A stretch of 64,000 nucleotides of DNA from positions 2,104 to 66,103 of the forward strand of contig LBTB01000001.1 in NCBI GenBank assembly GCA_000989305.1, written 5' to 3'. Source of the stretch: Candidatus Shapirobacteria bacterium GW2011_GWF2_37_20. GTDB lineage: Bacteria > Patescibacteriota > Microgenomatia > UBA12405. Positions within the stretch are counted from its first letter, which is position 1; each line of letters starts with the position of its first letter. The position numbers were made by a program, and so were the translations under genes. The notes under the pieces were generated by a model. It did not search any database. It was not told the origin of the DNA and was given only the letters and a program-made list of their open reading frames with translations. Below, piece after piece: positions 1 to 64,000 of the stretch.

Positions 1-1
1 T

Positions 2-544
2 GGTCCAAAAAGTGCAGCCCGGCTAGGGTTTTATTTGCTGGCAGTTCCGGATAATTTTACCGAAAAACTGGCAGATTCAATTGCTAATTTGAAAAAGAAA
101 ATTAAGATTTGCGAAACTTGTTTTGGAGTAGGAGAGGAGAAGGAGTGTGAAATTTGTCGTGATGATACCCGAAACCGAAAGTTGATTTGTGTGGTGGAGA
201 GGGCTGACGAGGTATTGGCAGTGGAAGCAGTAGGGGGTTTTAATGGTTTGTATCATGTTTTGGGTGGGGCGATTAATCCGCTGGACCATGTCGGACCCGA
301 TGATTTAAAAATTAATGAATTGTTGAATAGAGTTGAAGGAGACGGGATTGAAGAAATAATTTTGGCAACTAACCCGACAATTGAGGGTGAGGGAACGGCT
401 CTTTATATTAAGAAAAAATTAGAAGGAATTGATTATAAGGGAAAGGTGAGCCGAATTGGGAGTGGATTACCGATGGGGGCGGAATTGGGTTTTGCGGATT
501 CCGTGACCTTATCAAGGGCTTTTGAAGGACGAAGGGAGTTATAA
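2..544 (+). CDS. recR: Recombination protein RecR (5'-truncated at window edge)
   Basis: Frame is open from nt 2 ('GPKSAARLGFYLL' helix-hairpin-helix region upstream of the first Met). C4 zinc finger CETCFGVGEEKECEIC. Toprim segment 'IILATNPTIEGEGTALYI'. Confidence 0.9.
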   Translation, partial: GPKSAARLGFYLLAVPDNFTEKLADSIANLKKKIKICETCFGVGEEKECEICRDDTRNRKLICVVERADEVLAVEAVGGFNGLYHVLGGAINPLDHVGPDDLKINELLNRVEGDGIEEIILATNPTIEGEGTALYIKKKLEGIDYKGKVSRIGSGLPMGAELGFADSVTLSRAFEGRREL

Positions 545-581
545 AATTACATTCTCAAATTGTTTATAATAAAAATTAATT

Positions 582-1073
582 ATGGCTGATAATAATATTC
601 CGGTAAAAATATTAAATGCAATACAAGAGGCGGGGACCGAGATGGCTGAGCAGGGAATAAAAACTACTGAACAGGCAATAAGTACTGTAATTACAGGACA
701 GGAATTGGTGGGTGATACAAAAGAAATGAGTGAAGGTGAAATGGCGAAGGCCAAAATGGAAGACGAGAGAAAAAAACAGGAAGAATTAGCAAAAATCCAA
801 AATATTCCCGGACGAAACGTGGAGTCGGAAATAAAAGAAGTGATTCAAGAAAAAGAGAGTGAAGAAGATAAGGAGCAAAAGGAATTTTTAGAAAAAATTA
901 GACTACAAAGAGAGGCTGAAGAGAGAGAAAGAAATGAAATGGTTGAGGAGCCTGAGAATGCCAAAAGAGAAGCGGCGAAAACCCAATTTGCTCCAGGAAA
1001 ACGGAAGAAACAACAACCTGACGCTACTCAGATGTCTCAAACCAGTGAGTTTAAGGGTGGTAAAATTGACTAG
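582..1073 (+). CDS. Hypothetical Glu/Lys-rich charged protein
   Basis: 163-aa ORF. Low-complexity E/K-rich, probably coiled coil. No recognisable catalytic motif. Confidence 0.4.
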   Translation: MADNNIPVKILNAIQEAGTEMAEQGIKTTEQAISTVITGQELVGDTKEMSEGEMAKAKMEDERKKQEELAKIQNIPGRNVESEIKEVIQEKESEEDKEQKEFLEKIRLQREAEERERNEMVEEPENAKREAAKTQFAPGKRKKQQPDATQMSQTSEFKGGKID

Positions 1074-1075
1074 AG

Positions 1076-2455
1076 ATGGATCAAAAAATTTATTTTTATA
1101 ATACAGCGACACGAAAGAAAGAAGAATTTAAGCCGATTGTTCCTGGAAAAATTGGAATATATTCATGTGGTCCAACTGTCTATTGGAATCAACATATTGG
1201 ACATATGTATGCCTATACTCAGTGGGGAACTATGGTGAATTTTTTGCGATATATTGGGTATGAAGTCAAATGGGTAATGAATGTGACTGATGTGGGACAT
1301 ATGACATCAGATGAGGATGCTGGTGAGGATAAGATGGAAAAAGGGGCGAAGAGAGAAGGAGTAACGGTGTGGGATATTGCTAAAAAATATGAAAAGCAAT
1401 TTATAGAAAGCTTGGATGTTTTTAATATTCAGAGACCTGACGTAATTTGTAGGGCGACTGAACATATTCCCGAACAGATTGAATTGGCTCAAAAAATTGA
1501 GAAAAACGGATTTGCCTATTTAACAAAAACTGGTTTGGTTTATGATACCGGTAAATTTGTTGATTATGCAAAATTTGCAAATTTAAAATTGGAGGAGATG
1601 GATAGTGGGGCGAGAGTGGAGGTAGATGAAGACAAAAAAAATCCTTGGGATTTTTTACTGTGGGTGACGAACCAACCAAAACATATTATGAAATGGTTAA
1701 GTCCCTGGGGTGAGGGATTTCCGGGTTGGCATATAGAATGTACGGCGATGTCGACAAAATATTTAGGAGAAACTTTTGACATTCATACTGGAGGAATCGA
1801 ACATATTGGGGTGCATCATACTAATGAAATTGCCCAAGGATACGGTGCTTTTGGTCATCAAACCGCCAACTATTGGATGCACAATGCTTGGCTGAGGCTA
1901 AAGGGTGGTGTGAAAATGAGTAAAAGTTTGGGAAATGGCTATACGGCGGATCAATTAAAAGAAATGGGATTTGATCCTTTGGCTCATAAACTATTAGTGC
2001 TCACTTCGCATTATCGAAAAGGCCTTGAATTTTCTCTGGATTCCTTGAAAGCGAGCCAAACTGCTTTATTAAAATTGAGAAGTTTGGTGGCAAATTGGCC
2101 AGATGGAGGGATTATTGATGAAAATTATAAACAAAATTTTGTTGAATTATTGTCTGATGATTTGCAGGTATCTGAGGCAATAGCCTTGGCATGGAAGTTG
2201 ACAAAGGACGAGAAAATAAGCTCAGAGAATAGAAAAGCAACTTTATTGGATTTTGACAAGGTTTTGGGATTAAATTTGAGCAAGAAAGTAATTGAAGAAG
2301 AGATACCTCGGGAAATTAAAGAGTTAGCGCAAAAAAGAGTAGAGGCTAAGGTTAATAAAAACTGGGAAGAATCAGATAAGTTGAGAGAAATAATTAAAGA
2401 AAAGGGGTATACATTGGAAGATGCTAAGGATGGTGTTAAAATACGTAAGATTTAA
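1076..2455 (+). CDS. cysS: Cysteinyl-tRNA synthetase
   Basis: Class I aaRS HIGH motif 'CGPTVYWNQHIGHMYAY'. KMSKS motif present. Zn-binding Cys and the 'WHIECTAM' region typical of CysRS. Confidence 0.93.
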   Translation: MDQKIYFYNTATRKKEEFKPIVPGKIGIYSCGPTVYWNQHIGHMYAYTQWGTMVNFLRYIGYEVKWVMNVTDVGHMTSDEDAGEDKMEKGAKREGVTVWDIAKKYEKQFIESLDVFNIQRPDVICRATEHIPEQIELAQKIEKNGFAYLTKTGLVYDTGKFVDYAKFANLKLEEMDSGARVEVDEDKKNPWDFLLWVTNQPKHIMKWLSPWGEGFPGWHIECTAMSTKYLGETFDIHTGGIEHIGVHHTNEIAQGYGAFGHQTANYWMHNAWLRLKGGVKMSKSLGNGYTADQLKEMGFDPLAHKLLVLTSHYRKGLEFSLDSLKASQTALLKLRSLVANWPDGGIIDENYKQNFVELLSDDLQVSEAIALAWKLTKDEKISSENRKATLLDFDKVLGLNLSKKVIEEEIPREIKELAQKRVEAKVNKNWEESDKLREIIKEKGYTLEDAKDGVKIRKI

Positions 2456-2461
2456 ATAAAC

Positions 2462-2668
2462 ATGATTGCAAAAGAGGCCAAAGAAATAGTTTTAGGAATG
2501 GAGCTTTCTTCGGACGTGTTGAAAGAAGTTGAGGGTATTTTAAGTGTTTACGCAGAAAGCGACGAGGTTCCAGAAGAGGTGATAAATAACATACTATTGA
2601 TAGTGGACAAGGAAGTCGATGTGAACAAGTTGGTGGCGGATGATGATGAGATTAATAATGTGTTGTAA
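2462..2668 (+). CDS. Hypothetical small acidic protein
   Basis: 68-aa ORF, D/E-rich, in the same orientation between cysS and rpsF. Confidence 0.3.
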   Translation: MIAKEAKEIVLGMELSSDVLKEVEGILSVYAESDEVPEEVINNILLIVDKEVDVNKLVADDDEINNVL

Positions 2669-2699
2669 TATTATAATGTGTATGTTAAGCTAATCTTCG

Positions 2700-2996
2700 A
2701 TGAAAGAGAGTAATTATAAGTACGAGGTGATTGTGGCTTTAAACCCTAAAACCGAGTCAAAAGACAAAGAAAAAACAATTAAGTTGATTGAAGATAAAGT
2801 TACTTCGATGGCTTTTTCGATCAATAACCGGGAAAACCTGGGCAACAAAGAATTGGCTTACAAAATCAAAGGTTTGGAAAAAGGTGATTTCTGGGTGTTT
2901 ACTATTGGGGGAGATAAACCGATTAAATCGGCAGAATTTAAATTATTTTTAAACCGGGATTTACAGGTCATTCGATATTTAATATTAAAAATTTAA
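2700..2996 (+). CDS. rpsF: 30S ribosomal protein S6
   Basis: 'YEVIVALNP...' S6 N-terminus. Lies in the conserved rpsF-ssb-rpsR arrangement. Confidence 0.8.
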   Translation: MKESNYKYEVIVALNPKTESKDKEKTIKLIEDKVTSMAFSINNRENLGNKELAYKIKGLEKGDFWVFTIGGDKPIKSAEFKLFLNRDLQVIRYLILKI

Positions 2997-3011
2997 AGAG
3001 AGGGGATAAAA

Positions 3012-3530
3012 ATGCCAAGTAGATGTCTTAATCAAGTAATGTTAATAGGAAATTTAACTCGAGATCCAGAGCTTCGATACACTCCGGCCGGAATGGCAGT
3101 GGTGTCTTTTGGCTTGGCGACTAATCGGGTTTGGATTACCAAACAAGGCGAAAAGAAGGAAGACGCTCAGTTTCACCGAATCGTGGCTTGGAATAAACTA
3201 GCCGAACTTTGTTCACAGTTGCTATCAAAAGGCCGCCGGGTTTATGTTGAAGGAAGAATTCAGTATCGGGAAATTACCGATGCCGCTAATCTGAGAAAAC
3301 AGGTTTCGGAAATCGTGATTGAAGATATGATTGTATTAGACAACAAGGGTGTTGGAATGGCGACCACTGCCACTAGAGAGAACGCCGTGGGAACGGTGGC
3401 TGAAGAAGAGATTGATTTAAACAATGGAGCGATTGAAGACATAGTTATTCCCGACGATATTGCGACAGCTGAGGTAGCACCTGAAGTGCCAGTTGAAGAA
3501 AAAGCAGGGGAAGATGTGGTTTCAATATAA
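3012..3530 (+). CDS. ssb: Single-stranded DNA-binding protein
   Basis: OB-fold signature 'VMLIGNLTRDPELRYTPAGMAVVSFGLATNR'. Acidic C-terminal tail. Sits between rpsF and rpsR. Confidence 0.9.
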   Translation: MPSRCLNQVMLIGNLTRDPELRYTPAGMAVVSFGLATNRVWITKQGEKKEDAQFHRIVAWNKLAELCSQLLSKGRRVYVEGRIQYREITDAANLRKQVSEIVIEDMIVLDNKGVGMATTATRENAVGTVAEEEIDLNNGAIEDIVIPDDIATAEVAPEVPVEEKAGEDVVSI

Positions 3531-3535
3531 ATAAT

Positions 3536-3793
3536 ATGAAAAAAAGTAATAAAAAAGATCGTAACCGTTTAATTAGACTAAAAGGTCGGGGAAAGGATTG
3601 TGCCTTTTGTAAGGCAAAAAATGTACCCGCTTGGCGTGATTATGAAAAGCTTAGGGAATTTTTGTCTCCAAGATGCCGGATTTTATCAGCCCAAACGACC
3701 GGAGTCTGTATGAAACATCAAAGAAAATTATCTCAGGTCATTAAAGAAGCCAGAGAATTGGCTTTGTTGCCTTATACCGCTTCGGAAGAGTAA
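3536..3793 (+). CDS. rpsR: 30S ribosomal protein S18
   Basis: 'CAFCKAK...DYEKLREFLSPRCRILSAQTTGVCMKHQRKL' S18 signature. Confidence 0.9.
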   Translation: MKKSNKKDRNRLIRLKGRGKDCAFCKAKNVPAWRDYEKLREFLSPRCRILSAQTTGVCMKHQRKLSQVIKEARELALLPYTASEE

Positions 3794-3804
3794 AATAGGG
3801 TTAG

Positions 3805-4029
3805 ATGCTTAAAGGAAAACTGTGGTCCCAAATAGTGGAGAACTTGAGAGATCTTAACTTTGAAGCTAGGGATAAAACTGTTAGGGTTAAAAAACTAAAT
3901 GAAAGTATTTTGACAAAGGCGGAAGTGATTGAAGTCAGAGAAATAATTTGCTTGGAAGATGAAAGTAATCGTGAAAGTGGAATAATAATAAAGAAAGTAG
4001 ACAAAGACGAGTGGAAAAAGTTAAGGTAG
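3805..4029 (+). CDS. Hypothetical protein (74 aa)
   Basis: ORF with normal composition, downstream of rpsR where rplI often sits. No L9 similarity seen. Confidence 0.3.
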   Translation: MLKGKLWSQIVENLRDLNFEARDKTVRVKKLNESILTKAEVIEVREIICLEDESNRESGIIIKKVDKDEWKKLR

Positions 4030-4038
4030 AATAGAAAC

Positions 4039-5259
4039 ATGCAAAGACAGATTAGAAATATATTTTTAGTTTTAGCTTTTTTGTCACTGATCGTTTTGGT
4101 AAGTTTTAAGGCGGGAAAATCGGTTGGATTAAAGGCGGCTGGTGGCTTAGATAGTTCCGAAGTTTTGGACTTATCTTTAATGTGGAAGGTAAAGGATAAG
4201 CTGGAACAAAGTTTTTTGGATAAGGACAAGATGGACGACAAGGAAATGACCTATGGGGCGATTTCGGGGATGGTGGCGGCCCTAAATGATCCATATACGG
4301 TTTTTTTGGCGCCAAAGGAAAATAAGAGTTCTAATGATGATTTGGCGGGAGAATTTGGAGGAGTAGGAATTCAACTAGGGTATAAGGATAAAAACTTAGC
4401 GGTGGTGGCGCCACTGGCGAAAACTCCGGCCGACAGAGCAGGAGTGAGGGCGGGGGATTTGATTTTAAAGATAATTGATAAAGAGAAAAATATTGATAAG
4501 AATACGGCCGGAATCAGTTTAGAAGAGGCGGTGAATTTAATTAGGGGAAAAGTGGGGACTGAGGTAACATTAAAATTTTTTAGAGAGGGAGAGAAGGATA
4601 CTTTTGAGAAAACTTTAGTGAGAGACAATATTATAGTACCGAGTATGGAGACGGAGTGGGTTAAAAAGGGGACAAAGACAATTGTCTGGATAAAATTGTA
4701 CAAATTTAGTGAACAGATATATAAAGATTGGCCTGAGGCAGTGGAAAATATAATTACTGAAAAAAGTAAGCTGGGGAGTAATTATGGAGGGATAATACTT
4801 GATTTGAGAAATAATCCCGGAGGTTATTTACAGGCGAGTGTGTTGGTGGCTTCTGATTTTTTGAAAGAGGGAGTGGTGGTGACTCAAAGGTCAAGTGACG
4901 GTAAGGATGAAGTCTATAAAGTTGACACGAGCCGGGGAAATTTGTTAAACGATAAACTAGTGGTATTGATAAATGAAGGGTCGGCGTCGGCGTCAGAGAT
5001 ATTGGCCGGAGCCTTGAAAGATTATACTCGGGCAACGATTGTAGGGGTAAAATCTTTTGGAAAAGGTACAGTACAACAACCACAGGATTTTGCGGATGGA
5101 TCTGGATTACATATCACTATTGCCAAGTGGTTATTACCGAACGGAAAAAATATTCACGGAGAAGGAGTCGATCCGGACGTGGAAGAAAAGTGGAATTTAG
5201 AAAATGAAGACAAACAAGATAATCAATTGGATAAAGCTGTAGAAGTTTTATTAAAATGA
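4039..5259 (+). CDS. ctpA: C-terminal processing peptidase, S41 family (PDZ domain)
   Basis: N-terminal TM. PDZ segment 'GGVGIQLG...PADRAGVRAGDLILKI'. S41 motifs 'LVVLINEGSASASEILAGAL' and 'IVGVKSFGKGTVQ'. Confidence 0.85.
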   Translation: MQRQIRNIFLVLAFLSLIVLVSFKAGKSVGLKAAGGLDSSEVLDLSLMWKVKDKLEQSFLDKDKMDDKEMTYGAISGMVAALNDPYTVFLAPKENKSSNDDLAGEFGGVGIQLGYKDKNLAVVAPLAKTPADRAGVRAGDLILKIIDKEKNIDKNTAGISLEEAVNLIRGKVGTEVTLKFFREGEKDTFEKTLVRDNIIVPSMETEWVKKGTKTIVWIKLYKFSEQIYKDWPEAVENIITEKSKLGSNYGGIILDLRNNPGGYLQASVLVASDFLKEGVVVTQRSSDGKDEVYKVDTSRGNLLNDKLVVLINEGSASASEILAGALKDYTRATIVGVKSFGKGTVQQPQDFADGSGLHITIAKWLLPNGKNIHGEGVDPDVEEKWNLENEDKQDNQLDKAVEVLLK

Positions 5260-6344
5260 AAAAAATCTATAAAACAGGTTTTTTGGTGATAATTATCGGG
5301 GTTATCTTTTTGCTGGGAATAGAGATAGGTAAAAATTTAACCGCAAGTAGGGAAAAAATAGTGGTAACTGACGAAGAATCGGTGGTAACAGCGGTGGTAG
5401 AAAAGGCGACCCCAAGTGTGGTGACGGTTTCGATGATGAAAACTCAGGCCATATTTAATCCGTTTGCAAACTTATTTGATAATTTAGACGTAGCTTCGAC
5501 AAAAAATATTGAGCAGGATATTGGGACGGGATTCATTATCAGTAGTGATGGTCTGATAGTAACTAATAAGCATGTAGTGGCAGATACAGGAGCTAAGTAC
5601 AAAGTAATTATTGGTAAGGATGAAGAAGCGGAAATAGTTAATATTTATAGAGATCCGGTAAACGATTTAGCGATTCTTAAGGTGAATAAAACAGGTCTGA
5701 TTCCAGTGGAACTGGGGGATTCAGATAAAGTTAAGGTTGGGCAAACAGTGATTGCGATTGGAACGGCTTTAGGGGAATTTAGATCGACAGTGACCAAAGG
5801 AGTGATTTCAGGTTTAGGGCGGGGTATTGTGGCCGGAAGTGGTCTTTTGGGGATGGAAAAATTAGACAATATAATTCAAACTGACGCGGCGATTAACCCG
5901 GGTAACTCGGGTGGGCCACTTTTTGATTCACAAGGAAGAGTAATCGGAGTGAATGTGGCAGTGTCACAGTCAGGTCAGAGCATTGGGTTTGCCTTGCCTA
6001 TCAATATAGTGAAAGAGTCGATTGATGTTTTTGGTAGTACGGGAGAGTTTGAAAGGCCATACCTGGGAATAATTTATGCCACGATCACTAGAGAATCGGC
6101 ATTATTGAATAAGGTGCCGGCCGGAGCTTATGTCCAAAACGTGATTGTTGGGAGTCCGGCCGATAAGGCAGGAATAAAGACGGGAGATATAGTAGTGGAA
6201 ATTGATGGAAATAAAATAACGGAGAAGGAGATAGTTTTGGCTACTTATGTAAATAAAAAGAAAATAGGGGATAGTGTGGTTTTAAAGATTTGGAGAGATA
6301 AAAAAGAATTGGAATTTACGGTTGTTTTGGAGAAGAAAGGTTAG
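5256..6344 (+). CDS. htrA: HtrA/DegP-family serine protease with C-terminal PDZ
   Basis: Trypsin-like catalytic motifs 'TNKHVV', 'NDLAILKV', 'GNSGGPLFD'. PDZ segment 'GSPADKAGIKTGDIVVEIDG'. N-terminal TM anchor. Confidence 0.88.
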   Translation: MKKIYKTGFLVIIIGVIFLLGIEIGKNLTASREKIVVTDEESVVTAVVEKATPSVVTVSMMKTQAIFNPFANLFDNLDVASTKNIEQDIGTGFIISSDGLIVTNKHVVADTGAKYKVIIGKDEEAEIVNIYRDPVNDLAILKVNKTGLIPVELGDSDKVKVGQTVIAIGTALGEFRSTVTKGVISGLGRGIVAGSGLLGMEKLDNIIQTDAAINPGNSGGPLFDSQGRVIGVNVAVSQSGQSIGFALPINIVKESIDVFGSTGEFERPYLGIIYATITRESALLNKVPAGAYVQNVIVGSPADKAGIKTGDIVVEIDGNKITEKEIVLATYVNKKKIGDSVVLKIWRDKKELEFTVVLEKKG

Positions 6345-6636
6345 ATTTTGAGTTATCAAAGACAGCTCCGTTGGTTATACGAATGATAGCGGAGTGTTGA
6401 AGCTGTTCACTGAGACTAACAGAGCGTTTACTGGTGACAAAGAGTCTAAGTGGTCCAGGATTAGTTTTGATATATTCTTTGGCGATTTCTAAAATATGTT
6501 TTCTGGCTTTTGGACAGGCAATTTCGTCAGGATTTGCCGATACTCCACAAAGACTGTCTCCGCCGGGATTATTGCAAAGTTGGAAGTCAATTTGGCAAAT
6601 AGTCTTTCTGATAATTTTCTCTTTGTAACCAGGCAT
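6316..6636 (-). CDS. Hypothetical Cys-containing protein (106 aa)
   Basis: ORF with cysteine spacing C-x6-C-x8-C-x10-C. No family assigned with confidence. Confidence 0.4.
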   Translation of the reverse strand: MPGYKEKIIRKTICQIDFQLCNNPGGDSLCGVSANPDEIACPKARKHILEIAKEYIKTNPGPLRLFVTSKRSVSLSEQLQHSAIIRITNGAVFDNSKSNLSSPKQP

Positions 6637-6653
6637 AATCTGTGTTGATTATA

Positions 6654-7043
6654 TCAAAGTATGTCAGTTAGAGAATTCGCCTGACGGTAAAATTTACTAA
6701 AATCAAAGTAATTTTTTAATTGTTGGCTGAAACTATGATTAATTTCAACGAAAGGATGGGGACAAATTAAATTGTTTGCGTGTTGAATAACGATTCCAAG
6801 ACGATAAGTCTTAGGCTGGCGCTGATCAACTATTTGCAACTGTTTTTTCCATTGAGAATAAAATTTTTCTTGATCTTCGGGAGTAATAGAGCAAATTTTT
6901 TCAGAAAAACAGGTGAGGAGGCGATTTTGGTAAGTTTTTATAATTTCGGGTGTATATTGTCTGCGAGTAAGGATTGGACCATGGATACTATAGTCTTTTG
7001 GCTTAACCTTTGGTGTATTTTCTGGCATTTTGGATTCTATCAC
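6654..7043 (-). CDS. Hypothetical protein (129 aa)
   Basis: ORF containing 'LICPHPF'. Lies 17 nt upstream of the 6316..6636 ORF on the same strand. Family not recognised. Confidence 0.4.
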
Positions 7044-7756
7044 TTTTGTTCAGCTTCGTCGAGGACGGTGAGTTCAAGGAGAAGGTCGGTTAGATCTCCA
7101 TTGAGACACTTGGTCAGATTAAAATCTTTATCGATACGATGGTCTTTAATTTGGTTTCTGGGATAATTGTAGGAGCGGATTTTGTCGGCGCGCATGGCCA
7201 GACCAACTTTATCTCGGGTGGTGCCCAGTTGAGAAATTTTTTTATCTTCTTCCATTTGCCATAATTTGGCACGAAGTAGATCCATGGCTATGGCTCGATT
7301 TTGTTCCTGGGAGCGTTCCTGACGGACGGAGAAGGTAAGTCCAGTGGGCTTATGAAGAATTCGGACAGCGGTGGAAACTTTGTTAACATTTTGACCGCCA
7401 TTACCTCCAGCTCTGGAAGCAGTCATGTCAACGTCGTCTGGGTTTAAGACGATATCATGAGAGGTTACCTGGGGATAGACAGCGACAGCGGCGGTAGAGG
7501 TTTGAATTCGACCACGTTTTTCAGTGAGAGGGATGCGTTGGACACGATGGGTGCCGGTTTCCCATTTTAGTTGATTATAAGCGTCAAGACCGGAGATTTT
7601 GAGGATGTCGTTATCAATATAGTTGACTTTCCAGCCGACTTTTTCAGCATAACGAATATACATGCGCATTAGGTCCTCGAGCCAAAGGCTAGCTTCAGTG
7701 CCACCCGGACCAATACGGAATTCGAGAATGGCAATATTTGAGTTTGAAATAGGCAT
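7040..7756 (-). CDS. Class I peptide chain release factor (GGQ), lacking the N-terminal domain 1
   Basis: '[25 protein letters not shown]' GGQ motif. '[17 protein letters not shown]' resembles the RF1 PxT-type codon-recognition region. Only 238 aa. The frame closes 6 codons upstream of the Met. Confidence 0.8.
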
Positions 7757-7759
7757 ATG

Positions 7760-7797
7760 TTATTTTAACAAAAAATCCGCCTTAATTTAGGTAATAA
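7760..7797 (-). terminator. Rho-independent terminator downstream of rpmE
   Basis: Inverted repeat 'aaatccgc...gcggattt' followed by a T-run on the minus strand. Confidence 0.5.
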
Positions 7798-7818
7798 ATT
7801 AGTAGCGGATTTAAGTAT

Positions 7819-8085
7819 CTAATTTGATTTTTTTTCTTTGACTTTTTTAGCGACTTTAGCTTCTTTTTTGGCTTTGTAGGCAACACCTTGAGCTTGTTTT
7901 TCTTTGAATTTATCAATTCTTCCTTTAATGTCGACAAATTTTTGTTGACCGGTAAAGAAAGGATGGCATTTACTACAAATTTCAACTTCGATTTTTTCGA
8001 GAGTAGAGCCGGTAGTAAACTTATTGCCACAGGCGCAAGTAACTAGACAGTCGTCATGATAGACAGGATGGATAGCTGGTTTCAT
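7819..8085 (-). CDS. rpmE: 50S ribosomal protein L31 with Lys-rich C-terminal extension
   Basis: '[21 protein letters not shown]...[10 protein letters not shown]' L31 Zn-ribbon. About 20 extra K-rich residues at the C-terminus. Confidence 0.9.
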
Positions 8086-8090
8086 AGGGT

Positions 8091-9332
8091 CTATTTTAAC
8101 ATAGATTTGACGATTTCGTTCTGGGTAAGAGTCTTTTGTTCACCGGTGGTCATATCTTTTAAAGTGACTACTTTGTTGATGGCCTCATCACTGCCAATAA
8201 GAGCGACAAAGGGAATATTCTTAATGGAGGCATATTTAAATTGTTTTCCAATTTTGTCGGCGTCGGGATAAAAAATGGTGGCAATATTATTTTGGCGGAG
8301 AAGGGAAGTGAGCTCTAGGGACTCTTTTTCCGTTTCTGGCCCAAAATTACCAACCATAATTTTAACCTTAGTTTTGGCTAATTTTGGTAATAAGTTGAGC
8401 TCAATAATACAATCAACGATACGATCCAGACCGAGAGTAGTGCCAACGGCAGGAATGTCGGGACCACCTAAAGTTTTTATTAAAGTATCGTAGCGACCGC
8501 CACCGGTAATGGAACCAATCTTTGGTTCTTCGACGTAAGTTTCAAAGATTGTGCCGGTGTAATAATCAAGACCGCGAACCATGGTGGGGTCAAAGGCGTA
8601 ACACCAGTCCGGAAGATTAAAAGATTTAATAGCGGTGAAGACGGCGGCTAAATTTTTATCTGGTTTAGCTACTTTGACATATTTAAACAGGGAATCAATT
8701 TGAAGCTGAGAAAAATCCTTTTCTTTGAGCTCTTTTCTTACTCCATCTTCACCTATTTTCTGGAATTTATCGAGGCTTTGAAGAGTCGAATTTTGATTGT
8801 TGGTGATGCCACTTTGGAGTAAAATATTTTTTAAAACAGTGCGGCTATTTATCCGGATTGAAAACTTTTTAAAATCTAATTTTTTAAGAGCAGTATAAAT
8901 AACGGCGATAATTTCGGCGTCAGCAACGGGGGAACTGGTGCCAAAAGTGTCAATGTCGCACTGAAGAATTTCCCGATAACGGCCCTTTTGAGTATTGTCG
9001 GCGCGCCAGACATTTTGAAGTTGATAGCGCTTAAAGGGGATGGGAATTTCCGGATACATAGCTAAAACTTTTGCTGTTGGTACGGTTAAATCGTAACGAA
9101 GACCGACGCGGCGACCACCCTTGTCGTCGAACATGTAAACAAGTTTTTCGCCCTCGTCTCCGTATTTGCCCATAAGGGTGGAGGCGTATTCTAGAGTGGG
9201 GGTTTCTAAGGGTTCGAAACCAAAATTTTCAAAAGTTTCAATAAAGAGATTTTTGACATAGTTGCGAACGGTCATGGTCTCGGGCAAAAAATCCCGAAAA
9301 CCTTTTAATGTTTGTGGTTTATTATTGTTCAT
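8091..9332 (-). CDS. hisS: Histidyl-tRNA synthetase
   Basis: Class II motifs 'GFRDFLPE', 'RYDLTVP', 'GGGRYD'. 413 aa. Confidence 0.92.
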
Positions 9333-9423
9333 AGTTTGATTTTAACATTGTAATGATTAAGTGATTTTTTGAGGTCTTGTTTTTCGGGAAAAATTTTTTT
9401 TACTAATGTTTAAAATTTTACCT

Positions 9424-9447
9424 AAAAAAACCCCGATTTTACGGGGA
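9424..9447 (-). terminator. Rho-independent terminator after tRNA-His
   Basis: 'aaaaaaaccccgattttacgggg'. GC hairpin ccccg/cgggg with flanking A/T runs (T-run on the minus strand). Confidence 0.5.
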
Positions 9448-9550
9448 TTTTAAGATTCTAATAAAAAGTTTTTTTAGGCCAAGACAACACCCCGCTGGTT
9501 GGTGACCACGGTATGGGTGTGATGAGTAAGATTAAATTTTAAATAGATCA

Positions 9551-9628
9551 TGGGGTGGTATGCCGGACTTGAACCGGTAACCTCAGCTTTCACAGAGCTG
9601 CGCTCTAACCAATTGAGCTAATACCACC
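9551..9628 (-). tRNA. tRNA-His (anticodon GTG)
   Basis: Reverse-complement folds as a cloverleaf. Anticodon loop 'CTGTGAA'. Extra 5' G(-1) pairs with C73. CCA is encoded. Confidence 0.85.
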
Positions 9629-9804
9629 ATATAAAAGAAAAAAACCGCCCTCTTGGCGGTTCTGGTTAATTGATATAGCAATTACCGCCAATTACTTGGA
9701 GGTATGGTGATGGTTTGAAATCACTTTTGCAAATATCATTGAAGATATTTTATCAGTCAAGAAAAATATGTCAATGAGTAAAATAGCTTATAATATTGTA
9801 GAAA

Positions 9805-10476
9805 TTAATCCAGGGCGATAAGACGGAGGGCTGGGTAGGTTGAATTTTCGCCATTTGTGTAAATACAGACTATTTTTTGACCTTTTTTAAGATTGGCGAA
9901 TTTTATTAATTTATTTTCCCTGGTAACTATTTCAGTTTTAGCACTAACTTTAATTTGCAGTTCACGATTTTTATTGTTGGTGGGGATAAGGACTAGAATG
10001 GAAGTGGTTGGGGAAATGTCAGCAATTTTTCCCAGGGAAACATTTTTGCTATTTGTTAACTTGGTTGAATCAACGACAATAATTTTTTTAGCAAAAACAA
10101 GGGCATCTTTGGATAAAGTTAGAACCAGGACATCCTGTCCGATTTTGAGATCGCTTATTTTAATCTTGTTTTGTTTTAAATTAACAAAAACGGCATCTTC
10201 ACTAATAGTAAATTTGTGTATATTGGTTTTGGAATCGATTTTTAGATTGGTGTCGTTTATTTCAGTGATAGTACCGAGATAGGCTTTTTTAGGGTTGACT
10301 ACAACATTATCTTGACCAAGTTCCTGAAGTTTTTCGTTAACTTTTTGTTGAATAATTTCCCGTAATTTTTGGATCTCATCGCCGGTGGAGACAGTTGGAG
10401 TTTGGGCGTGGGTAGAAGAAGTAAAAAGGGAAAAAGCTGAAATCAGGACTAATAAGAATATGGATATTTTGGTCAT
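9805..10476 (-). CDS. Hypothetical secreted protein
   Basis: N-terminal signal peptide 'MTKISIFLLVLISAFSLFTSSTHAQ'. No known domain recognised. Confidence 0.5.
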   Translation of the reverse strand: MTKISIFLLVLISAFSLFTSSTHAQTPTVSTGDEIQKLREIIQQKVNEKLQELGQDNVVVNPKKAYLGTITEINDTNLKIDSKTNIHKFTISEDAVFVNLKQNKIKISDLKIGQDVLVLTLSKDALVFAKKIIVVDSTKLTNSKNVSLGKIADISPTTSILVLIPTNNKNRELQIKVSAKTEIVTRENKLIKFANLKKGQKIVCIYTNGENSTYPALRLIALD

Positions 10477-10955
10477 TCAAGTTTGGTGGTGGAATAAGTA
10501 AGAAAAATTTCAAGGTGACTTTCCTGATCATTTTGATCGATTGAGGTCAGATTAATAACATTATAACCCGGCTCAAGATCAATGACTTGGGAAAAGTTAC
10601 CCTGAGCGTTGGTGTTGAGATGGTAATTTTTTAATGGAGTGGTAATAACAATGAGGCTGCCGGAAGGGGCAACACCCTTAAGGGTGGTTTTGCTGGTACT
10701 AATAATGTCGTTAGTTTGAGGAGAAGTGACTTCGAAACTCGAAGTAGTAGTCAGGGGAGCGGTTGTCGGAGAAAGATTGGGGTCGGTTTGAGAATCCGAA
10801 GAAGGGGTGGGGACAACAATATTCGGAGTATTTTTGTGACTGTTATTATTTTGTTTGATGAAATAAAAAGTGCCGGTAAGTCCGAAACCAATTAGAAGGC
10901 CGAAAATTACGGCTAAAGATAATTCCTTAATCATAGAGTGGTTTAATGTTATCAT
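10473..10955 (-). CDS. Hypothetical membrane-anchored Ser/Thr-rich protein
   Basis: N-terminal TM helix followed by an S/T/P-rich linker. Start overlaps the upstream gene stop by 4 nt. Confidence 0.5.
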   Translation of the reverse strand: MITLNHSMIKELSLAVIFGLLIGFGLTGTFYFIKQNNNSHKNTPNIVVPTPSSDSQTDPNLSPTTAPLTTTSSFEVTSPQTNDIISTSKTTLKGVAPSGSLIVITTPLKNYHLNTNAQGNFSQVIDLEPGYNVINLTSIDQNDQESHLEIFLTYSTTKLE

Positions 10956-10961
10956 AAGGCT

Positions 10962-11510
10962 ATGGAAATTAAATACTTTGAGAACGGTAAAATTTATTTA
11001 AAGGGCAAAAAAGAGAATGTGTGGATAAATCCGGGAAAAGAAGAGTTTGGAGGAAAAAACGGGGAAGCCCGGGTGGTTATTTTTACCGAAAAAGAGAAAA
11101 ACTTTGTTAAATTGGGAGAAGAAAATGATAAAGTAATAATTTGTGGAGTTGGGGAATATGAAATTGGGGGAGTGGAAATTAGCGGAATAAACGCGATGTA
11201 TGCCCTAACCATGGATGGAATAAAAATAGTAATAGTCGGAAAGATTGAGGGTGAAATAACAGAAAAAAAGAAAGAAAAACTGGAGGAGGCTGATGTTTTA
11301 TTGATAGGTATGGGGGCTACAGCGGTAGACATTGCCAAGAAGTCAGCGGCAAATTATATTGTGCCAATTGAGTTTGATGATGAAGAAAAAGAGCTAAAGA
11401 CTTTCATGGACGCTTTTGATAGTGAAAATTTAGAAGCAATTGATAGCCTGAAGGTAGATAAAGAAAACCTACCAGAAGGAGTGGAGGTGGTCTTATTAAA
11501 GACGAAATAA
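10962..11510 (+). CDS. Hypothetical protein (182 aa)
   Basis: ORF with ordinary composition. No MBL-type HxHxDH motif. Function unknown. Confidence 0.45.
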   Translation: MEIKYFENGKIYLKGKKENVWINPGKEEFGGKNGEARVVIFTEKEKNFVKLGEENDKVIICGVGEYEIGGVEISGINAMYALTMDGIKIVIVGKIEGEITEKKKEKLEEADVLLIGMGATAVDIAKKSAANYIVPIEFDDEEKELKTFMDAFDSENLEAIDSLKVDKENLPEGVEVVLLKTK

Positions 11511-11587
11511 TTAAATTACCACCCAGCTTTGAAGAAGCTGAAATATGTGTTCTAGGATCGATTCTGATTGATAATGATGCAATTTTA

Positions 11588-12805
11588 TTGGTTTCGGAAT
11601 TTTTGAGGGCTGAGCATTTTTATAACCATAATTATGGTTTGATTTTCGAGTCGATGGCGCGATTATATGAAGAAAGGAGCCCGATTGATATAGTGACTGT
11701 GGCGGGAAAATTGAAGGAAAACAAGGCTTTAAAAAACATAGGAGGAAAGGCTTTTTTGTCAAAATTGGCTTCCGAAGTACCTACTTCGGCAAACGTGGAA
11801 AGCTATGGGCGGATGATAAAGGCGTTATCAGCCAAAAGAGAATTAATTTCAGCGGCGGGAAGAATTTCGGAAAAAGCTTTTGATGAATCAGTGCCAGCGG
11901 AACAATTGCTGGATATGGCGGAACAAGAAGTCTATGCCTTGTCACAAAAACACATGAAATCAGTACCATCATCAATTAAAGAGGTGCTAACAGCTTCTTT
12001 TGACCGCCTTGATGAGTTACAAAAGCGAGGAAGTGGTCTAAGAGGATTGGCGAGCGGTTTTCGTCAATTAGATTCAATGTTGGCCGGAATGCAGGACAGT
12101 AACCTGATTATTTTGGCGGCTAGGCCGGGAGTGGGTAAAACTGCTTTTGCTTTAAATATTGCCAGACATGTAGCAGTTGAGGAAAAATTACCAACTTGTA
12201 TTTTTTCTTTGGAAATGAGCAAGGAAGAATTGGTGGATCGTTTGTTGGTCAGACAGGGATTAATTGATGCTTGGAAATTAAAAACTGGACAACTATCGGA
12301 TGATGATTTTACCTCTTTGTCTGAAGCGATGGGTGTTTTGGCTGAGGCTCCACTTTATATTGACGATACTCCTGGATTGACGGTAACGGAATTGAGAACA
12401 AAGGCCAGACGTTTACAGGCCGACAAGGGAATTAAATTTATAATTGTAGATTATTTACAGTTAATGCATGGATACTCACGGGAAAATCGGGTACAGGAAG
12501 TTTCGGAAATTTCCCAGGGTTTGAAGAATTTGGCCAGAGAATTAAGAATCCCAATTTTGGCGGCAGCGCAGTTAAATCGACAAATGGAGGCGAGGGGAGG
12601 AAAACCAAGACTCTCTGATTTGCGAGAATCGGGAAGTATTGAACAGGATTCGGACGTAGTCATGTTTTTGTCAAGAGAAGATGAGGAAATAAAGGAAATG
12701 GTGACAGTTTCTATTGAAAAACATCGTAACGGCCCGACGGGACAATTTAATTTATTCTTCAATGGTAAGCAGGTGAGCTTTTTTGATGTGGAAAAGAAGG
12801 GGTAA
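11588..12805 (+). CDS. dnaB: Replicative DNA helicase DnaB (true start probably upstream near 11510-11520, non-ATG)
   Basis: Walker A 'ARPGVGKTAFALN'. Also 'IIVDYLQLM' and 'SGSIEQDSDVVMFL'. The frame stays open upstream through 'PPSFEEAEICVLGSILIDNDAILL', which matches the DnaB N-terminus. Confidence 0.9.
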   Translation: MVSEFLRAEHFYNHNYGLIFESMARLYEERSPIDIVTVAGKLKENKALKNIGGKAFLSKLASEVPTSANVESYGRMIKALSAKRELISAAGRISEKAFDESVPAEQLLDMAEQEVYALSQKHMKSVPSSIKEVLTASFDRLDELQKRGSGLRGLASGFRQLDSMLAGMQDSNLIILAARPGVGKTAFALNIARHVAVEEKLPTCIFSLEMSKEELVDRLLVRQGLIDAWKLKTGQLSDDDFTSLSEAMGVLAEAPLYIDDTPGLTVTELRTKARRLQADKGIKFIIVDYLQLMHGYSRENRVQEVSEISQGLKNLARELRIPILAAAQLNRQMEARGGKPRLSDLRESGSIEQDSDVVMFLSREDEEIKEMVTVSIEKHRNGPTGQFNLFFNGKQVSFFDVEKKG

Positions 12806-13000
12806 ACTATTTTCTTGTCTGTGGTAATTCAGCTCGTTTTTTATTTAAAGCTTTTTGAATTTCCTTTGGATCGGCACCAAAATGCATGGCTAGTTCGATT
12901 GCTTCAGCTGATACTTTAGGTTTTTTTGTGTAATGAGGATAATTTTGGGAACGTTCATGCTTCATATTAAGCGTATTTTATCACAATATCTAATTTATGT

Positions 13001-13085
13001 GCCGAGGGTGGGAATCGAACCCACACGATATTGCTATCACACGATTTTGAGTCGTGCGCGTCTACCAATTCCGCCACGTCGGCAA
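13001..13085 (-). tRNA. tRNA-Leu (anticodon CAA), long variable arm
   Basis: Reverse-complement 'GCCGACGTGGCGGAATTGGTAGACGCGC...' is a canonical tRNA-Leu D-arm. Anticodon loop 'CTCAAAA'. T-loop GGTTCGATTCC. One acceptor-stem mismatch. No encoded CCA. Confidence 0.85.
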
Positions 13086-13117
13086 TGGCAATAGTATAAC
13101 AAAATGTATAGTAAAAT

Positions 13118-13720
13118 ATGTTCATGATGATTGTTTTGGGAATATTAGGTCTAATAGGATACTTGTATTTAAGTTGGCGGACTTTAAGGGAAAATTACCA
13201 AGAAGAAGATATCATAGCTTTTAGTTGGGTGGCGATATTATTGTTTTTGGTGGGGGGAAGATTGAGTTATGGTCTGATCAATTGGGGAGTTTGGGTTGAT
13301 AACCCGGGAGCGTGGTTGGAGTTTTGGAGAATGGATGAAGCGAGTTTGATAGGAGCGAGTGGACTATGGATGGCTTTCGTCTTACTGATAACCAGAGACA
13401 AGGATTGGAAAATATGGCCATTTTTGGAAAATTCTTTGGTAAGTGTAGTTTTTTTACTGATGATATCTGCTCTGATACTAATGAATTGGCCAATAGTATT
13501 AGCCTTAGTTGGGGCAATAGTATTGACGGTGCCGATGAAGAAAAAATATCGGTCTTTGCAATGGTATAAAAGCGGCAGAAAAGGCTTCCTGTTTTTTTGG
13601 TTTTCAATTTGTTTTTGGTTGATTTTTGCTGTGATTTCGAGACTTTGGTGGACAGGCGGAATTAGCTTGCTTTTTATAGTGGGATTGTTTATGCTTGGTA
13701 ATGATAAGCTTTCCAAGTAG
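13118..13720 (+). CDS. Hypothetical polytopic membrane protein
   Basis: 200 aa with about 6 predicted hydrophobic helices. Confidence 0.5.
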   Translation: MFMMIVLGILGLIGYLYLSWRTLRENYQEEDIIAFSWVAILLFLVGGRLSYGLINWGVWVDNPGAWLEFWRMDEASLIGASGLWMAFVLLITRDKDWKIWPFLENSLVSVVFLLMISALILMNWPIVLALVGAIVLTVPMKKKYRSLQWYKSGRKGFLFFWFSICFWLIFAVISRLWWTGGISLLFIVGLFMLGNDKLSK

Positions 13721-14060
13721 ATTGACGAAAAATATTGAGATTTTTTTGGAGTCTAAGTTGTTGAAATTAAAAAGAACAGAGAAGTCTTTGAAATCCAGCG
13801 ATCCTTTTGCCGATGAGCAAAGAACGGGAAACAATTCAGTAGAAGAAGACTTGGATGAACAAATAGGCCATTTTGAAACGGAAATAAAAGTAAATTTTGT
13901 GAAGAAACAAATCGTTCAGTTTAGGAAGGCTTTAACAAGATTAAAAATTGGGAAGTATGGAGCTTGCGAGAAGTGTGGAAGAATGATTGATACAGACCGT
14001 TTGGCGGTAAGGCCGGAGACGACAGTTTGTTTGTATTGTGAGAAAGAGCGAGAGGGGTAA
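13695..14060 (+). CDS. DksA/TraR-family C4 zinc-finger protein
   Basis: C-terminal 'CEKCGRMIDTDRLAVRPETTVCLYC' C4 finger typical of DksA/TraR/YteA. Confidence 0.75.
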   Translation: MVMISFPSRLTKNIEIFLESKLLKLKRTEKSLKSSDPFADEQRTGNNSVEEDLDEQIGHFETEIKVNFVKKQIVQFRKALTRLKIGKYGACEKCGRMIDTDRLAVRPETTVCLYCEKEREG

Positions 14061-14359
14061 TGACAGTATTTAACGAGGAGGCAAGTTTAGGGTTAAAAAT
14101 TCCGGCATTAGAGTTAATATCAAGTTTCTTTTTGGGTTTATTGGTAATAATTTGGTGGAGGGATAAAAAAGCCTGGGGGTTATTGTTGATGATAATTGGA
14201 GGGGGTTTGAATCTAGTAGAGAGATTTAGATTTGGGGGGGTAAGAGATTACTGGCAAATTCCGATGACCTCAATTTATAATAATATTAACGATTATTTAA
14301 TTGCTCTAGGGGTGATACAATTAATTTGGTATTTATTATGGAAGAAAAGGCAAAAATAG
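14060..14359 (+). CDS. lspA: Lipoprotein signal peptidase II-like protein (short, 99 aa)
   Basis: 'GGGLNLVERFRFGGVRDYWQIP...NNINDYLIALGVIQLI' matches the LspA C-terminal conserved blocks (GGAxGNxxDR...VVDF...FNxAD). The conserved lspA-pseudouridine synthase gene pair is present. Confidence 0.55.
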   Translation: MTVFNEEASLGLKIPALELISSFFLGLLVIIWWRDKKAWGLLLMIIGGGLNLVERFRFGGVRDYWQIPMTSIYNNINDYLIALGVIQLIWYLLWKKRQK

Positions 14360-15009
14360 TATATAAAGATGAGGATATTTTAGTCTTGAATAAAAAGGCG
14401 GGGGTGGTTTGCACTAAAGAAGGGAGACAAAATTCGGAGACTTTAGAGGACTGGCTAATAGAAAAATTTGAAGATAATAAAATACCTCGGCAGGGGATTG
14501 TTCATCGCTTAGATAAGGGAACCTCGGGGTTGATGGTGGTAGCAAGAACAACAGAGGCCAGAAATAAGCTGTTGGAAATTTTTAGAAAAAGAGAAATTAA
14601 AAAGGTATATTTGGCCTTGATAGGAGGGGATTTACCGGAAAAGGGTGAGGTGAAGGTACCTATTGCTAGATCGAAATATGTTTTTGGGAAATTTGCCGCA
14701 AGTGAGGAGGGGAAAGAAGCAGAAACCCACTTTAAAATAATAAAAAAATATAAACACCTGGACAAGGTGTATTCCTTAATAGAAATAAACTTAATGACTG
14801 GCAGAACTCACCAAATTAGAGTTCATTTTAGCTATTTGGGATGGCCATTGGTTGGGGATTTGACATATGGAGGGAAAGAATTACTGGGATTAAAAAGACC
14901 TTTTTTACAGGCTAAAAAATTGGAGTTTGGACAACCAATGACCGGGAAGGAGTTGTCTTTTGAAAGTGATTTAGCCGATGATTTACAGGAAGTATTAGAT
15001 CAATTATGA
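14326..15009 (+). CDS. RluA-family pseudouridine synthase
   Basis: Catalytic 'HRLDKGTSGLMVVA' motif. No N-terminal S4 domain. Confidence 0.85.
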   Translation: MVFIMEEKAKIVYKDEDILVLNKKAGVVCTKEGRQNSETLEDWLIEKFEDNKIPRQGIVHRLDKGTSGLMVVARTTEARNKLLEIFRKREIKKVYLALIGGDLPEKGEVKVPIARSKYVFGKFAASEEGKEAETHFKIIKKYKHLDKVYSLIEINLMTGRTHQIRVHFSYLGWPLVGDLTYGGKELLGLKRPFLQAKKLEFGQPMTGKELSFESDLADDLQEVLDQL

Positions 15010-15821
15010 AAAAAATATTACTATTTTTGGGTATTATTTCAATTGCTGGATTGGGACTAGTAAAAGGTTTTCAAAAAAATGATTTTAGGTTAGGGATAAT
15101 TGCTCCGGACAGAGTGGCAATATTATCAATATCTCCCGGGAGAGGAATGATTAATTTATTAACGGTGAACCCGGAGGTGGAAGTGTGGCTCCCTGAGGGA
15201 ATGGGTTGGTATCCCAGCAATAAAATTAAAAAAATCTTTAATAATGATAAAGACATGGAGCTGATGAAAAAAATGTTTTATTATAATTTTGGTTTTTTAC
15301 CGGAAAGAATCGCTTTTTTTTCGGAAGTCAACGATTGGAGAGATTTTGAATTAATTAAGTATTTGGGCGTGGTTGACTGGGCAAGATATCTCGTGGAACA
15401 GGAAAATTGGTTATATAAAACAGAAGTAATTAATCGTAGTTTTGAATTAGAAAAAGAAACCTTAGATGAAATATTACCCCGTGATTTTGCGGATAACGAA
15501 TTGATGGGAGGGGAAATAAAAATAACGGTAGTGAACACGACTGAAGAAAATGGTTTAGGGGCTTTTGTGGCCGACAGGTTGAACTGGATGGGTTTTAATG
15601 TAGTATCGGTTGAAAGTGGAGGAGGTAAGGTAGCTGAGGGTGAAATCATGGTGAATGCACCTGACAATAGTCTAGCGAAAAAATATACTAGTTTACTGGC
15701 ACAAATATATTCCTGTTCACAGAAAAGCAACGAAACTTTGTTGCCTGATGAGGCGGTTTTATACTTAGGTCAAAACTATGCGTCGATGCTAAAATATAGT
15801 AGCTATGTCAGGACATTCTAA
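15006..15821 (+). CDS. Membrane-anchored protein with LytR_C-like C-terminal domain
   Basis: N-terminal TM. C-terminal 'ITVVNTTEENGLGAFVADRLNWMGFNV' resembles the LytR C-terminal domain. The LCP catalytic region is not clearly present. Confidence 0.4.
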   Translation: MKKILLFLGIISIAGLGLVKGFQKNDFRLGIIAPDRVAILSISPGRGMINLLTVNPEVEVWLPEGMGWYPSNKIKKIFNNDKDMELMKKMFYYNFGFLPERIAFFSEVNDWRDFELIKYLGVVDWARYLVEQENWLYKTEVINRSFELEKETLDEILPRDFADNELMGGEIKITVVNTTEENGLGAFVADRLNWMGFNVVSVESGGGKVAEGEIMVNAPDNSLAKKYTSLLAQIYSCSQKSNETLLPDEAVLYLGQNYASMLKYSSYVRTF

Positions 15822-16521
15822 ATGGGCAAACATTAAAAATAGGAAGGGAGCACAGGATAAAAAGAGAAGTGAGGTCTTTACTAAAACTTCAAAAAATATC
15901 ATGACGGCAATTCGCGAAGGTGGGGGAAATACTAATCCAGCGTCAAATGTGGCTTTAAGGGAAGCGATTGAAAGGTCTAGGGCGGTAAATATGCCAAAGG
16001 AAAATATTGAGAGGTTATTGCAACGCTTTGAAGAGAGAAAAAATAATCTGGTGTCGGGGGTTTTTGAGGGGTTTGGGCCTTTTGGGGTGCCGATAATGAT
16101 TGAAGTGGAGACAGATAATAAAAATAGAGTATTGGGGGAAATCAAGTTAATTTTTCGAAATTATGGCGGTAATTTAGGTGAAAGCGGTAGTGTAGCTTTT
16201 ATGTTTGACAGGGTGGGGGAGATTGAGTTGGAGTCGAACATTGATCAGAACATGGAGTTGGAGTTAATTGATTTTGGGGTAAAAGATATTGATGGCAAGC
16301 TGGTGATAACCGCGGTGAGTGATTTTGGTAGGGTAAGGGATAAGCTTGTCTCAAGCGGTTTAGCAATTGAAAGCTCCGGTTTGGTCTATAAGTGTAGGAG
16401 TAATACCATGTTGGCGTCGGAGGAAGAAGTGGCTAAAATATTAGATATGGTTGATGAATTAGAAGAAAACGACGACGTGATTAATGTTTTTGCCGGTTTT
16501 GACTATGCCCAAACGACTTAA
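15805..16521 (+). CDS. yebC: YebC/PmpR-family transcriptional regulator
   Basis: 'MSGHSKWANIKNRKGAQDKKRSEVFTKTSKNI' hallmark N-terminus. Confidence 0.9.
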   Translation: MSGHSKWANIKNRKGAQDKKRSEVFTKTSKNIMTAIREGGGNTNPASNVALREAIERSRAVNMPKENIERLLQRFEERKNNLVSGVFEGFGPFGVPIMIEVETDNKNRVLGEIKLIFRNYGGNLGESGSVAFMFDRVGEIELESNIDQNMELELIDFGVKDIDGKLVITAVSDFGRVRDKLVSSGLAIESSGLVYKCRSNTMLASEEEVAKILDMVDELEENDDVINVFAGFDYAQTT

Positions 16522-17290
16522 ATATTTTATTTCTTCATTTTTAGGGTCAGTGGGATTTTATTTGTATTTAGGTTTGCCGGTGGAGTCAAGATATTATGGT
16601 TTGATGCTGTTGTTGGCCATGATTGCTTTCTGTTTTTGGTTTGGACTGGGAATAATTTTTGAAGGTAATGTAGATACAAAGATTATGTCAGTATTGTTGC
16701 CGGTTTTGTGGACCTTGGGTTTTGGACTTTTTTCAGCATTATTGCCGATAAATTGGCTAAACTTGTTATTATTGACGATATTTTTTGGAGGAGTATTGTA
16801 TACCATGTTTTTGGCAGAGAATGTTTTTCTGGTAGCTATTGGTTACAAAACTGTGCCTTTGTATCGGGCGGCTTATACGGTAAGTTTGATTTTGATTTTA
16901 TTGGTGTCGTTTTTTATTTTTGATAGTTTGTTTTCTTTTAAGCTAGCTTTTTGGGGAAACATGATTTCAACGTTAATTTTGGGGTTACTCATCTTTACCT
17001 ATCAATATTGGGCGGTGGCAATTGAATTACCCGATGATGGGAAAGGAAAAGGGAAGTGGCCATATATATTGATTCCGGCTTTACTATTGACAGAGTTTGC
17101 CGGTATATTGTCATTTTGGCCGGTGGGTATTTTTAAGGGATCGGTATATTTGGTGGCAGTAATATATATAATTTCTGGCTTATTACAGGCAGAAATTCGT
17201 GATAGGCTGTTTAGGGGAGTAGTGCTGACATATAGCTATATAGGAGTGGCGGTGGCTTTGGCAATTATTCTGGTAACAAATTGGGGTTGA
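16484..17290 (+). CDS. Hypothetical polytopic membrane protein
   Basis: 268 aa, about 8 hydrophobic segments. Confidence 0.5.
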   Translation: MFLPVLTMPKRLKYFISSFLGSVGFYLYLGLPVESRYYGLMLLLAMIAFCFWFGLGIIFEGNVDTKIMSVLLPVLWTLGFGLFSALLPINWLNLLLLTIFFGGVLYTMFLAENVFLVAIGYKTVPLYRAAYTVSLILILLVSFFIFDSLFSFKLAFWGNMISTLILGLLIFTYQYWAVAIELPDDGKGKGKWPYILIPALLLTEFAGILSFWPVGIFKGSVYLVAVIYIISGLLQAEIRDRLFRGVVLTYSYIGVAVALAIILVTNWG

Positions 17291-17939
17291 GAGGTAGAAG
17301 TAAATAATAAATAAATGAATAGGTAAGTTGAAAAAATGGCCATGCTAGTGGGGAAGTAGGGGAGAGGCCTATAATATTATGTCCTATAATATTAATATTT
17401 TTCACAATATATCTTATAATTTTCACAGGAATAATGATATACATTGATATAGTCTGTGTGGAAAACTAATTAGCAGTCGACTATATCACTTCTCAAAGCT
17501 GGAGTAGGGCTAGCGAGAGGAGTAGTGGTGAGGACTTAAGAAATTTTATAAGGGCTAATGATTGTATAAGTAACGATGCAGGTGATTGGATTGTTTAGTG
17601 TTGCTCCCCACTGACGGGGTAGCTGATTATGCTATGTCGCACAATGTATCTTTTACGACTATGTTGAAACGGGAAGTGGAGGGGAGAGGTAAAAAATGTT
17701 TTTTATTATTTTTATTTTTTTGGTTGTTAATTAATATTTAATGTTTTTGGATTATTAATTAAAGTACTTAATTCCTCTATCTGGCCCCTGGCCGCCCTAA
17801 ATTTGTTTTTAGCTTGAAAATGGCTTTTAACCACTTCCCTAACCTATTTTTGACGAGAGATGGTAAAAAATGCCTAAAATACGGTAAAATGTAATAAGAC
17901 CTCACCAGAGCCTCGTAAACGCACGTTTTTCTTTTTTGT

Positions 17940-18899
17940 ATGTTAGGATTAGATATGGATTTAGATTTGGCCATAGCCATCAGAAGATTTCTCGAGCATT
18001 TGGAAGTGGAGAAGAATTGTTCGAAGTTAACTGTCAGAAATTATCAGCATTATTTGGAAGTCTTGCAGAGTTACTTTGAGGGCTCAGGAAACACGACTCC
18101 TAAGGTTTCCGACATTAATCAAGACTTGGTCAGAAGTTTTAGATTACATTTGTCACGGCAGGCCGGAGTTGATGGAGAGATGAAAATTGTCACTCAGGGT
18201 TATTATGTAATTGCCCTAAGATCCTTCTTAAAGTATTTAATTAGAAATGACTATAAAGTAATGCAACCGGAAAAAATTGAAGTGCCTAAGACTAAAGATC
18301 ATTCTTTGAAGTTTTTGAATGGTGAACAGATAGAGAGATTGTTAAATCAGCCTATATTATCGACAAAAGTAGGGATTAGGGATAGGGCAATACTAGAATT
18401 GTTGTTTTCCACTGGATTGCGGGTATCTGAATTAACCAGATTGAACAGAGATCAAATTAACCTAAAGACACGCGAATTTGGAGTGATTGGTAAAGGTGGT
18501 AAGGCTAGGGTGGTTTTTATCAGTGTTAGGGCGGCAGTTTTTTTGGATAAATACATGAAAAGTAGAACTGACAAGGACAGACCTCTTTTTATCCGCTATG
18601 GTGGCAAGAAGGATATTGTAAGCGAGGAAGAAAAAATGAGACTGAGTCCCCGCTCGGTTGAAAGATTGGTAAAACATTATGTTAGATTGGCTAAGCTGCC
18701 GGTTGACGCAACGCCCCATACTTTACGTCACTCAATGGCGACTGATCTGTTGCGGGCTGGAGCCGATCTTAGGTCGGTTCAGGAATTATTGGGTCACAAA
18801 AATATTGCGACGACACAGATATATACTCACATCACAGACGCCAGATTACGTGAGGTTCATGAGAAATATCATTCCGGAAACAAGAAAGAAGATGTGTAA
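17940..18899 (+). CDS. Tyrosine recombinase, XerC/XerD family
   Basis: C-terminal catalytic 'HTLRHSMATDLLRAGADLRSVQELLGHKNIATTQIYTH' (R..HxxR..Y). N-terminal core-binding domain. Confidence 0.85.
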   Translation: MLGLDMDLDLAIAIRRFLEHLEVEKNCSKLTVRNYQHYLEVLQSYFEGSGNTTPKVSDINQDLVRSFRLHLSRQAGVDGEMKIVTQGYYVIALRSFLKYLIRNDYKVMQPEKIEVPKTKDHSLKFLNGEQIERLLNQPILSTKVGIRDRAILELLFSTGLRVSELTRLNRDQINLKTREFGVIGKGGKARVVFISVRAAVFLDKYMKSRTDKDRPLFIRYGGKKDIVSEEEKMRLSPRSVERLVKHYVRLAKLPVDATPHTLRHSMATDLLRAGADLRSVQELLGHKNIATTQIYTHITDARLREVHEKYHSGNKKEDV

Positions 18900-19101
18900 C
18901 AGGTGTGTCCTATAGTTACCCCATTTTGAGTAAAGGATGGGAAAAAAGCATTCTGATGACTCCCCTAGCCTATCGAGTTGGTCTTTTTACCCTATTTTAG
19001 GCGCTTAATGGTTTTTCTAACCTGGCTAGCAGGTTGAACTGAGAAGTGCTAAATGATAAAAATACTATGCAACTATCCTATATATATTATATAGTTATGT
19101 C

Positions 19102-21768
19102 CTATATAATTTTGGGTGACTCGCCTACTTTGACGGGTTCTGCTAAAACGGTCATAGCGGAGACCTTGTCATCATTTTTTAGTCTCATGAGAATTACTCC
19201 ACGGGTGTTGCGTGAAAGTTTAGGAATGTCTTTGAGGGGGAGTTTGATGGTGACGGCTTTTTTGGAGACGAAGATGACCTGTTGACTATTTTCATTGACG
19301 ACAACTGCGGCAGCTAAATTGCCAGTTTTGGCGGTAAGATTGGCTACTTTGACGCCAAGACCACCTCTTCTCTGGAGGGGGTAGAGATAAGCGTCGCTAC
19401 GTTTACCCACACCATTTTCGGTGATGATTAATAAATGGCGAAAGAACTTAGTGCCCTTCTTTTCTTCAGTGGCGGCGACAATACTTTGAGGGAGAATGTC
19501 GATACCAACCAGATAGTCATTTTCTTTTAAGGTAATACCGCGAACGCCGCGGGTATGTCGACCCATGGGTCGACAATCGATTTCATTGAAACGGATACAT
19601 TTACCAACATGGGTAGCCATAAAGACTTGGTCGTTACCAGAAGTAAGACGGGCCCAGATTAATTCATCGTGGGGGTCAAGTTTGATGGCGGCCAGTCCGG
19701 AGAGCCGGATGTTTTTAAATTTTTCGATGGCAGTTTTTTTAATTGTGCCGTGTTTAGTGGCCAAAAGAATGTATTTAGCCGGATTATTTTTAGAGATGGG
19801 GAGAACGGTTTGAACAGTTTCACCCTGGATGATATTGATTAAATTAATGACGGCCTGACCTTTGGATTGTCGGCTACTTTCATTAATATCCCAAACCTTG
19901 ATTTTGAAACAACGGCCTTTGTTTGTGAAAATAAGAAGATCATCATGAGTGTCGACAAAAAGCATGTTTTCAACCTCGTCTTCTTGTTTTGTGGCCATAC
20001 CGGTGACACCAACTCCTCCACGTTGTTGAGTGCGGTAGGTTTCCATGGGAACACGCTTGATATAACCGCCACGGGTTAAAGTAACCAGGGTGGCTTCGTT
20101 GGGAATAAGATCTTCATCACTAAAGTCCTCGAGACCTTTAATGTAGATTTTAGTTAAACGTGGATCGGAATATTTTTCAGAAATTTCCTTATTTTCGGCC
20201 TTTAACACTTCAACCATTTTTTGGGGAAGACTGATAATGGCAGTTAATTCTTTAATGGTTTTTTGAATTTCATCGTATTCATTGTCAATTTTTTGTCGTT
20301 CTAAACCGGAAAGTTTTCGTAGCTGCATGTCTAGGATGGCCTGAGCTTGAAGATCGGTAAATCCAAATTTGGCCATTAATTTTGCTTTCGGGTCTTCATC
20401 TACTTTGGTGGCCCGAATAGTCTTAATGATTTCATCGATGACATCCAGGGCTTTTTTGAAACCCTCTAAAATGTGATTGCGCATATAGGCGGACTTTAGG
20501 TCAAATACAGTCCGGCGACGAATAATAATTTCCCGGTGACGAAGAAAGAGCAAGAGAATTTGGCGAAGATTTAGTGTTTGAGGAATACCATTAACTAAGG
20601 CCAAAAGATTGGCGGAATATGAGGATTGAAGTGCGGTGTATTTGAAAAGTTTATTGAGGACGGCTTTGGGTTTGCCGTTCTTTTTTATTTCGACAACAAC
20701 TCGGATACCATGTCTGTCTGATTCGTCGCGAAGATCAGAAATACCAATGATTTTTTTATCGGTAACCAGGCGAGCGATCTTTTGAATCATTTCAGATTTA
20801 TTGACCTGATACGGAAGTTCGGTGATAATAATTCTGATTTTTCCGGATTTTGTTTCTTCGATGTTGGTTTTTCCCCGGAGAGTAAATTTGCCCCGACCAG
20901 TGGTATACATCTCTAAAATACCGGTTTTTCCATATATTTCACCAGCAGTGGGAAAATCGGGTCCGGTAATAAATTTGGTTAGCTCTTCGATAGTGGCAGC
21001 GGTTTCGAAATTAAAAGAAAGTCTTTCTAATTCATGGACCGGCTTTAAAACAATTTCCTGAGTACTTAAGTGCTTGTCAAGAATGGGATTAATTTCAATT
21101 GGAGTTTCCTGTTTTTCTAAAGTGGCGGTATCCAGAACGTGTTCGATGCCGGCGCAAAGTTCTTTTAAGTTGTGGGGCGGAATGCGGGTGGCCATGCCAA
21201 CAGCGATACCGTCAGCGCCATTGAGAAGAAGGTTGGGAATTCTGGTGGGTAAAATCTCGGGTTCTTTCAAAGTAGAGTCAAAATTATCAACCATGGGAAC
21301 AGTGTCTTTTTCGATGTCGACTATCATTTCCGGGGAAATTTTACTCATTTTGGCTTCGGTGTAACGCATGGCGGCCGGAGGGTCACCGTCTATTGAACCA
21401 AAATTTCCTTGGCCATTTACCAGGGGGTAACGTAAAGAGAAACTTTGAGCCATGCGAACCATGGAACCGTAAACGGCCATGTCACCATGAGGGTGGTATT
21501 TACCTAAAACTTCACCGACAACTTTGGCAGATTTTGTAAAACGACCACCGGGAGTAAGACCCATTTGATCCATAGCATAAAGAATCCGGCGGTGAACAGG
21601 CTTCAGACCATCGCGGACATCAGGTAAAGCCCGGGCGACGATAACTGACATGGCGTAATCCAAATAGGATTTTTCCATTTCGGGAACAATATCGACTTCG
21701 AGGATTTTACCGACATTATTGATGAAAGCCGGAGTATCATTAACTATTTTGTTGGGTGTATCAGCCAT
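19102..21768 (-). CDS. gyrA: DNA gyrase subunit A
   Basis: 888 aa. '[13 protein letters not shown]' active-site Tyr region. C-terminal beta-pinwheel repeats. Confidence 0.95.
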
Positions 21769-21771
21769 ATT

Positions 21772-23730
21772 TTATATATCTAAATTTGCCAGATGGGCAT
21801 GAGTAACGATGAATTTTTTACGAGGCGGAACATCTTCGCCCATAAGAATCCGAAAGATTTCATCAGCTTTGGCGGCATCTGAAATGGAAACTTTTTTTAG
21901 TTGTCGGCTTTCCGGATTCATGGTGGTTTCCCAGAGCTGTTGGGGATTCATTTCTCCTAAACCTTTATAGCGTTGAAGGTCATAACTTTTGGAAGAATCA
22001 AGAGTTTTGACGTAAGACTCTTTGTCTTCGTCGGTATAAACGTATTTAACTTCTTTGCCTTGTTTGATTTTGTAAAGAGGCGGCATGGCAATATAAATAT
22101 GACCATTTTCAATTAAACCCGGTAAATGACGGAAGATAAAAGTCAAAAGCAGAGTGGCGATATGAGAGCCGTCAACGTCAGCATCAGACATTAAGATAAT
22201 CCGATGGTAACGAAGCTTTTCCAGATTAAAGGTGTCACCTATCCCCATACCCAGGGCAATAATGAAATCTTTTAGTTTATCTGAGCCAACGATTTTGTCC
22301 AGACGCATCCCTTCAGTGTTGAGGGCTTTTCCCCATAGAGGTAAAATGGCCTGAAATTTACGGTCGCGACCTTGTTTAGCGGAACCACCGGCGGAATCAC
22401 CTTCAACGATATAGATTTCGCAGTCGGCGGGATTTTTACTTTGACAATCAGCTAATTTACCCGGAAGTCCCATGGAGTCAAAGGCACCTTTGCGCATAAT
22501 AGCGTCTTTGGCGGCTTTGGCAGCTTTTCGAATCTGAATAGTCAGAAGAGCCTTGCTGATGATGGCTTTGGCAGTATCCGGATGTTCTTCAAAATAGGTA
22601 TCAAGCTGTTCCCGAACAATTTTAGCTACGATTGGCTGAACTTCAGAATTACCCAATTTACCTTTGGTTTGGCCCTCAAACTGGAGATCCTTGCTACCCA
22701 TTTTAATGGAAAGAGCGGCAGTAAGACCTTCACGGACATCGTCTCCGGTGATAGTATCGTCTTTGTTTTTGACCATTTCTTTACGTTCAGCATAGTCTTT
22801 TATGGCTTTAGTTAGGGCGATTTTGAACCCGGTTAGATGAGTTCCGCCTTCATGGGTATTGATAATGTTGACATAAGAAGGTGTGTTTTCCTGAAAGCTG
22901 TCATTGTATTGAATAGCAACTTCGACATCAACACCATCGCTGGTGCCATGGATGTAAATTGGCTCGTGAACGACAACTTTATTTTTGTTTAACTCCCGAA
23001 GTAAGGATAAAATTCCTCCTTCGAAATAATAGTGGTGTTCGGTGTGGTTTCTTTCGTCGAAGAAATGAAAATAAATTTTGCTAGTTAGATAAGCACGGTC
23101 TTTTAAGGCTTTGATAATGGTTTTATTGTCAAGTTCAATAGTTTCTTTGAAGATTTCGGTGTCAGGAAAAAAAGTGGTGGTGGTGCCAGTGGTGTTTTCC
23201 GAAATAATTTCTTTTAATTTTTCAATTTTGGTTGAGTCAATTGTGCTAAGCTTGGTTTTAATTTTTCCCCGGGAAAAATCCATGTAATAGATTTTTCCGT
23301 CACGGCGGACTTCGACTTGATAAAGCTGAGAGAGAGCATTAACACAGGCGGCACCAACACCATGTAAACCACCTGAGACTTTGTAGGCGGTGCCTTCAAA
23401 TTTACCACCTGAATGAAGAGTGGTCATGATGACTTCAAGAGCGGGTTTTTTGTATTTGGGCATGATGTCGATAGGAATACCTCGGCCATCGTCGGCGACG
23501 GTAGTTGAGTTGTCGGGATGGATAATTATCCAGATATTTTTGGCAAAACCAGCCAGGGCTTCATCAATTGAATTATCGATAATTTCCGTCAGACAGTGGT
23601 GGAGACCGTGAATATCGGTGGAACCGATATACATGGCTGGACGTTTTCGGACAGGTTCGAGTCCCTCGAGAACGACAATTTGATCAGAAGTATATTTATT
23701 AGTTTCAGGCATAAAAATTCTATCCCCCAA
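21772..23730 (-). CDS. gyrB: DNA gyrase subunit B
   Basis: GHKL ATPase motifs. Toprim 'EGDSAGG'. 'PLRGKILN'-type regions. Directly upstream of gyrA. Confidence 0.95.
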   Translation of the reverse strand: MGDRIFMPETNKYTSDQIVVLEGLEPVRKRPAMYIGSTDIHGLHHCLTEIIDNSIDEALAGFAKNIWIIIHPDNSTTVADDGRGIPIDIMPKYKKPALEVIMTTLHSGGKFEGTAYKVSGGLHGVGAACVNALSQLYQVEVRRDGKIYYMDFSRGKIKTKLSTIDSTKIEKLKEIISENTTGTTTTFFPDTEIFKETIELDNKTIIKALKDRAYLTSKIYFHFFDERNHTEHHYYFEGGILSLLRELNKNKVVVHEPIYIHGTSDGVDVEVAIQYNDSFQENTPSYVNIINTHEGGTHLTGFKIALTKAIKDYAERKEMVKNKDDTITGDDVREGLTAALSIKMGSKDLQFEGQTKGKLGNSEVQPIVAKIVREQLDTYFEEHPDTAKAIISKALLTIQIRKAAKAAKDAIMRKGAFDSMGLPGKLADCQSKNPADCEIYIVEGDSAGGSAKQGRDRKFQAILPLWGKALNTEGMRLDKIVGSDKLKDFIIALGMGIGDTFNLEKLRYHRIILMSDADVDGSHIATLLLTFIFRHLPGLIENGHIYIAMPPLYKIKQGKEVKYVYTDEDKESYVKTLDSSKSYDLQRYKGLGEMNPQQLWETTMNPESRQLKKVSISDAAKADEIFRILMGEDVPPRKKFIVTHAHLANLDI

Positions 23731-23909
23731 TTTAAAAAATACCGAATTATTGAGTTAAATTAATTGTAACAGATAAAAGTAGCTTAACAAGAAGCAAATT
23801 ACATGGAAAGATAGGGTAAAAATATTGATAAAAATGTATCAAAATAGGTCAAAAATGGGCTTAATTTAATGCCTTAAGTAAGGCAGATTTTTTGTGCTAA
23901 AATGGGCTT

Positions 23910-24167
23910 ATGGCAGTTGAATTTGATGGATTAGGTAATGTTGAAGTTCGCTTTGTTGGCGAAGAAAAGTTGTATTTAGTTTATGAACAACCGGCGGTGT
24001 TGAGGTCTGACCAGGTAGAATGGATGGTAAAAATGGGTCATCCGGTGGCAGAGGTGTTACCACAACACAGAAAAACCATGATCAACAGATTGAATAAGAG
24101 GGAGACGGAAAGAGTACAAGAAAATCGATGTTTTAGAAGAAAGGCTGTGAATTTTTCAGCTTTTTAA
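23910..24167 (+). CDS. Hypothetical protein (85 aa)
   Basis: ORF only. Confidence 0.3.
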   Translation: MAVEFDGLGNVEVRFVGEEKLYLVYEQPAVLRSDQVEWMVKMGHPVAEVLPQHRKTMINRLNKRETERVQENRCFRRKAVNFSAF

Positions 24168-24689
24168 TTTACCAAGAGCGTCGAAAGCAATGATGGCGGT
24201 GGCGACGAGGACATTGAGAGAAACATTGATACCGTACATGGGAATTTCAACGATTTGATCGCACATTTTTAGACTATTTTCCGTTATCCCATTCATTTCG
24301 CTGCCGGCAACGATAGCGAGGGGAAATTTGTATTTAGTTTTTTGGTAATTTATACTATTTTTCCCCTGTTCACAGGCAACTATTTGGTAACCCTCGGTTT
24401 TTAATTTGTTAAGACAATCCCTTACTCTGTTGAAATGTTCCCAGGGAATCCATTTCCAGGTGCCAATAGAAGCACGGTGGATTTTTAGATTGGGTGGAGT
24501 AACTACAGGGCCGCATAAGTAAATTTTACTGGCACCGAGGGCATCGGCTAGGCGGAAGAAGGAACCAATGTTGTAGGTGTCGAGGACGTTGTCTAACACC
24601 AGAACAATGGGGTTGCGCTTAATTTCTTTTTGTAATTTTGCCGAGTCCCCTACTCCACTTTTTCGTAATTGGTGAGAATTTAGTTTCAT
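24156..24689 (-). CDS. SpoU/TrmH-family RNA 2'-O-methyltransferase
   Basis: SPOUT motifs 'IVLVLDNVLDTYNIGSFFRLADALG' and 'IPMYGINVSLNVLVATAI'. Confidence 0.8.
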   Translation of the reverse strand: MKLNSHQLRKSGVGDSAKLQKEIKRNPIVLVLDNVLDTYNIGSFFRLADALGASKIYLCGPVVTPPNLKIHRASIGTWKWIPWEHFNRVRDCLNKLKTEGYQIVACEQGKNSINYQKTKYKFPLAIVAGSEMNGITENSLKMCDQIVEIPMYGINVSLNVLVATAIIAFDALGKLKS

Positions 24690-24754
24690 AGGATTATGGT
24701 TTTATTATAACAAAAAATCCCCCATTGCAGGGGGATTTTTAAGTTAAATCAATT

Positions 24755-25741
24755 TTAACAGCCTCCGGCGGCAGGAGCAACGCCTTCGAGGTCGTTTAGA
24801 ATACTTTTACATTCAGCAGGAGTTTTTTGAAAAGAGGCACAGAGGGCTTCTTTAATAACATTGGGAGTGCGATAACGATCCTGAGTGGCGACTTTACTGC
24901 CGATTTTAAGACTCCCCTTACCGTCTTGGGTATAAGCGGCTTCCGGGGGGAAGGCAACATCGTTAATTAATACGGTAGGAGAACTGGAGACATTATATTT
25001 ATTAGTAATGGCAATTTCTTTTTCAATTAAATCAATCCCCTCTTGATTAAAACATTGGGTGATTTTGGCAGTATCTAGTCCAGCGGATTTGGCCTGGTTT
25101 TCCCAACAGGTGTCGACATCTTGAGCGGTACAATTTTTGTTGATGGCGCCGATGAAATTCCACCATTGGGTTTTGTCAGTGCTTTGGTTCCAGACACAGA
25201 TTTCGCGAATATTCTGATTGGCTTCCTGACGACCATGAAGAGAAGCGTAAACGGCTCCATTTTCCGATTTGATGTAGGCACTCTCATTTTTACATTGAGT
25301 TAAATTACTAGCAATAACCTTTTTACATTCGGCTTCGGTGGTGAAATATTTATTTTGAACATAGAGAGCGCATTGGGTGGGGTCACCGGAGCGGGTTTTA
25401 CAATAGGTATCGAGATTTTCTATCTTTTCAAAGATATAGTGAGGAGTAATGTCAGCCTTGTCTTTAATTAAATCGAAAACCGGACGAAGAACATCTTCTA
25501 TTTGGTTGCCATAAGGACAAAAACTCATGACAAAGAATTTTAATTCAGGTTTTTGACTTTTTTGGGCGGCAAAAGTAATGGTGGTTGAGTTTGCGGTGGG
25601 GCTGGTACCCCTGGTGCTTTTAAGTTTATTCCAGGCAAATCCGGAATAAAAAGAGGTGCCAAGCAAAAGGATTCCAAAAGTTACGACAGCCGGTGTGGGA
25701 ATATTAATAGATTTTTTTATTTTTTTAAATGCTTTTTTCAT
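24755..25741 (-). CDS. Secreted Cys-rich protein, possibly thioredoxin-fold with degenerate CxxC (CPYG)
   Basis: N-terminal TM/signal. 'FVMSFCPYGNQ' sits where DsbA-like proteins carry CPxC. About 16 Cys in total. Confidence 0.5.
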   Translation of the reverse strand: MKKAFKKIKKSINIPTPAVVTFGILLLGTSFYSGFAWNKLKSTRGTSPTANSTTITFAAQKSQKPELKFFVMSFCPYGNQIEDVLRPVFDLIKDKADITPHYIFEKIENLDTYCKTRSGDPTQCALYVQNKYFTTEAECKKVIASNLTQCKNESAYIKSENGAVYASLHGRQEANQNIREICVWNQSTDKTQWWNFIGAINKNCTAQDVDTCWENQAKSAGLDTAKITQCFNQEGIDLIEKEIAITNKYNVSSSPTVLINDVAFPPEAAYTQDGKGSLKIGSKVATQDRYRTPNVIKEALCASFQKTPAECKSILNDLEGVAPAAGGC

Positions 25742-25755
25742 GAGGGAATGAATTA

Positions 25756-25962
25756 TTAATTACTTTCTTCAACAATAGAAATGGCGGTAACAGGGCAGGA
25801 GGAAATAGCTGTTTTAACATTTTCAGTAATAGTTTCTGGCTGGGCTTTAACCTTTGCTTTGTAGGTGGTGGCGTCCATCTCAAAGGTTTCTGGATCAATA
25901 AGCGGACAAGTATTACAACCAATACATTTTTCCTGGTCGACAACGACTTTGAATTTTGACAT
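25756..25962 (-). CDS. 4Fe-4S ferredoxin
   Basis: 'CIGCNTCPLIDP...SSCPVTAI' cluster-binding motifs. 68 aa. Confidence 0.8.
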   Translation of the reverse strand: MSKFKVVVDQEKCIGCNTCPLIDPETFEMDATTYKAKVKAQPETITENVKTAISSCPVTAISIVEESN

Positions 25963-25970
25963 ATATGAGA

Positions 25971-26471
25971 TTATAACAGAGTGCCGTCAAGATACTTTTT
26001 GTAAAAATTAGCAGAGACGATAATGGCATTGAGAAGCATGGCGATACGTTCTTCGGCTTCTTCGCGAGTAAGATTTTTTAAATTATTTGGAAAATAGTGA
26101 AAAATTTCATTACGACCATATTTCCAGGCACTCCAAAGTTTTTCGGCTAAAGACTCCCCCTCTTCGCTAAGATTGGCTAACTTTTGGTAGATGGAAAATC
26201 TTTTATAGCGAAGCGATGGGTTGAGAGTTTTACCAACCCGAAAACGGTCACTTTCGTAATCATATTTATCAATAACGTGGGTTTTTAGAAAAAAATCTTT
26301 AAGGTAGCCTTCATAGGCCTTAGAAATTGGAGAAACCAGGAAAGAATAATCATTGATGTGGTTGTGTTTGAGACTGGCTAAAACCACTACCACGTCGTTG
26401 ACCAAAGCGTCTTGGGAGGGAGAAAGATACCGTTTGGCTTCGGCCACTAATTGGGGAGAAATTTGGGTCAT
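25971..26471 (-). CDS. Hypothetical protein with HEPN-like Rx4H motif
   Basis: 166 aa, predicted all-alpha. 'GRNEIFH' fits the HEPN Rx4-6H signature. Assignment is tentative. Confidence 0.45.
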   Translation of the reverse strand: MTQISPQLVAEAKRYLSPSQDALVNDVVVVLASLKHNHINDYSFLVSPISKAYEGYLKDFFLKTHVIDKYDYESDRFRVGKTLNPSLRYKRFSIYQKLANLSEEGESLAEKLWSAWKYGRNEIFHYFPNNLKNLTREEAEERIAMLLNAIIVSANFYKKYLDGTLL

Positions 26472-27028
26472 CGAGAGCTAATTAAAAAGATGGTGAAAAA
26501 CAAATTGATAACTAAAAAGGTAAGAAGGTAATATTTTAAAGAATCAGTGGGAAGTTGTTTGTTTTCCCGGGCAAAGAGCCAAAGCTTGAGGTGAGAAGGA
26601 TCTCGGGAAAAATCTTTGATTTCGTCGGTCAATAGATGAAGGTTGACGGCTAAAAGAAAGGCTTTGGCAAAGATATTGGAACTTGAAGTAAAAACAAAAA
26701 ATGAGATTAAAGTTATGATAATTTGGAAAAAATAATGGTGAAAAATAAGGCTGGTATGGTGGGAGTGAGTAGTTTCAAGAAGTTTGAGAAGAGATTTAAA
26801 GTCTCCCTTTTTCCAGGCAGTTTTTGCCAGATGACTTTCGTCAAGATTGGGCTCTAAATAGAACCAATAGATTAAATGATCGATGTCGAGAAAAAAAGAG
26901 CCCCAGAGAAAGCCAAAGAAAAGAAAAACATAGTTGTACCAAACAACTTTTTGAAAAAGCCAAAGCAGGGAAACAACCAAAAAAATGGCAAAAAGAGGTA
27001 GTAAATGATTTTTTAATTCCTGTTTCAC
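26468..27028 (-). CDS. Hypothetical membrane protein with His-rich motif
   Basis: 'HSHHTSLIFHHY' plus 'DIDHLIYW'. Could be a membrane-bound metal-dependent hydrolase (YdjM-like). Overlaps the downstream gene by 4 nt. Confidence 0.5.
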   Translation of the reverse strand: MKQELKNHLLPLFAIFLVVSLLWLFQKVVWYNYVFLFFGFLWGSFFLDIDHLIYWFYLEPNLDESHLAKTAWKKGDFKSLLKLLETTHSHHTSLIFHHYFFQIIITLISFFVFTSSSNIFAKAFLLAVNLHLLTDEIKDFSRDPSHLKLWLFARENKQLPTDSLKYYLLTFLVINLFFTIFLISSR

Positions 27029-27051
27029 TAAAATAATATTAGCAGAAAAAT

Positions 27052-28281
27052 CTACTCGTATCTTAAGGCTTCGATGGGAGAGAGTTTGCTGGCTTTACGA
27101 GCAGGAGCGACGCCAAAAATGATACCAACCAGAAAGGAAACACCAAAAGCCAAGGTAACGGAACCCATGGTGACTTTGGCGGGAAAGAAATTATTTATGG
27201 CAGAAGTACCAAGGGAGCCTAAAATAATGCCAATTATTCCACCAATTCCGGAAAGAATCATGGCTTCAAAAAGAAATTGAATTAAAATGGCATTGGGAAA
27301 AGCACCAATAGCTTTACGAAGACCGATTTCACGGGTCCGTTCTGAGACAGTGACCAACATAATGTTCATAATACCGATACCGCCAACGACGAGAGAGATG
27401 GCGGCAATACCGGTCAGGGCAATGGTTAGGGTGGCAATAATTGAATTGATTGAACTTAATAGTTGAGAAGAATCAAAAACGGTAAAAGCATCTTTGTCAT
27501 ATTTTTTCAATAATAATTTATTGAGCTCAGATTTTGTTGGTTCAACCAAATCTTTACTGGAAGTCTTTATCATTATTTGGGCAAGATCTTCATTACCATT
27601 TATATTAAAGACAACGTTTAGGGGAGTGTAAACTTGACTGTCTTGATCTGGACCACCGAAGGATGAGCCTTTTTTGTCGACAATACCAATTATTTTATAA
27701 TTTTTCCCTTTGATAATAACGGTCCGATTTAGTGGATTTCCACCAGGAAAAAGATCATTGGCAATAGTGTAACCCATAACTAAAACTGGGCTACCTTTGT
27801 TGTACTCCTCCAGAGTAAACCAGCGACCGTTTCCGACAGAGGGTAAAAGATTTAGTAATTCACCGAGCTGATTGGTGGAACCGGCCAGGGTGATGTTATC
27901 TTTGGTAATTTTATTGGATTTTATTTCAATAATGGTGGCTGCCGTGGGCAGAACAGTAATTCCCCTTATATTGCGTTTAATATTGTTGACATCGGCAATA
28001 GAAAATTTGGTGGTGACAAAGCGAGAGCTTTCACCGCCACTAAAGCCTCCCTTGTCGTTAAAAATTTTTCCCGGGGAGATAAAAATTGAATTGGAGCCAA
28101 GACTTTCGAATTGCTGATTAATATAGATGGTTAAACCGTTACCAATTGAGGTTAGTAAAATGACAGAAGTTACGCCAATGATAATACCTAAGGATGTGAG
28201 TAATGTTCGGCTTTTATTTTTTAAAACGGCGCGAATACTACTTTGAAACAAGTCACTGAGAGATGGTTTTATTTTTAACAT
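27052..28281 (-). CDS. ABC transporter permease, FtsX/MacB type
   Basis: N-terminal TM, large extracytoplasmic domain, C-terminal FtsX-type 3-TM bundle. Confidence 0.85.
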   Translation of the reverse strand: MLKIKPSLSDLFQSSIRAVLKNKSRTLLTSLGIIIGVTSVILLTSIGNGLTIYINQQFESLGSNSIFISPGKIFNDKGGFSGGESSRFVTTKFSIADVNNIKRNIRGITVLPTAATIIEIKSNKITKDNITLAGSTNQLGELLNLLPSVGNGRWFTLEEYNKGSPVLVMGYTIANDLFPGGNPLNRTVIIKGKNYKIIGIVDKKGSSFGGPDQDSQVYTPLNVVFNINGNEDLAQIMIKTSSKDLVEPTKSELNKLLLKKYDKDAFTVFDSSQLLSSINSIIATLTIALTGIAAISLVVGGIGIMNIMLVTVSERTREIGLRKAIGAFPNAILIQFLFEAMILSGIGGIIGIILGSLGTSAINNFFPAKVTMGSVTLAFGVSFLVGIIFGVAPARKASKLSPIEALRYE

Positions 28282-28988
28282 GGATTGCTGGTAACCTTAC
28301 CATCCTTAATAATTATTATGCGCTCCGCCTGCCTAGCTAATTCCATATCGTGGGTGACAAGAATTATCGTGTTACCTTCGTTATGGAGTTGGTGAAAAAG
28401 GGCGATGATTTCTTTGCCGGATTTGGAATCAAGATTTCCGGTGGGTTCATCAGCCATAATAATTTTTGGATTATTGATAAGAGCCCTGGCTATAGCGACG
28501 CGTTGTTGTTGACCACCAGAAAGCTGGGCTGGGGTGTTTCTTAGTTTATCCCCTAGCCCGACTTTAGTCAGCATTTCTATTGATTTAGGCAATCGTTCAG
28601 ATTTTGGAACATTAGAATATAAAAGAGGTAGGGAGACATTTTCAGTGGCAGAGGTTTTGGCTAAAAGATTGAATTGCTGAAAGACAAAACCGAGGGTAAT
28701 ATTTCTGGTTTTGGCGAGTTCTTCTTCGTTGAGGTGGGAAATATTTTGACCTTCAAGTAGAACTTGGCCGGAGGTAGGGTTGTCCAAGAGTCCGACGATA
28801 TGCATCAGGGTTGATTTTCCGGAACCACTGGGGCCGGTAATAGAAATGAATTCACCTTGATTGATACAAAGCGAAACTCCATCAAGAGCGTTGAAGGTGG
28901 TGTTTCCAGAGGTGTAAGTCTTAACGATATCCTTTAATTCCAAAACAGGCTTTAAGGATTTAGATTTTTTTGATAACAACTGAGTCAT
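28275..28988 (-). CDS. ABC transporter ATP-binding protein (MacB/LolD type)
   Basis: Walker A 'GPSGSGKST'. ABC signature 'LSGGQQQRVAIARAL'. Walker B 'IIMADEPTGNLD'. Confidence 0.92.
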   Translation of the reverse strand: MTQLLSKKSKSLKPVLELKDIVKTYTSGNTTFNALDGVSLCINQGEFISITGPSGSGKSTLMHIVGLLDNPTSGQVLLEGQNISHLNEEELAKTRNITLGFVFQQFNLLAKTSATENVSLPLLYSNVPKSERLPKSIEMLTKVGLGDKLRNTPAQLSGGQQQRVAIARALINNPKIIMADEPTGNLDSKSGKEIIALFHQLHNEGNTIILVTHDMELARQAERIIIIKDGKVTSNPC

Positions 28989-30021
28989 TGGAATTTAGGC
29001 CTTCTAATATTTGAATTTCAGATTCGTTTTCAATGCCAGTACTGACATAAGTTTTGACTAAATCATTGTTATTTTTTACCCAAACATAGGTTTTACCATT
29101 GTCATCATTTAAAGCATCGAGAGGTATTACCAGGACATTGTCCTGTTGCTCTAAGGTAATGAGAGCATCACCGTCCATACCGAGGCGATAGCTGAGGTTT
29201 TTATTATCCACAGGGAGCTTGAAACGGATTTCATAGACAGTGGATGTTTGGCCGGCTACAGGAATAAAAGAAATATAGGTAATTTCTGAGTCATAAGATG
29301 CGTCAGGAAAGGCGTCGATGCGGATAGTAGCCTTTTGGCCAATGTAAATTTTGGTGACTTCGGCCTGATCGATTTCCGATTTGAAAAAGACTGATTCCGG
29401 GTTGATGATAGTGAATGAAGCGGTGGCGGGAGTAATGTTGGTGCCGGTCAGTGGTTGATCGATATTGGTGACAACACCGGCAATGGGTGAATAAAGGGTG
29501 GCTTCCTTTATGGCCATATCGCTAATTTCATAACTAATGACATTGTTGTCGAGAGAGTATTGGGTTCTGTCCAAAATTCTTTGAACAGTATCAGTAACAA
29601 CAGTATCTTTGTATTTGTCCTGGGTATCCCAAAACTGACTTAAGTTTGTCCGATAATTGTTAAATTGGGTTTGCAGAGATTTTTGCAACTGTGCTTTGTC
29701 TAGGGAAGCGATTGATTGCCATTTTTTGACCCTATCCCCTATTTTGACACCAATCCAAACGAGTTTTCCTGAATTTTGGAAACGGAGATTGGCAATTTCA
29801 CTGGCTGAAACGGAACCGGCCAGGGTTAATTCTGATTTAATATTTTGAACAACAGGTGTGACAACAATATCTTTTTTAGGGTTAAGAACGGTAGGGTCCT
29901 TGCTTTTTTGGGCCTGAACTTGCTTGAAAGCAATGAAGAGGGCAATGAAAATCAGAAGGCCAATTATTATTTTGTTTTTATATTTTGATAGAAATTTCAT
30001 AGACGGTATATTATATACCAA
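28960..30021 (-). CDS. HlyD/MacA-family periplasmic adaptor (membrane fusion protein)
   Basis: N-terminal TM, coiled-coil then beta-barrel segments. Lies in an operon with the ABC ATPase and permease. Confidence 0.8.
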   Translation of the reverse strand: MVYNIPSMKFLSKYKNKIIIGLLIFIALFIAFKQVQAQKSKDPTVLNPKKDIVVTPVVQNIKSELTLAGSVSASEIANLRFQNSGKLVWIGVKIGDRVKKWQSIASLDKAQLQKSLQTQFNNYRTNLSQFWDTQDKYKDTVVTDTVQRILDRTQYSLDNNVISYEISDMAIKEATLYSPIAGVVTNIDQPLTGTNITPATASFTIINPESVFFKSEIDQAEVTKIYIGQKATIRIDAFPDASYDSEITYISFIPVAGQTSTVYEIRFKLPVDNKNLSYRLGMDGDALITLEQQDNVLVIPLDALNDDNGKTYVWVKNNNDLVKTYVSTGIENESEIQILEGLNSNDSVVIKKI

Positions 30022-30025
30022 AAAA

Positions 30026-30328
30026 TCAGGAACTTATCTCTTTTTCCATTCGAAGTTCCTTTAATTTCCACATAAAGAGACGATAGGGAGTTTTAACCTG
30101 ACCGGGAGAATGATCTTTGACAAAATAGCGGGCCTTTTCGAGTAATTTTCTGTCTTCTTTTTTGGCCAGACGAATATAGAGAGATTTGTTTTTCCAATCA
30201 TCTAATTCAGCGGCTAACTCCAGGCCATAGGCTTGAAATTCATTTTTGACAAACTTTTTTCTTTTGGCAATATTTTCTTTGAATAGAGACAAGGTTTCGG
30301 TAATTGGGGTGGGTTTGGAGTTACGCAT
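30026..30328 (-). CDS. Hypothetical protein (100 aa)
   Basis: ORF only, basic. Confidence 0.35.
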   Translation of the reverse strand: MRNSKPTPITETLSLFKENIAKRKKFVKNEFQAYGLELAAELDDWKNKSLYIRLAKKEDRKLLEKARYFVKDHSPGQVKTPYRLFMWKLKELRMEKEISS

Positions 30329-30331
30329 AGA

Positions 30332-31255
30332 TTAAAGTAAGTTTTTGGAAATTTGATAAAGGGCGAAAAGAAGATAAATGAAGAGTAGGCCAATCCCCTC
30401 TTTTCTACTAAAGGAATATTTTTTGCCGATAACGGCAAAAGTATAGACAGCCAAGGTGGCACCGGTTAAAAAAATTAAATCGTTGATAAATCCGGTCAAT
30501 TTAATTGGTCTAATAAAGGTGGAAACACCTAAAACAAATAACAGATTAAACAGATTTGAACCAAGAATGTTGCCGACTCCAAGTTCACCGTTATTTTTTT
30601 TGACGGCAGTCCAGGTGGTAACCAATTCGGGAAGAGAGGTGCCAATAGCTAAAAGGAAGTAACCTAAAATGGATTCTGAGATGTGTAATTCGTTGGCTAA
30701 GGTTATGATTTGATCAATACAGATTTTACCTGAAGTAACGAGCAAGATTAGTGAAAGAATTAATAGAAAAGGTTTGAAGGTAACGAATTCTTTTTGTTCT
30801 GAAGTAAAATGGTTGTAGTCTTTTGAGAGAAGGATCAGGATTAAAAATATAAGAATTAAAGAAACTCCTGAAGCCCAATTAAGAGTAAAGTTCATATAGG
30901 CGGCAAGAGACCAAAAGGCCATAAGCGCTGCCATATTTAGTGGGATGTTGATGTCGATATCACGTTTTTTTATTCGGTAGTTGTTAAATAAGGCAATTAA
31001 GCCAAATATCAAGCAAAGATTAGTAATGTTGCTACCAATAATGTTGGACATGACCAGTTGGTTGTGTCCGGAAAGAGAAGAGAAGAGGGTGGAAATTAAT
31101 TCGGGCAAAGAGGTGCCAAAGGCAACAACCGTGAATCCAATTATGAAATCATTGACCTTTAATTTTTTGGCCAAAGATGTGGCTTGACCAACAAAAATAT
31201 CAGCAGATCTGACCAGGAAAACTAAGCTTATAACAATGGTTAAGAAAATAAGCAT
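30332..31255 (-). CDS. Na+/Ca2+ exchanger (CaCA family) membrane protein
   Basis: Two alpha-repeat motifs 'GTSLPEL' and 'GNILGSNLFNLLFVLG'. Confidence 0.85.
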   Translation of the reverse strand: MLIFLTIVISLVFLVRSADIFVGQATSLAKKLKVNDFIIGFTVVAFGTSLPELISTLFSSLSGHNQLVMSNIIGSNITNLCLIFGLIALFNNYRIKKRDIDINIPLNMAALMAFWSLAAYMNFTLNWASGVSLILIFLILILLSKDYNHFTSEQKEFVTFKPFLLILSLILLVTSGKICIDQIITLANELHISESILGYFLLAIGTSLPELVTTWTAVKKNNGELGVGNILGSNLFNLLFVLGVSTFIRPIKLTGFINDLIFLTGATLAVYTFAVIGKKYSFSRKEGIGLLFIYLLFALYQISKNLL

Positions 31256-31308
31256 ATTAATATCTTATCGTATTCTAAACTTGGTTGCTTTTGTTAGAAA
31301 TTTTTTAG

Positions 31309-31380
31309 TGGACCATGGCGGAGTCGAACCGCCCTCTTAGCAATGCGAATGCTGTGCTCTGCCAGATAAGCTAATGGCCC
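31309..31380 (-). tRNA. tRNA-Ala (anticodon CGC)
   Basis: Cloverleaf with G3:U70 identity pair. Anticodon loop 'TTCGCAT'. T-loop GGTTCGACTCC. No encoded CCA. Confidence 0.85.
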
Positions 31381-31883
31381 AGTTTTTCAATTTCGGACAA
31401 TATTGTATCAATTACTGTATTTATTGTCTTTTTTTCGTCGGCAGAGAAAGGTTTAAGGACATAAGTTTCAGTAGGAATGATGTCTGATTTGCCGATACCA
31501 ACTCTGATTCTCCAAAAGGCTTGGGTGCATAAATTTTCGATAGTGGAAAGGACGCCATTGTGGCCGGCTGGACCGCGGTCAAATTGGAGACGCCACTTTC
31601 CTACCGGTAAATCCAAGTCATCATGAATTAAATAAATATTTTTCGGAGGAATTTTGTAATAGGCGGCAATTTTTTGAACTGAGATGCCGGAGAGGTTCAT
31701 ATATTCAGTAGAAATAGCAAATATATTTTTAGACGACTCCCCTACTTGAGCCAATAATTTATTTTTTTGGGAAAGAGAAAAATTATATTTTTCAGATAAT
31801 TTATGAATTAATATCTGACCAAGATTGTGGCGGGTATTTTCGTGTTCTTTTCCTGGGTTGCCGAGGCCAAAAAATAGTTTCAT
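31371..31883 (-). CDS. pth: Peptidyl-tRNA hydrolase
   Basis: 'MKLFFGLGNPGKEHENTRHNLG' Pth N-terminus with catalytic His. Last 3 codons overlap the tRNA-Ala 5' end. Confidence 0.9.
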   Translation of the reverse strand: MKLFFGLGNPGKEHENTRHNLGQILIHKLSEKYNFSLSQKNKLLAQVGESSKNIFAISTEYMNLSGISVQKIAAYYKIPPKNIYLIHDDLDLPVGKWRLQFDRGPAGHNGVLSTIENLCTQAFWRIRVGIGKSDIIPTETYVLKPFSADEKKTINTVIDTILSEIEKLGH

Positions 31884-31978
31884 TTGATGTTGTTTATTAT
31901 AGATTGATATATAAATATAGTCTTAAGATAGGTTTTATTTAATTCGATATATATGTTAGCAGTTTGTTGTTAATTCTG

Positions 31979-32371
31979 CTAAAAAGATGCTTCTTCATAG
32001 AACTGATCAAGGGAGAAGAAATATGGATCAGAATGAAGATACAAAAGAGTATCACAGTTTTCAGAGAGAAGGGCTTTTTCTGATTCAGGAATAATGGGAA
32101 TGGCCAGAGTAATGTTGGTACCCGGATGTGTCTTTCTAATTTTGTCGGTAAATTCATTATATTCAACAGCCAGGGTTGAGCCGTTGTCGATGATAATTAA
32201 ATTGTGGGGATTTATCGACCCGCTTAGATTGGTGTTAAGAGTGTCGGCAATTTTTTTAGCAAAGGCTTCAGATTCCTGGTTGATAAAAGTCAGAGTAAAA
32301 TCGGTGCCAAAGTTTTCTTTAATTTTTTGGGCTAAAAGGGCGGCAGATTCAGAGTAATTTTTGAAAATCAT
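31979..32371 (-). CDS. Hypothetical protein, possible phosphoribosyltransferase-type fold
   Basis: 'NLIIIDNGSTLAV' loosely resembles the PRTase PRPP-binding loop (hhhhDDxxTTGxTL). Weak evidence. Confidence 0.35.
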   Translation of the reverse strand: MIFKNYSESAALLAQKIKENFGTDFTLTFINQESEAFAKKIADTLNTNLSGSINPHNLIIIDNGSTLAVEYNEFTDKIRKTHPGTNITLAIPIIPESEKALLSENCDTLLYLHSDPYFFSLDQFYEEASF

Positions 32372-34259
32372 CTTCGTTAATAATTTTAACCTTTAATTTT
32401 TGGGCAGTAATAAATTTTGAGGACTTAGAATCTGTTTCATTGGTCAATAGATAGTCAGTGTTTTGGGAAACGGCAGAGATAAATTTACCACCCTGGCTTT
32501 CAATCAATTCAATAAATTCTGGCCGGGGTTTTGATAGGTTTCCGGTGATGCAAAAGGTAAGCCCGCTGAGTTTTTGGGAATTATCTATTGACTTTATTGT
32601 TACTTGAGAAAGGATTGATTCTATCCAGGTTTTACGTAATTGAATCCCCTGCCAGACTTTCCTTGCCAGGGTTTTTTGGAAACCAGGTAGGGATTCTAAT
32701 TCGTTTTGAGAGAGATTAATAATTTTTTCTGGAGTACCAAAACCAGCCGTAATTAGTTGCTGGACCCTGGCGGCGCTGAAGTTGGGAATTATGGCAGAGT
32801 CAAAAACCTGTTTTAGGGTTAAGGACTTTTTGTTCTGAATTTGATGGATAATATTTTTTCCTGATTTTTCGCCTAGATTATCCAGGCCACTGATGTCGGC
32901 AACGCTTAGTTTAAAGAAATCTCCGGGAAGGCGGATTTTGTTTGCCTGATAAAGTTTTCTAATAGTTTTGTCAGAGAGGCCGAGAATTTCTAAAGTATCA
33001 CAAAAGAGTCTGAGAGAGCCAAGAATTTGGGACAAACAATTAGACGAATTTGGGCAACGAAGATATTTATCTTCTCTGATTAATTTAGTTTTACAGTCGG
33101 GACAAAGGATTGGAATATCAACATGGCCGGGGGTGACTTTGGTGACGATTTTTTCAATGTGGGGAATAACGTCGCCCCGGCGGGAAATTTCAATAATGTC
33201 ACCGACATTAAGATCTTTCTTAATGACTAAATTATAATTGCCAAGGGAGGCAAAATTGATGATAGCACCGGATAATTCAACGGGTTCGACCTCGGCTACC
33301 GGAGTAACGCTACCCATGGGGCCGACTTGCCAGACAATATCTTTAATCAGACTGGTGTTGGAGTCTGCGGGAAATTTATAAGCCACCTGAAATTTAGGGC
33401 GGTTATTTTTAACTCCTAGTTGCCGGGCGACCTTCAGGTCATTAATTTTGATAACGAGGCCGTCAATTTCGAAAGGATAACCAAGGCGGTCGAGGCGTAA
33501 AAATTTTTGGTAAATTTTTTCAATTTCTTCAAATGAATGACAAAGAAGAGAATCAACCGGAGTAAAGCCTAAAGATTTAAGCTCAGAAATTTTGTTGGAT
33601 TCGCTTTCAGTTTCAGATAAAATGTCAACTGCAAGGAGACTGCAATATTCTGAATACTTGCCGTCAAGACGTTGAGACAATCCGGAAGCGGCATTGCGGG
33701 GGTTACTATATTTTTCTTCAGAAATTTGGTTAAGTTTTATAAAATCATTTTTGGTAACCACGACTTCACAGCGGATGGAGCCTGAAAAATTGTCCGGCAA
33801 GCTCATCACAAAATTTTTCATTTTGATGACGTTTTGAGTAATGAGGTCACCAACAAAACCGTCACCACGGGTAATGGCGTTGACGAGTTGACCATTTTTA
33901 TATTCTATTTCTAAAGAAATACCATCACATTTCGGTTGAACTATAAATTCTAAATTAGAGATTTTTTTTAATTCAAAATAATGAACCAAGTCTTTATATT
34001 TATTAACCTTGTTGAGGGAACCCATAGGAATGCTGTGGGCTTTTTTATCAAAACCGGTATCAAAATTTGGGGAACCAACTTTAGAAAAAATCCGATGCTG
34101 GGGCATTTTTTGACGCAAGATCTCTTCCAAGGTGTCGTAGGTATGATCGTCCATTATCGGTTTATCGCTGGTGAAATAAGCTTTTTTGGCTTCAATTAAA
34201 AGTTCACCTAAATCAGAGGCGGTAATGGTTTTAAGATCTAAATCGGAGAGAGCTATCAT
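32349..34259 (-). CDS. ligA: NAD-dependent DNA ligase
   Basis: Adenylation motif 'KCDGISLEIEY' (KxDG). Zn finger 'CPDCKTKLIRE...RCPNSSNC'. HhH and C-terminal BRCT regions. 636 aa. Confidence 0.95.
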   Translation of the reverse strand: MIALSDLDLKTITASDLGELLIEAKKAYFTSDKPIMDDHTYDTLEEILRQKMPQHRIFSKVGSPNFDTGFDKKAHSIPMGSLNKVNKYKDLVHYFELKKISNLEFIVQPKCDGISLEIEYKNGQLVNAITRGDGFVGDLITQNVIKMKNFVMSLPDNFSGSIRCEVVVTKNDFIKLNQISEEKYSNPRNAASGLSQRLDGKYSEYCSLLAVDILSETESESNKISELKSLGFTPVDSLLCHSFEEIEKIYQKFLRLDRLGYPFEIDGLVIKINDLKVARQLGVKNNRPKFQVAYKFPADSNTSLIKDIVWQVGPMGSVTPVAEVEPVELSGAIINFASLGNYNLVIKKDLNVGDIIEISRRGDVIPHIEKIVTKVTPGHVDIPILCPDCKTKLIREDKYLRCPNSSNCLSQILGSLRLFCDTLEILGLSDKTIRKLYQANKIRLPGDFFKLSVADISGLDNLGEKSGKNIIHQIQNKKSLTLKQVFDSAIIPNFSAARVQQLITAGFGTPEKIINLSQNELESLPGFQKTLARKVWQGIQLRKTWIESILSQVTIKSIDNSQKLSGLTFCITGNLSKPRPEFIELIESQGGKFISAVSQNTDYLLTNETDSKSSKFITAQKLKVKIINEDDFQKLL

Positions 34260-34291
34260 TTGGTTATATTATAAGAAATTTTGGTTATAAT

Positions 34292-34498
34292 ATGGGAGTG
34301 GGAATAATACCAAAGATTGAGAGTGTATCCGACAAAAGGACCGATCAAAACAGTTTGGAAAAACTTAAGCCCTTGCTAAGAAGAATTTTTCCGGAATTGA
34401 ATAAGGATTTAACTCCCGGATTGCCGGCAGATTTAATCAGAGAAGAAGAAATAAAAAGGAGATTGTTTCCCAACAAGAAGACAGTTAGACGTTACTAA
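34292..34498 (+). CDS. Hypothetical small basic protein
   Basis: 68-aa ORF, convergent with the Fic gene. Confidence 0.2.
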   Translation: MGVGIIPKIESVSDKRTDQNSLEKLKPLLRRIFPELNKDLTPGLPADLIREEEIKRRLFPNKKTVRRY

Positions 34499-35615
34499 GA
34501 CAATAGTAGGCACCTTTGGTGCTACCCCGTTTTTCGCAGACCTTATCGTCAATTAGCTTTTTGAGGTCGCGCCAAATAGTATCGTCACTAACCATGGGTA
34601 AGAGAGATTTGGCGTCAGGCATACGAAGACCGCCAAATTGTTGCATGTATTCCACCAGTTTTATTTGTCTTTCGGTGAGGTGGACTTGTTTACCGCCCAA
34701 TTTTTGTTTGAATTTTAAATCACGGGAAAGACTTTGAACCTTATCTTTAACCCTGGATAGTTCGATGGCTAGGGCTCCGGTGTAATAAGTGGTCCAGTTA
34801 GTAATGTCTCTTTGAAAAATATCGCTGTTAGTTTCATGGGTGGACTGGAGGGTGTTGTAGTAGTTTTCAGCGTTACGGTCAAAATATTCTTCTAAGGAGA
34901 ATAAGCGTCGGATATCATAACCCTCAACATAGAGAGGAAGCATGGCATAAGCTCGGGAAACCCGACCGTTGCCTTCGATAAAGGGGTGAATGGCTACTAA
35001 AATATATTGGGTGATGGCGGCGCGGATGGCTGGATGAATTTCTCGGGATTTTGGATCATTTAGCCAGGCAATTAAATCAGACATTAAATAAGGAACTTCA
35101 ATGGCTGGAGGGGGTCGATGGGCAATTTCACCGGTACGGGTATTTTTCAAAACAACTTGTTGGCGGCGATATTTGCCGACTTCGGTTTCGGGGATAATTT
35201 TGGTAGTAGTTAACTCGTGAATTTTCTTAACTATAGTTTCACTAAAGAAAAATAACCTATCCTTTGGGTTGATATTGGCATTAAATTTTTCTTCAGGTAA
35301 GGGCAGGGCGGCATCATAAGTGGCCCAAATTTCTTCGAGGTAAGTGATGACGTTACGATAATTGATGACCTCCTGGATGTCTCTTTCTGTGGCGGTGACT
35401 TGTCGGCCTTCGACTAATTTAGCAACTTCCTGATAGGTTAAATCGTTGCCTTCGATACGGGTACCGTAATGGACGGTTCGAACAATGGCTTCTTGCTGGA
35501 ATTGTTTTTCGTAAGCCGGAATAAGAGGGGCTTCATCGATAATTGCTTTGGCAGCTTCGATGATACCGATGTTCTTGAGAATTTGGTTATTGATGGTAAA
35601 TAACGGAGAAAACAT
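34485..35615 (-). CDS. Fic-domain protein (putative AMPylase) with C-terminal winged-helix region
   Basis: Canonical Fic motif 'HPFIEGNGRVSRAYAM'. N-terminal 'GTRIEGN' sits where the class II inhibitory (S/T)xxxE(G/N) helix occurs. Confidence 0.85.
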   Translation of the reverse strand: MFSPLFTINNQILKNIGIIEAAKAIIDEAPLIPAYEKQFQQEAIVRTVHYGTRIEGNDLTYQEVAKLVEGRQVTATERDIQEVINYRNVITYLEEIWATYDAALPLPEEKFNANINPKDRLFFFSETIVKKIHELTTTKIIPETEVGKYRRQQVVLKNTRTGEIAHRPPPAIEVPYLMSDLIAWLNDPKSREIHPAIRAAITQYILVAIHPFIEGNGRVSRAYAMLPLYVEGYDIRRLFSLEEYFDRNAENYYNTLQSTHETNSDIFQRDITNWTTYYTGALAIELSRVKDKVQSLSRDLKFKQKLGGKQVHLTERQIKLVEYMQQFGGLRMPDAKSLLPMVSDDTIWRDLKKLIDDKVCEKRGSTKGAYYCLSNV

Positions 35616-35678
35616 TCTAAGGCAATTATAACAGATTTTAGGAAATCAATGAGGGGAAAATGCGGAAAAAGAAAAAAA

Positions 35679-36305
35679 CTATTTCAGAAAAAAATAATCT
35701 AGGGCCGATTTGGGATCAACATTATTATTAATTAAATCGATGGCGGCAATGAGTTTTTTGATAATTTGGGCAGTATTTGAGGTGGGAGAGGCGGCAAAGA
35801 GCTGTTGATAGGCTTCAAGCTGTCCCTGTAATAGGCCCTTTATTTCAGTTTTGTCAGTGGTAATGGTGGCGGCAAAGTCAAGGTCTTTTTTAGCTTGGCC
35901 GGTGATTGGCCAAAGAATGGTGTCGCTTTTAATAGTGTCTGAACTTATTTTTATTTTAAAGCATCGGGAAATAATGGTGGGTAAAAGTCGGGTAATGTTG
36001 GTGGTGGTTAATAAAAGATAATTATTGTTCCCTGGTTCCTCCAGAGTTTTTAGAAGGGCATTTTGAGACTCAGGATGGAGATTGTCGGCCTCAGGAATGA
36101 GAATAATTTTGGAATTATGATTAAAGGGTTTTTGAGAGAGAAATTTCTTAAGAGTGCGGACTGAGGCAATGGTGTAATCATCTAAAACAAAAAGATCAGG
36201 ATTATTTGTAACCTGATGATCAAGTCCGGAGATGATTTCTAAAGCTCTTTGATAAGCAGTTTTTGGGGAAGAAGCAATAATAAGTGTTGAAGGGAAGATA
36301 GACAT
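35679..36305 (-). CDS. holB: DNA polymerase III delta'-like subunit (short form)
   Basis: 'ILIPEADNLHPESQNALLKTLEEPGNNNYLLLTTTNITRLLPTIISRC' matches the delta' sensor/'SRC' box. No Walker A. 208 aa. Confidence 0.6.
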   Translation of the reverse strand: MSIFPSTLIIASSPKTAYQRALEIISGLDHQVTNNPDLFVLDDYTIASVRTLKKFLSQKPFNHNSKIILIPEADNLHPESQNALLKTLEEPGNNNYLLLTTTNITRLLPTIISRCFKIKISSDTIKSDTILWPITGQAKKDLDFAATITTDKTEIKGLLQGQLEAYQQLFAASPTSNTAQIIKKLIAAIDLINNNVDPKSALDYFFLK

Positions 36306-36327
36306 AGTTTACTATTAATTATAGAGT

Positions 36328-38067
36328 ATGAATGATGTGACGAAAGTTTATAAAAAATTGTCGGATGTTTTATTGGATAAGGGGCTGATCGATGCGGCTA
36401 AGGCGGAAGAAATAAATTTAAGACAGGTAAAAACTGGTGAGAGTGAGGAAGAAATTATTAAATCGATGAGGATTTTGTCCGATTTGGATTTCACAAAAAA
36501 TAAGGCTGAATTTTTAAGGATACCTTTTGTTGATTTGGAAAATACCGGATTTTCTCCAGAGGCATTATCTTTAGTGCCTCAAAGTGTGGCGGAGAAATAT
36601 CATCTGGTCCCCTACCGGATGGAGCCTAAAGACAAATCTTTGTATGTGGCCATGAGTAATCCGCTTGATTTGGAAACAGTTGAATTTTTGGAGAAGAAAA
36701 CCAATCTTAAAATTAGAACCGCCATGTCTCCCGAGGCCCAAATCGACTCTTTTATTAGGGAAAAATATGAAAGAGAGAAAGGGATAACTTCAGAAGTTAG
36801 CAAGGCTTTGGATGAACAAAAAGTCGACGAGATGAAAGTGCAGTCAGAGAGTATGAAGAAAGTGTCGGCGGAGGCCCCTATTGCCAAAATTGTAACTACT
36901 ATTTTGGATTATGCAGTCAGGTCGAGAGCTTCAGACGTTCATATTGAACCAATGGAGGAAAATGTGAGGATAAGATACAGAATTGACGGTATTTTGCAGG
37001 AAAAATATATACTTCCCCGAAATGTGTTGGACGCCGTGGTAAGCCGGGTAAAGATTTTGGCGAATCTAAAAATTGATGAAAAAAGAATTCCTCAAGATGG
37101 CCGCTTTAATTTTAATCTTGACGGCAACGAGGTTGATTTGCGTATTTCAACCCTACCGGTATCTTATGGTGAAAAGGTGGTAATGCGTTTGCTGAGGAAA
37201 GCCTCAAAGGTGCCATCTTTGCCAGACTTGGGTTTAAGAGGTTTGGCCTTAAAAAATTTAATCGAAGCAATTGAAAGACCCCATGGAATAATTTTGGTGG
37301 TCGGGCCGACGGGTTCGGGTAAAACGACGACTCTATATTCGGTTTTGGATCGGGTAGCGACATCAAAAGTTAATGTGGTGACAATTGAAGACCCGGTGGA
37401 ATATCAAATGAAGGGGGTCAATCAGGTTCAGGTAAATGTTCAGGCCGGTTTAACTTTTGCTTCAGCCTTAAGATCATTTTTACGACAGGATCCAAATATT
37501 ATGATGGTGGGAGAAATCCGGGATACGGAAACGGCGGAGCTGGCTATCAATGCGGCACTGACCGGACATTTGGTTTTTTCAACTTTACATACTAATGATG
37601 CTTCCGGGGCACCGCCAAGACTGATGGATATGGGAGTGGAACCATTTTTGTTGACCTCGTCTTTGACCTGTGTGGTAGCTCAGCGGGTTTTGAGAAAAAT
37701 TTGTCCTAATTGCCGTCAGGACATGGAAATTCCTTCAGATAAAGAGACAGAGTTAAAGAGTACTCTAGGTCCGATTTACACTATGATTGAAGAAAAGTGG
37801 AAAAAGGACGGTAAAAAAATGACAATGCCCAAAATCGTTGGTTGTGATAAGTGTAATAATACCGGATATTTAGGGAGAATTGCTATATATGAGGTGATGC
37901 CGATTACGGAAAAAATTAGTAAGTTGGTGGTAGAAAAAGCCGCGGCGGCTATGATTCAAAAAGAAGCTATTAATGAAGGAATGTTAACCATGAAACAGGA
38001 CGGTTATGTCAAAGTACTGGAGGGGGTAACCAGTATGGATGAAGTGTTAAGAGTTGCCCAATATTAA
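36328..38067 (+). CDS. pilB: Type IV pilus assembly ATPase PilB (GspE family)
   Basis: N-terminal GSPII_E_N domain. Walker A 'GPTGSGKTTTLYS'. Asp/His boxes. Tetracysteine 'CPNC...CDKC'. Confidence 0.92.
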   Translation: MNDVTKVYKKLSDVLLDKGLIDAAKAEEINLRQVKTGESEEEIIKSMRILSDLDFTKNKAEFLRIPFVDLENTGFSPEALSLVPQSVAEKYHLVPYRMEPKDKSLYVAMSNPLDLETVEFLEKKTNLKIRTAMSPEAQIDSFIREKYEREKGITSEVSKALDEQKVDEMKVQSESMKKVSAEAPIAKIVTTILDYAVRSRASDVHIEPMEENVRIRYRIDGILQEKYILPRNVLDAVVSRVKILANLKIDEKRIPQDGRFNFNLDGNEVDLRISTLPVSYGEKVVMRLLRKASKVPSLPDLGLRGLALKNLIEAIERPHGIILVVGPTGSGKTTTLYSVLDRVATSKVNVVTIEDPVEYQMKGVNQVQVNVQAGLTFASALRSFLRQDPNIMMVGEIRDTETAELAINAALTGHLVFSTLHTNDASGAPPRLMDMGVEPFLLTSSLTCVVAQRVLRKICPNCRQDMEIPSDKETELKSTLGPIYTMIEEKWKKDGKKMTMPKIVGCDKCNNTGYLGRIAIYEVMPITEKISKLVVEKAAAAMIQKEAINEGMLTMKQDGYVKVLEGVTSMDEVLRVAQY

Positions 38068-38070
38068 ATA

Positions 38071-39138
38071 ATGCATAGCAAAATTGAAGAAGTATTGAGA
38101 TTGGCAGTAGCCAATAAGGCGTCGGATGTTCATTTGTGTTTTGGATTGACACCAAAAATGAGAATTAATGGTGAACTGTCTGAGATTACGAATATTGGAG
38201 TGGTTGATGACGGGGAATTAATTTTGTCCTTATTATCAGAAGAACAGAAAGAGAGGTTTTTGAAAGAAAAAGAACTAGACTTTTCTGTCACGATGGACAC
38301 GGCCAGATTTAGAGCCAACATTTATACTCAAAAAGGGCTTCCGTCTTGTGTTTTGAGAGTAATTTCAGATGAAATACCGGAGCTGGAAACTTTGAATTTA
38401 CCGGAGACTTTAAAAACTTTTACCCAGTTAAGACAGGGTTTTATTTTAATCACCGGTCCGACAGGACAAGGTAAGTCAACCACGGTGGCGGCGATGCTTA
38501 ATGAAATAAACAAAAGTGCAAGCACAAACATTGTGACAATTGAAGACCCGGTGGAATATATAATTAAACCCCTAAAATCGATTATTTCTCAAAGAGAATT
38601 GGGGGGTGATACTGTTAGTTTTGACCGGGCTTTAAAATCAGCCTTAAGGCAGGATCCCAATGTTGTCTTTGTGGGAGAAATGCGTGATCTGGAAACGATA
38701 CAGCTAGCTTTAACTGTGGCGGAAACGGGACACTTGGTTTTTTCAACTTTACATACTAATTCAGCGTCTCAAACAATTGACAGAATTGTGGATGTTTTTC
38801 CTGAGGGTTCAAAACCGCAGATTAGAATTCAATTAGCTTCTGTGTTATCGGCCGTAGTTTCTCAGAGATTAATTCCGGCGATAAGGGGAGGTCGGGTGCC
38901 GGCGGTAGAAATTTTGACGGCTTGTGCGGCGACAGCTAATACAATTCGGGAAGGAAAAACTTTTATGATTGATAATGTGATTCAGACAGGGGCGGATCTG
39001 GGAATGGTAAGTTTGGAGATGTCTTTAGCGCGTTTAGTCAAAAAAGGCCTGGTGGACGAGAAGGTGGCGATGAGTTATGCAACGAAACCAGTAGAATTAC
39101 AGAGTTATTTAAGAAGTTTAAAGCAGGATAATGGCTAA
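38071..39138 (+). CDS. pilT: Type IV pilus retraction ATPase PilT
   Basis: Walker A 'ITGPTGQGKSTT'. 'VFVGEMRDLETI' and 'GHLVFSTLHTN' PilT motifs. 355 aa. Confidence 0.9.
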   Translation: MHSKIEEVLRLAVANKASDVHLCFGLTPKMRINGELSEITNIGVVDDGELILSLLSEEQKERFLKEKELDFSVTMDTARFRANIYTQKGLPSCVLRVISDEIPELETLNLPETLKTFTQLRQGFILITGPTGQGKSTTVAAMLNEINKSASTNIVTIEDPVEYIIKPLKSIISQRELGGDTVSFDRALKSALRQDPNVVFVGEMRDLETIQLALTVAETGHLVFSTLHTNSASQTIDRIVDVFPEGSKPQIRIQLASVLSAVVSQRLIPAIRGGRVPAVEILTACAATANTIREGKTFMIDNVIQTGADLGMVSLEMSLARLVKKGLVDEKVAMSYATKPVELQSYLRSLKQDNG

Positions 39139-40345
39139 ATTTGTATACCGGGCCAAGGATTGGAGCGGAAAATTGGTCAGGGGGGAGTTAGAAATGGGCT
39201 CAAAGAAAGAAGTGGTGGAATCGATAAAGGGTAACGGGTTGATTCCCCTATCGGTGGAAGCAGTAGCGAGTAATTTTTTTTCGGAGATTAATAAAAAAAT
39301 AAAGGGTAGGGTTAACTTAAAACAAGTCAGCACTTTTACCAGACAATTATCGACGATGATGACTGCCGGTTTACCTCTAACTGACGCTTTAGCCTTATTG
39401 AAAAATCAGCAAAGTGAAAATGATGGTTTATATCAAGTTTTGGAAAAGACCTTGGAAGAAGTTCGGGCGGGAATGCCTCTGGGAAAATCTCTTGAAAAAT
39501 ATAAAAATATTTTCGGGGAGGCTTATGTGGCTTCAATTTCAGCCGGTGAAGAGGCCGGAGTATTGGATGAAGTTTTGGGAAAGCTGGCTACTAACCTGGA
39601 AAATCAAAACGAGTTTCAAGGAAAGGTTAAGGGGGCAATGATTTATCCGGTAATTGTGATTGTGGCCATGATAATTGTGGTGTTTATTATGATGATTTTT
39701 GTAATTCCGAAGTTAACCGGATTATATGCGGATTTTGGGACGGCAAAAATGCCGGCGGCGACCCAGGCCCTGATGTCAGTTTCCGCTTTTATGGCCAAAA
39801 CCTGGTACTTGTTTCCAGTATTAATTGCTGGAGGGTATTTTGCCTATTCTGTGGGGATAAAAAGTGAAAAATTTCGGTTGAAAAAGGATAGTCTACTGTT
39901 GAAGATACCGATTGTGGGGGTGTTGAATGAAAAATCAATTATGGCCAATACCTGTCGAACTTTTTCCATGTTGTTAACGGCAGGAATTACTCTGGTTGAG
40001 GCGCTAAAGATTGTGGCTACGGTTTCAGGAAATGAGGTTTATAAAAAAGCCTATCTGCAGATTGCTGAGAAGGTCCAAAAAGGTTTTTCAGTGGCAACAT
40101 CTTTTGAAAATACGAGTGTGTTTCCGATAATTGTTAACCAAATGATTTCTACAGGTGAGGCGACGGGAAAATTGGATGACGTATTGATGAGGGTGTCTGA
40201 TTATTTTTCAAAAGAAGCTGAAGAATCGGTGAAAGCATTAACGGCGGCAATCGAACCGGCAATTATGATAATTCTGGGAATTGGGGTAGGGTTTCTGGTA
40301 ATAGCGGTGGTGATGCCGATATATAACTTGACATCGTCATTTTAG
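39131..40345 (+). CDS. pilC: Type IV pilus inner-membrane platform protein PilC (GspF family)
   Basis: Two GspF repeats, 3 TM helices. 404 aa. Confidence 0.9.
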   Translation: MAKFVYRAKDWSGKLVRGELEMGSKKEVVESIKGNGLIPLSVEAVASNFFSEINKKIKGRVNLKQVSTFTRQLSTMMTAGLPLTDALALLKNQQSENDGLYQVLEKTLEEVRAGMPLGKSLEKYKNIFGEAYVASISAGEEAGVLDEVLGKLATNLENQNEFQGKVKGAMIYPVIVIVAMIIVVFIMMIFVIPKLTGLYADFGTAKMPAATQALMSVSAFMAKTWYLFPVLIAGGYFAYSVGIKSEKFRLKKDSLLLKIPIVGVLNEKSIMANTCRTFSMLLTAGITLVEALKIVATVSGNEVYKKAYLQIAEKVQKGFSVATSFENTSVFPIIVNQMISTGEATGKLDDVLMRVSDYFSKEAEESVKALTAAIEPAIMIILGIGVGFLVIAVVMPIYNLTSSF

Positions 40346-40389
40346 TAGTAAATAATGATACTAATTACTCATTATATTTTTAATATAAA

Positions 40390-41061
40390 ATGAAAAAAGC
40401 ATTTACGTTGGTAGAACTACTGATCGTCATTGCCTTGATTGCTATTTTGTCGGTAGCAGTTTTGGCCACAATTAATCCTATTGAACAAACGAATAAGGCT
40501 CGGGATGCTAAGTTTAAAAACGATGCAGCCGAAGTTTTGAGCGGATATGAAAGATTTTTTGCCTCTCAGAATAAATATCCCTGGAATATGGATAATGATG
40601 GTTTGGGTAGCATTGATAACGGTGAGGTGGCCTCAGGTGTAAATAATATTGCCTTTTTGTCAAGAGATTGGAGGTTTGGAGTTTTGGATGAAACAGGAGC
40701 GGCGAGCGGTCAATTAATTACGACCTCGGAGTTAAAAACTGCTTTTGGAAGTAGCAAAGAACCTTTTGATGATACGGTAGTCGCTGGAAGTGAGGACGCA
40801 ATGTACATGTTTCATTCCAATGATTCAAATTACGTTTGTTTTTGTCCTAAAGCTAACGCTAACCGGACTGGGGCTGTTGCCAGTCAGTTGAAGTGTTTGG
40901 ATAGAGTTGAAGCCGTGAATGCTACTGTCGATGTTTCAACGGCAACCTTAAGTGATTTGGGTGGAACTTGTTTAGCGGCAGCTGATCCAAAGGCTAACGG
41001 TTTTTGTGATTTAGGAACTACAGCTAATCTTCTCTGTGTCCCAGAAGGTGATATAAATTAA
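40390..41061 (+). CDS. Type IV pilin (candidate major pilin)
   Basis: Class III signal 'MKKAFTLVELLIVIALIAIL' (Glu5). C-terminal Cys pairs. First pilin after pilBTC and followed by a strong terminator. Confidence 0.85.
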   Translation: MKKAFTLVELLIVIALIAILSVAVLATINPIEQTNKARDAKFKNDAAEVLSGYERFFASQNKYPWNMDNDGLGSIDNGEVASGVNNIAFLSRDWRFGVLDETGAASGQLITTSELKTAFGSSKEPFDDTVVAGSEDAMYMFHSNDSNYVCFCPKANANRTGAVASQLKCLDRVEAVNATVDVSTATLSDLGGTCLAAADPKANGFCDLGTTANLLCVPEGDIN

Positions 41062-41075
41062 AAAATCATTGTAGA

Positions 41076-41105
41076 TTTTCAACCCCGTCGCAAGGCGGGG
41101 TTTTT
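41076..41105 (+). terminator. Rho-independent terminator after major pilin gene
   Basis: 'aaccccgtcgcaaggcggggttttt'. GC stem then a T-run. Confidence 0.6.
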
Positions 41106-41129
41106 GGTGGAAATAAGTTACAATTAACT

Positions 41130-41888
41130 ATGTATTTGTTTTTAGGAATTATGATTTTTTTGTTGGGGTTGTGTGTTGGGAGTTTTATCAATATGGCCTT
41201 GTGGCGGGTGGGAAATAACAAGTCACTGCTTAAAGAAAAAAGAAGCTATTGTGATTTTTGTAAAAAGAAATTGAAATGGTATGACAATGTCCCGGTGTTG
41301 TCCTTTTTAATTTATAAAGGAAAGAGTCGGTGTTGTGGAAAAAAATTGTCACCCTCCTACCCTATTGTGGAAATATTGACCGGAATAATTTTTGTTTTGA
41401 ATTTTTACTATTCAACTACCTATCTACTACTCTTTTTAACTTTTATAATCTTGGGATTGTTGGTTTTCGAGGCAGCTTTTGATTTTAAATACATGACCTT
41501 ACCTGATTTGACAGCCTTTTTATTAATTGGCCTGGCTCTATTGAGGTGGTTAGTGTTGGGAACGCCAAAATCCTTTTTGGTTTCGGCCTTAATATCGGGG
41601 TTATTTATTTTGCTTTTGCATAAAATTAAGATACGGGGTCATGAAGCCATGGGTGACGGAGATATTTTATTGGCGGTATTTATGGGATTATTTTTAGGTT
41701 TTCCCAATATTGTTGTCGCCTTTTATATAGCATTTGTGATGGGGGCGATTGTTGGCGGGTTTTTAATATTAAAAAAAATAGTAGGACGGCTGACCCCAAT
41801 TCCCTTTGGTCCCTTTCTGATTTTGGGAACAGTAGTGGCTTTTTGGTGGGGAGAGAAAATAATAAGGATTTTAGAGATTAGATTTTGA
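41130..41888 (+). CDS. pilD: Prepilin peptidase PilD (A24 family)
   Basis: N-terminal Zn-binding 'CDFCKKKL...CCGKKL'. Multi-TM. Conserved Asp-containing loops ('GDGD'). Confidence 0.88.
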   Translation: MYLFLGIMIFLLGLCVGSFINMALWRVGNNKSLLKEKRSYCDFCKKKLKWYDNVPVLSFLIYKGKSRCCGKKLSPSYPIVEILTGIIFVLNFYYSTTYLLLFLTFIILGLLVFEAAFDFKYMTLPDLTAFLLIGLALLRWLVLGTPKSFLVSALISGLFILLLHKIKIRGHEAMGDGDILLAVFMGLFLGFPNIVVAFYIAFVMGAIVGGFLILKKIVGRLTPIPFGPFLILGTVVAFWWGEKIIRILEIRF

Positions 41889-41927
41889 GACTAGAAAACA
41901 TAATTAAAAAAGAAGTAGAATAAATAA

Positions 41928-42575
41928 ATGAAGAAAAGTGGAATAACGCTGGTGGAAATATTGATTGTAATGGCGATTATTTTGTTACTGATTGCAGTGG
42001 CGATTGGGGCTTTGAATCCGATTGGAATAATGAATCGGGCCCGGGATGCACAAGTAAAAAAAGATTTGAACCGAATTAGAATTTCTTTTGAGGATTATTA
42101 TAACGACAAGGGTTGTTATCCAAACAGAGAAAAGATAGAGGAGCTGGCTTTAGGGAGTAATTGTGATTCTAAAGTTGTTTTTAGGCCGTGGATGGCCAGT
42201 TGGCCTTGTGATCCGAATGATAAACCTTACCAGGTGTTGATAGGTTATGATGAAAATTGCCCAAAATGGTTTAAAATATTGGCTTCTTTGGAAAATAAAA
42301 CGGATAAAGAAATTTCTTATGAGCTGGTGACTGAAGGAACTTTGGCGGTAGGATCTACTGCTTATAACTATGGAGTTTCCAGCGGCAATATTACAATTGA
42401 AGAAATCACTGGTTTAAAAGATCCTTATTGTGGAAATTTGGGCAGTTGCTATTATTATCCGGCTCCAAATATGTGCAATAAAACTGATAGTAGCGGGTGT
42501 TCCGGGACGAATTGTTATTTGGGAGAATGTAGTGTCCGCTGTCATGTGAGTTGCTGTGGTCCAGGATGTGATTAA
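41928..42575 (+). CDS. Prepilin-type protein with Cys-rich C-terminus
   Basis: 'MKKSGITLVEILIVMAIILLL' signal. C-terminal 'CGNLGSCYYYPAPNMCNKTDSSGCSGTNCYLGECSVRCHVSCCGPGCD'. Confidence 0.75.
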   Translation: MKKSGITLVEILIVMAIILLLIAVAIGALNPIGIMNRARDAQVKKDLNRIRISFEDYYNDKGCYPNREKIEELALGSNCDSKVVFRPWMASWPCDPNDKPYQVLIGYDENCPKWFKILASLENKTDKEISYELVTEGTLAVGSTAYNYGVSSGNITIEEITGLKDPYCGNLGSCYYYPAPNMCNKTDSSGCSGTNCYLGECSVRCHVSCCGPGCD

Positions 42576-42598
42576 AAAATATGTTAAATTTATATAAG

Positions 42599-43111
42599 AT
42601 GAAAAAAGCATTTACCTTAGTTGAACTATTGGTGGTAATTGCGATTATGGGTATTTTGACTATGATAACCGTGTCACAGTTTCAAACGGCTAAACGTAAA
42701 GCTAATGATGTGGCTAGAAAAGGAGATTTGAATGCGGTGGCTAAAGCTTTGCAAATGTATTATACGGACTACAGTGTGATGCCGGAGATGGATAATGTTG
42801 CTGGTGGTCAAATTGCGGTGGGGGGGGTAACGAAAGCCTGGGGGGCGGAATTCAATGATGCTAGTGGTTATGTTTATATGAAGACTTTACCCAGAGAAAA
42901 TAATGATGCTTTACCGGCTTATTGTTATAAAACGGATGCTAACAAAAAGTTCTATGCTTTATTTGCGATGCTGGAAAATGGGGTTGATAGTCAGTGTGAT
43001 CGAAACAATGACGGGATGGCAGACGTGACCTATCGGTGCGGAGGAAATTTATATTGTTTTGCTTATGTCAGCCCTAATACTAGTTTAAATACAGATGGTA
43101 GCTTCAAATAA
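42599..43111 (+). CDS. Prepilin-type protein
   Basis: 'MKKAFTLVELLVVIAIMGIL' (internal Met of ORF 42581). Confidence 0.8.
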   Translation: MKKAFTLVELLVVIAIMGILTMITVSQFQTAKRKANDVARKGDLNAVAKALQMYYTDYSVMPEMDNVAGGQIAVGGVTKAWGAEFNDASGYVYMKTLPRENNDALPAYCYKTDANKKFYALFAMLENGVDSQCDRNNDGMADVTYRCGGNLYCFAYVSPNTSLNTDGSFK

Positions 43112-43538
43112 GAAAGCCTTTACTTTGATCGAATTGCTAGTGGTAATCAGTATTATTGCTACACTTACGGCAATATTGTTGCCAAATTTTATGGGGGCTA
43201 GGGAAAGGGCGGCTGATTCCAACAAAAAACAGGGTTTAGTGGCGATAAAAAATGCCTTAAGACTTTTTTATAATGACACCCAAAATTACCCTTCTTCAAC
43301 AAATATGACTGAGTTAGAAACGACACTGGCCTCCTATATGCCAAGTATTAGTGGAATTGGTTTCACTTATAGTTACGCTCAAACCAATGGTGGCGATGGG
43401 TTTCAATTATGCGTTGAGGTTGATTCGGGGGGAAATGAAATTAGTGTTTCACAAGCTCAGTGCAAGGATGCCATTAATCAGGTGTGCGGGACAACGATCA
43501 GTAGCAACTTAAAATTATTTGTTGTTTGCGCTAATTAA
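43095..43538 (+). CDS. Prepilin-type protein
   Basis: 'NKKAFTLIELLVVISIIA'. Two C-terminal Cys. Confidence 0.75.
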   Translation: MVASNKKAFTLIELLVVISIIATLTAILLPNFMGARERAADSNKKQGLVAIKNALRLFYNDTQNYPSSTNMTELETTLASYMPSISGIGFTYSYAQTNGGDGFQLCVEVDSGGNEISVSQAQCKDAINQVCGTTISSNLKLFVVCAN

Positions 43539-43542
43539 AAAT

Positions 43543-43971
43543 ATGAAAAAAGCTTTTACCCTATTTGAACTATTAGTCAGCATTTCGATTATCGGAATTT
43601 TAGTGGCAGTGGCATCGACTTCTTATAGCGGGGCTCAGAAAAAGGCCAGGGATTCGAGAAGAATGGAAGATTTGAATAGTATTCAAAAAGCCTTGGAACT
43701 ATATTACAGTACCAATCCAACCAGTCCTTTTACTTATCCGTCAGTAAGCGGTGGTCAAGCTGTGGGAATGACACCGGTCTATATTCAAAGTTGGCCAAGG
43801 GATCCAAAGACCGGAATACCTTATGTTTATAATTTTAATGTGCCGGCGGCGGGGAATTATTGCGTTGGGGTAAGCTTAGATTATCCGGTGGGTAATTGTC
43901 CCAACCCTACTACCTGTGTGGGCATTGGAGCGAGTGCCGCCTCCTATTATTGTGTTAAAAGCCAACAATAA
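43543..43971 (+). CDS. Prepilin-type protein
   Basis: 'MKKAFTLFELLVSISIIGIL'. C-terminal Cys pairs. Confidence 0.8.
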   Translation: MKKAFTLFELLVSISIIGILVAVASTSYSGAQKKARDSRRMEDLNSIQKALELYYSTNPTSPFTYPSVSGGQAVGMTPVYIQSWPRDPKTGIPYVYNFNVPAAGNYCVGVSLDYPVGNCPNPTTCVGIGASAASYYCVKSQQ

Positions 43972-44016
43972 ACAAAGAAAGAAGTTAGAGATTAGAAAAA
44001 GATTTTAGAAATATAA

Positions 44017-44409
44017 ATGAAAAAAAACAAAAAAGGATTTAGTTTTATTGAGTTGATTGTAGTGGTGACGATAATAGCGGTACTGAGTGTGGTGGGAGTG
44101 GTAAGTTATGGGGCAATAAATAAAAAATCTCGTGATTCACGGCGTATTTCTGATTTAGCAAATATGCGCATGGCCCTGGAGGCGATGAGGCAAATTGGGA
44201 CGACTTATCCCCTAGACAGTAGCGGTTTACCCGTGGGATTAGCACCAACTTACATGGAAGTGTTGCCCAAGGATCCAAAAAGCGGGTCATATTTTTATAC
44301 TCAGCTTTCCAGTGGCTATAGATACACAATTTGGGCAAAAATGGAGGATTTAGGTTCAACTACAGGGGATTATGGTAGTGGCTATAATTACCAGGTAAAC
44401 AACCCATGA
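44017..44409 (+). CDS. Prepilin-type protein (canonical Gly at -1)
   Basis: 'MKKNKKGFSFIELIVVVTIIAVL'. Confidence 0.8.
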   Translation: MKKNKKGFSFIELIVVVTIIAVLSVVGVVSYGAINKKSRDSRRISDLANMRMALEAMRQIGTTYPLDSSGLPVGLAPTYMEVLPKDPKSGSYFYTQLSSGYRYTIWAKMEDLGSTTGDYGSGYNYQVNNP

Positions 44410-44888
44410 AACGGGCTTTTAGCCTGGTGGAAATTTTGGTTTTGGTAACGATATTGGCTGTTATTTCTGGTGGAGCTCTGGTGTATTTAAATAGTTTTAA
44501 TTCTCAACAAAAATTAAATAAGGGAAGAGATGAAGTGGTTTTGGCTATAAAACTGGCGCAGAGTTATGCCAAGACCAGACAGTTGCCGGTTGGTTCGGAT
44601 GAAACAGAGTTGAGATATGTTCAACTGCAAATAAAGGACGGTAATTTAGTGGCTGGAGCTAACGGGATCGGTTCGACTTATTTTAGTATTCGGATTGGTA
44701 ACGAGGGAATAGGAGTAAGTATTTCTCCTCAAGTGATTTATTTTTGGGCAGGAAATGGTTTTTGGGTAAAAGATGAGCTGGGAACTTTAAACAGCAACAA
44801 TGAGAAGGCCGAGGTAACTATCGAGCAAAAAAACATAATAATTAGTCAGGAAAAAATTGAAATAAATAGTTTGGGACAAATTCAATAA
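44406..44888 (+). CDS. Minor pilin-like protein
   Basis: 'MKRAFSLVEILVLVTILAVISGG'. Paralog of the N-terminal 110 aa of the next gene. Confidence 0.7.
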   Translation: MKRAFSLVEILVLVTILAVISGGALVYLNSFNSQQKLNKGRDEVVLAIKLAQSYAKTRQLPVGSDETELRYVQLQIKDGNLVAGANGIGSTYFSIRIGNEGIGVSISPQVIYFWAGNGFWVKDELGTLNSNNEKAEVTIEQKNIIISQEKIEINSLGQIQ

Positions 44889-44930
44889 AATTAATAAAAA
44901 ATATATTGTGATTGTGCTAAAGTTTTATTA

Positions 44931-45710
44931 GTGAAGAGTAGTTTTACCTTAATAGAATTGTTGATTTCTTTTACGATTTTGGCAGTAATTTCGGGCGGAG
45001 CTCTGATGTATTTAAATAATTTTAATGCTCAACAGAACCTGGACAAGGTAAGCAATGAAGTGGTGTCTTCGTTGAAATTATCGCATAGTTACGCAAAAAC
45101 AAAACAAGTACCGATTGGTTCAGCTGAAACAGAGCTGAGATATATACAAGTTCAAATGGTGGGAAGCGGCATTGTGGCCAGGGCAAGCGGGATAGGAGAA
45201 ACTTTTTTTGACATTAAGATAAATAATAATGGAATTGGGGTGAGCTTTTCTCCCGGGGTAATATATTTTTGGGCAGGAAATGGTTTTTTGTCACATGATG
45301 GTGCTGGAGAAATGTATGGAGCTGGAGAGACGGTGACAATTACCGTTCAATCACAAAATAATTTTATTGGTTATAACGCAATAATAGTTGACGCTTTGGG
45401 TCAAGTGAAGTTAATAAGCTACAATGAGGGTGTGCTTCCTAGTCGAGTACCGACGGCAGTACCAACAACAGTAGTACCAACGGTGGCACCAACAACAACA
45501 ATACCAACGGTAACACCAGTACCAGTCTGTAGGTTGGGCGGGGTTGCTTGTGGTGTTCACAGTGATTGTTGCTCTTATTATTGTAGTAGTGGTGCCTGTC
45601 TGGGTGTGCCATCAGCAACACCAACATTATCTTGCAAGTTGGGTGGGGTTGCTTGTGGTGTCCATGGTGATTGTTGCTCTTATTATTGTAATCTTAATTT
45701 TTGCAATTAA
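44931..45710 (+). CDS. Minor pilin-like protein with Thr/Pro/Val linker and two tandem Cys-knot-like modules
   Basis: GTG start 'MKSSFTLIELLISFTILAV'. 'TAVPTTVVPTVAPTTTIPTVTPVPV' linker. Duplicated 'C(R/K)LGGVACGVH(S/G)DCCSYYC' modules. Confidence 0.7.
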   Translation: MKSSFTLIELLISFTILAVISGGALMYLNNFNAQQNLDKVSNEVVSSLKLSHSYAKTKQVPIGSAETELRYIQVQMVGSGIVARASGIGETFFDIKINNNGIGVSFSPGVIYFWAGNGFLSHDGAGEMYGAGETVTITVQSQNNFIGYNAIIVDALGQVKLISYNEGVLPSRVPTAVPTTVVPTVAPTTTIPTVTPVPVCRLGGVACGVHSDCCSYYCSSGACLGVPSATPTLSCKLGGVACGVHGDCCSYYCNLNFCN

Positions 45711-45714
45711 AAAT

Positions 45715-46134
45715 ATGATTGTCGTAAAAAGAAAAGCCCAAGGAGTAATTGAATCAGTATTTGCTGTCGGGATATTGGCGTTGTTGCTGACCGGGGCAGT
45801 AATATTGGTGATTATGGGAATTGCCAATAGACGGAGCAGTTTTGACAGAAGAAAGGCAACAGAATTGGCAAGCATAACCATTGAAGAACTGATTAGCATA
45901 AGTCAAAATAATCCTGAAGAGTTTTGGCGACTGACAAATGTCAGCAATCTAAGAAAGGATGGTTATGATGGTTATTCTTATTCAATTTCTTTTACCAATG
46001 TTAGTGGTGACATTAACTATCCTCAGTGCGGAGTCGGGAAAACTGATTGTGCTGAAGCAGTGGTGTCAGTCGGCTGGTCGGGAAAGACGGAACAGAGTTT
46101 ATATTTTAACCGTTTTTTCAGCAAAAATGACTAA
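45715..46134 (+). CDS. Hypothetical membrane-anchored protein, possibly pseudopilin-like
   Basis: 'MIVVKRKAQGVIESVFAVGILALLL' is a noncanonical prepilin-like N-terminus. Internal Met of ORF 45544. Confidence 0.45.
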   Translation: MIVVKRKAQGVIESVFAVGILALLLTGAVILVIMGIANRRSSFDRRKATELASITIEELISISQNNPEEFWRLTNVSNLRKDGYDGYSYSISFTNVSGDINYPQCGVGKTDCAEAVVSVGWSGKTEQSLYFNRFFSKND

Positions 46135-46621
46135 AAAAGCTTTTACCTTAATCGAAACTTTGGTAGCAGTGGGGGTGTTGGCGGTGTTGATGGTGACTGT
46201 GGGAGCAATTTTGTTGATGTCGCTCAAATCAAAAAATTCAACGGAAGTTAATGAGTCAATGTCCTCGATTGCAGTATTTACTTTAGGAGAATTAAAGAAA
46301 AATATTTTTGATGCTCAATTGGGTCAGATAAATTGTCCGGTTGATATCGGGAATTCGATTAGTTTTATGACTAAAAGCGGTGGTGTGACTACCCTACTCT
46401 GTGACGAGGCTAGTGGAGAAGTTGCGTCGGTATCGGCCAGCGGGAATAATTATTTTTTGAACGAAAAAGTCAGAATTCAAAATTGTAATGATTTTGTATG
46501 GTGTACCCTGTCGGCTGATTCAGAAATATTGTCGATTGGATTTAGTTTAAATTTGGTGACCGGTGGTGATGGAGTGGGAAATTCGGGAATCTTTCACGGA
46601 GCAGTGACCCCAAGAGACTGA
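46127..46621 (+). CDS. Minor pilin-like protein
   Basis: 'MTKKAFTLIETLVAVGVLAVL'. Internal Met of ORF 45959. Confidence 0.7.
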   Translation: MTKKAFTLIETLVAVGVLAVLMVTVGAILLMSLKSKNSTEVNESMSSIAVFTLGELKKNIFDAQLGQINCPVDIGNSISFMTKSGGVTTLLCDEASGEVASVSASGNNYFLNEKVRIQNCNDFVWCTLSADSEILSIGFSLNLVTGGDGVGNSGIFHGAVTPRD

Positions 46622-46763
46622 AATTTGGCGGTATATCCAACAATATAGATATAAATAAACTCACAGGTATGTAATGGGTATGTATGTACTTTATGCCATC
46701 TTCCCGTTTAAATTCGAATAATAGAGTGCTATAATTGTTCTATAATATTATAGGTTAGTACTT

Positions 46764-48056
46764 ATGATTGAAAAAATGACTGAAATAAAAAATGGAGCTA
46801 GTAGAGGCTCTTGGAGAAGAGCTTTTAGTGGAGCTGCGGCTGGAGTAATTGCGGCTACCACTATTGCAGGTTGTGGTGAAACTATTAAAACTGCGGTAGT
46901 TGATCCGACACCAACTTTAGAAGCTTCCCCGGTATCGGGAACTGGAGAGTTTTCGGTGTTGTTTACCCCAAATAGTTTGCAGAATCTAGATGCTGAGGCC
47001 AAAGCGATTGTGAGCAAGAACTTGGAATTAATTAATCAGGAATGTAATCAAGACTTACCGGGAAGAATGATGCCCGGGAGCGAGAAGTATCTCTTTGCTA
47101 GAAACAAGAGTAATGAAACTTTTATTTGGGGTTTTTGTGATGTGGCCTCGGCTGATGCACCGCCAAAAACGGTGGTGTCAATGTTTGATTGGACGGCAGG
47201 ACCTTCGGGAGAGACGCAAAAAATTTATCAGGATTTAGTAGCTTTTGATGATGGCACTATGGGTTATGTGGACAGTAACGGCAATTCTCATGCGATTTTG
47301 AAGATAAATAATGACAACATGATTGAGGTTTATGATATTAATGAAAAAGTGGTGGCAGAGCAAGTAATGACGTCGGAGGCAATTGGATTTTTTGATGGAA
47401 TAAAAAATGTTAGTGGAAATTTTGAGCCAACAGCGATAGCAACTGAGGTAGCCAAAAAAACATACGATATCGATATGGAAAAGTTTTTTAATGCAGCTCC
47501 AAGTTATGAATATATGGTGGCTCATCCTGACGAATACGTTGAGGCTCCTGATTTATTGAGCGATGTCGAAGCTTTTAAAGATTGGTATTACAATAAATAT
47601 ATTCCGGCTTTGTGTGAGGGAAATAAATATAGAATGGAGACGAATGTTTATATGGGTGCAAGTGGATTTGATAAATCGGGAAATTTACAGATTTCCGCAA
47701 TGGATGGGATTGCAGGTCCGTTAACTAATAAATTGCCGATGGCTTTTTTCATACACGATGAAATTCTTTTTCCCATTTTGGCTTTTACTGTAGATAATGT
47801 TAATAATGGTAATATTGGTACTTATTCAATTATTTTGCATGAGAAATATGGCGGAAGAGATGGTTTTGAAGCGATAAGCAACTTATATGGGGGAAAAAGG
47901 GTTATAAATTTGACAGGAGAGATTTCAGTAGGGCCAGAAGAGTTTAATTCTGATGTAAGAAAAGAGTTTTTTATGACTGATTTTAATTGGGTTGATGTCG
48001 ATAGTAACTTTACTAATTTTAGAATTGGTTTGGGTGGGGTAATAACGAGCGATTGA
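46764..48056 (+). CDS. Putative lipoprotein (430 aa)
   Basis: Signal peptide with lipobox 'TIAGCG'. No further domain recognised. Embedded in the pilus locus. Confidence 0.6.
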   Translation: MIEKMTEIKNGASRGSWRRAFSGAAAGVIAATTIAGCGETIKTAVVDPTPTLEASPVSGTGEFSVLFTPNSLQNLDAEAKAIVSKNLELINQECNQDLPGRMMPGSEKYLFARNKSNETFIWGFCDVASADAPPKTVVSMFDWTAGPSGETQKIYQDLVAFDDGTMGYVDSNGNSHAILKINNDNMIEVYDINEKVVAEQVMTSEAIGFFDGIKNVSGNFEPTAIATEVAKKTYDIDMEKFFNAAPSYEYMVAHPDEYVEAPDLLSDVEAFKDWYYNKYIPALCEGNKYRMETNVYMGASGFDKSGNLQISAMDGIAGPLTNKLPMAFFIHDEILFPILAFTVDNVNNGNIGTYSIILHEKYGGRDGFEAISNLYGGKRVINLTGEISVGPEEFNSDVRKEFFMTDFNWVDVDSNFTNFRIGLGGVITSD

Positions 48057-48100
48057 TGAAGCCTGTTGAGATTCGGTGAAGAGTCGTCTATACTTTTTTA

Positions 48101-48574
48101 ATGAAATGGTGGTATGTGGTAGTGTTGATGGTTGGGGTGGGAATTGGTTGGTGGATTTTAAAAAATTATGGAGTTAAGAAAGAGGTATCTTTCGGTGGAG
48201 TAGTGGAGGAAAGTATTGTTCTGGGAGAAGTGGCGAAATTGCCAACGATAATTATTTCCGACAATAAGGGAAAAAAGGTGGAAGCAGTGGCGGTGGATGG
48301 AGGTATAGTTCAAAAATGGAGCCCGGAAACGGGGGAAATTGAATTTATCAGGGAAGAAAAATTATGGAAATTGACAGTTAATCCGACTGAGGCGATGATT
48401 ACTATTCCAAATATAAGTGATAGAACAAGGATAATTTTGGTCTCAGATAAAAGTAGTCTGCATTGGAAAACTGCATTTTGTAAGGGTGACTTTGTGTCGA
48501 TTAGGTTGAGCGGAAATAAGGTGATGGCCATTGATAATGGCGGTTATAGATCGTGTGGATTTAAAGGCGAATGA
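48101..48574 (+). CDS. Bitopic membrane protein
   Basis: N-terminal TM 'MKWWYVVVLMVGVGIGWWIL'. 157 aa. Stop overlaps the start of the next gene. Confidence 0.5.
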   Translation: MKWWYVVVLMVGVGIGWWILKNYGVKKEVSFGGVVEESIVLGEVAKLPTIIISDNKGKKVEAVAVDGGIVQKWSPETGEIEFIREEKLWKLTVNPTEAMITIPNISDRTRIILVSDKSSLHWKTAFCKGDFVSIRLSGNKVMAIDNGGYRSCGFKGE

Positions 48575-51153
48575 AGCAAAAATTTTTTTTATTTATTTTG
48601 GCATTTTGTTTAAGTTTTATTTTTTTTGCTAAAGATTCCCGAGCGGCTTGTTGGCATTGTAGTGGTTATTATTGTGTAAATAGTGGCACCTTTGATTGTG
48701 GGAGTTGTAGTAAAGATTCTGATTGTTATAAAGATTGTCCGGCTTATAGAACTTGTGATGCTGGTGCTTGTATAACCAATTCTGGATACAGAACAACACC
48801 TAGTGCTACGTGTAAAACAAGTACCTGTTCAACTAGCGCAAATTGTTACACACCGAGTAATACTCCGGCGCCAACTGCAGTGCCAACTCCCTGTTTAAAA
48901 ACTTGTTCTTATAAATATTGTTCAGGTTCAAGTTGTTTAAGTGGAGGTTCGACAATACTTTGTTCACAAACTTGTCCGGCAAGCACTTGTACGGATAATG
49001 CCAGTTGTTCGTGTTCGCCTGGTTGCTGGGATTGTGCAACTGGTTGTTGTAACAGTCCTGATTGTTATGGAGGAAGTAGTTGTAAAACGTGTCCAACTTC
49101 AGCGCCGGTGCCAACCTTGGTCCCAACAATAACACCTGGAGGACCAACTCCGGCGTGTGATTTAAGTAATAACAATTTTTGCAACGTACCATTTCCAGAT
49201 TGTTATTATTCTTGTTTACCTTGTGCGGCAACAGACATAGGCTTGCATGTGGTTAGACAAAAAACAACGCAATGTTATGATACTTGTTCTCCTTTAGCTA
49301 ATAAATGTTACGATAGTACTCCGCTTACATATGACGCACCGTTGCAATGTGGTTATTGCGATGATATTGCATATCCGACTGGGTGTCAGCCGTACACGTG
49401 TTACCCGGCACCAGATCCAGTTTGTCCGGGTTTTTATCCGGCGACAACTTGTACCAGTAGTGGTGGTATAGGTAATTGTGATAATTGTGGTGGTATGGAT
49501 TGTGGATATTGTCCGGGGGTGGGGGTGTTACCGACACCAACGCCACTTCCAGGTGGAGTGACTGTATCTTGTAACTGTTCTGATTATTTCAGTACGGCAT
49601 TAACGGTGTGTGATTCAACCACTTTCCTTTGTCCTGGTTCCAATCCGGCAATTTATTGTTATGGTTTGGCGGGATGTAATATTCCGATTTTGGGAAATGT
49701 GGTGATAGATAATGCTGATTCGGTAGCAGTAACAGCAGATGCCAGTAACCGTAATCATATTTGCGAAGATACTTTTGTGGGCGCTTCCCTGCCCCGGAGA
49801 GTAATTGTTGAGGCGAATGTGAGTGACGGAGACGGTTATGCTGACATTAGTACGGTACAGTTGAGGTGGAACGGGACGATTTATAATATGAGTTTTGTGT
49901 CCGGATCAATTAATTCGGCTACTTATAGAGCAGTAATTGATTTTAGTGGGGCACAGAATAGTGGCGGAACTTATGCTTGGGAATTTAACATGGTTGATGC
50001 TGATGGTAACACTAGTGGTTGGGAAGACAGTATCAGGAGTTTTAAGGCCTGGGATTGTTTGGTCCCAGTATCAGGAATACTTTATGATGGCAGTGCTGGA
50101 CAGGCGTGTAATAATACCGGATTTACCACGATAATAATTAATGCTACCGGATTTAGAGAGATGTTATACAGTAATAGTTTAGGGGTAAATGATGTGGCCT
50201 TTGTGGTATCTCCTCCTGCTAATTATGGAAGTGCTAGTTTAACTTGGGGACAGACTTATTTGCCATTAATTAACGGCGGCGATGTGAGTAATTTGAACGG
50301 TGATTTGACGGCAACAGGAAGATTTACCCGGATTATTGATGAGGGAGTGGGAACGACCTCCTGTCCGGTCAACAGCCAGTTTAATATTGGTACTTATGTG
50401 TCGGCTTATGGTTTGACTCCAAGGGCAAAAGTGGATATGTCCTTTATTCGTGACCAGGAAGCTTGGTTTCAAGTGGGAGGAGCCGGAGTAAAGGCAAAGA
50501 TGGATATCGACAGCGGAGTGCCGGCAACCATGTTACCGCTTAGTTCCCGGGCTTTAAGCGTTTCCGGGATTAATGCCAATAATGGATTGATTTCGTACGG
50601 AGGAAACTTTAGCAATATTAACGGATTTAATGACTCGAGTGCTTATGGAAGCCCTAATAATTGGTATGTAAATGTAAATACAAATAATTTGAGTAATTAT
50701 AGTTATCAATATTTTTATAATACTTTTTACGTTAACGGCGGAATTGGGGTGACCGGAACAAGTTGGAATGATCATCCGAGTGAGGGGGTATATTTTGTAA
50801 ACGGGGACATGATTGTTAATAGTGATTTTGCCTTAGCTTCAGGTAAAACATTAATAGTAATTGTTAGAGGAAAAATTAGTATTGGCAGTAATGTTAACCA
50901 GGTTGATGGAATATTTATTGCTGATGGAAACAGTAGTGATTCGGTGGGAATTGAGGTTGGAGGAACTTCAGATACTCAATTGTTGATTAATGGATCTTTG
51001 TATTCCAGAAAGGCAATAAGACTTTACAGAAGTTTTACAGACAAAATAGTAAATAATACGGTTCCGGCAGTAGTGATTAAATATAATCCTAACTTATTAT
51101 TTAATATGCCCGGATCTTTGATGAGGGTGCTAAGCGGCTGGAGGGAGGAGTAA
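48571..51153 (+). CDS. Large secreted cysteine-rich protein (860 aa), candidate pilus-associated adhesin
   Basis: Signal peptide 'MKQKFFLFILAFCLSFIFFAKDSRA'. About 80 Cys in the first roughly 350 aa in CxxC/CxC arrays with PT-rich spacers. C-terminal beta-rich domain 'VYFVNGDMIVNSDFALASGKTLIVIVRGKISIG'. Translationally coupled to PilX-like gene. Confidence 0.7.
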   Translation: MKQKFFLFILAFCLSFIFFAKDSRAACWHCSGYYCVNSGTFDCGSCSKDSDCYKDCPAYRTCDAGACITNSGYRTTPSATCKTSTCSTSANCYTPSNTPAPTAVPTPCLKTCSYKYCSGSSCLSGGSTILCSQTCPASTCTDNASCSCSPGCWDCATGCCNSPDCYGGSSCKTCPTSAPVPTLVPTITPGGPTPACDLSNNNFCNVPFPDCYYSCLPCAATDIGLHVVRQKTTQCYDTCSPLANKCYDSTPLTYDAPLQCGYCDDIAYPTGCQPYTCYPAPDPVCPGFYPATTCTSSGGIGNCDNCGGMDCGYCPGVGVLPTPTPLPGGVTVSCNCSDYFSTALTVCDSTTFLCPGSNPAIYCYGLAGCNIPILGNVVIDNADSVAVTADASNRNHICEDTFVGASLPRRVIVEANVSDGDGYADISTVQLRWNGTIYNMSFVSGSINSATYRAVIDFSGAQNSGGTYAWEFNMVDADGNTSGWEDSIRSFKAWDCLVPVSGILYDGSAGQACNNTGFTTIIINATGFREMLYSNSLGVNDVAFVVSPPANYGSASLTWGQTYLPLINGGDVSNLNGDLTATGRFTRIIDEGVGTTSCPVNSQFNIGTYVSAYGLTPRAKVDMSFIRDQEAWFQVGGAGVKAKMDIDSGVPATMLPLSSRALSVSGINANNGLISYGGNFSNINGFNDSSAYGSPNNWYVNVNTNNLSNYSYQYFYNTFYVNGGIGVTGTSWNDHPSEGVYFVNGDMIVNSDFALASGKTLIVIVRGKISIGSNVNQVDGIFIADGNSSDSVGIEVGGTSDTQLLINGSLYSRKAIRLYRSFTDKIVNNTVPAVVIKYNPNLLFNMPGSLMRVLSGWREE

Positions 51154-51155
51154 AG

Positions 51156-51953
51156 ATGAAATTAAAAAAGATGATAAGTAATTATAAAAGAGGGCAAGTG
51201 GCCATAATTGTGTTGTTGGTTTCGGCAATGATGATGACCTTGGGATTGTCGCTATCTAAAAAGGCAACCACAGAAACCAGAATTGACATTAATGAAGAGT
51301 TACTGAAGAAAGCTTTTAATGCGGCAGAATCTGGAATTGATTATTATCTGGGAACTGGCAACCTTACTTATAATGCGCCAGACAATTTATCTTCAGCCGA
51401 GATAACAGCCAGGGACATTACTGGTGAGGGTAACATTTTGGATTTTGGAGAGTATGTACCAATTAACGGATCCGAATTTTATTGGCTAGTAAACCATTTG
51501 GATAATGGGGATATTGGGGTGACTTATTACGGAGCGGCAACGGTGAATGTGTGTGGCACCGGATTTACGGGATCGATGGAGATAAATTATTTTTATAAAA
51601 CAGGAGCGGAATATGGTGTCAACAGGTATGGCTATAATTTCAGCAGTGATGTAACTAAGCAGGTAAATGGTTTTACGGCCGGAACCGGAGGTTGTGCCAC
51701 TATAAACATTGTTAACAGTCCAATTTTGATTACGGTTACTCCCATTTTTAATGGGGGGAGGTTTTATTTGAGTGGTTCGGGTACTTTTCCAATTCAGGGG
51801 GTGGAGATAAGCTCGAGAGGAAGATCGGGAGGAGTGTCGGTGGATGTTTCCGAAACTCAGGCAAATAAAAAATTAATAGTGTTGCGACGTTATAAGATCC
51901 CCTCTTTTATGTTGTCAGGAGTAGTTTCTGAAACTTCGGTATTGAGCGATTAG
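51156..51953 (+). CDS. PilX-like minor pilin/pilus assembly protein
   Basis: N-terminus 'KRGQVAIIVLLVSAMMMTLGLSLS' resembles the PilX_N domain. Confidence 0.55.
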   Translation: MKLKKMISNYKRGQVAIIVLLVSAMMMTLGLSLSKKATTETRIDINEELLKKAFNAAESGIDYYLGTGNLTYNAPDNLSSAEITARDITGEGNILDFGEYVPINGSEFYWLVNHLDNGDIGVTYYGAATVNVCGTGFTGSMEINYFYKTGAEYGVNRYGYNFSSDVTKQVNGFTAGTGGCATINIVNSPILITVTPIFNGGRFYLSGSGTFPIQGVEISSRGRSGGVSVDVSETQANKKLIVLRRYKIPSFMLSGVVSETSVLSD

Positions 51954-52564
51954 GTAATATACGTATTTGTTACATATGTCACATAGTATTGATTTTGGCG
52001 CATCTTATGGTAAAATATAAATATCGTGGTTGTCGAAAATGCTCGATAATTATACGATAGCTCTTTTAAATACAGGTTGATTCTCAACCAGAAAGGAGAA
52101 ATATTTTCCAAAACTTGCTATTAGATTTATAGCTTTTTATAAATAACTAAAAACTATAAGTCTGTTTTTATTCTCCCGAGTGTATGTCGCCATATGCTCA
52201 CCAGAAAAAGAAAGATTAGGGAAACTGTGAACGATCCTGGTGGTCGCAACGTTGCTTTGTATGATCGGAGCATGGGAGAACTCGGTAATGGAATTGACCG
52301 GGGTATCTCTCGACTCAATGAAGATGGAAGTTCTCACAATACTGTGAGTGGTGATGGTCAACATTTCTCCTGGGATCAGTCAAGAAGTGGTGACGTTAGT
52401 GGAATGCATTTTCGTGATGATCAAGCTCGAGGCGAAGGCCGCTTTCCTTTTGGTCATTAACGCTAAATTTTTTCCACATTAAATAACCACGGGGCCATTT
52501 GAGCGCACTTTGGTGCTGTTTTTTCTCATTTGGTTCCCGTGGTTTTAGTTGTTAAAATAAACTT
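51954..52564. other. Long non-coding segment with locally elevated GC and multiple hairpins; candidate structured RNA
   Basis: About 600 bp with no credible ORF. The frame-shuffled G/D/S/R-rich 52194..52460 ORF looks non-coding. Hairpins include 'ctcacaatactgtgag', 'gcaacgttgc' and 'aaccacggg...cccgtggtt'. Confidence 0.2.
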
Positions 52565-52954
52565 ATGATTACTATTTGTTCTAATAAAAAAGGTATTACC
52601 ATAGACTTTCCTGCAAAAATTTTTAAGGATTATTTAGTTAAGATTGGTAAAGATAGTGGTGAGATTTTGGATGATGTAGACATAGATAAGATATTAGTAT
52701 GGACATATGATGATTTTACGGCTGGTAAAAATTCGCTTGATGATTTGTCCGATATTTGTAACTATTTACATACTTTGTTAAAAGTATCTAATTATTCTGA
52801 TTTAGAGAAAGCATTGCATTACGGTTCTGAGTTAAGTTTTTATATTAGAGATATAAAAACAAGAACAGACAGTTTTGTATCTGAATCAATGGTTATTCTT
52901 AAGGAATATATTGAAAAAATAAGGAACATAGAAAAATGTGAGGAAAATAAATGA
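52565..52954 (+). CDS. Hypothetical protein (129 aa), very AT-rich
   Basis: ORF overlapping the next gene by 17 nt. K/I/D-rich. Confidence 0.45.
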   Translation: MITICSNKKGITIDFPAKIFKDYLVKIGKDSGEILDDVDIDKILVWTYDDFTAGKNSLDDLSDICNYLHTLLKVSNYSDLEKALHYGSELSFYIRDIKTRTDSFVSESMVILKEYIEKIRNIEKCEENK

Positions 52955-54125
52955 ATTACAGAAATTATATATAGAGGCTGAAAAACGATTTATAGCTAGT
53001 CATTTAGATTTTGATCGAAAAAATCTTTATCGGACTATTGACATTTTATATAGAAAATCCAAAGAAAATTATTTGAAGTTGTCTAATCCAAAAACTTGCA
53101 GTGAAGCACTCTATGCGGATATCTGGATATGGCAGGAGATTGGCGACAAAATTGCCAGAGAAAGCGTTGGTAAAGCATTTAAACTCGACAATCCCCCATC
53201 GGAACATAAGGCTTCAGCTGAATTCTGTAAAAGATATCCAAGTGAATTAATTAAAAAAATTAAAAAGAATGCAAGTTGTTTTGACTGGAAGGATATGGAT
53301 GAAAAATTTATCGCAATGGTAAAAGAAAGAAATAAGTTTTCATTAAGTAAGGGATATGTTTCGAGATTAGATATGTATCAAAAAAATGATAAGATTCCAA
53401 AGTCAGAATATAAAAGATTTTTGGAAAAGATAGACGAGGTAATTTATAAGAGCAATGAGAAGTTGTCTGCTTTATTAAAGGCAGGCGATATGACGATTGA
53501 TAAACATTGTTTTATTTGTGAGCTTGAGCCATTTCCTTTCAAGAATATAAAGGAACTACTAGCATTGTTTGAGAAAAAAAATCCAATCTTACATAAAAAT
53601 ATAGGTAAAATTAATATTTCTCTTGGGGAATATTCGGAAAGCAAATATGTGAAGGAAAGTGACTCTTTTAAAATAATACTGGACAAAAATATTAAAATTA
53701 ATCACCAGAAAATGGATTTAATTCATGAATTGGCACATGTTGTGTCATATTTGAAGAGTTTTAAAAAAGGTGAAAATATTTTGAAAAATGGAAGATATTT
53801 TCGAGAAAAATCAGCCATAGAGATTGAAATTAAATTTTTGGAAAAGTATTTTCCTGACTTATTTTTAGCTAAAATTGGTAATATCTTGTATAACCTACCG
53901 CAAACGCTTTTTGAAATTGAACTATATCAAAAACCAAATAGAAACCAAGGTGAGGTATATGCCAAATGCTTAAATAGATGTTATGCCAATCTCAAACAGG
54001 AAATAAATAGAGATTATCTTTTAAATGAAGATATTTTATATGGTAATTTTTTGTGGCTACCTTATGCAGTAGCATACACAAATGCTTTGTCTGATTTTTT
54101 TATAAAGGGATTTAATGTTGGGTGA
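52938..54125 (+). CDS. Hypothetical HExxH-motif protein (putative gluzincin-type metallopeptidase)
   Basis: 'LIHELAHVVSY' with downstream Glu candidates ('REKSAIEIE'). 395 aa, predicted mostly alpha-helical. Confidence 0.55.
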   Translation: MRKINELQKLYIEAEKRFIASHLDFDRKNLYRTIDILYRKSKENYLKLSNPKTCSEALYADIWIWQEIGDKIARESVGKAFKLDNPPSEHKASAEFCKRYPSELIKKIKKNASCFDWKDMDEKFIAMVKERNKFSLSKGYVSRLDMYQKNDKIPKSEYKRFLEKIDEVIYKSNEKLSALLKAGDMTIDKHCFICELEPFPFKNIKELLALFEKKNPILHKNIGKINISLGEYSESKYVKESDSFKIILDKNIKINHQKMDLIHELAHVVSYLKSFKKGENILKNGRYFREKSAIEIEIKFLEKYFPDLFLAKIGNILYNLPQTLFEIELYQKPNRNQGEVYAKCLNRCYANLKQEINRDYLLNEDILYGNFLWLPYAVAYTNALSDFFIKGFNVG

Positions 54126-54160
54126 TTGAGGGGAAAGATTAAATAGCATATACTTAAATA

Positions 54161-55189
54161 ATGAGTGATATTATTGGGGTTGATTTAGGACTGGGAAGTA
54201 TTAAAGTAGTGGCCTTGAATAAAGGTCAGGATAAGTTTACTTTGGCGGCAATTGGAGAAGTCAAGACTCCAAACGGTGAGTGGATGAAATCGGGGGCAAC
54301 TAAAAAAAATGTAGAAGAAGTGGCGATAACTTTAAAAAGCTTGATTAAAGATTTGAAGCTTGGTAACAGACAAGCGGTAGTGGCTTTGCCGGAGTACGAA
54401 ATTGTCAGCCGCTTAGTATCATTACCGCCTTTAAAAGAAAGTGAGATTAAAGATGCCTTAAAGTTTGAAGCGGAGACCTTTGTCCCCTACCCTTTAGATA
54501 AGGTGTCAATTGATTATGAGGTGATTGAGGAAGATGAGGCGGGACGTTTGACGGTGTTTGCGATTGCCGCCAGAAATGATTTGATTGCCAATTACGTTAA
54601 GATATTTAGGGAAGCAGGTTTGGAATTGTTAGCAATTGAATCACCGGCGGTATCAATGCGACGGGTATTAAAACAAATTGCCACGGCTTCTGAGGCAACT
54701 ATGGTGGTGGATATCGGACAAAAGTATTCCGATATCATTGGTTTCAAAAGCGGTAATATTTATTTTGCCAGATCGATGTCGGTTGGAGGCGAATCTCTGA
54801 CCAGAGCAATTTCAGTTAATCTTGGTTTAGATGAGGCCTCAGCTGAGGAATATAAGAAAGCCTATGGTATAAAAGAAATGGAACTTGAGGGTAAAATCAA
54901 GAATGCTATTATGCCGGTTTTCAACAGTATGGCTGAAGAAATTCGACGGGCAATGGCTTTGTATGCGGAAAGTAATAATAAGACAATTGAGCTTTTAGTT
55001 TTAAGTGGAGGCGGAGCAAAAATGCCGGGTCTGGCCGAGGAACTAACTAGATTGTTGGGAATTGAAGTTCAAGTGATTCAGCCTTTTTTAAAAATTGACA
55101 GTCAACAAATTGTGGCCCCGATTGATTTGGGGGTTGAAGGTTATAGGTTTTCCACTGCAGTGGGATTGGCGCTGAGAGACATGGTATGA
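54161..55189 (+). CDS. pilM: Type IV pilus assembly protein PilM (actin-like ATPase fold)
   Basis: 'IIGVDLGLGSIKVVAL' N-terminal phosphate-binding motif. 342 aa. Confidence 0.85.
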   Translation: MSDIIGVDLGLGSIKVVALNKGQDKFTLAAIGEVKTPNGEWMKSGATKKNVEEVAITLKSLIKDLKLGNRQAVVALPEYEIVSRLVSLPPLKESEIKDALKFEAETFVPYPLDKVSIDYEVIEEDEAGRLTVFAIAARNDLIANYVKIFREAGLELLAIESPAVSMRRVLKQIATASEATMVVDIGQKYSDIIGFKSGNIYFARSMSVGGESLTRAISVNLGLDEASAEEYKKAYGIKEMELEGKIKNAIMPVFNSMAEEIRRAMALYAESNNKTIELLVLSGGGAKMPGLAEELTRLLGIEVQVIQPFLKIDSQQIVAPIDLGVEGYRFSTAVGLALRDMV

Positions 55190-55743
55190 AAACGGGAGAC
55201 AGTTCACATCTAAATTTGTTACCAAGTCAGGCAAAGTTTCAGGCAGCCAGAATGAAACTCCAGGCAACCTTGAGACAATACATGTCTTTGGTGGTGGTTT
55301 TTTGGGTGGCTATGGTAGTAGTAGTTGCGGCTTTATATTTTGGAAGCGAATTTATTTTGAATTTACAAAATAAGAAGTATGACCAGGCGATGAATAGTTA
55401 TGGAAGCTTGTCACAGGAGATTGTAGTAAATCAATTGTTAAAATATAGGGCCAAAATTTTAGGACAAGTTCTTAAGGACCGTTTTGAATATTCTTTTGCT
55501 TTTGAAAAAATTAATTCAATTTTTGAACAAAGGGCTACGGTGTCAAATTTTGAGATTAGTGAAAACAGGGACTTTGTGGTTGAAGTTGAAACTACGGACA
55601 GGGAAGGGGTGAATTTTGTTGAGGATAAAGTGGCGGAAATTAATAAAGGAAATGACGAGGGAGTAAAAAGTGTTAAGCTTTTGGGTGCAAGTTATATGAT
55701 AAATGGTGTTTGGAGTATAAATATGGAGGTGAAGCTGAAATGA
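55186..55743 (+). CDS. pilN: PilN-like pilus assembly protein
   Basis: 'LNLLP' motif followed by a single TM. Translationally coupled to pilM. Confidence 0.7.
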   Translation: MKTGDSSHLNLLPSQAKFQAARMKLQATLRQYMSLVVVFWVAMVVVVAALYFGSEFILNLQNKKYDQAMNSYGSLSQEIVVNQLLKYRAKILGQVLKDRFEYSFAFEKINSIFEQRATVSNFEISENRDFVVEVETTDREGVNFVEDKVAEINKGNDEGVKSVKLLGASYMINGVWSINMEVKLK

Positions 55744-56495
55744 CAAAGGGATTAAATTTACCGGATAAAATTTTTGGAATTGATAGTCGGATTTTATTAT
55801 TATGGTTGCAACCACTCGGATTACTTTTAATCATAATAGTGAGCGTGTTGACGGTGATGTTGCCCAAAATTGATGAAATATCAGAAAAAATGAAGGAAAT
55901 AAAGGCAGTTACCAGTAAAACTGTGGAAGTGAATCAAAAAAGGACTTATTTGCAAACAGTTGATCAGGGAGAAACTTTAAATAATGCCAAAAAATTAGCT
56001 GACGCTTTGTTGCCGGAAAGAAACTCCTATTTACTGGTCAGAATAATTAGGGATGCGGCGGCACAGAGTGGCTATAATGTTGACGATTTTTCAATTAGCA
56101 TGGGAGATGTTAAAAACGAGGAAGTTAAAAAAGATAATAGTAATTACGACAAGATACCGGTCAGCATTACTTTGATTGGGCCAGCTGATAATTATATTAG
56201 TTTGGTTAAAGCCATTGAAAGAACTTTGCCGATAATGTCGATTGATAACTTTGAAATGAGGTCGCAAAACGGAGTGGCTACAATTAGATTAAACGTGATG
56301 GCATATTATTTGCGGGATATTTCGAATTTAAAAATAGAGAATCTGACTTTAGGAGATTTAACTCCCAGTCAGGATGAGGCGACCTTATTGTCCACTATTA
56401 ATGAATATCAAACAATGGTGGTTGAGGGTGGTTTAAATGAGAGTGGAGATGATTTTGTTAGGTACGAGAGACAGGATCCTTTTTCTACTCTTTGA
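55710..56495 (+). CDS. pilO: PilO-like pilus assembly protein
   Basis: Single TM then periplasmic domain. Position after pilN. Confidence 0.6.
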   Translation: MEYKYGGEAEMTKGLNLPDKIFGIDSRILLLWLQPLGLLLIIIVSVLTVMLPKIDEISEKMKEIKAVTSKTVEVNQKRTYLQTVDQGETLNNAKKLADALLPERNSYLLVRIIRDAAAQSGYNVDDFSISMGDVKNEEVKKDNSNYDKIPVSITLIGPADNYISLVKAIERTLPIMSIDNFEMRSQNGVATIRLNVMAYYLRDISNLKIENLTLGDLTPSQDEATLLSTINEYQTMVVEGGLNESGDDFVRYERQDPFSTL

Positions 56496-56718
56496 TTTGA
56501 AGAATGTAGCGGAGTTCGGGGAAGGCCAGATTTAGTAGGGTGCGGATAGATTTTATGATTTTACCTTCTTTGCCAATAATTTGACCGACCATTTCTGGAG
56601 GAGCCGAAACTTCAATGATGGTAAGTTGATTTTCTTCGCGAGACTCAATAACAACATTTTTGTCGTCAGTGACAATGGCTTTGATAATATACTCGGCGGC
56701 TTGCTTAATATCGGTCAT
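56485..56718 (-). CDS. KH-domain RNA-binding protein (YlqC/UPF0109 family)
   Basis: 'IIGKEGKIIKSIR' KH GxxG loop. Conserved position downstream of rpsP. Confidence 0.8.
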   Translation of the reverse strand: MTDIKQAAEYIIKAIVTDDKNVVIESREENQLTIIEVSAPPEMVGQIIGKEGKIIKSIRTLLNLAFPELRYILQIKE

Positions 56719-56720
56719 AT

Positions 56721-57209
56721 TTATTCTTTGTTTTCAGGAATTTCTTCTTTAACTGCTTCGATTTCTGCCTCGGCTGGTTTTTCACCTGCTTCGACTGGAG
56801 TTTCAGTTGCTTTTTCGTTTACTTCAGTTTTAGTTTCAATTTCTACTTCTGCCTCGGCTGGTTTTTCACCTGCTTCGACTGGAGTTTCAGATGCTTCAGT
56901 TTTGGTTTCAATTTTTACTTCTGTTTTCTTCTCAGGAGCTTTTTCGGCTTTTTCAATTTTTTTGTTTTTCTTTTTTCGGGGGTATTTATCTGGATTTAAG
57001 AGTTTGTCGACACCTTCGGTTAATTGAGCTCCGTTTTTTAGCCACTGAGCCATTTTTTCCTTATCGATTTGGAGAGTTTTGGTTTGGGGGGTATAAAAAC
57101 CAATGTCGTCGATAAACTTACCATTGGACTTGCTCCGATCTGGAGAAATAACGATACGGAAGCTTCTTTGGTGAATTTTACCGGTTGGTTTTAATTTGAT
57201 TTTTAGCAT
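56721..57209 (-). CDS. rpsP: 30S ribosomal protein S16 with repetitive acidic C-terminal extension
   Basis: 'MLKIKLKPTGKIHQRSFRIVI' S16 core. C-terminal ETPVEAGEKPAEAE repeats. Confidence 0.9.
   Translation of the reverse strand: MLKIKLKPTGKIHQRSFRIVISPDRSKSNGKFIDDIGFYTPQTKTLQIDKEKMAQWLKNGAQLTEGVDKLLNPDKYPRKKKNKKIEKAEKAPEKKTEVKIETKTEASETPVEAGEKPAEAEVEIETKTEVNEKATETPVEAGEKPAEAEIEAVKEEIPENKE
56765..56890. repeat. Tandem direct repeat (two 42-nt copies 84 nt apart) inside the rpsP tail
   Basis: 'ctgcctcggctggtttttcacctgcttcgactggagtttcag' occurs twice. Confidence 0.7.
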
Positions 57210-57217
57210 GGCTTCGA

Positions 57218-57901
57218 TTATACAATAATATTGGCAGCTTTGGTAGCGGCATCTTCCTCAGCTCTTTGTTTAGAATTACCCGAACCTTTAGCAATAAGTT
57301 CGTCATTAATATAAAGGCCGACTTCAAAGATTTTTTGGTGATCTGGGCCAAGCTCGGAAATGGTTGAGTATCGGGGGGTGACTCCCCTCTTTGACTGGGC
57401 GATTTCCTGAAAGATACTTTTAGCGTCTTTATAAATGTCTTTTTTAGAAATGGTGTCGATATTTTTCCCCATAAATTTGGTTAAAAACTTGTCGACAGTC
57501 TGGTAGTCCTGATCAAGGTGAATAGCTCCGATAATACTTTCAAAAGTATCAGCTAAAAGTGAGATGTTCTCGCGGCCACCGTGAGTTTCCTCGCCCCGAC
57601 TGAGGAGAATAAAGGAACCAAGATTGAGACTGTTTCCAATTTCAGCTAAATTTTGAGTACAAACTACCAGACTACGAAGATTGGTTAGCTGGCCTTCGTC
57701 AAAGTCGGGAAATTTGGTAAAGAGTTTTTGAGAAGACCAATATTCTAAAATAGCATCGCCTAAAAACTCCAAGCGTTCATTGCTGTGTTTTAATTGGCGA
57801 TTTTCATTGAGATAAGAACGGTGAGTTAAGGCTAAAACTAATTTTTGGGGATCTTTAAATTTAATTCCAATTTTTTTTTGAAGTTCGTCAATTTTATCCA
57901 T
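57218..57901 (-). CDS. rnc: Ribonuclease III
   Basis: Signature 'ERLEFLGDAILE'. C-terminal dsRBD. Start taken at the internal Met 'MDKIDELQ' to avoid a 100-nt overlap with nusB. Confidence 0.9.
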   Translation of the reverse strand: MDKIDELQKKIGIKFKDPQKLVLALTHRSYLNENRQLKHSNERLEFLGDAILEYWSSQKLFTKFPDFDEGQLTNLRSLVVCTQNLAEIGNSLNLGSFILLSRGEETHGGRENISLLADTFESIIGAIHLDQDYQTVDKFLTKFMGKNIDTISKKDIYKDAKSIFQEIAQSKRGVTPRYSTISELGPDHQKIFEVGLYINDELIAKGSGNSKQRAEEDAATKAANIIV

Positions 57902-58250
57902 TTTGTTTTTTGTAAATATTTCCCAAGACAGCATTAACAAAAGCGCTGGAATTAGTATCGCAGAATTCTTTACTGATTTCGATAGCTTCGTCAATAATGA
58001 CTTTGGGTGGAGTTTGGGGTTGATTTTTTAACTCCCAAATTGCATAACGGAGAATAGCCAGTTCAACTTTGTTAATTTGTTCGATGGGCCATTTTGGAGC
58101 GGCTGTTTTGATTAAGTCATCGATTTTGCTAATTTCTCCGATGACAGGGCTGATAGTGTCGTCGTCTAAATTACCGGTAATTCCCCAAGCAAAAAGGGCT
58201 TGGATGGATTTGATTCTTTGTTGATGTCGGGGGTCGTTTTTGCTTTTCAC
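57894..58250 (-). CDS. nusB: Transcription antitermination factor NusB
   Basis: 'QRIKSIQALFAWGITG' NusB fold signature. GTG start overlaps the rpmF stop (GTGA). Confidence 0.8.
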   Translation of the reverse strand: MKSKNDPRHQQRIKSIQALFAWGITGNLDDDTISPVIGEISKIDDLIKTAAPKWPIEQINKVELAILRYAIWELKNQPQTPPKVIIDEAIEISKEFCDTNSSAFVNAVLGNIYKKQNG

Positions 58251-58399
58251 TTATTACAATTTTTGCAGGTAAAACCGGGAACTTTAGGTTGGCCACAGTT
58301 TTTACAGGCAGTGACTTGAGCGAGTAAGGGAGCTTTAATAGAGGCGCGGCGGCGGCCTTGGCGGCGGCTTGAGGGCCAATGTTTAGGTAGTGCAGTCAT
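58247..58399 (-). CDS. rpmF: 50S ribosomal protein L32
   Basis: Not in the ORF track (50 aa). 'MTALPKHWPSSRRQGRRRASIKAP...CKNCGQPKVPGFTCKNC'. Ends in TGA. Confidence 0.8.
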   Translation of the reverse strand: MTALPKHWPSSRRQGRRRASIKAPLLAQVTACKNCGQPKVPGFTCKNCNK

Positions 58400-58433
58400 G
58401 GGGGTATTATAGCAAAGAAAAATGAGATTTGAT

Positions 58434-60428
58434 TTAATTCAAATGATTTCCGACCATTGAGAGTGATTTTTGGTTTTTGACAAGTTTTTCTAAATCAAAG
58501 TTGGGATAATTTTGTTCCAGATCAGTAAGGATTTTTTGAGAGAGTTCAATTAACTTGATATCGGAGAGATTGGCTATTTTTAAAGAGGGGAAACCGTGTT
58601 GCAGAGTGGAAAAGACTTCTCCTGGACCTCGGGTTTTAAGGTCGTATTCGGCAATTTTAAATCCATCACTATTTTTTGAAAGAAATTCTAGACGTTTAAG
58701 TGAAGAGTCATTAATAGATTCAGTGAAGAGATAACAATAACTTTGTAAGGCTCCCCTACCCACCCGGCCCCGGAGCTGGTGGAGCTGTGAGAGGCCAAAA
58801 TGGTCGGCTGATTGAATGATAATAGTAGTGGCATTGGGAAAATCAATACCTACTTCAATAATGGGGGTGGTGACTAAAACATTGATTTTATTTTTTTGAA
58901 AATTCTCCAGAATTTTGTTTCTGGTTTCTATATCGGTTTTGCCATGAATTAAGGCTAATTTTAATTTCGGAAAAATGTTTTTTAAAATTTCAAATTCTTT
59001 TTTGGCAGATTTGATGGTGACCGCACTTTCTGACTCCTCAATGAAGGGACAGACGATAAAGGCTTGGGAATGGCGTTTTAAAATATCTTTTTGGAGCCAC
59101 TGATAACAGGCGGGAATTTTGTTTTGAGGGACGAGAAAGGTTTTGATTCGAAGACGGTTTTGGGGAGGATTTTTCAAAGTCGAGAGATCGAGATTGCCAA
59201 AAAATGTCAAACTGATAGAACGAGGAATGGGGGTGGCGGTCATAGTAAGGGTGTGAGGTGGTGAATTTTGGCTTAAAAAGGAACGTTGTTTGACGCCAAA
59301 TTTGTGTTGCTCGTCGACAACCAAAAGAGCGGTGTTTTTGATGAATTTGTCTTTTTGAAAGATAGCGGCGTGAGTGGCGATAATAATGGAGTTACGAGGA
59401 ATTTTGGCGGGGAGTGATTGATGGGCACTGAGGAAATAAACTGGGGTGGAGGGTAAATATTTTTGGAAAGTTTTTAGGTGTTGCTTACCTAATATTTCGG
59501 TCGGGGCTAAGACTAAACTTTGACGATTATTAAGGGAAGTTAAATAGGTGGAAAGTAGGGCTATAATTGTTTTTCCAGAACCGACATCACCGCAAAGAAG
59601 TCGGTTGCTAACCTTGTTTTTGGAAGTGAGTTCCGGCTTTATTTCTGACCAGGCTTGGACTTGAGATTCGGTGAGAGAAAAAGGGAGGCTAGAAATTAGA
59701 GTTTTGATTTTAGAGTCGATAGTTTTATTTGATTTTAGAATAAATTTAGGTTTATTTAGGGCCCAGGATTTTTTTTGAAGACGGGAAAGAGTGAGGAGGG
59801 AAAGAATTTCATCAAGGCCGAGGCGATACCGGCTTTGAGCTAATAATTTTTGGTTTTGGGGTTGATGAATTTCTTGGAGAGCCTGTTTGAGGGGGAGTAA
59901 GTTATAAGAATTAATCAATGTCTGTGGCAGAAGATCGACAAGGTTTTTTTGAAGGGTATCAAAATGGAGACCAATGATTTTCCGAAACCAACGGCTAGTC
60001 AGACCTTTTGTTTCAGGATAGATGGGAATTATTTTACCGGTGTTATATTGGCCGTATTCTGGGGAAAAAATAGTTGTTTTGCCACGATAAAGTGTAGGGG
60101 TGCCGGCAAAAGCCCAGCTGTCTCCAATTTTAAAATTTTTAATTAAAAAAGGTTGATTAAACCAAACTAATTCAACTTGACCACTCCTGTCTTTCAGGAT
60201 AATTTTTTGAAGACTTTTGAGAGATCGGGTGTAAATATTTTCGAGGTGGACAATCTGACCCGAAAGGGTGCAATTTTCATTGAGATTAATTTTTGAGATG
60301 GGAATGACCCTGGAAAAGTCGATATATCGATGAGGAAAGTGATAGAGAAGTTGCCAATCAGAGAAAATATTTAACTGTTGTAGCTTGCTTTCTGTTTTGG
60401 GACCGATTCCGGGAATCTGGAAGCTCAT
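58434..60428 (-). CDS. recG: ATP-dependent DNA helicase RecG
   Basis: Wedge/OB N-terminal region. Helicase motifs 'CGDVGSGKTIIAL', 'DEQHKFG', 'QLRGRVGRG'. Confidence 0.9.
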   Translation of the reverse strand: MSFQIPGIGPKTESKLQQLNIFSDWQLLYHFPHRYIDFSRVIPISKINLNENCTLSGQIVHLENIYTRSLKSLQKIILKDRSGQVELVWFNQPFLIKNFKIGDSWAFAGTPTLYRGKTTIFSPEYGQYNTGKIIPIYPETKGLTSRWFRKIIGLHFDTLQKNLVDLLPQTLINSYNLLPLKQALQEIHQPQNQKLLAQSRYRLGLDEILSLLTLSRLQKKSWALNKPKFILKSNKTIDSKIKTLISSLPFSLTESQVQAWSEIKPELTSKNKVSNRLLCGDVGSGKTIIALLSTYLTSLNNRQSLVLAPTEILGKQHLKTFQKYLPSTPVYFLSAHQSLPAKIPRNSIIIATHAAIFQKDKFIKNTALLVVDEQHKFGVKQRSFLSQNSPPHTLTMTATPIPRSISLTFFGNLDLSTLKNPPQNRLRIKTFLVPQNKIPACYQWLQKDILKRHSQAFIVCPFIEESESAVTIKSAKKEFEILKNIFPKLKLALIHGKTDIETRNKILENFQKNKINVLVTTPIIEVGIDFPNATTIIIQSADHFGLSQLHQLRGRVGRGALQSYCYLFTESINDSSLKRLEFLSKNSDGFKIAEYDLKTRGPGEVFSTLQHGFPSLKIANLSDIKLIELSQKILTDLEQNYPNFDLEKLVKNQKSLSMVGNHLN

Positions 60429-60566
60429 GGCTTTATGTTATCATTAATTTATGAGGATTTTGGGTAAAAAAATCAAGAAAAAACAACTGAGAACCTTTAT
60501 TTTAGTGTTAGCAACTGTGGCCTTATTATTGTCAAGCATTCTCCCTTTCTTATCGGTTTTGATTAA

Positions 60567-63239
60567 ATGAAAAAATTTTTTTGCAAAATAAAAAATTTGT
60601 TTAGTTTTAGGGGCGACTTTGGGGCTCCAAACATGTCTTTTAAGGAAATGATTAGAAGTAAAAGATTTTGGTACCAGTTCTTTAGGCTTTTCTTAATAGT
60701 ATTTGGAGTTGGACTGGTGTTGATGATTATTCTTTTTGCCTGGTATTCAAAAGATTTACCCAGTCCAACCAAGGTGGTTAGGCGTGAAGGTTTTGCCAGC
60801 AGAATTTATGACCGCAACGGAGAACTGCTTTACGATTTATATCATGATCAAAAAAGACAGCCGGTGACCGACGACTTGATTCCGGATTATTTAAAAAAAG
60901 CTACGGTGGCAGTTGAAGATAAGGATTTTTATAACCATTCCGGCTTTGATCCGATGGCACCATTTAGGATTATAAAAAACCTTTTTTATTTTAAGAAATT
61001 GACCGGTGGTTCAACTTTAACTCAACAACTGGTAAAAAATGTTTTACTGACTTCAGAGGTTAGTGTAACCCGAAAGATAAAGGAATTTATTTTGGCAGTA
61101 CAAATTGAGTCAAAGTATAAGAAGAATGATATTTTGTTGATGTATTTAAATGAGGCTCCTTATGGGGGTACGGCTTGGGGAGTGGGAACGGCGGCAGAAC
61201 AATATTTTGGAAAAGCAGTTAAAGATTTAGGTCTGGCTGAATCGGCAATTTTGGCGGGATTACCCCAGAGACCAAATGTTTACTCCCCTTTTTCCAGTAA
61301 TCCGACGGCTTATGTGGCCAGAACCGAGCATGTACTGAACCGGATGGTGGAAGACGGGTACATTGACGCTGAAACCAAAAATATGACGATGGAAGAAGTA
61401 AAGAACTATAAATTTTATGAGAATACGTCAAAACTATCAGCCCCACATTTTGTTTTTTGGATAAAAGAGTTATTGTCAGAGCGGTATGGAGAAGATGTGG
61501 CTGAAGGGGGTGGTTTGAAAGTGAGTACGACCTTGGATATAAAGTTGCAAAATCAAGTCCAGCAAATTGTCAGTGATCAGATTGATAAATCGGAAAAATT
61601 GTTAATCAGTAACGGAGCGGCGCTAGTGATGGACCCCCGGGACGGTCAGGTGTTGGCCATGGTGGGGTCAAGAGGTTATAACAGTGATAAAACTTCGGGA
61701 CAGTTTAATGTGGTTACTCAAGGCTTAAGACAGCCGGGTTCGGCAATCAAACCGATTACATATTTGATGGCCTTGAGAAAGGGTTACACTGCCGCCAGCA
61801 TGATTATGGATACGCCAGTATCTTTTCCGGTGGCGGGACAAAGAGATTACAGTCCGCAAAATTATACAGGTAAATTTTTGGGGCCAATGAGTTTAAGAGA
61901 AGCTCTGGGAAATTCAATCAATACCATTGCGGTAAAGATGTTGGCTAGGGTTGGAGTCGATAATATGTTGCAACAAGCCTATGATATGGGAGTTTCTACC
62001 TTGGAACCAACTGCAGAAAATATGAAGAAGTTTGGTTTTGCAGTAACTCTTGGAGGAGCAGATGTAAAAATGATTGATTTGGCTTCAGCCTATAGTGCCT
62101 TTGCCAATGGCGGATATAAAATTGAGCCGGTGGGAATACTTAAGGTTGAGGATAAGGATGGTCGGGTGTTGGAAGAATTTCATCCCTCAAACGGGAAAAA
62201 GGTAATGAGTCCCCAAGAGGCATTTATTATTTCTAATATATTGTCGGACAATAATGCCCGAAGTCTGACTTTTGGAGCAGTGAATAGTTTGGCTATTTCT
62301 AATTATCAAGTGGCGGTTAAAACAGGAACAACTAATGAAAAGAAGGACAACTGGACAATTGGCTGGACGCCAAATTTATTGGCTAGTGTTTGGGTGGGAA
62401 ATAATGACAGTACTCCGATGGGAAAAGTTGCTTCCGGAGTATCCGGAGCAGCGCCGATCTGGCGACAGATTATGCTTTACGCTTTACCTAAACGGGAAAA
62501 ACAGGATTTTCCAATTCCCGACAAGATTGTTAACATTTCAGTGGATAAACTTTCGGGTTATGGAGTTCATGACGGTTTTGAAAGTAAGACAGAATATTTC
62601 ATTGACGGGACTCAGACTAATATTTCTGATCCGATTCATTTGAAACTTAAAATATGTAGAGATAAAACCGGTTTAGCGACACCGGAAGATGTGGCTAACG
62701 GTAATTTTGACGAGAAAGAATATTTTAATTTTAAAGAAGAAGATCCGGTAAGCGTTGACGGCCGGAATCGTTGGCAGGAGGGAATCGATGGTTGGATTAA
62801 TTCACAGGAAAATAAGGATATGTACGCACCTCCATTTAGTTATTGTCGAGACGATGGGGCGGTAGGGGTGAGTTTTGATCAACCCGGCGATCATTCAACT
62901 CAGGGTAATGAGGTGTCTGTAAAAATAAGCACTTCATCTTTGAAAAAAATAACGGAAGTAAAGCTCTGGGTGGACGGGAGTGAGGTAAAGACTTGGAATG
63001 AAAGACCATTTGAGGGAAATTTCAACATGAGTACTGGTCCTCACACCCTGAAAGTTAGGGCGGTAGATAAGGATGGTGCCAGTAATGAAAGAGAAATTCG
63101 GATTGGAGTAAACGTTGCCTGGGATTGGTCCCCCAGCCCGACTCCGACGATAACGCCAATTCCTAGTCCAGTTTTGATTCCGACACTATTTCTCAGCCCG
63201 ACTCCGATAATAAGTCCGACAGTTACTGTCAGTCCTTGA
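60567..63239 (+). CDS. Class A penicillin-binding protein (glycosyltransferase GT51 + transpeptidase) with long C-terminal extension
   Basis: GT51 'EDKDFYNHSGFD'. Transpeptidase 'SAIKP' and 'KTGTT'. About 250 extra C-terminal aa ending in a Pro/Thr/Ser-rich tail. Confidence 0.92.
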   Translation: MKKFFCKIKNLFSFRGDFGAPNMSFKEMIRSKRFWYQFFRLFLIVFGVGLVLMIILFAWYSKDLPSPTKVVRREGFASRIYDRNGELLYDLYHDQKRQPVTDDLIPDYLKKATVAVEDKDFYNHSGFDPMAPFRIIKNLFYFKKLTGGSTLTQQLVKNVLLTSEVSVTRKIKEFILAVQIESKYKKNDILLMYLNEAPYGGTAWGVGTAAEQYFGKAVKDLGLAESAILAGLPQRPNVYSPFSSNPTAYVARTEHVLNRMVEDGYIDAETKNMTMEEVKNYKFYENTSKLSAPHFVFWIKELLSERYGEDVAEGGGLKVSTTLDIKLQNQVQQIVSDQIDKSEKLLISNGAALVMDPRDGQVLAMVGSRGYNSDKTSGQFNVVTQGLRQPGSAIKPITYLMALRKGYTAASMIMDTPVSFPVAGQRDYSPQNYTGKFLGPMSLREALGNSINTIAVKMLARVGVDNMLQQAYDMGVSTLEPTAENMKKFGFAVTLGGADVKMIDLASAYSAFANGGYKIEPVGILKVEDKDGRVLEEFHPSNGKKVMSPQEAFIISNILSDNNARSLTFGAVNSLAISNYQVAVKTGTTNEKKDNWTIGWTPNLLASVWVGNNDSTPMGKVASGVSGAAPIWRQIMLYALPKREKQDFPIPDKIVNISVDKLSGYGVHDGFESKTEYFIDGTQTNISDPIHLKLKICRDKTGLATPEDVANGNFDEKEYFNFKEEDPVSVDGRNRWQEGIDGWINSQENKDMYAPPFSYCRDDGAVGVSFDQPGDHSTQGNEVSVKISTSSLKKITEVKLWVDGSEVKTWNERPFEGNFNMSTGPHTLKVRAVDKDGASNEREIRIGVNVAWDWSPSPTPTITPIPSPVLIPTLFLSPTPIISPTVTVSP

Positions 63240-63320
63240 TGTAGATTGATGTATATAAATAGTCTATGATACTGAATAATTTAATTTGATGTAGTTATTA
63301 GCAGTCGACAGTGAAGACTG

Positions 63321-64000
63321 CTAACAGGAAAGGATTTTATCCAGATTGAAGGCGGTGAGATGAATTTTTTTGGCGATTTTATCGTTGCAGTTATAATATG
63401 AAACCCGGAAGGTATAGCGGTATTTATTCAATTTAGTGTCATGGTAGATATCAGTGATCTGAATGGACCAAAGAATTTTAGGGTCAATTAGATGGCTATA
63501 TTTTTCGATGAGTTTTGAGGATTCAATCTTTTCTTCTAAAGTTAAATTGGCGTCGAGGGTAATTATTTGTGAAGTTAGCTCAATGGCCTTGGAGGACAAG
63601 GGAACGGGGATGTATAATTCTGGTTTTGGTAAATCATCCAAAATAATTTCAGTAAAATTACTTTCGATGATATCTGCTTTTAAATTTAGTTTTTCTAAAT
63701 CGGAAGTCAATTGTGAAGAGTCGTGGTTATAAATTCCCAGTGAGTTTTTTTCGATATATTGACCATTTTGTTGAGAGAAAATTTTGCCGATTTCAAAGAA
63801 TTGAGCTTGGGGTAATTTAAAACGCCGATATTGATCCAGTTGTTGTTTTAAAGACTGAACTAAAGACTGACGAAGATAAATACACTCAGAGTTGATACTA
63901 TTTTGAGTGGTAATAATAGTCTTTGGATTAAGGGCCTGGTTAACCAGGGGCCAGGTTAATACTTCGTCGTAACCGAGGGCGACTAATTTGTCTTTTAATT
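63321..64000 (-). CDS. pheT: Phenylalanyl-tRNA synthetase beta subunit, C-terminal part (runs off window)
   Basis: Frame open from the window edge. C-terminal FDX-ACB-like domain 'IQITDIYHDTKLNKYRYTFRVSYYN'. Identification is tentative. Confidence 0.55.
   Translation of the reverse strand, partial: LKDKLVALGYDEVLTWPLVNQALNPKTIITTQNSINSECIYLRQSLVQSLKQQLDQYRRFKLPQAQFFEIGKIFSQQNGQYIEKNSLGIYNHDSSQLTSDLEKLNLKADIIESNFTEIILDDLPKPELYIPVPLSSKAIELTSQIITLDANLTLEEKIESSKLIEKYSHLIDPKILWSIQITDIYHDTKLNKYRYTFRVSYYNCNDKIAKKIHLTAFNLDKILSC

Follow-up and report, generated by a model that had tools for sequence, protein, structure and literature searches.

Introduction

Prepilins of the canonical T4aP and T2SS, like Pseudomonas aeruginosa PilA, carry class III signal peptides with Phe at +1, Glu at +5 and, at -1, a Gly that is described as invariant. 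Their PilD is a bifunctional A24 peptidase/methyltransferase with two catalytic Asp, the second within a GxGD motif. The initial annotation of the locus studied here had also taken Gly at -1 to be near-invariant and required by PilD-type peptidases. This is overstated: a 2023 review gives the end of the leader as "Gly or Ala" (PMC10191384), the PilFind motif allows [GAS] at -1 (PMC3244431), and ComGC of S. pneumoniae was shown by mass spectrometry to be cleaved after Ala15 and N-methylated (PMC3694846). In S. sanguinis all five Com pilins end their leader in Ala, and ComGC is left unprocessed if comC is not expressed, from which that study infers that the T4aP PilD cannot recognise Com pilins. 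Ala-1 leaders are therefore, on these reports, variation already documented in other systems.

Ala and Ser are also among the -1 residues accepted by the class III peptidases of archaea (FlaK, PibD, EppA), which are not known to have the N-terminal methyltransferase domain. Many exceptions to Gly at -1 have been described in archaea, where Glu5 is often absent from the pilins (PMC4471445). In the CPR, T4P loci are near-universal and cluster pilB, pilT, pilC, pilD, pilM and several pilins without a secretin (PMC11623550; PMC7143001); these two papers contain no analysis of the -1 residue.

Results

Gene content of the locus

The window, the whole 64-kb stretch of DNA analysed here, comes from Candidatus Shapirobacteria (Patescibacteria/CPR), with whose proteins its PilD and first pilin (p1) share 100% identity, and its type IV pilus locus is an ordinary one of the monoderm type. 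The order is pilB-pilT-pilC-pilin-pilD-nine pilins followed by pilMNO, all on the + strand. The PilB-type extension ATPase (36328..38067; Pfam T2SSE 437.9 bits, MshEN 60.5 bits) precedes a PilT-type retraction ATPase of 355 aa (38071..39138; T2SSE 163.8 bits) and the platform protein PilC (39131..40345; T2SSF 210.7 bits, in two stretches). The PilM/N/O block (54161..56495) consists of PilM (54161-55189; PilM_2 183 bits), a PilN-like ORF named from its position only and without Pfam match (55186-55743) and a PilO-like protein with weak T2SSM_b and PilO matches (55710-56495), an arrangement that matches L093 and L096. The locus thus has in one cluster the pilB, pilT, pilC, pilD, pilMNO and several pilins that characterize the T4aP of monoderm/CPR type, and the gene order is common to more than 15 Microgenomates contigs in which all the ORFs are intact. 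No secretin was seen among the window ORFs examined, which come from the part of the window that was profiled. The same clustered gene set, also with no secretin, is found in other CPR T4P (Saccharibacteria TM7x T4P-1 and T4P-2, Microgenomates Ch65).

With the streptococcal Com pilus (ComGC-GG), whose prepilin peptidase is ComC (called PilD in S. pneumoniae), the locus shares leaders that end in Ala and are followed by F-T-L-(V/L)-E, a predicted processing enzyme of the bifunctional A24 type and a monoderm setting, with no secretin among the window ORFs examined. However, it is T4aP-like, with PilT, PilM/N/O and ten pilins, and is not a comGA-GG operon. The minimal Com operon has an ATPase, a platform, five pilins, no PilT or PilMNO and an invariant Ala, and does not describe the window, where leaders measure 4-8 residues (8-15 in Com pilins) and Ala, Gly and Ser are found side by side and take each other's place. 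Like the archaeal class III signal peptides, those of the window include non-Gly residues at -1, but its PilD has the A24_N_bact domain and Glu5 is kept in all ten pilins.

Ten pilins, seven with Ala at -1

A six-frame scan asked only for Glu at +5, a start codon close by and a hydrophobic segment free of charged residues, and accepted any residue at -1. It yielded exactly ten pilin-type N-termini, all of them + strand and within 40390-46621. Seven have Ala at -1, one Ser and two Gly, as the initial annotation had counted, and its statement that Glu5 and the hydrophobic helix are conserved holds for the ten, each of which combines a leader containing K/R with Glu5 and a run of 20 or more uncharged, hydrophobic residues. 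Five of the Ala pilins read KKA/FTL (the slash marks the cleavage site): p1, probably the major pilin (40390..41061; MKKA/FTLVELLIVIAL, read by the scan as MKKA/FTLVELL; codon GCA; N_methyl 26.3 bits), p3 (42599..43111; MKKA/FTLVELL; GCA; 29.5 bits), p4 (43095..43538; MVASNKKA/FTLIELL; GCC; 30.3 bits), p5 (43543..43971; MKKA/FTLFELL; GCT; 26.2 bits) and p10 (46127..46621; MTKKA/FTLIETL; GCT; 20.6 bits). All seven had been described as KKA/FTL(V/I)ELL; the Ala stands in each, but the other two read KRA/FSL and RKA/QGV. These are p7 (44406..44888; MKRA/FSLVEIL; GCT; 17.3 bits) and the minor pilin p9 (45715..46134; MIVVKRKA/QGVIESV; GCC), both called from the motif scan. The Ser pilin, correctly read before as KSS/FTL, is p8 (44931..45710; (M)KSS/FTLIELL; AGT; 24.6 bits), a paralogue of p7 with a GTG start, only one basic residue in the leader, a Pro/Thr linker and two Cys-rich C-terminal repeats. 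The two Gly pilins, for which the earlier KSG/ITLVEIL and KKG/FSFIEL are exact, are p2 (41928..42575; MKKSG/ITLVEIL; GGA; 23.0 bits), whose C-terminus is Cys-rich, and p6 (44017..44409; MKKNKKG/FSFIELI; GGA; 30.4 bits).

Seven of the ten exceed the gathering score of the Pfam N_methyl family (PF07963, 21.2 bits) with 23.0-30.4 bits, p10 and p7 fall under it and p9 has no match; orthology and synteny back all ten genes as pilins. A definition of the -1 residue as Gly or Ala takes in 9/10 of them and the PilFind [GAS] all ten, while a strict Gly-only definition leaves out eight.

Most of the starts have stop codons a few codons upstream, and no Gly lies between the start and the hydrophobic segment in any Ala or Ser pilin of the window. 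The register is fixed because Glu5 is invariant, and the cleavage position of p9 is confirmed by its L005 orthologue, MRKG/QGVVES, which has Gly where p9 has Ala. Judged from the reading frames, the start codons cannot be shifted to expose a Gly, and the original reading of these residues stands.

The Ala codon varies among the paralogues of the window (GCA, GCC, GCT), which rules out recent gene conversion as the source of the shared Ala. Ala occupies 10/162 of the -1 sites at distant PilD loci and 8/63 in the sister clusters; seven in ten greatly exceeds both backgrounds (binomial p = 3e-7 and p = 4e-5, respectively).

The Ala bias belongs to one clade

Genomes whose PilD is at least ~56% identical to that of the window were taken as the Ala-rich clade. 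Its pilins have 61 Ala, 26 Gly and 1 Ser at -1, versus 8 Ala and 55 Gly in the syntenic sister clusters (Fisher p = 2e-12), an Ala share of ~69% against ~13%; distant PilD loci have 10 Ala, 147 Gly and 5 Ser. Most of the Microgenomates clusters sampled are all-Gly, and the clade that contains the window is the only Ala-rich one. This distribution marks the excess of Ala as a derived character of a single, monophyletic clade of PilDs. Base composition was ruled out as its cause, since the coding strands have an excess of G over C (skew of +0.19 to +0.29) that is common to all the loci compared, clade and sister, and works against GGN to GCN changes.

The bias is accompanied by 4-residue dibasic leaders (MKKA). 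Lys or Arg occupies -2 in 86% of the clade leaders versus 48% in the sister clusters, and -3 in 91% versus 46%; the median leader length is 4 residues in the clade and 7 in the sister clusters.

The -1 residue is exchanged between orthologues

In an orthologue table of 10 genomes of the clade, the same pilins switch among Gly, Ala and Ser at -1 between sibling genomes, including genomes with PilDs ~90% identical. Gly is found at -1 in the orthologues of p4 in L006, L008 and L001, of p5 in L006, of p10 in L008 and L001 and, at the identical position, of p9 in L005, L090, L091 and L096. Conversely, the Gly of p6 is Ala in L008, L003, L091 and L096, and p2, with Gly in 8/10 of the clade genomes, has Ala in L091 and L096. 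The orthologues of p8 in L006 and L008 begin MRRG/ with a GGT codon for Gly; therefore, the Ser of p8 (AGT) arose by a single-nucleotide G to A transition. The pilins of L006, whose PilD is ~90% identical to that of the window, have five Gly and five Ala.

Orthologue pairs differ at -1 in 31% of cases, at +1 in 11% and at +5 in 0%. Throughout the clade p1 and p3 carry Ala. Of 117 homologues of p1 (34 with Ala and 83 with Gly at -1) almost all agree in the first 12 residues after the cleavage site, and the mature N-terminus is the same across the clade and the sister clusters. Parsimony on the PilD tree requires at least 18 Gly to Ala and 6 Ala to Gly changes at -1. This interchange argues that PilD accepts all three residues, with no specificity switch. 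The altered S1 specificity that had been deduced from the Ala leaders, understood as a switch, is thus refuted by the coexistence of Gly, Ala and Ser leaders and by orthologues that flip beside nearly identical PilDs.

PilD of the Ala-rich clade

The PilD of the window is where it had been placed (41130..41888, + strand; A24_N_bact 98.6 bits, Peptidase_A24 (PF01478) 40.1 bits). It is by homology a bifunctional prepilin peptidase and N-methyltransferase and is the sole A24 homologue within the 64 kb. Its catalytic Asp118 (FDFKYMTLPD) and Asp178 (GDGD) are invariant in the homologue alignments. Unlike canonical PilD, it has acidic residues four positions before the first Asp and at x of GxGD, and no Lys after GxGD-x. 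The clade-specific residues are Glu114, Asp176 and Leu180; sister-clade PilDs (L092 or L097 type) have Ser114, Met/Phe176 and Lys180. Glu114 lies one helical turn from Asp118, both being in one helix (residues 98-121) of the AF2 model (pLDDT 84), and among ~70 PilDs surveyed a Glu at this place is found in the Ala-rich clade only. The clade has G(D/E)GD-x-(L/F/Y) instead of the canonical GxGD-x-K, with loss of the conserved Lys two residues past the second Asp. All of the 79 closest homologues (79/79) read G[DE]GD-x-[LFY], and more distant ones GxGDVK.

The PilD of L099 reads GEGDAPLA, with an acidic x and without the Lys, yet its pilins have 7 Gly and 1 Ala; that of L098 reads GMGDVLLA and goes with 2 Gly. 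It follows that altering the GxGD region is not enough by itself. Occasional Ala-1 pilins are found beside PilDs with the canonical GxGDVK (two in L094, one each in L095 and L097), a canonical PilD is paired with an Ala-1 major pilin in L010, and in a second lineage, L023 and L026, Ser, Ala and Gly are swapped at -1 and PilD lacks all three features. The proposal of a co-adapted PilD holds in part: with clade-specific residues beside both catalytic Asp, some enzyme-leader co-adaptation in the Ala-rich clade is plausible, but the correlation comes from one monophyletic clade, effectively one evolutionary event, and the Ser/Ala lineage does without these residues.

Discussion

The explanation that we favour, and consider rather probable, combines a small, interchangeable -1 residue with PilD changes in the clade that relaxed or shifted leader recognition. 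All ten prepilins have class III signal peptides whose dibasic leaders are very short, most often M-K-K-A, and PilD, by homology, would cleave them at the cytoplasmic face after the small residue and presumably N-methylate the new N-terminus. In the clade the -1 residue would need only be small, with Gly, Ala and occasionally Ser exchanged through single-nucleotide changes. The predominance of Ala would go back to ancestors with Gly throughout, from which each of the pilin paralogues changed in parallel, and would have come together with shorter leaders having Lys/Arg at -2 and -3. In the PilD of the clade, acidic side chains would have been acquired next to each catalytic aspartate (Glu114, and Asp/Glu176 at x of GxGD) and the usual Lys180 lost. 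As a possible route, the dibasic leader may anchor on these new acidic residues, making Ala as good as Gly or better. The outcome would be a relaxed specificity and not a strict new one at S1.

Pure neutral drift, in which peptidases generally tolerate Ala and weakly Ser, the clade drifted to a high Ala content and the PilD substitutions are hitch-hikers, is possible, though we hold it to be clearly the less likely account. Reviews that end the leader in Gly or Ala agree with it, as do the free flips between orthologues with their six reversals to Gly, the Ala-1 pilins that make up 6-13% beside canonical PilDs, the pairing in L010, and the use of Ser and Ala in L023 and L026. A G-1A pilin is reportedly still cleaved by P. 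aeruginosa PilD, as Strom and Lory are said to have found in 1991, and this too counts for drift. Such drift would nevertheless have needed parallel Gly to Ala replacements in all ten paralogues of one clade to raise Ala from ~13% to ~69%, against a strong strand bias common to both groups; it does not account easily for the fixation of Ala in p1 and p3 or for leader remodelling simultaneous with changes beside the PilD active site.

At the other extreme, a re-specified S1 pocket by which PilD requires or strongly prefers Ala, with the Gly-1 pilins as relics, is very unlikely. It would suit the predominance of Ala, its constancy in p1 and p3, the residues beside both catalytic Asp and the precedent of the Ala-only Com pilins of S. 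sanguinis, which have a peptidase of their own, ComC, and which the T4aP PilD apparently does not process. A strict Ala requirement would however purge Gly and Ser, and these persist: p2 keeps its Gly in most of the clade, L006 is evenly divided, Ala reverted to Gly six times by parsimony, and the Ser of p8 is derived from Gly. Even less credible is an artefact, with misplaced starts or genes that are not processed pilins, so that the Ala or Ser would not be the cleavage-site residue. The GTG start and single basic residue of p8 and the missing or low N_methyl scores of p9, p7 and p10 could be read in this way, but the upstream stops and the lack of an intervening Gly speak against it, Glu5 is invariant in the ten pilins and all their orthologues, orthologues of p4, p5, p7/p8, p9 and p10 have Gly at exactly the same position, and in more than 15 genomes the ORFs are unbroken and keep their synteny.

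Two further features were seen in the window. A PilX_N-like protein (51156..51953, + strand; weak PilX_N match, 20.3 bits) has the N-terminus ...YKRG/QVAIIVLLV, with Gly at -1 and without Glu5. The N-terminal methyltransferase domain of A24A (MEROPS) peptidases is characterized by four Zn-binding Cys (CxxC...CxxC). The four cysteines in the PilD of the window are arranged as C41-x2-C44 ... C68-C69, so that the second pair is an adjacent CC, unlike the CxxC of canonical PilD.

Organization of the type IV pilus locus

A type IV pilus locus was assigned with Pfam at 36.3-56.5 kb of the window, on the + strand. The genes of PilB (36328-38067), PilT (38071-39138) and PilC (39131-40345) are followed by a pilin gene, p1 (40390-41061), that lies directly before the gene of the prepilin peptidase PilD (41130-41888). 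Nine further pilin genes on the same strand, p2 to p10, come after PilD, and the last ends at 46621; p7, p9, and p10 are at or below the Pfam threshold. Unassigned or Cys-rich + strand ORFs lie between the pilins and the pilM region, and a + strand PilX_N-like protein (weak match) is encoded at 51156-51953. PilM, a PilN-like ORF without a match, named by its position, and a PilO-like protein occupy 54161-56495 (+ strand). PilD is the sole A24 peptidase of the 64-kb window, in which no second one was found. PilD and p1 are 100% identical to Candidatus Shapirobacteria proteins (GW2011_GWE1_38-type MAG), and related loci occur in MAGs of Shapirobacteria, Woesebacteria, and Patescibacteria, which places the organism among the CPR/Microgenomates bacteria. 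The locus belongs to the known monoderm/CPR T4aP kind, with an already known leader variant.

Leaders and cleavage register of the ten pilins

All six frames were scanned for start codons followed by a hydrophobic stretch free of charges with Glu at its position +5, leaving position -1, the last leader residue before the predicted cleavage, unrestricted. Exactly ten pilin-type N-termini were found in the pilin region. Seven have Ala at -1 (MKKA|FTLVELL twice, NKKA|FTLIELL, MKKA|FTLFELL, TKKA|FTLIETL, MKRA|FSLVEIL, and KRKA|QGVIESV), two have Gly (KKSG|ITLVEIL and NKKG|FSFIELI), and p8, which starts with GTG, has Ser ((M)KSS|FTLIELL). The tally of the initial annotation, seven Ala, one Ser, and two Gly, was therefore correct; it had written the Ala group as KKA|FTL, a motif that is literally present in only five of the seven. 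Seven Ala in ten pilins lies far above the background both of distant PilD loci (p = 3e-7) and of the sister clusters, syntenic relatives outside the window's clade (p = 4e-5).

Start codons placed elsewhere, so that a Gly would precede the hydrophobic stretch, were ruled out, as stops lie just 5' and the Ala and Ser leaders hold no Gly between start and hydrophobic stretch. The cleavage register is settled by Glu5. A cut of p9 after its Gly (KRKAQG|VIES) was likewise rejected because the Glu would fall at +3. Its orthologues read KKA|QSIVES in the relative L003, with Ser where the window has Gly, and RKG|QGVVES in L005, with Gly where the window has Ala, which identifies the Ala/Gly position preceding Gln as the -1 site of p9. 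Pilin finders and annotation rules that demand Gly at -1 will overlook most pilins of this CPR clade. An eleventh pilin-like N-terminus, MKLKKMISNYKRG|QVAIIVLLV, was seen in the PilX_N-like protein, beyond the interval first described; it has Gly at -1 and lacks Glu5.

That Gly-1 is normally required, the premise of the initial annotation, is outdated. A 2015 review described bacterial leaders as invariably Gly-terminated (PMC4471445), whereas the 2023 review of the same laboratory gives the leader end as "Gly or Ala" (PMC10191384), and the PilFind paper states that PilD cuts at glycine or alanine and allows [GAS] in its motif (PMC3244431). Cleavage of Streptococcus pneumoniae ComGC after Ala15, together with N-methylation, was demonstrated by top-down mass spectrometry (PMC3694846). 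The five Com pilins of S. sanguinis, whose leaders "invariably end with an Ala", are all processed by ComC; ComGC stays unprocessed without comC expression, which leads the authors to infer that Com pilins cannot be recognised by the T4aP peptidase PilD (bioRxiv 10.1101/2023.09.19.558370). Ala-1 in itself is thus already known, and the Ala-ended leaders of streptococcal Com pili, with their dedicated peptidase ComC, provide a precedent for a dedicated enzyme. Literature searches found no paper addressing the -1 residue of CPR pilins.

Interchange of Gly, Ala, and Ser among orthologues

The syntenic locus was compared in nine other genomes of the window's PilD clade, whose PilD proteins are about 90% (L006 and L008), 61-70% (L001, L002, L003, and L005) or 58-66% (L090, L091, and L096) identical to that of the window. 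BLAST and gene order were used to match their pilins to the ten orthogroups of the window. In all ten genomes p1 and p3 have Ala, while p2 has Gly in eight and Ala in two. Flips between Gly and Ala were observed in p4, p5, p6, p7/8, p9, and p10, even among the window, L006, and L008. Where the window's p8 has Ser (AGT), L006 and L008 have Gly (GGT), a difference of a single transition. Parsimony on the PilD neighbour-joining tree requires at least 18 Gly-to-Ala and 6 Ala-to-Gly changes. Orthologue pairs differ at -1 in 31% of cases, at -2 in 34%, and at -3 in 43%, compared with 11% at +1, 12% at +3, and 0% at +5.

This interchange among orthologous pilins excludes a strict switch of the PilD S1 specificity. 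Judged from the orthologue comparisons, a PilD of the window's type must accept both Gly and Ala, and probably accepts Ser too.

Ala bias of one clade

The Ala bias is nevertheless clade-specific and derived. The Ala-rich clade, the window and relatives with a PilD at least about 56% identical, has 61 Ala, 26 Gly, and 1 Ser at -1. The sister and outgroup clusters (L092-L095, L097-L099, L010, and L017) have 8 Ala, 55 Gly, and no Ser, and 80 distant metagenomic PilD loci have 10 Ala, 147 Gly, and 5 Ser. The flanking genes ligA, fic, and holB are common to the clade and most sister clusters, and the mature N-terminus of p1 is identical in both. Of 117 p1 homologues, whose mature parts nearly all begin identically with FTLVELLIVIAL, 34 carry Ala at -1 and 83 carry Gly; most of the Ala forms have M[KR][KR]A as a minimal leader, and the Gly forms have longer ones. 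Leader style differs across the pilins: Lys or Arg is found at -2 in 86% of clade leaders versus 48% in sister clusters and at -3 in 91% versus 46%, and the median leader length is 4 residues versus 7.

Base composition or strand bias as the source of Ala was ruled out. The Ala-rich and Gly groups alike have a GC content of 32-44% and a coding-strand skew of G over C of +0.19 to +0.29, and this shared skew disfavours GGN-to-GCN changes. Gene conversion spreading one MKKA leader through the cluster is unsupported, since the Ala codons (GCA, GCC, and GCT) and the flanking codons differ among the paralogues. Over the entire window (1-64000) the GC skew is strong, averaging 0.256, and uniformly positive, with values between +0.11 and +0.42 in 2-kb steps, and the related Microgenomates loci show this too; it agrees with the G/C strand disparity reported in the Microgenomates order UBA1400 (PMC7143001).

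PilD residues around the catalytic dyad

All 79 of the closest PilD homologues (at least about 56% identity) have G[DE]GD-x-[LFY] at the second catalytic Asp, Asp178, where more distant ones have the canonical G[MFI]GDVK. A systematic contrast also singled out Glu114, which precedes Asp118, the first catalytic Asp, by four residues. Outside the clade this position is occupied by Ser or by hydrophobic residues, and in a survey of about 70 PilDs the Glu was confined to the Ala-rich clade. A sequence search found no bacterial PilD homologue in the PDB. In the confident AF2 model (pLDDT 84), residues 98-121 form one helix, which places Glu114 one turn from Asp118, and Asp176-Leu180 begin the helix bearing Asp178. 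Around the catalytic dyad the clade has thus gained two carboxylates and lost one lysine, changes that are accompanied by compact dibasic leaders in the substrates. The methyltransferase Zn site (PilD residues 41-69) has as its second Cys pair an adjacent CC (SRCCGKK) and not CxxC; CC was found in 18 of 18 aligned Microgenomates PilDs, and CxxC is kept in the loci L023, L026, and L030.

Possible co-adaptation of PilD and leaders

The co-adapted PilD of the initial annotation survives as a lineage-specific co-variation of leader style with residues adjacent to the active site, but not as a specificity switch. Leader recognition has plausibly shifted in the clade. Extra carboxylates, Glu114 and Asp/Glu176, have arisen beside both catalytic aspartates, and the conserved Lys180 has been lost. 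On a reading drawn from sequence comparison, PilD would then read the minimal dibasic M-K-K leader electrostatically, with Lys -2 and -3 plausibly the anchors. The demand for Gly at the scissile bond would thereby be relaxed, and the ten pilin paralogues would follow by parallel Gly-to-Ala replacement. It is a rather doubtful further step that the prepilin peptidases of a Shapirobacteria-centred CPR clade became a specificity class of their own, no longer dependent on Gly.

The correlation is confined to one clade and thus represents one evolutionary event. Changes in the GxGD region are not sufficient, because two loci with a changed motif are rich in Gly: L099 (PilD GEGDAPLA, with Ser at the position of Glu114) has 7 Gly and 1 Ala, and L098 (GMGDVLLA) has 2 Gly. 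With L021 and L030, which also lack the Lys yet are Gly-rich, they rule out this motif alone as a predictor of Ala. Some Ala-1 pilins, moreover, occur alongside canonical PilDs, and in L010 this is true of the major pilin. In a separate, unrelated lineage (L023:993-2800 and L026:2122-3900), Ser, Ala, and Gly also replace one another at -1 of orthologous pilins, and the Ser codons of one pair belong to both families (AGT and TCT); the PilD of this lineage (GLGDLRIG) has none of the three features of the Shapirobacteria clade.

Substrate recognition by GxGD prepilin peptidases is poorly understood. A separate specificity class in this clade would, if real, supply a naturally occurring determinant of -1/-2 specificity in GxGD membrane proteases that can be read from sequence. 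The two close genome groups, with the same mature pilin N-termini but different leader style (long and Gly-ended versus MKKA) and three different PilD residues, are a clean natural pair. If these three residues are causal, they would show where the enzyme binds the leader; if not, -1 is a neutral Gly/Ala/Ser site.

Other features of the pilin cluster

Toxin-antitoxin or abortive-infection genes (AbiEii with DUF6922, and a HigB/YafQ-like gene) were found inside or just after the pilin clusters of three relatives (L090:14616-17002, L094:14076-17861, and L098:3576-4096), and none in the window's own cluster. The C-terminus of p2 (41928-42575) is extremely Cys-rich, as is the N-terminal half of an 860-aa ORF 3' of the pilins (48571-51153). 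No Pfam family matched the neighbouring ORFs (46764-48056 and 48101-48574). All of these may be surface or adhesin proteins associated with the pilus. The genes p7 and p8 (44406-45710) are tandem paralogues, present as a single copy in most relatives. Besides its GTG start, p8 has one Lys in the leader, a Pro/Thr-rich linker, and two C-terminal Cys-rich repeats of about 25 aa each (C..GG.ACG.H.DCCSYYC) with a weak Pfam match to Toxin_19 (conotoxin). This pilin may be modular and carry a tip domain that resembles a knottin.

Follow-up and report, generated by a model that had tools for sequence, protein, structure and literature searches.

A modular minor pilin with two knottin-like cysteine modules in a Shapirobacteria type IV pilus operon

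A type IV pilus operon of Candidatus Shapirobacteria bacterium GW2011_GWF2_37_20, an ultra-small CPR bacterium that is uncultivated, encodes two adjacent, paralogous minor pilins, and the longer of the two consists of a pilin module, a T/P linker and two six-Cys modules that resemble inhibitor cystine knot (ICK) peptides, or knottins. This long paralog, with its knottin-like heads, is most plausibly a new form of modular pilin, a concept that is already established. We lean towards reading it as a modular minor pilin that presents a bivalent, protease-resistant, putatively binding head. Coordinates are those of the window, which is the whole 64-kb stretch of DNA that was analysed, and all features described lie on its forward strand.

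Host recognition and attachment in CPR/Patescibacteria are largely obscure, with type IV pili as the main candidates, and this locus offers what looks, from its sequence, like a very small and well-delimited candidate binding head. The module is present in some close relatives and missing from others, so that it lends itself to comparisons of host specificity. The 66-residue double module is also a concrete, easily expressed case for a first experimental structure of a bacterial knottin-type domain. Many bacterial surface proteins are built with knottin-type modules in tandem, and a knottin that is naturally displayed on a pilus may interest engineers who use knottins as binding scaffolds.

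A pair of minor pilins in a pilus operon

The type IV pilus operon around the pilin pair is complete, with PilB/T/C, PilD, about ten pilins and PilM/N/O. The upstream assembly genes encode the PilB ATPase (36328-38067), PilT (38071-39138) and PilC (39131-40345). A 223-aa pilin (40390-41061) lies between the PilC gene and that of the prepilin peptidase PilD (41130-41888; PF06750 and PF01478), and five GspG/PilA-like pilin genes follow (41928-42575, 42581-43111, 43095-43538, 43519-43971 and 44017-44409). The short paralog, a 160-aa FimU/GspH-like minor pilin that has no C-terminal extension, is encoded at 44406..44888, and its start overlaps the stop of the preceding pilin gene by 4 nt. It is identical to US68_C0006G0015 of Candidatus Shapirobacteria GW2011_GWE1_38 (P0009). 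The long paralog occupies 44931..45710, starts with GTG and has its stop codon at 45708-45710; its product is a modular minor pilin of 259 aa.

The gene right after the long paralog (45715..46134) encodes a 139-aa protein and is kept in all related loci. A Pfam search of this protein gave no match; its leader, MIVVKRKA/QGVIES (the slash marks the cleavage site), is atypical with Glu5 retained, and the product is probably pilin-like. The gene after it (46127..46621), whose start overlaps it by 8 nt, encodes a 164-aa pilin-like minor pilin with the signal MTKKA/FTLIE and a PF07963 score of 20.6 bits, slightly below the cutoff. That further minor-pilin-like genes come next in order is only suggestive of a FimU/GspH-type placement. 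At the downstream end of the operon are genes for a PilX_N-like protein (51156-51953) and PilM (54161-55189), a PilN-position gene (55186-55743) and a PilO/T2SSM-like gene (55710-56495), in an order that is identical in the related loci L001 and L004. The gene order of the locus is common to the relatives L001, L002, L004/L005 and L007. The operon also encodes two further Cys-rich extracellular proteins (41928-42575 and 48571-51153), and a search of the 64-kb window for thiol-disulfide oxidoreductase motifs found none.

The two ORFs are best explained as tandem copies of one FimU/GspH-type minor pilin. BLASTP of the short against the long protein gives 86/160 identities (54%) with 0 gaps and an E-value of 6e-63, and the short paralog aligns to residues 1-160 of the long one only. 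A preliminary description of this DNA had reported both ORFs, which are present as described, and had called them paralogs over about 110 aa; the paralogy stands, while the similarity covers all 160 aa of the short protein. It had also taken both for minor pilins, and this agrees with their class III signals, with GspH as best NCBIfam match and with the FimU-like predicted fold of the long paralog.

The locus shows what is expected of type IV pilins: a short basic leader, F-x-x-x-E5, a hydrophobic N-terminal helix of about 20 residues, and a cognate PilD with assembly genes. The class III signal of the long paralog is MKSS/FTLIE with Glu5 (MKSS/FTLIELLISFTILAVISGG), and its PF07963 score is 24.6 bits against a gathering cutoff of 21.2; the short paralog (leader MKRA/FSLVE) has the same motif and scores 17.3 bits, under the same cutoff of 21.2. 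The residue at -1 of the cleavage site, as read from the sequence, is Ser in the long and Ala in the short protein, where Gly is usual.

The pilin module of the long paralog (residues 1-166, 44931..45428) has an N-terminal helix at residues 7-57 followed by eight beta strands. AF2 models residues 1-160 with pLDDT mostly 70-93 and predicts a "lollipop" fold, in which the long alpha-1 helix lies on a beta-sheet. When the module was compared with the PDB in Foldseek, the top five matches were all FimU chains (4ipu, 4ipv; probability 1.0, TM(target) 0.69-0.70), the best being P. aeruginosa FimU 4ipu (TM(target) 0.70, probability 1.0), and the next match had an E-value of about 0.09. The best NCBIfam match is TIGR01708 gspH (for the short paralog E 4.7e-6, below cutoff), whose scores of 23.6-26.7 bits over the N-terminal 60-70 residues do not reach sequence membership at the cutoff of 80. 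On the strength of the model, the module appears FimU-like, that is, of the FimU/GspH kind.

The cysteine modules and their predicted fold

According to the preliminary description the long paralog carries a linker rich in T/P and a duplicated six-Cys module, and it does. The Thr/Pro/Val-rich linker (residues 167-199, 33 residues, 45429..45527) includes TAVPTTVVPTVAPTTTIPTVTPVPV at residues 175-199 and is predicted to be disordered, with pLDDT <50 from residue 167 onward in the full-length AF2 run, which also leaves the module region unmodelled (pLDDT <50). The linker DNA has short periodic repeats of 12, 15 and 27 nt. Cys module 1 (residues 200-223, 45528..45599) reads CRLGGVACGVHSDCCSYYCSSGAC and has the pattern C-x6-C-x5-CC-x3-C-x4-C. 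An inter-module linker, LGVPSATPTLS (residues 224-234, 45600..45632), leads to Cys module 2 (residues 235-258, 45633..45704), which reads CKLGGVACGVHGDCCSYYCNLNFC and has the same spacing, and Asn259 is the sole residue between it and the stop. At the DNA level the modules form a repeat of 82 nt with 80% identity (45504-45585 vs 45609-45690), and 7/60 nt differ in the core from C1 to C5, mostly synonymously. The earlier wording "nearly identical" overstates this likeness: the copies are 80-88% identical, clearly related yet diverged.

Each module has six Cys arranged as C-C-CC-C-C, with loop lengths within the ICK range. The spacing C6C5CC3C4C is exactly that of the spider ICK U3-scytotoxin-Sth1a, an experimentally determined structure (5fzv, PMC4881942), and the alignment to it is gapless. 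In a profile search against the PDB, 5fzv was found at E 0.0015, and with a single exception the other matches up to E = 10 are ICK toxins. Pfam matches of the modules are to knottin-toxin families only, with scores at or below the gathering thresholds except for isolated module 1 against Toxin_19 (PF08088), which reaches 23.5 bits where the cutoff is 23.2; the full protein scores 21.7, below it. Conotoxin_I2 (PF17557) matches 10/10 modules, each below its 27-bit cutoff. The modules were not filed as conotoxins under PF08088 or PF17557, because these matches reflect a scaffold in common.

An AF2 model of module 1, built from the module alone with 62 aligned modules, has a core pLDDT of about 90. 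Knottins make up 17 of its 18 Foldseek matches in the PDB, and the best is again 5fzv (rmsd 0.4 Å over 25 residues, TM 0.76, probability 0.97, E 0.13); the E-values for the module are weak (>=0.13) because the domain is tiny. Superposition on 5fzv implies a predicted disulfide pattern of C1-C4, C2-C5 and C3-C6 with a threaded third bond. AlphaFold was trained on ICK structures and may impose the ICK fold on any peptide with such Cys spacing. The knottin-like nature proposed at the outset is borne out by the profile search, which leads to ICK toxins, and by the AF2 model, which superposes on 5fzv. The module might instead have had no fold-level similarity to disulfide-rich domains, a possibility raised in the same place; its predicted fold matches ICK peptides.

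Two other assignments were considered and set aside. Metal binding was judged unlikely, the modules being devoid of CxxC pairs. A carbohydrate-binding knottin-like domain was suggested by the invariant Ser-Tyr-Tyr, and it is a speculation about ligand type that has no hevein or CBM1 profile support: in Pfam neither hevein PF00187 nor CBM1 PF00734 matched any of the 10 modules at E <= 1.

It had also been asked earlier whether the module occurs elsewhere. A six-frame scan of all 64 kb found the ICK-type Cys pattern at the two module sites only, yet the module is not unique to the long pilin and is part of a broad family of tandem Cys repeats in bacteria. Tandem copies of it are found in many bacterial secreted proteins and lipoproteins that lack annotation, with the consensus CxxxGxxCxxxxDCCSxxCxxGxC and 2-7 copies per protein, and it also occurs on at least one unrelated pilin (P0039). 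With the module profile, the pilin-borne modules are recovered at E 5e-26 and 3e-17. Of the 25 representative-search matches, three (P0020, a retrotransposon; P0021, mucin-like; P0030) were repeat-driven and were discarded.

Conservation, proposed role and alternatives

Another assembly yields a protein (P0001) that is 99.6% identical to the long paralog. Orthologs carrying either one module or two (P0002-P0006, P0016, L002, L007) are present in independent assemblies from JGI, ENA and Logan, on contigs that include ones of 836 kb and 355 kb. Two related loci were found in a scan of species-representative genomes and ten in a metagenome scan. Among the relatives the locus holds the short gene alone, the short and long pair, or the long gene alone, and orthologs vary in module number (1 or 2) and in linker length; by this comparison, the Cys modules are an accessory addition to the pilin that varies among relatives. 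Across 10-12 modules from 6-7 orthologs, all six Cys and the Ser-Tyr are invariant and the His is nearly always kept, and 12 orthologous modules all keep the spacing C-x6-C-x5-CC-x3-C-x4-C. When the modules are compared between orthologs, omega comes to 0.05-0.08, vs 0.22 for the pilin domain, and judged by these values the Cys modules are under strong purifying selection. The two module copies evolve in concert.

Repeats of the two kinds seen here, the tandem one of the modules and the short periodic ones of the linker, are error-prone in metagenome assembly, and the long ORF could in principle be an artefact: a collapsed module repeat, as the preliminary description had cautioned, an expanded one, or a frame-shifted read-through of non-coding DNA. 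An assembly artefact was rejected because of the conservation and selection. At least six independent assemblies, their DNA diverged, show this architecture, and the duplication is likewise conserved in independent assemblies. The two copies differ at those 7/60 core positions, mostly synonymously, and the low omega between orthologs goes with conservation of all 12 Cys codons. An artefact is thus extremely improbable.

We infer the position of the long paralog in the pilus, its disulfide connectivity and its binding function as follows. The pilin module would be cleaved by PilD and then become part of the filament. On the analogy of FimU/GspH, the protein would sit where the shaft meets the priming tip complex; a place at the very tip, as proposed earlier, does not fit this analogy, by which a FimU/GspH-type subunit is expected just under the tip complex. 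The extended T/P/V linker of about 33 residues would keep the two 24-residue mini-domains off the filament, and each mini-domain would fold independently with three disulfides, like an inhibitor cystine knot. The two heads would then make up a small bivalent binding unit resistant to protease and shear. Its ligand may lie on the surface of the host cell that this probable episymbiont holds on to, or on another substrate, and the short paralog would be the plain, unarmed form of the same subunit. Two points weigh against three disulfides per module: groundwater CPR are generally anaerobes, and the motif search for thiol-disulfide oxidoreductases, which covered the 64-kb window and does not speak for the whole genome, found none.

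The conserved His beside a Cys could ligate metal in an anoxic habitat. The modules might be disulfide-rich or metal-binding mini-domains other than knots, with a mainly structural task: to stabilise or cap the subunit, to act as a spacer, or to cross-link to Cys-rich pilus proteins, of which the operon encodes the two others named above (41928-42575 and 48571-51153). The disulfide pairing is predicted, AF2 may be biased, and the module region is unstructured in the full-length model, all of which would suit this explanation. However, the loop lengths equal those of a solved ICK exactly in a gapless alignment, the model of the module alone reaches a pLDDT of about 90 in its core, and CxxC metal-binding pairs are absent. 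The even Cys count per module and the copy number of 1-2 point to self-contained intramolecular pairing, and a long flexible linker is ill-suited to capping the pilin fold. Such a structural role is unlikely on balance.

Animal and plant knottins act on channels, proteases or membranes. The modules could likewise be effectors that block a channel in the host envelope, inhibit a protease or damage a membrane, either on the pilus or once released. The sequence and fold matches are all ion-channel toxins plus one trypsin inhibitor, tandem bivalent ICKs occur in venoms (SCREPs, PMC9885460), and CPR bacteria are often parasites of other microbes (PMC11623550). But the likeness is limited to the Cys scaffold and a few turn residues, and the scaffold is uninformative on the target. 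The modules remain covalently joined to a structural pilin by a linker that has no evident processing site, and the long tandem arrays in secreted proteins and lipoproteins look like a structural or binding repeat. An effector is therefore quite improbable. More specific, and very doubtful indeed, is the idea of true cystine knots, with venom-ICK ancestry or deep convergence, that are used as a pilus-borne warhead to grip or plug a host channel or porin. If the modules were a warhead, the type IV pilus would deliver a toxin-like ligand in a contact-dependent way, and the bacterial "CxxxGxxCxxxxDCCSxxC" repeat family would be a prokaryotic reservoir of the knottin fold.

Comparison with known systems

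The proposed minor pilin with a binding head is closest in concept to the modular pilins, in which binding modules are grafted onto pilins (PMC8179133). In Streptococcus sanguinis, PilB has a vWA module and PilC a lectin module, and modular pilin architectures are already known to abound in the CPR phyla (PMC8179133, PMC9934059). The long paralog has the makeup of this class, with a pilin module, a disordered linker and modules that occur independently in non-pilin proteins, and it too is a minor pilin encoded in a pilus operon. It differs in having two 24-residue disulfide mini-domains where the S. sanguinis type has one bulky domain of 200-400 residues, and a T/P-rich linker of about 33 aa where the known ones have a short loop. 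Its carrier is a FimU/GspH-type pilin, and the role of its modules is a proposed one. In the supplementary text of PMC8179133, in a possibly incomplete form, no knottin, toxin or cysteine architecture was matched.

With FimU and GspH the long paralog shares its best structural match (FimU, TM 0.70) and its best NCBIfam match (GspH), and its gene heads a run of further minor-pilin-like genes. However, FimU is only 16% identical to the pilin module, known members of the FimU/GspH type have no C-terminal extension, and the Shapirobacteria locus has two copies.

The CBM1 of fungal cellulases is a binding wedge about 30 residues long that is stabilised by disulfides, has conserved tyrosines and is borne on a Ser/Thr/Pro linker. 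The resemblance is one of design only: the T/P-rich tether is alike, whereas the Cys framework is another one and PF00734 gave no match at E <= 1.

Among ICK peptides, 5fzv has an identical Cys framework and 40% identity over 25 residues, and the predicted fold superposes on it at 0.4 Å. The "H-(S/G)-D-C-C" turn is common to the modules and to ICK peptides such as 5fzv and the conotoxin I-superfamily (PF08088/PF17557). Unlike these free peptides with a pro-region, the pilin-borne modules are bacterial, tandem and fused to a pilin. At such a length the likeness may reflect either homology or convergence, and it does not imply toxin activity.

The "bacterial knottins" of the KNOTTIN database and the prokaryotic SCREPs are likewise knottin modules predicted from sequence, in many cases tandem ones with disordered linkers (PMC5753296, PMC9885460), and the wider family described here, with its consensus repeat in 2-7 copies, fits that description. 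The KNOTTIN paper has bacterial knottins as being without a reported experimental structure (PMC5753296).

In Saccharibacteria, the minor pilins PilX1 and PilX2 resemble the long paralog in being CPR minor pilins with C-terminal accessory domains (PMC11623550). They are of another pilin class and another phylum, and where the long paralog has Cys mini-domains, PilX1 carries a beta-jelly-roll and PilX2 a beta-propeller as accessory domain (PMC11623550). The minor pilin PilX2 is needed for efficient host binding (PMC11623550).

The paralog pair and its operon

The two pilin genes had been described as paralogs sharing about 110 residues. The short paralog (44406-44888, +, 160 aa) adjoins the long paralog (44931-45710, +, 259 aa, GTG start) in a window of 38.9% G+C. 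BLASTP aligned the pair without gaps at 54% identity (E 6e-63) along the entire 160-residue short protein, which upholds the homology and enlarges its extent. The pair lies inside a complete type IV pilus (T4P) operon on the + strand. Upstream are PilB (36328-38067), PilT (38071-39138), PilC (39131-40345), a 223-aa pilin, the prepilin peptidase PilD (41130-41888) and five additional GspG/PilA-like pilins (41928-44409), and downstream are two pilin-like genes (45715-46134 and 46127-46621). The operon's last genes, to 56495, are a PilX_N-like gene, PilM, a gene in the PilN position and a PilO/T2SSM-like gene. The three genes between the minor pilins and the PilX_N-like gene had no Pfam match. 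The protein P0009 from Candidatus Shapirobacteria GW2011_GWE1_38 has exactly the sequence of the short paralog, which places the organism in the CPR/Patescibacteria.

Both paralogs have class III signals (MKRA↓FSLVE in the short, MKSS↓FTLIE in the long) with Glu5 and with Ala or Ser at -1, and the long paralog scored above the PF07963 cutoff. Their top NCBIfam match was GspH (TIGR01708) at a score far under the cutoff, which leaves them outside that curated family by sequence. For the pilin module, AlphaFold with 13 homologs predicted a helix (7-57) followed by eight strands; pLDDT was mostly 70-93. The only significant PDB matches of this model were five FimU chains (4ipu, 4ipv; probability 1.0, TM 0.69-0.70). 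Based on the predicted fold and the gene position, this is almost certainly a minor pilin of the FimU/GspH kind within the T4P operon.

Among the pilin genes at 40390-46621, the -1 residue before F-T/S-L-I/V-E is mostly Ala or Ser, not Gly; in the relatives' orthologs it is Gly, Ala or Ser. The 215-aa GspG-like pilin at 41928-42575 (+) ends in a separate, dense Cys-rich tail (...CGNLGSCYYYPAPNMCNKTDSSGCSGTNCYLGECSVRCHVSCCGPGCD) with 12 Cys in its last ~48 residues. This tail, the operon's second disulfide-rich pilin appendage, had no family match and is kept in the related loci L002, L006, L007 and L008. The 139-aa protein at 45715-46134 (+) had no Pfam match and is kept in all related loci; its pilin-like N-terminus has an atypical predicted cleavage site (KRKA↓QGVIES, +1 Gln not Phe, Glu5 retained), and the protein may belong to the minor pilins as a divergent member. 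The minor pilins are followed by a gene (46764-48056, +) that had no family match. In sequence and in length (from 430 to at least 620 aa) it differs strongly from its counterparts in the otherwise collinear loci L001, L002, L004 and L007, making it a hypervariable component of the operon. One of the three genes without a Pfam match, 48571-51153 (+), lies ahead of the PilX_N-like and PilM genes and encodes a secreted protein of 860 aa and 57 Cys, in which T/P linkers join Cys-rich blocks across the N-terminal ~330 residues. Relatives of similar size occupy the same position in L001 (756 aa), L002 (754 aa) and L004 (798 aa), and the protein may be the pilus-associated adhesin of the system.

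The duplicated cysteine module

In the long paralog, the pilin module is followed by a T/P/V-rich stretch (residues 167-199, +), Cys module 1 (CRLGGVACGVHSDCCSYYCSSGAC, 45528-45599, +), the spacer LGVPSATPTLS and Cys module 2 (CKLGGVACGVHGDCCSYYCNLNFC, 45633-45704, +). When the entire window was scanned in all six frames, the C-C-CC-C-C pattern occurred at these two sites only. The preliminary description called the module DNA nearly identical, which overstated it: the copies are related, at 80% identity across 82 nt, and differ at 7/60 positions of the C1-C5 core.

It is extremely improbable that the duplication is a sequencing or assembly artefact, because the one- or two-module extension recurs in independent JGI, ENA and Logan assemblies (homologs P0001-P0006 and P0016, loci L002 and L007). 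P0001 is 99.6% identical to the long paralog, and some of these homologs lie on 836-kb and 355-kb contigs that keep the operon order. P0003 and P0005 have a single module and the others two, after linkers of ~25 to ~55 residues; all six Cys and the Ser-Tyr after CC are invariant, and His is nearly always present. Omega between the window and L001 (Nei-Gojobori) was 0.05-0.08 in the modules and 0.22 in the pilin domain, and the low module value also argues against an artefact.

Modules differ from each other less within a genome (those 7/60 nt in the window, 3/60 nt in L001 at 10001-10756) than between genomes (13-15/60 nt), while the last (C5-C6) loop is position-specific, SSGA/SGGA in module 1 and NLNF/STLHF in module 2. 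This points to concerted evolution (gene conversion) of the C1-C5 part, limited to the first ~60 nt per module, in a duplication older than the split.

The preliminary description suggested that the modules are knottin-like, and the searches agree. A profile of 10 modules was compared with all PDB sequences, and the first match was the spider inhibitor cystine knot (ICK) U3-scytotoxin-Sth1a (5fzv, E 0.0015), determined by NMR (PMC4881942), which has exactly equal loop lengths and the same H-S/G-D-C-C turn. Six of the seven remaining matches to E = 10 were ICK toxins. The only Pfam families matched were knottin toxins: Toxin_19 (isolated module 1, 23.5 bits, cutoff 23.2), Conotoxin_I2 (10/10 modules, below the family cutoff), Conotoxin, Toxin_23 and Toxin_18; chitin-binding and cellulose-binding families gave no match. 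For so tiny a domain the E-values are weak. With 62 aligned modules, AlphaFold modelled module 1 at pLDDT ~90 over residues 11-30; its training included many ICKs, and the model is a predicted fold from which disulfide connectivity is not readable. Foldseek matched this model to knottins in 17/18 cases, with 5fzv best (rmsd 0.4 Å over 25 residues, TM 0.76, probability 0.97). The observation and its structural interpretation are thus borne out with minor corrections, and the modules are probably independently folded, ICK-like and disulfide-bearing.

Distribution among relatives and in other bacteria

Relatives with the same operon fell into three groups: some have only one short FimU-like gene (L003, L006, L008, L011 and the P0013 locus), some have the short and long pair as in the window (L001, L004/L005, L007), and L002 has only one long gene, whose two modules abut and are accompanied by an extra 4-Cys tail. 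The module-bearing version is therefore an accessory, lineage-variable feature. L002 (CAZEXG010000008.1) is labelled "uncultured Gammaproteobacteria bacterium", yet its T4P operon has the gene order of the CPR window, with visibly similar proteins (the FimU-like pilin is 45% identical to residues 1-258 of the long paralog); contamination or mislabelling of the MAG bin is probable.

The module profile was run exhaustively with HMMER against 1.84 billion cluster representatives (E <= 1e-3) and gave 25 matches, three of which were discarded as repeat-driven false positives. Two were FimU-like pilins (P0004, P0016). Another, P0039, was a different, unrelated pilin with a PilV-like N-terminus (TIGR02523, E 6e-10), T/P linkers and a pair of related six-Cys modules whose loop lengths differ slightly, and the module-pilin fusion therefore arose more than once. 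Most others were not pilins; their N-termini look like signal peptides or those of lipoproteins, and they carry up to 7 tandem exact-spacing copies of CxxxGxxCxxxxDCCSxxCxxGxC. Several of these exceeded the Pfam Conotoxin_I2 cutoff (P0017, 49.5 bits), and none had an NCBIfam model. One representative outside the window, P0032 (248 aa), has a twin-arginine-like signal segment and oddly pairs a RiPP-recognition-type PqqD domain (PF05402, E 3.7e-8) with two knottin-like modules at the C-terminus.

Proposed role and known systems

In Saccharibacteria, a CPR group, efficient host binding needs PilX2, a minor pilin that bears an accessory domain at its C-terminus (PMC11623550). Drawing partly on this precedent, the long paralog would be processed by PilD and incorporated near the tip like FimU/GspH, and its T/P linker would project two knotted heads outward as a very stable, bivalent binding unit; the short paralog would be the unarmed alternative subunit. 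This whole chain is slightly favoured. A binding or adhesive role of the modules themselves has about an even chance. The modules could instead be non-knotted or metal-binding structural elements, which is rather unlikely in light of the predicted knottin fold, or could have an effector or toxin-like action, in keeping with their toxin-family matches, which is less likely still. Their small size makes the modules well suited to structural work and to binding assays.

The module type is not new in kind, since "bacterial knottins" are named in the KNOTTIN database paper as a family that lacks an experimental structure (PMC5753296), and according to ScrepYard the domains of most prokaryotic Cys-rich tandem-repeat proteins are unrecognised and their linkers more disordered (PMC9885460). 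A fusion of this module type to a FimU-type pilin seems not to have been described before: the supplementary text of the modular-pilin survey (PMC8179133), as far as consulted, lists no knottin, toxin or cysteine architecture. The long paralog is thus the known modular-pilin theme using a bacterial knottin-type module, rather than a new kind of system.
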